Part shown: positions 1-32,000 of the stretch, piece after piece | Numbering within the stretch: position 1 is the first letter of the stretch | Layout: the number at the start of each line of letters is the position of its first letter | Assembly (NCBI RefSeq): GCF_018336915.1 | Contig: NZ_CP064924.1 | Span: 240,001 to 272,000 of the forward strand | Origin: Acaryochloris marina S15 | Lineage (GTDB): Bacteria > Cyanobacteriota > Cyanobacteriia > Thermosynechococcales > Thermosynechococcaceae | Reading direction: 5' to 3' | Length of the DNA: 32,000 nucleotides | Made by a program: the position numbers and the translations under genes | The notes under the pieces: model-generated | Seen by the model: the letters and a program-made list of their open reading frames with translations, nothing else | The model's database searches: none | What the model was told of the DNA's origin: nothing

Positions 1-833
1 TGGGCACCAATGCTGGAGCTAAAGGCTTGCTGGAGAGAGAGGCGTTTCAAAATGCTTTGGGAGCTTTTATCTCCTTGGGCTTCGGCACCGAGCACTTGGA
101 TTTCTTCAGCAGCGGAGACATTGGCACTCGCTTGTTCTTCACTCACCCCCACGATTTCCGTGATGCTATCTTGAGCGGCAATGGCCTCTTCTTGGGCGAG
201 GGCAGCGGTGGCTTCCTCTGCTTGAATCAGTTCTTGGCCCTCGTCACTGAGGACTATCTGGGTCAGCTTCTCATGGAACTCTTCACCGATGGCCCGGACA
301 TTACGGGCGATGGCATAGACTTCACGAGGGCTATTCGGCTCGATGTCCAACCGAGACGGATTATCTTCATAGGATGGCCCTTTATAGATGGGGCGTCCAT
401 CCGTGGAGCTGCCCCCTTGAGCCGTGGTTTGGGGGGGATCGATGATGCCATATAGCACCAAGATATCGGTGACGCCTTTGAGGGCGGGCTGAAGTCGTTT
501 ACCCGTGACGGCCCGGTAGACATTGCGGCCAATCTTGGCGGCTTTGAGGGCTTTAGACCCATGCTCAATCACTTTGAACAGGGATTTTTGGGCTTTCTTG
601 CTCAAGATTCGGTCGAGCAGTCCTTTCGGTTGACCGTTGCCCTTATCCGAGCTGGAATAGATATCCCCGACGTTGTAAGGACTGTCACCGGGTTGACTCG
701 CGGTGTTGCTAATCACACTGCTGTAGTCATAATCTGGCTGGGTAAAGCTCTGGGCATGAATCGGGGGGTTAACGGATACCCACAGAATCACGATCAGCAG
801 GGGCTTCTTCAGACGCTGGGGGAAGGGGTACAT
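1..833 (-). CDS. hypothetical exported protein, truncated by the left window edge (absent from the supplied ORF track)
   Basis: Own reverse-strand translation. The ATG at 833-831 has GAGGA 5 nt upstream, and the frame stays open to position 1 (about 277 codons). The N-terminus MYPFPQRLKKPLLIVILWVSVNPPIHA/QSF looks like a Sec signal peptide. It overlaps the 3' end of the upstream ATPase ORF by 65 nt. Track ORFs 27..455(+), 263..568(-) and 561..848(+) are shadow frames of it. Confidence 0.6.
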   Translation of the reverse strand, partial: MYPFPQRLKKPLLIVILWVSVNPPIHAQSFTQPDYDYSSVISNTASQPGDSPYNVGDIYSSSDKGNGQPKGLLDRILSKKAQKSLFKVIEHGSKALKAAKIGRNVYRAVTGKRLQPALKGVTDILVLYGIIDPPQTTAQGGSSTDGRPIYKGPSYEDNPSRLDIEPNSPREVYAIARNVRAIGEEFHEKLTQIVLSDEGQELIQAEEATAALAQEEAIAAQDSITEIVGVSEEQASANVSAAEEIQVLGAEAQGDKSSQSILKRLSLQQAFSSSIGA

Positions 834-2319
834 ACTGTTCCTCTGTGATGGTGGATGGGCAGAGGCCCGCTCGGTGGGCGCGGGCGAGGAGGTCACCGTG
901 GATGCGGTAGCCTGTAATCGGGTCATGGGGATAATGCTCTAAGATGCGGTCCCTCAATTCCACTTCTTTTTTGTCCGTGGCGACGAGGCCCATCAACATG
1001 CTGGAGGGGTTAAAGCTGACCTCCACATGCTGGTTGTCTCGTTTCCAATACCAGTAGCTCTCTTGCCGGGTATGGGAAATCCCTTTACCCACATATTTCT
1101 CTAAAATCTCTCGCCTAAATCCCAAATCGTTGCACAGGCGGTTAATGGAGATATCCTGCAATCCCCCACAAAAGATGTTTTGCAGGTTGGTGAAGATTTC
1201 ATTGCCGGCGACGGACTGATAGATGGTTTCCACTTCTGTGGCGGCAACAATATAGTTGCAGGCCCACTTGCGGCCCTCAGACGGCACTCGACCGGACAGC
1301 CGCGCATAGGAGGCAAATTTATAGATGCGGGTGCCTTCGTCGGTAATCAGAGCAGACCCTAATGTACTCATGGCCTTGCGGAGCAGCAGGTTAAAGCCCA
1401 CCATTGAGTAGATCAAGGAGTCAATGGAGTCGCTGACGTTGGTCATGGCGAGAACGAGGCATTGGACGTTGCTATCAAAGCTGGAGATGCCGTTGATGGA
1501 ACGACCTAGGGCTTTGGACAGGACGCCTTTAAGCTGGGTACGAATTAGGCCAATGGTATTTTTCTCCAGGTCGGAGATGTCCTCACGCATCACTTCTTGG
1601 ATAAACCAGTTCTCAGCAAAGCCGACGAATTCTTCATAGATGGGCATCTGCTGAGATTCAGGGGTGCCAAAGGCGGCTTCACTAGCGACCTGATAGCGGT
1701 GCTGAATCTCAGGGATGTGATGAAAGGCTTCATAGCAACGGGAGAGGAAGGAGCTGACCATTAACTCTGTGGTCGGATCATCCGTCGTGCCCATGACCAG
1801 CGCTTGCAGGATGGCGAGATGGTTGTTGAAGGCCGATTCAAACAGGTCTGCCCTCGTGGCGAGGGTGGATTTATAGCCCGGTTCACCGGGTTTGGGCAAG
1901 GCATCCACCCATCGCATATCGGGCAATTCTAGGATGTTGATGACATGCTCTTTGACGTTGTGGTAGGCCGCACTCACGCCAATCCGATTAAAGGTGTTGA
2001 CTAAATCTGTATAGGTACTCTCACCGTTGGGCCTTGGGTATTCAAAGACGATGGTGACCCGGCGATTGAGGATGTAGCTGAACAAGATTCCCGACAAGAT
2101 TCCCGATTTTCCATTCCCCGTGGTGGCGAAGATGGCCGTGTGGTTGGGGACTTGTTGAGCAAATCTAGGTACAAGGGCAGGGCAGTTCCTGACCCAAAAA
2201 CATCTGCCCTTTGTCGTCCATTTTCGGCATCTGCACTTGGGGCAGCAGGGGCACGGCCTGGTAGTTGAGGTATTTGGGCCGTTGGACAAAGGGTTTAGTG
2301 AGTAGGCTGTTCCATTCAA
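769..2319 (-). CDS. VirB4/TrbE/TraC-like conjugation (type IV secretion) ATPase, C-terminal NTPase part; out of frame with the upstream ORF
   Basis: Walker A is AIFATTGNGKSG, Walker B is GSALITDEG, followed by an RKW..(n)..AATE box typical of VirB4-type ATPases. The first ~50 codons of the track ORF (RPCPCCPKCRCRKW...) look like off-frame translation of the upstream gene. No ATG/GTG/TTG lies between that stretch and Walker A. Confidence 0.6.
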   Translation of the reverse strand: MNGTAYSLNPLSNGPNTSTTRPCPCCPKCRCRKWTTKGRCFWVRNCPALVPRFAQQVPNHTAIFATTGNGKSGILSGILFSYILNRRVTIVFEYPRPNGESTYTDLVNTFNRIGVSAAYHNVKEHVINILELPDMRWVDALPKPGEPGYKSTLATRADLFESAFNNHLAILQALVMGTTDDPTTELMVSSFLSRCYEAFHHIPEIQHRYQVASEAAFGTPESQQMPIYEEFVGFAENWFIQEVMREDISDLEKNTIGLIRTQLKGVLSKALGRSINGISSFDSNVQCLVLAMTNVSDSIDSLIYSMVGFNLLLRKAMSTLGSALITDEGTRIYKFASYARLSGRVPSEGRKWACNYIVAATEVETIYQSVAGNEIFTNLQNIFCGGLQDISINRLCNDLGFRREILEKYVGKGISHTRQESYWYWKRDNQHVEVSFNPSSMLMGLVATDKKEVELRDRILEHYPHDPITGYRIHGDLLARAHRAGLCPSTITEEQYVPLPPASEEAPADRDSVGIR

Positions 2320-3943
2320 AGGGGAAGGACTGAAACCAATACTGTTCTATCTGCTCGGTGACGAGTTCGGTGGGTACGGTCTTGAGTCGGTCAATCAGCT
2401 CGTTACATGCTTCAATCACTTCCTGCTTACTATCCCGATAGACCCAGATGCCGCAGCTAGCCCAAAAGGGACGACAGCCGCTTTTTATGAACCCTTGCAG
2501 TTCCTTGGCTTCCGTCAAGCGCATCTCAGCGGTGACATCCGGGCTTTGCTCTTGCAGGCCCTTGGCAATCCGCTTCATGGAGTTCTTCATCACCAAGTCC
2601 ATGTTGTTGATCTCGATGTCGGAGGGGTCTTCCGTTAGCTCCGTAATCACTTGGCAGTCCCAGAATGGGGTGGGGGTGGTTAGCCGAGTCCACAAAAATT
2701 TCAGATAGCCCCGAGGGACGGATTGACCATCGACGGGATAGTGGCGCACTTTACCTAAACGGATAAAGGCCCAATGCTTCCCGGTACTGGGAATATAGAC
2801 CGTGGAGCGGGTGAAGTCTGGAGTGGTGGGGAGTCCTTGATAGGGTTCAAAGATGGTTCCCAAGTCATGGTCTCCGTAGTCCTGGATGATGACTTCAGGC
2901 TGCTGGGAATGGTCATCCGTGCGGATGTATTGGCCGAGGGGGGCGCTCTCTCCAGGATGTAAGGCTTGATAGGGGATATCCATGATCTCCTGAACCCCCA
3001 AGGTTTCCACGTCTAAGCCAAAGCCATCAGAGGCGGTGAGGGCAATCAAGGCCCGACGATAGCCCCGCACATAGGCTTGACGAATGGCTTTTCCCCACCC
3101 CGGTAAGGAGTCAAAGTTGTCATCTTTGAGGGTGGACAGGACGAGGGTCACTTTCTCAGCGATCGCATCCATCCAGCCTTGGTTAATCTCAAAGTCAGCC
3201 CCCAAAATCATCCGGTACTTGGCGAAGTAGATCAGGTCACTTTTGACGAGTCGCCCCTCGCTTTCCAAGCGGTCTAGGTTTTCTGCTGCACTCTGGGTTA
3301 AAGCTTGGGAGAGGGGGTCATTACTGGTCTCGTACTCATCAGCCAACTGCACCATTGGCTCATCCGCACTCCGATGGATGTGCCAATAGGACTTAAAATC
3401 AATCCCTGTCGCCCCTGTGACCGCAGCAGTGCCCCCTTTGAGACCACTCCATGCCATGTCATCTGTGAGGGTTGGCTCCTGGCCTTTCTTGACTCGAAAC
3501 GCAAAGATGAACATCAGCTCTCGCTTCCCCCGTTGCAGCAGGTAGTAGCCAATGTCTAGACCTTCATAGGCCATCTGCCCAAAGCTCTTGAAGGATTTGT
3601 AGTTTGATTCGATAAAGTTGTAGTTGGTTTTCACAGAGGGCAGCTCCATTTTGGGCAGGCCCGCCCGGTCATACTCTAGGGTGGGATGACCGGAACGGTA
3701 TTGCTTGGGGACGGTGCGGCGTTGCAATTTCTGTGGGGGGTTATTCCCTAAAAACAGAAACATCAGCACAAACGCCAGCATGAATAGGGGGATGCCGATA
3801 AATAGGTTCTTGAAGATGATGGGGGTCATCAGAAAGAACAACATCGCTCCCGCAAGGAGAACGATGGGATGGACGCCTCCAAACAAAACGTTGGTGCCCA
3901 TGATGGTGTTGACATCTCCCTCGTTGAGCATGTCTCGATTCAT
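2165..3943 (-). CDS. VirB4/TrbE-like ATPase, N-terminal part with VirB3-like membrane segment; truncated by frameshift
   Basis: The ATG at 3943 has GGAG 7 nt upstream. Two or three N-terminal hydrophobic helices (VLLAGAMLFFLMTPIIF, IGIPLFMLAFVLMFLFL) precede a long soluble domain. The ORF ends ...QVQMPKMDDKGQMFLGQELPCPCT* just where a VirB4 Walker A is expected, and that Walker A sits in the next ORF in another frame. Confidence 0.6.
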   Translation of the reverse strand: MNRDMLNEGDVNTIMGTNVLFGGVHPIVLLAGAMLFFLMTPIIFKNLFIGIPLFMLAFVLMFLFLGNNPPQKLQRRTVPKQYRSGHPTLEYDRAGLPKMELPSVKTNYNFIESNYKSFKSFGQMAYEGLDIGYYLLQRGKRELMFIFAFRVKKGQEPTLTDDMAWSGLKGGTAAVTGATGIDFKSYWHIHRSADEPMVQLADEYETSNDPLSQALTQSAAENLDRLESEGRLVKSDLIYFAKYRMILGADFEINQGWMDAIAEKVTLVLSTLKDDNFDSLPGWGKAIRQAYVRGYRRALIALTASDGFGLDVETLGVQEIMDIPYQALHPGESAPLGQYIRTDDHSQQPEVIIQDYGDHDLGTIFEPYQGLPTTPDFTRSTVYIPSTGKHWAFIRLGKVRHYPVDGQSVPRGYLKFLWTRLTTPTPFWDCQVITELTEDPSDIEINNMDLVMKNSMKRIAKGLQEQSPDVTAEMRLTEAKELQGFIKSGCRPFWASCGIWVYRDSKQEVIEACNELIDRLKTVPTELVTEQIEQYWFQSFPFEWNSLLTKPFVQRPKYLNYQAVPLLPQVQMPKMDDKGQMFLGQELPCPCT

Positions 3944-4048
3944 CAGATTTCTCCGTGAAACCCTGCGCCTTCAGGCCAGGGAGGGATAGGAGCGCGACTG
4001 CAAGGAGCAATAATGCAGCCTTACATTATTTGCACTAAAATGTGAGAT

Positions 4049-5161
4049 ATGCAGAAGGCTTTTAAATACAGGTTTTACCCCACCCCAGAGCAAGCGCAGC
4101 TGTTGCGTCAAACTCTGGGGTGCGTTCGTTTGGTGTACAACAAAATGCTGCACCATCGAACAGAAGCCTTCTACGAAAGACAAGAGAAAATCAGCTATAA
4201 GCAGTCTTCTGCCATCCTGACGGAGTGGAAGAAAGACGATAGCTTGCATTTTCTCAACAATGTAAGTTGTGTACCTTTGCAGCAGTGCCTTAGGCATCTG
4301 CAGGGGGCGTACAAAAACTTTTGGAATGGGATTGCAAAATATCCCACCTTCAAAAAGAAACGGAACGGTGGGAGTGCAGAGTTTACCAAGTCGGCATTTA
4401 AGTATGTCGAAGGTGCACTCTATATTGCCAAGAGCAAAGAACCCCTGCCGATCCGATGGAGTCGCCAGATCCCGAAGCATTGTGAGCCATCCACTGTGAC
4501 GATTCAATTGGATGCTGCAGGGCGATGGTTCGTCTCCTTGCTGGTTGATGACCCTGAGATTCAACCCCTGAAGCCCTGCAATAGCAAGGTGGGGATTGAC
4601 TTGGGGATTTCCAGCATGGCGACGCTCTCTACTGGAGAGAAGATAGCGAACCCTAGACACTTCAATCGACTGTACAAGCGACTTAGGAAAGCTCAAAAGG
4701 CTTTGGCTCGGAAGCAGAAAAGGTCGAACAACCGATATAAAGCACGGTTGAGAGTGGCTAGGATTCAGGCTCGAATTAAGGATTCGAGACAAGACTTTTT
4801 GCATAAACTGACCACTCAACTGGTACGCGAAAATCAAGTGATCGCGGTTGAGAGTCTGCATGTAAAAGGCATGGTCCGCAATCACACGTTGGCTAGAGCG
4901 ATTAGTGATTGTGCTTGGGGTGAGCTGGTCAGACAGCTTGAGTACAAGGCCGCGTGGTACGGACGCAAGCTGGTCAAGATTGACCAGTGGTTCCCCAGCT
5001 CCAAGCGATGCTCTAATTGCGGCCACACAGTAAGCAAGCTGCCCCTGTCGATGCGTGAATGGGATTGTCCTGAATGTGGCACCCATCACGACAGGGATAT
5101 CAACGCAGCACATAACATTCTTGCCCAAGGACTTGGGTTGATGTCTGTGGAGCGAGTGTAA
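4049..5161 (+). CDS. tnpB: TnpB (IS605 OrfB) RNA-guided endonuclease
   Basis: The N-terminus is the classic MQKAFKYRFYPTPEQAQLL...VRLVYN. RuvC residues are in VGIDLGIS (D), VIAVESL (E) and HHDRDINAAHNI (D). The zinc finger is CSNCGH...CPECG. Confidence 0.9.
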   Translation: MQKAFKYRFYPTPEQAQLLRQTLGCVRLVYNKMLHHRTEAFYERQEKISYKQSSAILTEWKKDDSLHFLNNVSCVPLQQCLRHLQGAYKNFWNGIAKYPTFKKKRNGGSAEFTKSAFKYVEGALYIAKSKEPLPIRWSRQIPKHCEPSTVTIQLDAAGRWFVSLLVDDPEIQPLKPCNSKVGIDLGISSMATLSTGEKIANPRHFNRLYKRLRKAQKALARKQKRSNNRYKARLRVARIQARIKDSRQDFLHKLTTQLVRENQVIAVESLHVKGMVRNHTLARAISDCAWGELVRQLEYKAAWYGRKLVKIDQWFPSSKRCSNCGHTVSKLPLSMREWDCPECGTHHDRDINAAHNILAQGLGLMSVERV

Positions 5162-5268
5162 GACCGGATGGAACATATGAGTCTTGATGGCAACTGCTAT
5201 GAAACAGAAAACTTTCTGGGTGACCGGGGAATCCCCTTCCTTTAGGTGGGGGAGTAGTCAAAACTCTC
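5040..5268 (+). ncRNA. predicted omega-RNA (reRNA) of TnpB; extent guessed
   Basis: Established knowledge: TnpB guide RNAs are transcribed from the 3' end of tnpB through the right IS end. Seen in sequence: stable hairpins at 5226-5252 just inside the inferred right end. No covariance model could be run. Confidence 0.3.
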
Positions 5269-5272
5269 TCTC

Positions 5273-5824
5273 CTATACGCCAAAGAACATGAATGCTGCC
5301 ATCGTTAGAAAGGCGGCAAAGATCAAGATGGCGATCCAAGGCCGCAGCATCTCGTGATACCCCGTGCCGTTATGGTTATGCTGGAAAATAGCGTTGCCTC
5401 CATAGGCCACGGCAGTCACGAATACAAAGGCAACGATGGCCCCGATGATCACACAGGTCATCCCCGCGAAGTTGATGGACCCGACGGTGACTTGTCCCAG
5501 TAATTGTTTGATGGTGGAGGCTGCACCTTTAATGGGGCCAATCTCGACACAGGCCGCTTCGGTGATGGTGATGTTCTGGGCAAAGGCAGAGTTATGGATG
5601 AGGATGCTGAGAATAAAGGCCCAGGCACCTAGCAGATAATGCACTGGGGGTGACCCCGCTAATCGCTTCCACAGCAGTCCCGATAGCAGCATCAAAAACT
5701 GAATAATGCCTGCCCAAACAATGCCAGGTAAGCCCACCCCCATCCCGATGCTGACGAGGAAGAGTTGGCTTGACCACCAAGGAAAGCGATCAAGGCGGTG
5801 ATAACAGGTTCTAAGGAGTCTCAT
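5273..5824 (-). CDS. polytopic small membrane protein, possible TrbC/VirB2-like pilin precursor
   Basis: The ATG at 5824 has GAGG 8 nt upstream. A long hydrophobic leader ends ...IHNSAFA/QN. The ~100-aa remainder has two hydrophobic helices (MTCVIIGAIVAFVFVTAVAY and WIAILIFAAFLTMAAFMFF), which is the layout of T4SS pilins. The function call is inference only. Confidence 0.6.
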   Translation of the reverse strand: MRLLRTCYHRLDRFPWWSSQLFLVSIGMGVGLPGIVWAGIIQFLMLLSGLLWKRLAGSPPVHYLLGAWAFILSILIHNSAFAQNITITEAACVEIGPIKGAASTIKQLLGQVTVGSINFAGMTCVIIGAIVAFVFVTAVAYGGNAIFQHNHNGTGYHEMLRPWIAILIFAAFLTMAAFMFFGV

Positions 5825-5859
5825 GGCAATTGCCTCTGATGGGTCATTGGGAAAAGGTG

Positions 5860-7935
5860 TTATTGCTGGGCGTAATCAATCAAGGTCTGGAGCTGGTCAG
5901 GGGATACATTGGCTAGCTTTGCTGCGTCTTCAGAAGACTTCCCCCAACGCATCTGACGGATCATGCCGTTGACGCGCCAGTGCATTTCTGAGCGATAGCG
6001 ATATGTCTTGTTGCCTGACGCTCTAGCGACGTTTAGCCCCTTCAAAAGAGTCTGTGGAGTGATGCTACTATCGGACACGTTTCGTTTAGCCACGGGGACG
6101 GGCTTTGCCTTCGGTGTGAGACGAATGCGCCGCACAGGGGGACGTTTAACGGTCTTCGGCTTAGGAAGTGTCTTGACCTGGGGCTTCAAGGTCAAAGGTT
6201 GGCCTGATGCCACGGTTTGAGGGAAGCGAGTTCTCACAGGGGGCTGACCCTGGCGACCTGTGAGAACTCGCGATTGCTCAGGGGGTTGAGCAATGGGGGT
6301 GGGCGCTCCAATCCGAGTGATGGCAGTACTGGGGGCACTGTCAGACCGATTGATGGTTAACTCCATTGAGGAGCGGTTGCAGCCCACTAAATCTAGAATC
6401 AAGTTGGTCGATTTCACCTGGGCATTCGGCTTCCAGGTCAGGTAAATCTTTTGGGTCTGGGGTTGGGGCAGATCCAAGCTCAGGTCAAAGATGCCCCTAG
6501 TGCCCATATAGGCTTTAGAGACTCGGCACCCGCTGGAGCTGAGGTCAATCAGGTGACCGTGACCGGGAGCAATCTTAATCGTTTCTGCTGTAGCTGGGGA
6601 GATAAGCAGCCCCAACCAGGCCGCAATAATGGCGGCAATCGTCTTGTACATCGTGTTTGTCCTTGGCAAGTTTGTCTGCTGGGGAGGAGGGTTGCTATCA
6701 AAGACAGCCCCTCGTTGTGGTTGTTGGCTGGAGTCAGGACCAGCCCGTGATGGAAATCCTCGAATGCTTTGAGATATCGCAGCTAATGGTCTTTGGATAA
6801 ACTCGGTTACTGTTTGGCAGAATCCCAGATGTCTTCCCCTAGTCGCTCTAGGCTCTCCCAATCCACGGCATCGCTGATCCGCTGGGGGAGATTGATGCCC
6901 CGGTCGATCAGCAGGCCCGTCACTGCGACCCCCACAAAGAACCAAAAGAGATTTCTGAGCATGGGCAATAACTCCTTTGACGAATTCAATAGCTTTGGCA
7001 GACAGGGACTCTGGAGCGGGGGGAGTTTGGGAAAGATGTGGGGAAGATGAAAAATGCTGAATGTTGTTTTGATAAGAAATAGAAAGAGAAGCAGGCCAAG
7101 TGCTGAGATTGACTCGCTCTTGGCCTGCTTCTAGTGCTGTGGGTTGAGAGTAGTTGCTGAAACCTTGAGAAAACTGACCTTGGGCTACCTTCACGAACTG
7201 AGCCATGCCAACCCGGAACCACTGCTTGAGAAGATGGACGGGGATTTGATATTTCGGAGGTCGAGGGGCTTTAATTAGGACGAGATTGGTGTTGGTCTCG
7301 TCCTCAAGCTCATCACCAAAGTACTCATCATAATCGTCACCATCTGCATAAAATGATGCATCGTCAATCGTAAATTCATGCCATTCTGGGATTTCCTTGA
7401 ATGAACGGCCCCATCGCATCAAATCTTCGATATATTGCAGTTTCAGCTTTGCTTTTTGGGCAATCTCTTCCAAGCTGGCATCGGGAAACTCATTTTGAAG
7501 TCTGTATACCCTATCGAGATGAATCTGCTTTTTTTCAGGCAGTTTCAGTTGTCCAGGTCTGTTCTTATAGCAATATCTGCGGATGTATCCTCTAATCCAG
7601 CCTCTGGCATAGGTGGAGAACTTACACCCTTTAGTAGGATCGAATTTCCGAACGGCATGACGAATCCCCAGCATTCCTTCTTGCAGTAAATCTTGGCCAT
7701 CCTCAAAGGTTTGGGCATATTGATTGGCTAGTTTGGACACCAAACGAACATGACCAATCATCAGCCATGACAAAGAGGTTTCATGGCCTCGTTTAGCGTA
7801 TTGAATCAGCTCCAATTCCTTCTCTGGACTGGGGATGGGGAAGCGATTCAAAAGCTGGACAAGATATTCGGGTAAGCGGATGCCGTCCGAATAGGGACTG
7901 GCAATAGTAGCAATCGTCATGGGTCGATCCTCCAC
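5860..7935 (-). CDS. sigma-70 family protein (N-terminal ~180 aa) in a 691-codon open frame that probably contains more than one translational unit
   Basis: Region 2-like sequence is DLLQEGMLGIRHAVRKFDPTKGCKFSTYARGWIRGYI. An HTH-like stretch is SLEEIAQKAKLKLQYIEDL. The same frame contains an in-frame ATG at 6651 with AAGGA 8 nt upstream, followed by a signal peptide or TM helix MYKTIAAIIAAWLGLLISPATA/ET (nested candidate CDS 5860..6651). Confidence 0.55.
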   Translation of the reverse strand: MEDRPMTIATIASPYSDGIRLPEYLVQLLNRFPIPSPEKELELIQYAKRGHETSLSWLMIGHVRLVSKLANQYAQTFEDGQDLLQEGMLGIRHAVRKFDPTKGCKFSTYARGWIRGYIRRYCYKNRPGQLKLPEKKQIHLDRVYRLQNEFPDASLEEIAQKAKLKLQYIEDLMRWGRSFKEIPEWHEFTIDDASFYADGDDYDEYFGDELEDETNTNLVLIKAPRPPKYQIPVHLLKQWFRVGMAQFVKVAQGQFSQGFSNYSQPTALEAGQERVNLSTWPASLSISYQNNIQHFSSSPHLSQTPPAPESLSAKAIEFVKGVIAHAQKSLLVLCGGRSDGPADRPGHQSPPADQRCRGLGEPRATRGRHLGFCQTVTEFIQRPLAAISQSIRGFPSRAGPDSSQQPQRGAVFDSNPPPQQTNLPRTNTMYKTIAAIIAAWLGLLISPATAETIKIAPGHGHLIDLSSSGCRVSKAYMGTRGIFDLSLDLPQPQTQKIYLTWKPNAQVKSTNLILDLVGCNRSSMELTINRSDSAPSTAITRIGAPTPIAQPPEQSRVLTGRQGQPPVRTRFPQTVASGQPLTLKPQVKTLPKPKTVKRPPVRRIRLTPKAKPVPVAKRNVSDSSITPQTLLKGLNVARASGNKTYRYRSEMHWRVNGMIRQMRWGKSSEDAAKLANVSPDQLQTLIDYAQQ
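6807..6962 (-). CDS. small single-pass membrane protein (51 aa), out of frame inside the 691-codon ORF
   Basis: The ATG at 6962 has a canonical AAGGAG 9 nt upstream. The product MLRNLFWFFVGVAVTGLLIDRGINLPQRISDAVDWESLERLGEDIWDSAKQ has one TM helix plus an acidic tail. The long frame here reads as R/G/P-rich junk-like sequence (GGRSDGPADRPGHQSPPADQRCRGLGEPRATRGR). Confidence 0.45.
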   Translation of the reverse strand: MLRNLFWFFVGVAVTGLLIDRGINLPQRISDAVDWESLERLGEDIWDSAKQ

Positions 7936-7978
7936 AGGAGGGTGACTGGAATGAGTGAGATGAGTTGAGGTCTGATTC

Positions 7979-9217
7979 TTATAGGGCTGCTTTCAGCTTT
8001 TCCCAGGCAACGGGAAAGCGCTCGGGGAAAGACCTCAGAGCTTCTAATCCTTCCCGAGCAAAGTCCCAAGTTTGGGCTTCTTCACCAGCAACGCCATCGC
8101 CACTCCAAAAGTCTTGGCCTACTACGTTGAATACCTGAAATGAGTGAGCATTATAGAAATTGGCAGCTTTAGACTGGGCGAATTCAATTAAGACAAATTC
8201 ATCCCACCGGGCACAGGCATTTCTAGATTTCGCCCGCCATTCTCCATCGATCGGCCAAGGGGGCTTTTCGTCCATGCCACTCCAATACAGATTGTCATCT
8301 GCAATCCTTACGTCGATTTGGATCTGGGCAGCTATCCGAGTCGCAGGGTCTGGGGCAAGATCGTTCCACCATTGGCAGATAAGTTTGATGGCAGGGTGTT
8401 TTTCAGAGTCGTTGAAGTAGGTGGCCTGTTCAGGAACGATGAGTTCACGCGCTAGTCTGATGGCGTTATAGAAATCTGCTGCCAGAATCTCGCAACAGGC
8501 ATTGTTATGGTGTTCTTCTATATAAGTAGTGAACTGAGTAGCGGGTTCAATATCCCGCTCTAATGCCATGTCCTCAATCTGATCGCAAATCAGGTCTGAC
8601 CAAGCACAAGAATTCAGGTTTAGGGTCTGAAAATAAGCAAAACCAAAACCACATGATTCGTCCAATACATAGGGCTTGAATGATTCGTCACCCTTCGTAA
8701 AGCTCTCTTCTATATGATCTAGATCTAAAAAGCTGACAGCCCGTGCATTCGGATCATAAAAAGTGCTGGTCTGATCCATTGAAAAGACATGACCTTGCTG
8801 GGTGAGGTTGAAGTCCAGCTTAAATTGATGGTGAATAGTCATCAGACTGTGTTCACAATCAACCGGAAGCTGGATAAGCCATTCCAGTCTCAACCACTGA
8901 GGAAGGGTATCCATTTCCAGGGGAATAGACCAACCCATCTTTCTATCTGAAGTGCCAGCAACACACATAGTAATATTCGGATAGGGGCGTCGGATCACCA
9001 CTTTCTCTGGTAAGACGGAAAGGGCTTCCTTAGATCCGGGTAGGAATATTTCTACCTTGCTTAACCTGATGCTCTCCAAGCCAATATTATGAAAAGGATT
9101 GAAGAGCCTGGGGAGTATATGAAAGATAGGAGTATCACTATCCTTGTGCGAGATGGGCGTTCCATCTGCATTAACTAAAAGATGAGTATCGCCAATTTCT
9201 GCCATCGCAAATTGCAT
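7979..9217 (-). CDS. hypothetical protein (412 aa), no recognisable motif
   Basis: A long ORF co-directional with the transfer-like operon, with a 43-nt gap to the next gene and protein-like composition. I cannot assign a family. Confidence 0.65.
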   Translation of the reverse strand: MQFAMAEIGDTHLLVNADGTPISHKDSDTPIFHILPRLFNPFHNIGLESIRLSKVEIFLPGSKEALSVLPEKVVIRRPYPNITMCVAGTSDRKMGWSIPLEMDTLPQWLRLEWLIQLPVDCEHSLMTIHHQFKLDFNLTQQGHVFSMDQTSTFYDPNARAVSFLDLDHIEESFTKGDESFKPYVLDESCGFGFAYFQTLNLNSCAWSDLICDQIEDMALERDIEPATQFTTYIEEHHNNACCEILAADFYNAIRLARELIVPEQATYFNDSEKHPAIKLICQWWNDLAPDPATRIAAQIQIDVRIADDNLYWSGMDEKPPWPIDGEWRAKSRNACARWDEFVLIEFAQSKAANFYNAHSFQVFNVVGQDFWSGDGVAGEEAQTWDFAREGLEALRSFPERFPVAWEKLKAAL

Positions 9218-9305
9218 TCTTCAACTCCTGTGTGGCGTGAATGTTGAAAGATTGATTTAATCAAACTATTAGAGAAGAGGGCAGGTGCCCAAAATTCAGA
9301 GGCTA

Positions 9306-9737
9306 CTACGCAGCAGTAGTAGGCAAAGTTTGGGGTTGAAATAGTCTCTGTACTGGTGGCTTTTCAAGCAATTTACGTACAATTTGTTCTGCACCTTCTT
9401 TAGAAAGGTGGTGGTGTAGCATCTGAGCCTGAATATAGGGGCCTTGAAATAGACATCTGAAACGATCATCAGGGTGATATGCACTCTGCTTTAATCTAGA
9501 AGCAATATGTTCATCAATCTCTCGGCTTAACTGAGGATCATCACAACCAAGCTGATACAGGGCCTCATAGGTATCCAATGTTGTGATATCAGGTATAAAG
9601 CTCTGAGCGATGACCGCTAATTGTAGATAAATATCTAGGCAGTTCTCGTTAATCCCTGGAGAACTGGACTGGACATAGAGTTGAGTCCCTTGATCAGTAC
9701 CAAGGGGCTTACCCAATTCAGGGTTTGTGGATACCAT
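9306..9737 (-). CDS. hypothetical protein (143 aa), first gene of the minus-strand operon
   Basis: The ORF has plausible composition and is followed by co-directional genes. It lies downstream of a 520-bp AT-rich intergenic region. Confidence 0.55.
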   Translation of the reverse strand: MVSTNPELGKPLGTDQGTQLYVQSSSPGINENCLDIYLQLAVIAQSFIPDITTLDTYEALYQLGCDDPQLSREIDEHIASRLKQSAYHPDDRFRCLFQGPYIQAQMLHHHLSKEGAEQIVRKLLEKPPVQRLFQPQTLPTTAA

Positions 9738-9901
9738 AGTGATAACTCCTGTCAGGGAGCGAGAATCACGGCTTGATCGATGTGGTAATTGGACAGGCCG
9801 TGGTTTGCTATTTTAAGTGAAATATTTCTGTGCAATACAGAAACGAACAGGAATCCTGTCAGAGAATCCTGGTAAGAATCGATTTTTTAAAAACAGACAG
9901 T

Positions 9902-9929
9902 GCAAAGGCTAGACCTTTGCTGTTTTTTG
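9902..9929 (+). terminator. intrinsic-terminator-like hairpin (GCAAAGG-CTAGA-CCTTTGC followed by TGTTTTTTG)
   Basis: A perfect 7-bp stem, a 5-nt loop and a T-run are seen directly. No annotated plus-strand gene ends here, so it may terminate a small RNA or act weakly for the minus-strand rep gene. Confidence 0.35.
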
Positions 9930-10265
9930 TGGGCAATAGTGGAAATAGAAAACTAAAAAATTTGGACGGGTGAATAATCACTTATTTCACTTGGGGTCAC
10001 CATAACGGCAAACACGGATTCACGTCAAAATAATTGTTGCAATCTGTAAAGACAGCTCGAAAGCAGCTACACCGACAACACTAGTTCAATCACCCTATTT
10101 CTTTCAATACCTAGCTTTCAGCCATTATTCACCCAAGGTTCAAACGACTTAAATTTGTGTAACGGAAGGTGCCGTAACCGACTTTTAGCTGATATGGATA
10201 CTGTTGCTCTTGCCCAAGATTTGTTCAAAGGCCAAATCGTTTTTCTTAAGAAAAAAACCAGAATT

Positions 10266-12362
10266 TTAGTCACCTCGTTCACTTTCGATATCCATAGAGA
10301 TTCCAAACATTCTATTCATCGATTTCAAGGTGAACACGGCAGCTATTTCTGCATAGGGTTGCCACTGTTCTTCTGTCAGTACCCAATACTCCCCATCTCT
10401 CCAGGAGTAGTCAGTGACTAGCCTGCATCGTTGAGCTGCTCGATACCAAGTATCAAATTCTTGTTGTTCACTTTGACGTACAATCCTTTCCTGTGTGGGT
10501 TCTTGAGTCTCAAGCAGTTTCAAGGGAAGCTGTTCTAAGTTCAGGTTTTGTGGGGATGGTTCTGGGACCAAACTCACAGGTTCAACTGGGGATTGCCTTC
10601 TTTGTTTCTTCCTCTGCTGGCGCAGCTGTACCACTTCCTGTTGTCGTCGCTGTTGCTGCTTGGCTTTGCCGATTTTGTTTTGCAAACCCGGTGGCAAAGA
10701 GAGTTTCAACTGATCCCAATTTTGAATGGGAACGACCTTAGAATTTCCCCCCAAACCCCCCTGATCTGGGACTTCGGAATCTGTAAGCGCCACTTTCGCC
10801 ACCCTTTGGCCTTTGAGGGCCAGGGTGACGGTGGCTTGGATCTTCATCGTTATCATTACAAACCCTACATTTATATAGAGTTGTAAAAGATCCTTTAATA
10901 TCAGTAGTTCCAGCTTTCGCTGGTTTATAAGGTGATGATTGTTTGACCCTTGTTGTGTAATTTCCCCTTCCTGCATGGGTTCTGGGGATTTCTGAGGAGT
11001 TTCTTCAACTAGATGATGTGGATGCCATAATTCCTTGTTTGACCGTCTGTATAAGGTTTTCTGGCTACAGTGGGCTAGTTTTGAGATGGCTTGGGCACGA
11101 GCAGTAATTCCAGGGGGGAATTTATCGACTCGCTTCAGTTCTAAGACTGCGTTCTTGATCCGGGTCTGGGCAGCTTCTCGTTTGCTTTGGTGGTACCCGA
11201 AGTCTGCTGGGGCTTCTTGCTTATCGTGGTATTTGGCTTCTCTACATGGGGCTGTGCCGGTGGGCCAGTAATACCGCATGGCCCAGATCGCTACTTCATG
11301 ACTTCTTCTATCTATCTCATGCTGGTGGCGGCAATGCTCATAGAAGCCGGGGGTGTTCTGGGCGGTTTGGCATACGTATTCTGCGATTTGTTCTGCAGAG
11401 TCCATGCCCATAAATACGCGAGCTTCGCAGGCGAGGATCTTGAGTTTCTCGTTGGTTTGGCCTGGGCCTGTCCAGCCTTGGGTTTTCTCTTCATGGATCC
11501 GCTCTTGCCAGGTGGCAAGGGAGCTGGCATGGCCTGATTTACGGACTTTGAAGTTCTGTTGTGCATCTGAGATCGCATGATGGAGACGCCCCATGTCCTG
11601 GCCATCGGCGCATAGCTCGAAGGCGTCAAGCCAATGTTCCAGGGACCAGGGTAGAGGATTTAGATCGGCATCGAGGGGATGGAAACCACTTCCAGGCTGC
11701 ATGGGGAGTCGGAAGGCGGCAAAGAGACTAAATCCTTTGCCTTTGGGTACGTAGCGTTTGGGGTTGGGGTAGAGTTCGCACTGCCCCCCATAGAACTTGA
11801 TGCCAATGGCTTCTAGGTTGAGCTTGATACAGTTGCTCAGCCAAAAGCTGCTGACGGTTTCAGGGAGGGGGAGGTATAGATGGAGTCCACTACTGTGGCT
11901 ACTTTGGCAAAGGAGTGAGCGGCAAATACCAATGTCTTCTAGGGCATGGCGTATCTGAGGTAGCCACTGGGGATCGCTCGATGAGTGATAGCGACTGTCT
12001 TTGTCGATGTCGAGGACGAGCCAACGGGTTTGGGCACTGGGCCTAACTCCGATCAGGCACTCAGGGTCTTGGTGGTGACTCCACATCTCCACGGGGGAGA
12101 GGGGGAATTTTTTGATAGTTGCCCAATCGACTGGATCTCCTGGCTCTGGGGCCGAGGCAAAGATCCAGTCCCAACCGTTGGGGAAAAGGGTAGCCAAATG
12201 CTTACCCACTGGATCAGCTGGTAAAGGGTCTTGTGTGCGTCGATGAGGTACACGAGATCTATCCTCGTGGTCATAAAATGCGGATTCCGCGTTCACGATG
12301 ATCTCCCTATGAATTGTCCAGATAGGGAGGTCACTGTAAATGGCCCAAAAACTTGCCAACAC
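10266..12362 (-). CDS. plasmid replication protein with archaeo-eukaryotic primase / prim-pol-like motifs
   Basis: The DxD-type motif is RWLVLDIDKD, the SGxH-type motif is SSGLHLYLPLP, and a later acidic strand is GGQCELYPNP. A Q/R/K-rich low-complexity linker (QQQRRQQEVVQLRQQRKKQRRQ) precedes a small C-terminal domain. The start faces the iteron array 217 bp away. Confidence 0.6.
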   Translation of the reverse strand: MLASFWAIYSDLPIWTIHREIIVNAESAFYDHEDRSRVPHRRTQDPLPADPVGKHLATLFPNGWDWIFASAPEPGDPVDWATIKKFPLSPVEMWSHHQDPECLIGVRPSAQTRWLVLDIDKDSRYHSSSDPQWLPQIRHALEDIGICRSLLCQSSHSSGLHLYLPLPETVSSFWLSNCIKLNLEAIGIKFYGGQCELYPNPKRYVPKGKGFSLFAAFRLPMQPGSGFHPLDADLNPLPWSLEHWLDAFELCADGQDMGRLHHAISDAQQNFKVRKSGHASSLATWQERIHEEKTQGWTGPGQTNEKLKILACEARVFMGMDSAEQIAEYVCQTAQNTPGFYEHCRHQHEIDRRSHEVAIWAMRYYWPTGTAPCREAKYHDKQEAPADFGYHQSKREAAQTRIKNAVLELKRVDKFPPGITARAQAISKLAHCSQKTLYRRSNKELWHPHHLVEETPQKSPEPMQEGEITQQGSNNHHLINQRKLELLILKDLLQLYINVGFVMITMKIQATVTLALKGQRVAKVALTDSEVPDQGGLGGNSKVVPIQNWDQLKLSLPPGLQNKIGKAKQQQRRQQEVVQLRQQRKKQRRQSPVEPVSLVPEPSPQNLNLEQLPLKLLETQEPTQERIVRQSEQQEFDTWYRAAQRCRLVTDYSWRDGEYWVLTEEQWQPYAEIAAVFTLKSMNRMFGISMDIESERGD

Positions 12363-12369
12363 AAGCTTT

Positions 12370-12391
12370 AGTGCTTTAAAATGTAAGCACT
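12370..12391. promoter_or_regulatory. inverted repeat AGTGCTT-N8-AAGCACT just upstream of the rep start (candidate operator)
   Basis: Perfect 7-bp arms sit at 12370-12376 and 12385-12391, extendable imperfectly to 12363-12399. The repeat lies 8 nt from the rep start codon. Confidence 0.35.
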
Positions 12392-12578
12392 ACTAAGCTC
12401 GGAAACTAAAGACTGTCGTCAAACAATTTCTTCGGTTTCCATCCCTATCAAATTGATATGCCTTACCCCCTCTCTGCCAAGTGGGGGTTTGTCATTTTAT
12501 GGGTCCATATTCTTATCCTCATAACTTTGAAGGGAGAGTAACATTATCAAAGTGAGTAAACAATAGGTGTTTTTGTCA

Positions 12579-12894
12579 TATACGCCGGAGTTGCAGGTGG
12601 TTTTATACGCCGGAGTTGCAGGTAGTTTTATACGCCGGAGTTGCAGGTGAATCATCTCTCTATACGCCGGAGTTGCAGGTAGTTTTATACGCCGGAGTTG
12701 CAGGTCAACCTCTAGATATCTTTTTTATAAAGAGTTTGATAACAGCAGTCATTAAATTTATACGCCGGAGTTGCAGGTGGTTTTATACGCCGGAGTTGCA
12801 GGTGAATCATCTCTCTATACGCCGGAGTTGCAGGTAGTTTTATACGCCGGAGTTGCAGGTGAATCCTTCAAATTCATACGCCGGAGTTGCAGGT
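12579..12894. repeat. iteron array / candidate vegetative origin: ten direct copies of TATACGCCGGAGTTGCAGGT
   Basis: Copies start at 12579, 12604, 12629, 12661, 12686 | 12759, 12784, 12816, 12841, 12875 (the last begins with C instead of T). Centre-to-centre spacing is 25, 25, 32, 25 | 25, 32, 25, 34 bp. The two five-copy clusters are separated by a 53-bp AT-rich spacer (12706-12758). Confidence 0.85.
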
Positions 12895-12987
12895 CATTGT
12901 AAAGAAAAATTTCCTCCGATAATAATGGTAATCACATTAAGTTAACCCTGTTAAGATTTACAGGATTCTGAGATCAGGTGAGAAGTT

Positions 12988-14073
12988 GTGGTCGACAAAC
13001 AATCTCTAGAGAAATTCCCAGTAGATGGAACCTTACTCCAGGTCATGCCCAGAGCTGGAGCGTCTTTGAAAAATCCTGATGTTTCTCTTCCCATTCTTAG
13101 ATCCGATAGTAATGGTTACTTTATTGAAATGCAAGTTGAATCAACTTCTGAGGAGGAGTCGGAAGTTGCACTAACTAGGCGAATTCCATTAGAAAATCTC
13201 ACTTCAGAAGAATGGGAAGACTTACAACATCAGTACGACCTCGCTGACTTTCAGTCATGTCTCAAGGAAGGCCTCAGCAAAGGGGTCGAGAAGATACAAG
13301 ATCGAAAAGTGCAAAGACTCTTACTTGCTTTGCTCTCATTTTTGAATCCACGTCAAGTTGCCATTGTTTTGTATCTGTATAAAGCTGCCTCTGAACAGAA
13401 CAACGGTCCTCGAGTCAGTTTTAGATCCAATGAATTACTCGAAAGCCTGGGATACAAGCGAACACCCGATGGTGGTTTTTCCTCAAAATTAAGATCCCAG
13501 TTAAATTGTGATCTAGTAGCACTGCATCGCACTGAACTCGTTTTTGCTAAGTCCTTACGGAAAGGGAAAAACATTGGTGCGAAAGTTATGATCAAGAACA
13601 TCCTGCGCATCAATGATTACGAAATTGATAACACCCCTCGTAACTTCGATCTCGCTACTGCAGCGGACTATACTTCTGGCCTTGCGGATGCCTACACCAT
13701 CACGCTTGAATTCTATGACTCATCAACTAAGCAGGGAGATTATGTACTTTTTCCAAACAGCTTGGATTTGAGTCAGAAGTTGGGTAGCAATGCCAAAAAT
13801 AATTACAAATCTAAACTACTGATGTATCTCGTTAGTAGGATGAAATGGGACAAATTAGAAGATGGTAATTACCTATATATTTCAAAGCAGTGTCTTTTTA
13901 AGAACCTTGAGTTGCTAGGTAGCAATGCTTCACGCAACAATCAGATCTTCTGGCGTACTATTGAGGAGCTGAAGCAAGGGGGGTATATTTTAGAAGCGAT
14001 GGAACTACCCGCACAGAAGAGAAATGTTACCATCCAACTAAAAATCAATCCTGAATTGATCTCTAACTGTTGA
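12988..14073 (+). CDS. putative iteron-binding replication initiator (RepA/Rep_3-like winged-helix protein)
   Basis: The GTG start lies 94 bp after the last iteron. The size (361 aa), the position and segments such as VSFRSNELLESLGYKRTPDGGFSSKLRSQLNCDLVALHRTELVF fit the layout of plasmid initiators. Family assignment is from gestalt only. Confidence 0.5.
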   Translation: MVDKQSLEKFPVDGTLLQVMPRAGASLKNPDVSLPILRSDSNGYFIEMQVESTSEEESEVALTRRIPLENLTSEEWEDLQHQYDLADFQSCLKEGLSKGVEKIQDRKVQRLLLALLSFLNPRQVAIVLYLYKAASEQNNGPRVSFRSNELLESLGYKRTPDGGFSSKLRSQLNCDLVALHRTELVFAKSLRKGKNIGAKVMIKNILRINDYEIDNTPRNFDLATAADYTSGLADAYTITLEFYDSSTKQGDYVLFPNSLDLSQKLGSNAKNNYKSKLLMYLVSRMKWDKLEDGNYLYISKQCLFKNLELLGSNASRNNQIFWRTIEELKQGGYILEAMELPAQKRNVTIQLKINPELISNC

Positions 14074-14101
14074 AGGGATGCTTTCCCGAAATCGAACATC
14101 A

Positions 14102-14257
14102 ATGAATAACCCTTTTAGCTTTCCTGTTTATAGTCACTGTCCAAGCTGTCACGGAAGCGGAACAGATTATTATGTTGTCGATAAGAGTATATTAATTGGG
14201 CATATTTGTAAGAATTCACAGGCTTGTAGCACTTTGGCTTTGAGGCTAGCACAATGA
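14102..14257 (+). CDS. possible 51-aa zinc-ribbon protein (below the track size cutoff)
   Basis: Own translation: MNNPFSFPVYSHCPSCHGSGTDYYVVDKSILIGHICKNSQACSTLALRLAQ*. It has CxxC ... CxxxxxC spacing. A 15-bp perfect inverted repeat (14153-14167 / 14257-14271) spans it, so the region could instead be structural RNA or DNA. Confidence 0.25.
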   Translation: MNNPFSFPVYSHCPSCHGSGTDYYVVDKSILIGHICKNSQACSTLALRLAQ

Positions 14258-14312
14258 TCTGTTCCGCTTCCAGTACCTGCTGGGTCAGGTAGAAATTGAT
14301 AGCGACTTTTTG

Positions 14313-14563
14313 ATGCTATGTCACGTCTATATCGGTTTTTTTCAAAGGGTTTATAGTCGTAAATCTTTAGAAATATTCTGTATCCCTTTCGGTTCTAAGA
14401 CCTAAGTTTTTTATCTGGTTAATATAAATATCCTAAATGCTAGGTCAAAAGCTAGGTCTGACTCTGGAATCTTAAAAATACTGAAGATTGTAGAAAAATA
14501 AAAAGCTATGTCAATGCTATGTCATGAGGATTTATTTTGAAATGCTAGGTCAAAAGCTAGGTC
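14313..14563 (+). repeat. array A of (A)(T/A)GCTA(G/T)GTC motifs downstream of the ParB-like genes (candidate centromere/operator sites)
   Basis: Seven same-orientation copies sit at 14313, 14437, 14450, 14504, 14514, 14542 and 14555. The 24-nt unit AATGCTAGGTCAAAAGCTAGGTCT occurs twice (14436-14459 and 14541-14564). Confidence 0.6.
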
Positions 14564-14579
14564 TTGGTCCAACAAAAAC

Positions 14580-15674
14580 CTATAACTTCTTAAACGGCTG
14601 ATTGGTAACAGACCATGCAATGAGGGCATCCGAGCAACGCAAGGGATCAGGTTCAGCACAGTAACAGGGGCATTCCAGTTCATCTATCAAGATAAAAAGA
14701 GATGGATCGATCAGGTTAATCATAACTACAGGATCGTTTGCATCTGTTGTCCCAGACAAGCAGTTTTCTGTAATCGCTCTTAATGTCTCTAGGTGAAAGT
14801 CCTCTCCATGCGATGTATAAAAAGACAAGGCATTCATAGCATTTTCAGGAATTGCAGGAGGCCATTGATCTCGTGATTCTAAAAAGACTAAAAACACTCC
14901 AATCTCAGGAGGCAAGAGTTTTTGAAATTTCATAGAAGGAGGATCGCCACAAAATAAATAATGTGACTTGCCAAGCTTCCAGACATCACCTTTGTTAACT
15001 TTCCCAGGTTGAGTTTCAGCGATTTTTGGAGTAGCTGTTTTCTTCTTTGTGCGTTTTCGTTTAGGTATTTTTCCCTCTTCCGACTGTGGTCTGTTTCGGA
15101 TATTTGTTGTGTCCATCTCAAAAGTAGTGCCGCCTCTAATAGCCATTCGGGTATTAGGATCTATCTCATCTAGTCCATCACTATCTATCTGAGAATAGGT
15201 AGCAGACAACTCGCGTCTTACCGTTCCAACAAATTTACCGCTTACTCCGCAACGTCTTCCAATCTCTCGGTCACTCCACTTTTTCCATTCACGGTCGCGC
15301 ACCAGTCTATTAACAGCACGTCTTTTATCTGCGTTCGTTCTTCTTAGGCCATGTGCTGCATTGGCCCCTACTGAGTGCAGAACGGCATCTCGCAGTTCTC
15401 CGGGAAAGACTTCCGCAGAAATTTCCTTCTCGTCAATGGCTTCTTTAGCCCGGACCCTATGAAATCCATCAGCTAACCAATAGTCCTTACCGTCATAGTA
15501 AATTACGACTGGGGGAAAAGTAGCTCCTTGCTTCATGTCCTCGGCATAGTCAGCTACCACCTCTTCGTAGAGCTTTGAGCGAGGCTGAGTTCCGCCATCC
15601 ATGCGAATTTTAGCTATCTCAATTGATTCGATAGAAGATTCTGAGGATTCGCTCAGCGGCTTTGGAGAAGGCAT
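14580..15674 (-). CDS. ParB/Srx-domain DNA-binding protein with a truncated methyltransferase-like C-terminus
   Basis: The ParB N-terminal domain reads IRMDGGTQPR...FPPVVIYYDGKDYWLADGFHRVRA...GANAAHGLRRTNADKRRAV...WSDREIGRRCGVS. A K/R-rich linker follows, then GDVWKLGKSHYLFCGD, which is the usual entry to ParB-fused N4/N6 methyltransferases. Only ~110 aa follow, with DQWPP where DPPY is expected. Confidence 0.75.
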   Translation of the reverse strand: MPSPKPLSESSESSIESIEIAKIRMDGGTQPRSKLYEEVVADYAEDMKQGATFPPVVIYYDGKDYWLADGFHRVRAKEAIDEKEISAEVFPGELRDAVLHSVGANAAHGLRRTNADKRRAVNRLVRDREWKKWSDREIGRRCGVSGKFVGTVRRELSATYSQIDSDGLDEIDPNTRMAIRGGTTFEMDTTNIRNRPQSEEGKIPKRKRTKKKTATPKIAETQPGKVNKGDVWKLGKSHYLFCGDPPSMKFQKLLPPEIGVFLVFLESRDQWPPAIPENAMNALSFYTSHGEDFHLETLRAITENCLSGTTDANDPVVMINLIDPSLFILIDELECPCYCAEPDPLRCSDALIAWSVTNQPFKKL

Positions 15675-15783
15675 TCAAGTCCTAGCGGTAGATGACAACA
15701 TACCGTCATAAAAGCATCAAAGCCAATTAGCAACAAGCAATCCAGAAAATTACAATTATTGTATGAAGTTGCGTAAAGCACTA

Positions 15784-16476
15784 TCAATTCACAGATGATT
15801 GTTGATTGATACGGTTATCAATCAACATATCAACCCATATCTTTAAAAAATAATCTGAGATTAACGGCCCAAAGGTGGTTGAGTCCATGTTGAGGGCAGA
15901 TACTAAGTCAAAATTCTTGGCTACCAATGGTTTTACATTGCTCTGTGGTTTCCCAATCTTATTCATCGCAACCACCATATTGTAGAGATCGGTCACTCTC
16001 TGCTCTCTTGACATATGCACATGGTTTGCATGGGTTCCACAATGAATAGCGATTTCTTCATCACTCCATTTTTGCCAGACTGGATGACCAATGAGTTTAA
16101 AGACATTCCTATCTAAATCAGCCTGTGTGAGCTTCAACTCACTTTCTGTACTGGCTTCCATAGCGTATAACACTGCATCTTGCTGATTCCCTTGCCAGAC
16201 ATCAGCCAAAATTTCTAATTCACCTATGGCTTTCTTGGCATGAAATCGATGAAAACCATCTACCAGCCAGCGTTTTGACCCATTGTAGAAAACGATTACA
16301 GGTGGAAATTTATCTCCTTGGCACATGGCTTCTGCATATTCTTCAACCACATGACTATGCACCTGGCAGCGTGGTTGGACCTCTTCATCAAGCGTGATCA
16401 AAGACAGTCTAATTATTTCCAAGTCCTGAAAACCATTGCTTGATAAGTCTCTCTTCATCCACAACTCCAAGGGCAA
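15784..16476 (-). CDS. ParB/Srx-domain protein, shorter paralog of 14580..15674
   Basis: It aligns by eye to the neighbour: ITLDEEVQPR...FPPVIVFYNGSKRWLVDGFHRFHA...WSDEEIAIHCG. The GANxxHG box is degenerate (MEASTESE). Confidence 0.75.
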   Translation of the reverse strand: MPLELWMKRDLSSNGFQDLEIIRLSLITLDEEVQPRCQVHSHVVEEYAEAMCQGDKFPPVIVFYNGSKRWLVDGFHRFHAKKAIGELEILADVWQGNQQDAVLYAMEASTESELKLTQADLDRNVFKLIGHPVWQKWSDEEIAIHCGTHANHVHMSREQRVTDLYNMVVAMNKIGKPQSNVKPLVAKNFDLVSALNMDSTTFGPLISDYFLKIWVDMLIDNRINQQSSVN

Positions 16477-16604
16477 AGGAAAATCTGGGAGAATTCACAA
16501 AATACTCCGTTTTTCTATCAAAGCACAGCAGTTGAAAGTTCCATATACCCACATAGCATTTATTTACAGTTAAGGAATATTTGACTATGCGGTGGCCTAA
16601 AGAA

Positions 16605-24155: not shown

Positions 24156-26531
24156 TTAAAGCTGGACCAGCACATAATTTGCCCAGTAGTAGGGATGGGC
24201 ATACTCTGATTTTAATAGCTTCAATTGCGCTTGTCTCAGTGCTTCATTCATGGGTTTCTGATTTTTGACAGCTGCATAAAACTCTTGAGACACTAGCACT
24301 GATGCAGCCGCATCTGCAGACCACAAAGAGGCAACGGTATTATTCGCCCCGGATTGTGCAGAAAGGCCCGCTAAACCTAATAACGATCTCGGATCACCTT
24401 GGGCACTGTGACAAGCACTGAGGAAGAGTAGATCTAGTCCTCCACCACTCCCCGCTTCCAATACACCAGAAATATCTTTCACATTCAAAGGTCGGTCCCA
24501 TGCAAGTAGGAACGTTTGAGTAGGGTCAGAGCTAAATTGCCCGTGAGTAGACAGGTGGAGGATTTTTGAAGTGGGCTTTTCTACGTTTTTGAGGATGTTT
24601 TGATAGGTGAAATCTTTGTTTAGAATCAACTTGGCATCAGGGAAAGTTGCTTGAATTACTCCCACTTCTTCAGCGACTTCAGGCAAGGGGGCTAACGCTG
24701 TTTTCTGCAAGCTCGGACTATTTGTAGATACCCCTCCCACCACAGCTCCAGGTTGACGAGAGGGGGGAATAGACTCTCTGACATAGCCATTTGATAGTGC
24801 GACTGGGTTACGCTCAATCAGATAACGCTTGCCATCATGGAGTAACGCCATTGGGATATTTTGCAGAGGACCACTCAGGTGGAACTTAATGGGGGTTTCT
24901 TCTAGGATTAGATTTTTTGCCACTGCAGGCTCAAGGATCTGCTGATACAGCGACTGCAAGAGGGGAAGGTATTGCGACTGACGCATGTCATAGAAATTAT
25001 CCCCTTGCAGAGCAACTGTTAGTTCGTCAATCGTCGTCTTGAGTTGATTAGGGTCTACGGTGTAATGGGTATCGCCAACAATGACGGTGGTTTGGTCCCC
25101 AAGATCTAAGATTTGCACGACAACTTGTTGAGAATCTTGAGCTTGTGCCAGGGGCACTAAGTTAGTTTCCCCGCACTTGAGATAGTTCTCTAATTCAGCG
25201 AGTCGCAGACTTTGATTGACTTGAGACACTTGCGTCAAGTCAGGGTTATCCGTTTCAAGCAACAGTCCCATATATTGCTGGTAAACGGGTTCCACTTGTT
25301 CTTTAAAGGAGAATTGCAGATCGGAGGTGACGGGCAATAGGTTCCAACGCACATGCTCAAGGGCCGAAATCGCGCTTGTGTAGGAGGTGATCGCCTGCTG
25401 GGTTTGCCCCTGATCCTCATACTGCTGGGCTAGGGCACTGCGCCATTGGTAAAGCCCATCCCAGGCTTGAATGGACTGGGCGAACTGGGCGGCCAGCTCA
25501 TAGGAGCGCATGGAGAGATCGCTCTGACCACTCTGCTGATAGAGCCGACCCAGTTGACCATAGACGAAGGACAAGGCTCGATAGTTATCCAGCTCGTTCG
25601 CTAGGTTTTGAGCGGTCTGGGCCTGTTCAAAGGCGAGGACCAGGGGATGTTTCCCTGAGAGTTTCCCCGATTGTTTCGCGACAATTTTGGATATTTTCAG
25701 ATGGGCATACACCCGTGAGATGGGTGAGAGTGCATTGAGGTCAGATTGCAATAAGGTTTGTAGGATTTGCCCCCGTTTGGACTGCAGAGAATCCCGTAAT
25801 TCAACCATCTCAAAGATGCCTGGGCCATCTGAAGCTATCCACTGATCAAGATCATCATAGAGGCTGAGCCATCCGAGTCGGGCTTGGCTGATGTCTAAGG
25901 CTTCATAGTCCGCAAAGGCTTGTTTGGCGGTTTTCTCTGCGGCTTTAACTTGGGTCGCTTGGACCAGGGCCTCTCCCGAGATTTGAAATTTCTGAATTGC
26001 TGACCTTACCTGAATAGTCCGGGTATTGGCGAGGGTCTGTTGACTCGCTAGCTGTTGGGCCTGATTGCCTTGTTGTTTTGCATTTGCGATCGCAAGGGTG
26101 AGAACCGTTTCGGATCGTTCTAGGTATCCTAGTTCCTGAAATATCTTGCCTAAGTTTTGTAGGGCAATCAGATCCGTCGTATCAAAGGTTCGATCCACAA
26201 GAGGAGTGGTAGGAGCGTCTGATTGGCAATACCTCTCAATCGCTAGGGCAAGGCTTACTTCACGACAGGCATTGAGGTATTGCCCGAGCTGCTGATGGGC
26301 TAGGGCTTTGTTGATTCTCGACCCTCTAATGCCTTCCTCGTTGTTAATTTCCTGGTAAAACGATTGGGCTTTTTCAAAGGAGGTAAAGGCACCACTCGGA
26401 TTCCCCTGATCCAACTGTTGATTCCCCTGGACGGTGAGGGCATCGGCTTTGTCTAAGGGGGTGAGATCCGCTGCTTTTGCACTTGGGATGAGCAGCAGGG
26501 ATAGGAGTAGGATTTTGGCAATGTGCTTCAA
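24156..26531 (-). CDS. exported CHAT-domain (caspase-like) protease with N-terminal TPR-like repeats
   Basis: The signal peptide is MKHIAKILLLSLLLIPSAKA/AD. The CHAT His-Cys dyad context is ILHLSTHGQF and LLFLSACHSA. The C-terminal YYWANYVLV is typical of CHAT. The TTG start sits 2 nt after the tpsB stop. Confidence 0.9.
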   Translation of the reverse strand: MKHIAKILLLSLLLIPSAKAADLTPLDKADALTVQGNQQLDQGNPSGAFTSFEKAQSFYQEINNEEGIRGSRINKALAHQQLGQYLNACREVSLALAIERYCQSDAPTTPLVDRTFDTTDLIALQNLGKIFQELGYLERSETVLTLAIANAKQQGNQAQQLASQQTLANTRTIQVRSAIQKFQISGEALVQATQVKAAEKTAKQAFADYEALDISQARLGWLSLYDDLDQWIASDGPGIFEMVELRDSLQSKRGQILQTLLQSDLNALSPISRVYAHLKISKIVAKQSGKLSGKHPLVLAFEQAQTAQNLANELDNYRALSFVYGQLGRLYQQSGQSDLSMRSYELAAQFAQSIQAWDGLYQWRSALAQQYEDQGQTQQAITSYTSAISALEHVRWNLLPVTSDLQFSFKEQVEPVYQQYMGLLLETDNPDLTQVSQVNQSLRLAELENYLKCGETNLVPLAQAQDSQQVVVQILDLGDQTTVIVGDTHYTVDPNQLKTTIDELTVALQGDNFYDMRQSQYLPLLQSLYQQILEPAVAKNLILEETPIKFHLSGPLQNIPMALLHDGKRYLIERNPVALSNGYVRESIPPSRQPGAVVGGVSTNSPSLQKTALAPLPEVAEEVGVIQATFPDAKLILNKDFTYQNILKNVEKPTSKILHLSTHGQFSSDPTQTFLLAWDRPLNVKDISGVLEAGSGGGLDLLFLSACHSAQGDPRSLLGLAGLSAQSGANNTVASLWSADAAASVLVSQEFYAAVKNQKPMNEALRQAQLKLLKSEYAHPYYWANYVLVQL

Positions 26532-26533
26532 CG

Positions 26534-28231
26534 TTAAAGCCTCCCAGTGATGGATAGATATAGCCCCTCTTCTTGGAGAGTAGGCCGTCGATCTGGCTGA
26601 TTGAGTAAGGGGATACCGAAGTCAATACGGGCACTGATTCTTTCTGAGAGGTCATAGCGCAGACCTAATCCCACGGACGCTAAAGTTTGGCTGGGGTTCG
26701 GTAAGAAACGCTGTCCCTGATTAAAGCCATGCCCCACATCGATGAAAGGGACGAGTTGGAGGGTGCCTGCGGAGCCTGAGAATAGGGGAACTCGCAGCTC
26801 TGAGGAGAAGAACAAACCACTATCACGGGTGAGGCCATCCTGTCGATAGCCGCGCACGGTGGAGACTCCCCCCAGGCTGAATTGCTCAGAAGGAATCACG
26901 GGTCCATCTGCGAACTGCACTCCACCGCGATTGACCCAGGTGAATTTAGAAAACTGATGTGCCCAGAGTGCTTGCCCCCTCCAGGCAAAGAAGGTGCCAT
27001 CACCAAATAAATCGGCGTTGCGGGTGCTGATGGGCAGGCCAATATTGAATTGAGATCTGAGAATGATGGAGTCGTTGCGGTCTCGATTGTTCCAATCTTG
27101 GGTGAGGCGTAGCACGGTGGAGTTCGTTTGGCCCGTTCCATCTGCGCCTTCTGTAAGGGGGAAGGGAATTCCCAATAGACTTTCATTGCTCTCCAGGCGG
27201 GAGAGGGAAACACCAAGGGCAAATTCTTGGATCTGATTGCCACTGATTTTTCTCAGGATGGGTTGGCGATAGGAGGCTTCTAACTGGAAGGCGCTGGTGT
27301 TGAGGTCAATGAGATCAAAGGGTTCTTCGACAATATCGTTATCGCCATAGGTGAAACTGAGGCCCACGGTGCCGTTTTGGATGTTGACTGGGGTGGCATA
27401 GTTGACACTCACCAAGTTGCTGCCGTCTGTGTTGCGAAAGGTGAGATCAACACTATCGCCCAGGCCCGTGACGTTGCGGTAGGTGGCCGTGGCTCCTCTT
27501 TCAAAGGTGCCGACAGAGGGGGCACGATTGTTATTGGCAAAAACGTCTAAGCTAAAGGGTTTATGGGGGTTAACATCCAAGGTGAGGGTGGCTTGGCCGA
27601 CCACTGCACTGGGCGTAAGCTGAGCATTGATGCCCCGTATCAGCGGATCAACCTGCAGCCATCTCAGGGCATCTTGAAGGTCTTGCTCCCGGAGTACACC
27701 CTCCGTCGCGGGTTCAATCCTGTCTCGAATATAAGATTCAAGACGATCTGCTCCCTGAATGACGATATCGGTTACTTGCCCCTCTATGATTTCAATGGTG
27801 ATTACTGCATTAGAGGGGTCGATCTCTTGGCCGAGGGTAATATTAGCCCCGGAGTTGATGTACCCCTCTTTGGCATAGCGTTGGGTAATTTTTTCTTCTA
27901 CGGTCAGTAGGTCTGTGATCGTCTGGGGTTGGCCGATAAATTCTGCGACTTCAGCCTGCAATTGCTCATTCGAGAAAACGGTATTCCCTTCAAAGACGAA
28001 CTGCTCGGGGGTAACGACTAAGTTGCGATCTAGTCGTGGATCAATCCCAGAGGGTAACTGAAAGGGATTGATTTCAAGGGTCGGTGGAAGTGGAGTGGTT
28101 GGAGCATCTGGGGGGGACTCCTCGGGGAGGGGGAGGGTGTCTGGGAGGATCGGAGCCTCTTGTGCCACGAGCGGTTTAAGGCTGCAGCAACTGATACCCA
28201 ATCCGAGCAGGATGGATAATGGTTTATTCAT
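26534..28231 (-). CDS. ShlB/FhaC/HecB-family two-partner-secretion outer-membrane transporter (TpsB)
   Basis: POTRA-type sequence reads FVFEGNTVFSNEQLQAEVAEFIGQPQTITDLLTVEEKITQRYAKEGYINS, followed by a long beta-barrel with alternating pattern and a terminal aromatic-rich strand. I prefer the ATG at 28231 (MNKPLSILLGLGISCCSLKPLVAQ signal peptide, no overlap with tpsA) to the track's TTG at 28276. Confidence 0.9.
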   Translation of the reverse strand: MNKPLSILLGLGISCCSLKPLVAQEAPILPDTLPLPEESPPDAPTTPLPPTLEINPFQLPSGIDPRLDRNLVVTPEQFVFEGNTVFSNEQLQAEVAEFIGQPQTITDLLTVEEKITQRYAKEGYINSGANITLGQEIDPSNAVITIEIIEGQVTDIVIQGADRLESYIRDRIEPATEGVLREQDLQDALRWLQVDPLIRGINAQLTPSAVVGQATLTLDVNPHKPFSLDVFANNNRAPSVGTFERGATATYRNVTGLGDSVDLTFRNTDGSNLVSVNYATPVNIQNGTVGLSFTYGDNDIVEEPFDLIDLNTSAFQLEASYRQPILRKISGNQIQEFALGVSLSRLESNESLLGIPFPLTEGADGTGQTNSTVLRLTQDWNNRDRNDSIILRSQFNIGLPISTRNADLFGDGTFFAWRGQALWAHQFSKFTWVNRGGVQFADGPVIPSEQFSLGGVSTVRGYRQDGLTRDSGLFFSSELRVPLFSGSAGTLQLVPFIDVGHGFNQGQRFLPNPSQTLASVGLGLRYDLSERISARIDFGIPLLNQPDRRPTLQEEGLYLSITGRL

Positions 28232-28242
28232 TATTGGTGGTG

Positions 28243-30762
28243 TTAACCAGCTTTTGCGGTTGGATCCGGTTGGCAAGCCTGGAGTGTGGATGCGATCTCG
28301 GAAGCGTACTGATCTGCTTCTCGTGGATCGTTTACGAATGTCACGGTGCCGTTATCATTCGCCTTCCATCCAACCACTCGTTTAAGTGGCTTGTGTTCCC
28401 CCGTTTCCGGATCAGCATATGTCAATCGCCGTTGATCATACCTCGCTTTGGCGACTTGCATCCAGCGGCTTTCCGAACTTGGAAGAGTTTCAGGGTTGAT
28501 GGGTTGTCCCGCCGAGCCAACCCGATAGTAGGCTAGAGTATCGCGGTAAGTGGGGCCACAGGAAGCGTATAGCTCAGGGGGTTCAGATTGAATATTCAGG
28601 TTAGGATCACGGTTAAAGTCAGTAATTTCAGCTTCCACATCGACACTGCCATCAAACTGAGTACCAAGTTGGGAAGTAGCTGTGATGGTACTGTCTGGGG
28701 ATAGGAAGAGGCCAAGGGTGTCAATAGAAATATTACCTCCCGTTGATTGTGCTGAATTTGCTGCAATTACAGATTCTTTTAGAATTATCAGATCAGAAGT
28801 AACATTAATATTCCCACCAGTACCAGTCCCAAAAGAGTTAGCTGCGACTCTACTCAAATCATCCAAAAGCAGCACTTTTGTATTGAGATTTATATTGCCC
28901 CCATCATCATCAATTGCAAATGACTCAATAGCCCCTCTGCTGAGCTGGACATTATTTGCATTAATAAATAAATCCCCTGTTCTTCCAAAACCCTCATTAC
29001 TCGTTGATATAACCGCTCCTTCCTGAATCTTTAGGCTGTTTGTTGTTATCTGGGTAACTCCCAAATTACCCGAAGGGAATGGTGGAAGACCAAACCTAAT
29101 CAGTTCATTAGTAGGTGACACATTAGCGAAAGTTCCAATTCCAGATGGATCTACACCGCCATCACTATTGGTTCTAATCCCAGACAGTAAAATGGAATCA
29201 TTGGCGTTGACAATAAGGTTTCCACTATCACCTGATGCAAGGGCAGTTGAAATTAAAAATCCTCCATCAAAAATCGAAAGTTTTGAAGTTTTTATATTGA
29301 CATCAGCAGCTCGACCGCTTCTAAATGAAGATGAAAATATAGAGCTTGGAAGTCCTGAAAACTCAGAATTACCATTAAGTATAATTTTTTTACTAACGAG
29401 TATATTTACGGACTCACTTGGGGATGAAGAGAACGAAATAGATTGGATTGTACCATGCCTATTTAAAGATAATTGAGCTGCCTTAATATTAACTTTCCCA
29501 GCAGTCGCAGTTCCATTACTACTAGTCAAAATTGTAGAGAAAGATGCTATCGGATCTGGTAGAACGTCTCCTTCAATACGTATTGAATCAGAAATATCTA
29601 CATCAATATTTCCACCTTTTCCAGCAAACGCTGCATTGTTCAAAATAACACCTGCATTCAGAAGCGTTAAATTTTTAGCCTTGATGGATATATCTGGACC
29701 TTGACTAAAAACGCTAGAGCCAATAATACCTGATGTATTTCTCAGAGATGTAAGTCCGGGGGGTAAACTAGGTCTATTCTTGATTCCTATATGCTGAATA
29801 GCTTCCTTAAAGTTAAACTGTATTTTTCCACCACCAATACTTCCTTCGTTTTGAATTACTACAAAAGATCCACTTTCTAACGTTAGGTTCTTGCCCTCAA
29901 AACTAATAAAGCTACGAGATAAGTTATTTGGAAAACTACTAGCATCAACTAATGAAGAATTGCTAAGCCTGATGTCATTGAATTCTTTGACTAATGCATA
30001 GTCAACAGTATTTCCAGACTTAGATTGTTGAAACCCTTGAAATCCTACAACCCCTTCCTTGACACTTCCAACATTGATATTTCCTGATGGAGCTGTTATT
30101 ATTCCGCCGTCAAAAGAAACGCCATTACCCAAAACAACCACTTGCTGACCAGGATTTACCCTAATTCCAGAAGTACTTCTACCAGCTCCAATTCCAATAC
30201 TCGTAACGGGATCCACATTAAGTTGGTTACCATTACCTGTTAAAGCGATTTCACCAGACATACCATTGAACTTAACGAATTCTGGTTGCGTAGGTGATAA
30301 AAATGAGTTATTACCATTCTCACTATAAAACTCAAGCCCATCATCAAACTGGATACTTGTAGCTGTAGAAGAGAAAAATGATCCACCAATATTGAGTTGG
30401 ATTGAATTTCCAAAGAAGATGCCATTTGAATTGAGTATATAAAGATTAGCTGGATTTTGAGTCGCAATTAAGCCATCTAATACTGATACCCTGCCTCCAG
30501 TCACCCTTGCAAAAATATTTACAATAGACCTACCATTTTCAAACAAAACTTGTTGATTACTATTTATATTTAATTCTTTAAAACTATGAAACAAGTTATT
30601 ACTTGATTGTCTGCCACCATTAACTCGAATCAAGCTATTACTTTTCAATACTTGAGTATTTAATGATTGGTCAGGAGATACTTGAGCCAATACAAATGGC
30701 TCAAGTATCAAGCTATCAAGACTTGCAATACTAAGTAGGATTAGGAATGACAGATTTTTCAT
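28243..30762 (-). CDS. TpsA exoprotein with filamentous-hemagglutinin N-terminal (TPS) domain, beta-helix body and a distinct conserved C-terminal module
   Basis: TPS domain motifs are NNLFHSFKELNI, VNIFARVTGGRVSVLDG, ANLYILNSNGIFFG and GGSFFSST. Repeated GGNI/GNL beta-helix rungs follow. The last ~120 aa are encoded by GC-richer DNA that is duplicated at the right window edge. Confidence 0.9.
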   Translation of the reverse strand: MKNLSFLILLSIASLDSLILEPFVLAQVSPDQSLNTQVLKSNSLIRVNGGRQSSNNLFHSFKELNINSNQQVLFENGRSIVNIFARVTGGRVSVLDGLIATQNPANLYILNSNGIFFGNSIQLNIGGSFFSSTATSIQFDDGLEFYSENGNNSFLSPTQPEFVKFNGMSGEIALTGNGNQLNVDPVTSIGIGAGRSTSGIRVNPGQQVVVLGNGVSFDGGIITAPSGNINVGSVKEGVVGFQGFQQSKSGNTVDYALVKEFNDIRLSNSSLVDASSFPNNLSRSFISFEGKNLTLESGSFVVIQNEGSIGGGKIQFNFKEAIQHIGIKNRPSLPPGLTSLRNTSGIIGSSVFSQGPDISIKAKNLTLLNAGVILNNAAFAGKGGNIDVDISDSIRIEGDVLPDPIASFSTILTSSNGTATAGKVNIKAAQLSLNRHGTIQSISFSSSPSESVNILVSKKIILNGNSEFSGLPSSIFSSSFRSGRAADVNIKTSKLSIFDGGFLISTALASGDSGNLIVNANDSILLSGIRTNSDGGVDPSGIGTFANVSPTNELIRFGLPPFPSGNLGVTQITTNSLKIQEGAVISTSNEGFGRTGDLFINANNVQLSRGAIESFAIDDDGGNINLNTKVLLLDDLSRVAANSFGTGTGGNINVTSDLIILKESVIAANSAQSTGGNISIDTLGLFLSPDSTITATSQLGTQFDGSVDVEAEITDFNRDPNLNIQSEPPELYASCGPTYRDTLAYYRVGSAGQPINPETLPSSESRWMQVAKARYDQRRLTYADPETGEHKPLKRVVGWKANDNGTVTFVNDPREADQYASEIASTLQACQPDPTAKAG
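28244..28459. repeat. direct repeat copy A (C-terminal module coding sequence)
   Basis: It aligns base-for-base with 31785-32000 at an offset of 3541 bp. I count 6 mismatches over the ~215 aligned bases. The alignment is cut by the window edge, so the true length is unknown. Confidence 0.9.
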
Positions 30763-31594
30763 TTATTAAGTTATTCACAAAATCATCAAATAATTCAGCA
30801 ACTAAAGTTCCATTATCTGTAGGCAATTGGTGATTTGCCTCTGCAATAACTTTTAATTGAGCGTTCGGGATTTTATCCTCATATGCTTGGCAATACCAAA
30901 AAGGAATAGTGAGATCCTTCTCAGCTGCAATAATCAATGTTGCTGATGAAATATCTTGTATACTTCTATCAATTAGCTCAGTGCTCATTTCCCCTTTAAA
31001 TATACGACGAAACCAAGCCTTCATAATAGGTTCATAAAGCAACTGATATCGATAATGTTTAATAGTATTTACAGTCTCTTTCTTCTTGAAAATAGAAGAA
31101 AAGACAGAGACTAAGTTAAGAACCCAATCAATTATAGGAGTTTCCCATGACAAGGGTTTGAGTATTTGGTACTTGTCTAATTCTTCTGAGATTCCAGCAG
31201 GGGCAGCCAAGACAAGTCCTAATACTGATTCTTTATATTTTAAAGCATAGCTAGCAGCAATCCAGCCTCCAAGAGAATGACCAATAATATAGAAAGAGTC
31301 AATACATAAAGCCTTCATGAAGTGATGTATATATGAGACTTGTGACTCAATCTTGTAATCAATCTCTGGCTTAGATGATTCACCAAACCCTAGAAGATCT
31401 AAACTAATACATCGATACTTATTCTTTAATATCTGAGTTACAGCTCTCCAACAGCTTGATTCAGATAAGAAACCATGTAGAAGCAAAACAACAGGCCCTC
31501 TTCCTTCATCCTGGTATGCAGCTTTCACTATTTGTTTCTTATTCGATTCTAAGCATAATTCAAATGACTTTTGATTTTTAGTGAATAGGGCCAT
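30731..31594 (-). CDS. alpha/beta-fold hydrolase (cytoplasmic, Ser-Asp-His triad)
   Basis: The oxyanion region is VVLLLHGF and the nucleophile elbow is IIGHSLGGW. The candidate Asp is in AAEKDLTIP and the candidate His is in EANHQLP. There is no signal peptide. Its 3' end overlaps the tpsA start by 32 nt. Confidence 0.85.
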   Translation of the reverse strand: MALFTKNQKSFELCLESNKKQIVKAAYQDEGRGPVVLLLHGFLSESSCWRAVTQILKNKYRCISLDLLGFGESSKPEIDYKIESQVSYIHHFMKALCIDSFYIIGHSLGGWIAASYALKYKESVLGLVLAAPAGISEELDKYQILKPLSWETPIIDWVLNLVSVFSSIFKKKETVNTIKHYRYQLLYEPIMKAWFRRIFKGEMSTELIDRSIQDISSATLIIAAEKDLTIPFWYCQAYEDKIPNAQLKVIAEANHQLPTDNGTLVAELFDDFVNNLINEKSVIPNPT

Positions 31595-31783
31595 TCCGTT
31601 TCATGCCTTACGTCTTGCAAATCATTTAAAGAGTGGGTTCTTCAGCTCTCACATGTGAATATTTGAATCAACTCATGTATGAATGCCGTAGCCTCAAAAT
31701 CAAACTCACTTCGGATAAAGTAGCTTTCACACCTCTTTTAACCCAAATGCAGCATGATTCAATATTATTCATACGGATGAGAG

Positions 31784-32000
31784 TCAACCAGCTTTTGCGG
31801 TTGGATCCGGTTGGCAAGCCTGAAGTGTGGATGCGATTTCGGAAGCGTATTGATCTGCTTCTCGTGGATCGTTTACGAATGTCACGGTGCCGTTATCATT
31901 CGTCTTCCATCCCACCACTCGTTTAAGTGGCTTGTGTTCCCCCGTTTTCGGATCAGCATATGTCAATCGCCGTTGATCATACCTCGCTTTGGCGACTTGC
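31784..32000 (-). CDS. 3' end of a gene whose product carries the same C-terminal module as the TpsA at 28243..30762 (5' part lies outside the window)
   Basis: The frame is open to the window edge: ...QVAKARYDQRRLTYADPKTGEHKPLKRVVGWKTNDNGTVTFVNDPREADQYASEIASTLQACQPDPTAKAG*. This differs at only two residues from the TpsA tail. The track's start at 31966 is a TTG inside the frame. Confidence 0.75.
   Translation of the reverse strand, partial: QVAKARYDQRRLTYADPKTGEHKPLKRVVGWKTNDNGTVTFVNDPREADQYASEIASTLQACQPDPTAKAG
31785..32000. repeat. direct repeat copy B (C-terminal module coding sequence)
   Basis: See copy A. The orientation is the same, and similarity begins right at the stop codon (TAA versus TGA). 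Confidence 0.9.

What the first reader, a model, noticed from the sequence alone, without database searches (positions are those of the whole stretch)
24156..31594. Tightly coupled operon: hydrolase, TpsA, TpsB and an exported CHAT protease (a two-partner secretion system with a caspase-like partner)
All four genes are on the minus strand with overlaps or tiny gaps. The hydrolase and tpsA overlap by 32 nt. The tpsA stop lies 11 nt before the tpsB ATG. The tpsB stop lies 2 nt before the CHAT TTG. The CHAT protein has a clear Sec signal peptide, so its His-Cys protease domain should act in the periplasm or outside, where TpsA passes. By analogy with FHA maturation by the dedicated protease SphB1 in Bordetella, CHAT may process TpsA, for example by removing or exposing its conserved C-terminal module. 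The cytoplasmic Ser-Asp-His hydrolase coupled to the tpsA start might modify or chaperone the exoprotein. I am not aware of a characterised TPS system that uses a CHAT protease.
Basis: partly seen in the sequence, partly recalled or inferred. Interest (0 to 1): 0.7.

Follow-up and report, generated by a model that had tools for sequence, protein, structure and literature searches.

The report
Cyanobacterial secretion operon with caspase-like partner
A two-partner secretion operon on an Acaryochloris plasmid is tightly linked to an exported caspase-like (TPR-CHAT) protease, a pairing conserved across cyanobacteria but not found in the papers searched, which most likely cuts the surface protein free from a disulfide-locked tail that anchors it.

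Summary
Four minus-strand genes (alpha/beta hydrolase, TpsA, TpsB, signal-peptide TPR-CHAT) are coupled by a 32-nt overlap and by 11-nt and 2-nt gaps.

- **Conserved link.** Of 58 cyanobacterial CHAT-homolog loci with enough flank, 49 have a TPS-domain gene within 10 kb, 41 of them upstream on the same strand. A TPS-CHAT fusion protein also exists.
- **Modular TpsA.** The hydrolase, TPS domain and beta-helix share one history. The last ~160 residues, TpsB and CHAT share another, with the junction at residue ~682.
- **C-terminal module.** It holds the protein's only two cysteines, a pattern conserved family-wide. This recalls the periplasmic disulfide anchors of HMW1 and HxuA.
- **Larger system.** The operon belongs to a cluster with an exported DUF928-like protein, a transmembrane Ser/Thr kinase with a predicted periplasmic TPR domain and a STAND NTPase (window 16668-20700). 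A second tpsA 3' end lies upstream at 31784-32000.

Best reading: CHAT is the periplasmic release or maturation protease for the anchored TpsA. It works like LapG on CdrA rather than like SphB1. Cleavage is untested. No paper linking CHAT to TPS was found. I rate it a new variant of a known kind.

The parts
30731..31594 (-). Cytoplasmic alpha/beta-fold hydrolase, 287 aa. GHSLGG at residues 105-110; EKD at 225-227; NH at 254-255. No signal peptide. Overlaps the tpsA start by 32 nt. GC 0.35.
   Evidence: The same gene, with a 4-32 nt overlap, stands before tpsA in L084, L085 and L086.
28723..30762 (-). Variable part of TpsA, residues 1-680. Signal peptide ~1-27, TPS secretion domain 26-276 (NLFHSF 56-61, LNSNG 110-114), beta-helix repeats ~277-680. 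GC 0.37. Co-inherited with the hydrolase.
28243..28722 (-). TpsA C-terminal module, residues ~681-839 plus stop. Begins at TLGLFLSPD (residue 682). Contains the only two cysteines of the protein (C735, C830) and the GW..G.V.FV motif (798-810). GC 0.52. Co-inherited with tpsB and CHAT. Proposed periplasmic disulfide-locked anchor and CHAT target.
26534..28231 (-). TpsB transporter, 565 aa. Signal peptide, ShlB-type POTRA (76-151), Omp85/ShlB barrel (212-549), VRGY at 459-462.
24156..26531 (-). Exported TPR-CHAT cysteine protease, 791 aa, TTG start. Signal peptide 1-20 (…PSAKA|AD), helical TPR solenoid ~25-450, CHAT domain ~458-790 with His663 (nt 24543-24545) and Cys707 (nt 24411-24413).
31784..32000 (-). 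3' end of a second, upstream tpsA (runs off the window). 97% identical to 28243-28459. Followed by the same 11-nt spacer length and a vestigial tpsB start (ATGAATAA) before the sequence diverges.
   Evidence: It also matches the tpsA 3' end of pMB02 at 97%.
19822..20700 (+). Exported 292-aa protein. Signal peptide (…NPAKA|EP), fn3-like middle, C-terminal TPR. Probable distant DUF928 relative. Conserved convergent neighbour of CHAT in type A loci.
18022..19776 (+). Transmembrane Ser/Thr kinase, 584 aa. Kinase domain 109-305, TM helix 338-356, TPR domain 371-535, predicted periplasmic from its position after the TM helix.
   Evidence: Present in every type A locus with enough flank.
16668..18017 (+). 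STAND NTPase, 449 aa. NB-ARC, NACHT and nSTAND1 hits. Orthologs also carry an N-terminal HTH_VMAP-M9. Conserved partner of the kinase.

Best explanation
**What it is.** The locus encodes a two-partner secretion system whose exoprotein stays tethered and is cut loose by a dedicated periplasmic caspase-fold protease.

**Proposed sequence of events (all steps below are inferred).**
1. TpsA crosses the inner membrane through Sec and is threaded through TpsB.
2. Its last ~100 residues, closed by a C735-C830 disulfide, fold in the periplasm. They cannot pass the pore, so the beta-helix is displayed on the surface.
3. The TPR-CHAT protein, also exported by Sec, recognises this C-terminal module with its TPR solenoid.
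4. Its His663/Cys707 site cuts near the module. This matures or releases TpsA.

**Genetic organisation.**
- The module, TpsB and CHAT form a fixed chassis.
- The TPS domain, the beta-helix and an upstream cytoplasmic enzyme (here the hydrolase) form an exchangeable cassette that recombines onto the chassis at residue ~682.
- The convergent genes for an exported DUF928-like protein, a transmembrane Ser/Thr kinase with a predicted periplasmic TPR domain and a STAND NTPase probably sense a signal. They would control either expression or the protease.

**Shown versus inferred.**
- Shown: gene order, domains, signal-like leaders, invariant dyad, conserved synteny, the fusion protein, the modular inheritance and the Cys pair.
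- Inferred: the disulfide, periplasmic retention, cleavage of TpsA by CHAT, and the regulatory link.
For: Among the 58 of those with at least 6 kb upstream:
- 41 have a TPS-domain gene upstream on the same strand.
- 49 have one within 10 kb.
- The exact tpsA-tpsB-CHAT order, with 0-11 nt gaps, occurs in four Nostoc loci (L005, L006, L007, L021).
- The order also occurs in five Acaryochloris-type loci.

**Fusion.** P0097 joins a TPS domain to a CHAT domain with an intact His and Cys.

**Export and activity.**
- 85 of 93 full-length homologs have a hydrophobic N-terminus.
- His663 and Cys707 are invariant.
- The AF2 model (pLDDT 84, pTM 0.80) best matches Csx29 TPR-CHAT, the periplasmic TPR-CHAT of DdvA, and separase.

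**Modular inheritance.**

| Pair | TPS | Middle | C-module | TpsB | CHAT |
|---|---|---|---|---|---|
| L085 vs L086 | 73% | 79% | 32% | 39% | 36% |
| L085 vs L087 | 40% | 34% | 84% | 79% | 93% |

- The junction lies at residues ~670-690.
- That is exactly where window homology to pMB02 ends, at nt 28719.
- Over 41 loci, CHAT identity tracks C-module identity (Spearman 0.70) better than TPS-domain identity (0.43).

**Cysteine pair.**
- TpsA has only C735 and C830.
- 57 of 66 neighbouring TpsA ORFs have exactly two mature Cys, at a median of 100 and 5 residues from the C-terminus.
- 110 of 114 database homologs keep all mature Cys in the last 200 residues.

**Precedent (PMC5422565).**
- HMW1 and HxuA have periplasmic disulfide anchors.
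- LapG cuts the periplasmic tail of CdrA to release it.
Against: - No cleavage site, substrate or localisation has been observed.
- Within the type B loci alone, CHAT identity tracks the C-module no better than the TPS domain (0.23 vs 0.21). The co-variation signal therefore comes from the type A loci and from the A/B split.
- The C-module is the part of tpsA physically nearest to tpsB and CHAT. Plain linkage could produce the shared history.
- TpsB is within 10 kb in only 13 of 58 loci.
- The Cys loop spans ~95 residues. The review describes the HMW1/HxuA anchors as a small globular loop region, and the HMW1 loop is much shorter by my recollection of the primary paper.
- The C-module model is poor (pLDDT 70, pTM 0.40) and has no structural match.
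- Characterised TPR-CHAT proteases act as regulated signalling switches, not as maturases.
- In pMB02 the whole locus is decayed by IS elements and frameshifts, so it is dispensable in culture.
Confidence: 0.45

Rival explanations
1. The TPR-CHAT protein is a signal-regulated switch protease like DdvA or Craspase. Its substrate is not TpsA but a signalling component, such as the exported DUF928-like protein or the predicted periplasmic TPR domain of the Ser/Thr kinase (the CHASE2 sensor in type B loci). TpsA would be the surface sensor or the regulated output.
For: - All eight type A loci with enough flank keep CHAT next to the exported ~300-aa protein, the TM kinase and the STAND NTPase.
- In type B loci, 33 of 56 have DUF928 and 27 of 56 have CHASE2 next to CHAT.
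- The exported protein aligns to DUF928 (hhalign probability 77%, E 2e-5).
- The closest periplasmic TPR-CHAT of known structure, DdvA, is a signalling protein.
Against: - CHAT is linked to TPS genes more often (49 of 58) than to DUF928 or CHASE2.
- CHAT shares its history with the TpsA C-module and TpsB.
- Kinases next to a tps operon may simply regulate its transcription, as BvgAS does for fhaB (PMC5422565).
- This rival is compatible with the best explanation if TpsA cleavage is itself the signal.
Confidence: 0.2
2. CHAT is itself a cargo or effector. It is exported to the surface or the medium, perhaps riding on TpsA or passing through TpsB, and degrades external targets such as competitor, host or matrix proteins.
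For: - The TPS-CHAT fusion P0097 shows that a CHAT domain can be a TpsB passenger.
- Caspase-fold domains occur as C-terminal toxin domains in polymorphic toxins (PMC3482391).
Against: - The window protein has no TPS domain, only a plain Sec leader.
- Its large TPR solenoid suggests a specific protein partner.
- No immunity-like gene is evident.
- The fusion stands alone, without the cluster context.
Confidence: 0.15
3. The TPR-CHAT protein has a non-proteolytic role. It would act as a periplasmic chaperone or scaffold that holds TpsA, or its C-module, competent for TpsB. The catalytic dyad would be kept for another reason.
For: - TPR domains are protein-binding scaffolds.
- CHAT is translationally coupled directly after tpsB.
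Against: - His and Cys are invariant across 20 homologs at 25-68% identity. That argues for catalysis.
Confidence: 0.1
4. The adjacency is only inherited plasmid synteny, with no functional link between CHAT and the TPS genes.
For: - In Acaryochloris the module sits next to parB genes on several replicons or contigs. Paralogous copies could simply be duplicated blocks.
Against: - The link holds in Nostoc, Calothrix, Leptolyngbya, Coleofasciculus and many other genera at ~30% CHAT identity, in different flanking contexts.
- A fusion protein exists.
Confidence: 0.03

Closest known systems
CdrA/CdrB with the periplasmic cysteine protease LapG (Pseudomonas aeruginosa)
   Same: - A TpsA adhesin is held on the cell by a periplasmic C-terminal tail.
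- A periplasmic cysteine protease cuts that tail and releases the protein.
- The protease is under control of an inner-membrane signalling system (PMC5422565).
   Different: - By my recollection, LapG is a transglutaminase-like cysteine protease, not a clan CD CHAT protein.
- Also by my recollection, LapG has no TPR solenoid and is not encoded in the cdrAB operon.
- Its control is by c-di-GMP, through LapD by my recollection, not by a Ser/Thr kinase, STAND NTPase or CHASE2 sensor.
- No sequence relationship was tested or is expected.
HMW1/HMW1B/HMW1C and HxuA (Haemophilus influenzae)
   Same: - A C-terminal disulfide-closed anchor stays in the periplasm and locks TpsA in its TpsB.
- A cytoplasmic accessory enzyme (HMW1C) is encoded in the operon (PMC5422565).
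   Different: - The Cys loop here spans ~95 residues and belongs to an unrelated ~160-aa module.
- The accessory enzyme is a hydrolase, P450, methyltransferase or rubrerythrin-like protein, not a glycosyltransferase.
- HMW1 has no dedicated protease gene in its operon.
   Same: - A TpsA is matured by proteolysis near its C-terminal end.
- The FhaB prodomain stays inside the cell (title of Noel et al. 2012 in the reference list of PMC5422565).
   Different: - SphB1 is a subtilisin autotransporter involved in releasing mature FHA from the cell surface, and it is encoded outside the fha locus.
- There is no homology to CHAT.
DdvA, periplasmic TPR-CHAT anti-sigma factor (Myxococcus xanthus)
   Same: [quoted passage not shown]
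- It has the same TPR-plus-CHAT architecture and a His-Cys dyad.
- It is a Foldseek hit at E ~1e-10.
   Different: - DdvA is a membrane-anchored anti-sigma factor with a cytoplasmic zinc-binding domain.
- It is proposed to cut itself.
- The window protein is soluble, has a cleavable leader and has no anti-sigma part or ECF sigma partner next to it.
Csx29 (TPR-CHAT) of type III-E CRISPR Craspase, and separase
   Same: - Best structural matches: 8eey_B at E 4e-14, separase at E 4e-9.
- Both are regulated, substrate-specific caspase-fold proteases with a TPR or helical solenoid.
   Different: - Both are cytoplasmic or nuclear.
- Csx29 needs Cas7-11 and RNA.
- Sequence identity is only 10-14%.
- The four genes of the finding and their three conserved neighbours include no CRISPR or cas gene, and a Pfam scan of the window's larger ORFs showed none.

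Membership tests
Two-partner (type Vb) secretion system | TpsA with an N-terminal signal peptide followed by a TPS secretion domain | tested here: met
   Pfam TPS, residues 26-276, E 3e-39. TIGR01901, E 1e-17. Hydrophobic leader at residues 4-15.
Two-partner (type Vb) secretion system | TpsB of the Omp85 superfamily with POTRA domain(s), a beta-barrel and the loop-6 VRGY motif | tested here: met
   POTRA_2 E 2e-10, ShlB E 1e-19, Omp85 E 2e-17. VRGY at residues 459-462.
Two-partner (type Vb) secretion system | tpsA and tpsB encoded together | tested here: met
   11-nt gap on the same strand. The same arrangement occurs in nine other loci.
Two-partner (type Vb) secretion system | TpsB-dependent secretion of TpsA | not testable with these tools
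   Needs an experiment.
CHAT (clan CD, caspase-fold) peptidases | CHAT domain with a conserved His-Cys catalytic dyad | tested here: met
   PF12770 E 6e-48. His663 and Cys707 are invariant in alignment A1.
CHAT (clan CD, caspase-fold) peptidases | TPR-plus-CHAT fold as in Csx29, separase and DdvA | tested here: met
   AF2 model pLDDT 84. Foldseek hits to Csx29 (E 4e-14), DdvA (E 8e-11) and separase (E 4e-9), all at probability 1.00. TM-scores are only 0.28-0.47 because the domain orientations differ.
CHAT (clan CD, caspase-fold) peptidases | Proteolytic activity | not testable with these tools
   Needs an enzyme assay.
DdvA-type TPR-CHAT anti-sigma factors | N-terminal cytoplasmic zinc-binding anti-sigma domain plus a TM helix, paired with an ECF sigma | tested here: not met
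   The protein starts directly with a 20-residue leader that ends AKA|AD. No anti-sigma domain appears in Pfam or NCBIfam. No ECF sigma gene is adjacent.
Type III-E CRISPR Craspase (Csx29) | Association with Cas7-11/gRAMP and a CRISPR array; cytoplasmic location | tested here: not met
   The neighbours are TpsB, a NACHT protein, a kinase and a STAND NTPase. The protein carries a signal peptide. No dedicated search for a CRISPR array was run.
SphB1-type FHA maturation protease | Subtilisin-fold autotransporter | tested here: not met
   No subtilisin or autotransporter domain. The fold is TPR-CHAT.
LapG-type periplasmic adhesin-release protease | Transglutaminase-like cysteine protease fold (family definition from my own knowledge) | tested here: not met
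   Only CHAT and TPR families are found in Pfam. The resemblance is in proposed mechanism only.
HMW1/HxuA-type periplasmic disulfide anchor | Two conserved Cys at the extreme C-terminus of TpsA that form a loop retained in the periplasm | tested here: inconclusive
   A Cys pair (C735, C830) is present and conserved family-wide. The loop is ~95 residues. The disulfide and the location are not shown. The structure model is poor.
DUF928 (PF06051), for the exported 292-aa neighbour | Match to the family profile | tested here: inconclusive
   There is no Pfam hit even at E 5. Profile-profile hhalign gives probability 77% and E 2e-5 over 129 columns.

The most novel reading that the evidence does not exclude
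This is a previously undescribed, cyanobacteria-wide envelope system with two linked features.

**A regulated proteolytic switch.** A caspase-fold protease in the periplasm cuts the anchored tail of a surface exoprotein. It is wired to a transmembrane Ser/Thr kinase plus STAND NTPase, or to a CHASE2 sensor in other lineages. Cleavage would either release the surface protein on command or report a surface event to the cytoplasm.

**A reverse-polymorphic exoprotein.** An invariant chassis (anchor module, TpsB, CHAT) accepts swappable cassettes made of a tailoring enzyme plus the passenger N-terminal part. This is the mirror image of CDI toxins, which swap their C-termini.
Probability: 0.25. Interest if true: 0.85.

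Novelty: new variant of a known kind. Interest (0 to 1): 0.66.

Why it matters
- **Uncharacterised biology.** The TPS review read here (PMC5422565) mentions cyanobacteria once and does not mention CHAT, and no experimental study of a cyanobacterial TPS system turned up in the searches. This TpsA family is nevertheless very large. At least 2,362 proteins in the homolog search matched at E <= 1e-20 among the 8,000 candidates scored, and 2,039 cluster representatives carry the C-terminal module.
- **A candidate substrate.** The authors of the DdvA study write that little is known about TPR-CHAT proteins, and in the sources read here a substrate is established only for Craspase and separase. A conserved, genetically linked candidate substrate, the TpsA C-module, would make a periplasmic caspase-fold protease directly testable.
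- **A convergent solution.** If the model holds, it is an independent solution to regulated adhesin release, using parts unrelated to LapG and LapD.
- **Links to multicellular-type conflict genes.** It ties caspase-like proteolysis and STAND/kinase signalling, both typical of cyanobacterial conflict and multicellularity gene sets, to the cell surface.
- **A new kind of exoprotein diversification.** The modular exchange of enzyme-plus-passenger cassettes onto a fixed anchor, TpsB and CHAT chassis would be new.

Tried and rejected
1. **Low-GC block as a recent insertion.** I first read the low-GC block (28723-31780) as a recent foreign insertion and the hydrolase as unrelated, because none of the 80 CHAT loci has it next to tpsA. 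I corrected this. Hydrolase-tpsA coupling and the same GC split occur in L084, L085 and L086, so the cassette is old and mobile.
2. **Specific enzyme-to-passenger pairing.** It holds for the hydrolase group only. The P450-linked and LCM-linked TpsAs are no closer to each other than to the rest.
3. **CHAT and C-module co-variation as a family-wide signal.** It is not family-wide. Within type B loci it vanishes.
4. **Structure of the C-module.** The model is low in confidence and Foldseek found nothing below E 0.1.
5. **Sequence beyond the window end.** Exact-protein look-ups returned only 3.4 kb and 4.4 kb Logan contigs that break at the repeat. The plasmid collection holds only the decayed relative pMB02.
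6. **Word-indexed search with the C-module.** It gave three hits. The exhaustive profile search was needed.
7. **Literature.** Six searches combining CHAT with TPS, hemagglutinin, CHASE2, STAND, or TpsA/TpsB/FhaC/ShlB/POTRA, or two-partner secretion with cyanobacteria, found no paper that links CHAT to two-partner secretion. DUF928 appears in one unrelated paper.
8. **NCBIfam and PDB sequence searches for the hydrolase.** They gave only generic alpha/beta hydrolase relatives, all below family cut-offs.

Full report
**1. The observation**

The four minus-strand ORFs exist exactly as described.

| Gene | Coordinates | Length |
|---|---|---|
| Hydrolase | 30731-31594 | 287 aa |
| TpsA | 28243-30762 | 839 aa |
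| TpsB | 26534-28231, using the ATG at 28231 | 565 aa |
| CHAT | 24156-26531, TTG start | 791 aa |

- The hydrolase and tpsA overlap by 32 nt. The tpsA stop and the tpsB start are 11 nt apart. The tpsB stop and the CHAT start are 2 nt apart.
- A GGGAGG sequence lies 8 nt before the CHAT TTG. The 100% identical database protein P0001 starts at the same residue.
- Pfam and NCBIfam confirm Abhydrolase_1, TPS (residues 26-276), POTRA_2 plus ShlB, and TPR plus CHAT (residues 523-789).
- TpsB carries the VRGY loop motif. The hydrolase carries GHSLGG.
- CHAT, TpsB and TpsA have strongly hydrophobic N-termini. The hydrolase does not.
- The source is Acaryochloris marina. The closest public replicon is plasmid pMB02 of Acaryochloris sp. 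'Moss Beach'.

**2. Is the CHAT-TPS link real?**

I aligned 20 CHAT homologs. His663 and Cys707 are invariant.

I then scanned one genome per species for relatives. All 80 are cyanobacterial. I searched these loci with the window proteins.

- Among the 58 loci with at least 6 kb upstream, 41 have a TPS-domain gene upstream on the same strand and 49 have one within 10 kb.
- TpsB lies within 10 kb in 13 of them.
- The exact tpsA-tpsB-CHAT order, with 0-11 nt between tpsB and CHAT, occurs in four Nostoc loci (L005, L006, L007, L021).
- One database protein, P0097, fuses a TPS domain to a CHAT domain with an intact His and Cys. It stands alone in its genome.
- Of 93 full-length CHAT homologs, 85 have a clearly hydrophobic N-terminus. 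Most of the rest are borderline or look like wrong start calls.

The partnership and the export of CHAT are therefore family properties, not an accident of this plasmid.

**3. Two cluster types**

*Type B.* In many Nostocales and Oscillatoriales the order is one to three tandem tpsA genes, then CHAT, DUF928 and a CHASE2 sensor.
- One example is L040, with three TpsAs.
- DUF928 is present in 33 and CHASE2 in 27 of the 56 loci with at least 4 kb downstream.

*Type A.* The window belongs to a second type, in which tpsB lies between tpsA and CHAT.
- Three genes are always nearby, convergent with CHAT in most loci: an exported ~300-aa protein, a Ser/Thr kinase and a STAND NTPase.
- This holds in Acaryochloris (L085, L087, L088), a metagenome contig (L086), Nostoc (L005, L006, L007, L021), Leptolyngbya (L004), a Synechococcales MAG (L008) and Coleofasciculus (L022).

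*The three extra genes in the window.*

| Gene | Coordinates | Features |
|---|---|---|
| STAND NTPase | 16668-18017 | NB-ARC, NACHT and nSTAND1 |
| Ser/Thr kinase | 18022-19776 | One TM helix at residues 338-356, with its TPR domain after the helix and therefore predicted to be periplasmic |
| Exported protein | 19822-20700 | Sec-type leader, weak fn3 and TPR signals |

- The exported protein aligns to DUF928 in a profile-profile comparison (probability 77%, E 2e-5). I treat this as probable, not proven.
- The NACHT-pentapeptide gene at 20847-24134 lies between the exported protein and CHAT. It is absent at that position in L085, L087 and L088, so it looks like an insertion.

**4. TpsA is a two-part protein**

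*The repeat and the GC shift.*
- The last 218 nt of the window (31783-32000) are 97% identical to 28242-28459, the 3' end of tpsA.
- The upstream copy keeps the stop codon, an 11-nt spacer of the same length and ATGAATAA of the tpsB start. It then diverges.
- A second tpsA therefore ends just upstream of the hydrolase.
- GC content falls from ~0.51 to ~0.36 at about 28700.
- Homology to pMB02 stops at 28719. That is the first codon of TLGLFLSPD, residue 682.

*The relative pMB02.*
- pMB02 has no hydrolase. It has a different tpsA N-terminal part, and a P450 gene lies upstream of it.
- The locus is decayed: two element insertions interrupt the window-pMB02 alignment, one splitting CHAT and one at the 5' end of tpsB, and tpsA is frameshifted.

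*The same split in other loci.*

| Pair | TPS domain | Beta-helix | C-module | TpsB | CHAT |
|---|---|---|---|---|---|
| L085 vs L086 | 73% | 79% | 32% | 39% | 36% |
| L085 vs L087 | 40% | 34% | 84% | 79% | 93% |

- The switch lies at window residues ~670-690 in every informative pair.
- The hydrolase travels with the N-terminal part. The GC split (~0.36 against ~0.49) is present in all these loci.
- Over 41 loci, CHAT identity correlates with C-module identity (Spearman 0.70) more than with TPS-domain identity (0.43). In 1,000 subsamples of the loci the difference was zero or negative in only 0.1%.
- This excess comes from the type A loci and from the A/B split. Within type B it is absent (0.23 against 0.21).
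- The structure in the window is what unequal crossing-over, or single-crossover integration through the shared C-module, would leave behind. That is inference.

**5. The C-terminal module**

- It has no Pfam family.
- An exhaustive profile search finds 2,039 cluster representatives. In almost every full-length hit listed, a protein of ~800-900 aa, it lies at the C-terminus.
- Across TpsAs next to CHAT, the consensus reads D.s.GL.eLP..vD...Ia.gC....s.FiiTGRGGLP.nP..L....W.D, then a variable stretch, then ivEAqGWv.n..G.V.LvA, then a final Cys.
- The window TpsA has only two cysteines, C735 and C830.
- 57 of 66 neighbouring TpsA ORFs have exactly two mature Cys, at a median of 100 and 5 residues from the end.
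- 110 of 114 database homologs keep all mature Cys in the last 200 residues.
- This points to a disulfide-closed terminal domain.
- The AF2 model of the module is weak (pLDDT 70, pTM 0.40) and matches nothing in the PDB.

**6. CHAT structure**

- The AF2 model is good (pLDDT 84, pTM 0.80). It shows a helical solenoid at residues 25-450 and an alpha/beta domain at 458-790.
- The best PDB matches are Csx29 of Craspase (E 4e-14), the periplasmic TPR-CHAT of the anti-sigma factor DdvA (E 8e-11) and separase (E 4e-9).

**7. Mechanism**

The TPS review (PMC5422565) describes several relevant precedents.
- HMW1 and HxuA are locked in their TpsB by a small periplasmic domain with a disulfide.
[quoted passage not shown] - HMW1C is a cytoplasmic accessory enzyme.

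Together with sections 2-6, the best model is as follows. The C-module is a periplasmic anchor. TPR-CHAT is its dedicated release or maturation protease. The kinase, the STAND NTPase and the DUF928-like protein (or the CHASE2 sensor) supply control. Every functional step in this model is inferred.

I give it 0.45. The rivals are:
- a DdvA-like signalling protease with another substrate (0.20);
- CHAT as a secreted effector (0.15);
- a non-catalytic chaperone role (0.10);
- mere synteny (0.03).

**8. The hydrolase**

- It is a generic alpha/beta hydrolase. Its nearest solved relatives are meta-cleavage-product hydrolases and esterases. No NCBIfam cut-off is reached.
- Its coupling to tpsA is conserved in four loci, and it moves with the TpsA N-terminal part between very different TpsB/CHAT chassis.
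- That is real evidence of a unit.
- In other type A loci the gene in that position is a P450 (L087, pMB02), an LCM methyltransferase (L007) or a rubrerythrin-like protein (L005, L006).
- Whether these are tailoring enzymes for TpsA is open.

**9. Novelty**

- Six full-text searches found no paper that links CHAT to two-partner secretion.
- The 2012 survey of polymorphic toxins lists only HINT as a type V processing protease and does not list cyanobacteria for type V (PMC3482391).
- The parts are known families. The combination, its conservation and the modular TpsA are not described in what I could search.
- I rate it a new variant of a known kind, with interest 0.66.

Noticed in passing
window 31783-32000 and 28242-28459: A 218-nt direct repeat at 97% identity that runs off the window end. 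A second tpsA-like gene ends just upstream of the hydrolase. The copy keeps the stop codon, an 11-nt spacer of the same length and ATGAATAA of the tpsB start. This points to duplication or integration through the shared C-terminal module.
   Followed up: partly
window 20847-24134 (+): A 1,095-aa NNH3-NACHT protein with a long pentapeptide/decapeptide array (ADLSS/ADLSR). The array raises GC to 0.60 at 23000-24000 and creates a 205-aa shadow ORF of APTSA repeats at 23299-23916. It lies between the DUF928-like gene and CHAT, where L085, L087 and L088 have nothing, so it looks like an insertion.
   Followed up: partly
window 16668-20700 (+): A STAND NTPase, a transmembrane Ser/Thr kinase with a TPR domain predicted to be periplasmic, and an exported fn3/TPR protein. 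These three are conserved neighbours of CHAT in all type A loci. By my recollection the kinase and NTPase resemble the AfsK/AfsR signalling pair of Streptomyces.
   Followed up: yes
L003 (pMB02) 12001-21400: In Acaryochloris sp. 'Moss Beach' the same locus is decayed. CHAT is split by an insertion carrying a DUF6431 gene and a gene with no Pfam family, the 5' end of tpsB is interrupted by a second insertion of ~1.3 kb, and tpsA is frameshifted. No hydrolase is present, and a P450 lies upstream.
   Followed up: yes
L085, L087, L088 (A. marina NIES-2412) and L003: Three paralogous copies of the whole module exist in one genome. Each lies next to two ParB-like genes, which suggests that the module is part of the backbone of several Acaryochloris plasmids.
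   Followed up: partly
L005 2437-3129, L006 4525-5217, L007 5188-6009, L087 4381-5712: The gene just upstream of tpsA in type A loci is variable: alpha/beta hydrolase, cytochrome P450, LCM-family methyltransferase or a rubrerythrin-like protein. The P450 and the hydrolases in Acaryochloris are low in GC, like the TpsA N-terminal part.
   Followed up: partly
L040 1-17263 and 32 other loci: A type B cluster: up to three tandem tpsA genes, CHAT, DUF928, a CHASE2 sensor and a hybrid histidine kinase. DUF928 appears in only one paper of the library, which is unrelated.
   Followed up: partly
L007 524-2113; L037 18801-19757; L059 19838-20440: Extra, shorter CHAT-domain genes lie near the main cluster in some loci. 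L007 has a 529-aa CHAT protein without the long TPR part. I did not establish whether any of them are TPS-CHAT fusions.
   Followed up: no
window 1-12400 (-): A run of large minus-strand ORFs with no Pfam family (769-5176, 7979-9217, 10266-12362). It also includes a 691-aa protein with only a Sigma70_r2 hit (5860-7935). The first ~7 kb is a higher-GC stretch (0.48-0.55).
   Followed up: no
CHAT protein residues 89 and 102 (window nt ~26226-26267): Two Cys lie 13 residues apart in the TPR region, within NACREVS...YCQSD. In the A1 alignment a Cys is retained at or near each position in the five closest homologs (P0012-P0024). They could form a disulfide in an exported protein.
   Followed up: no
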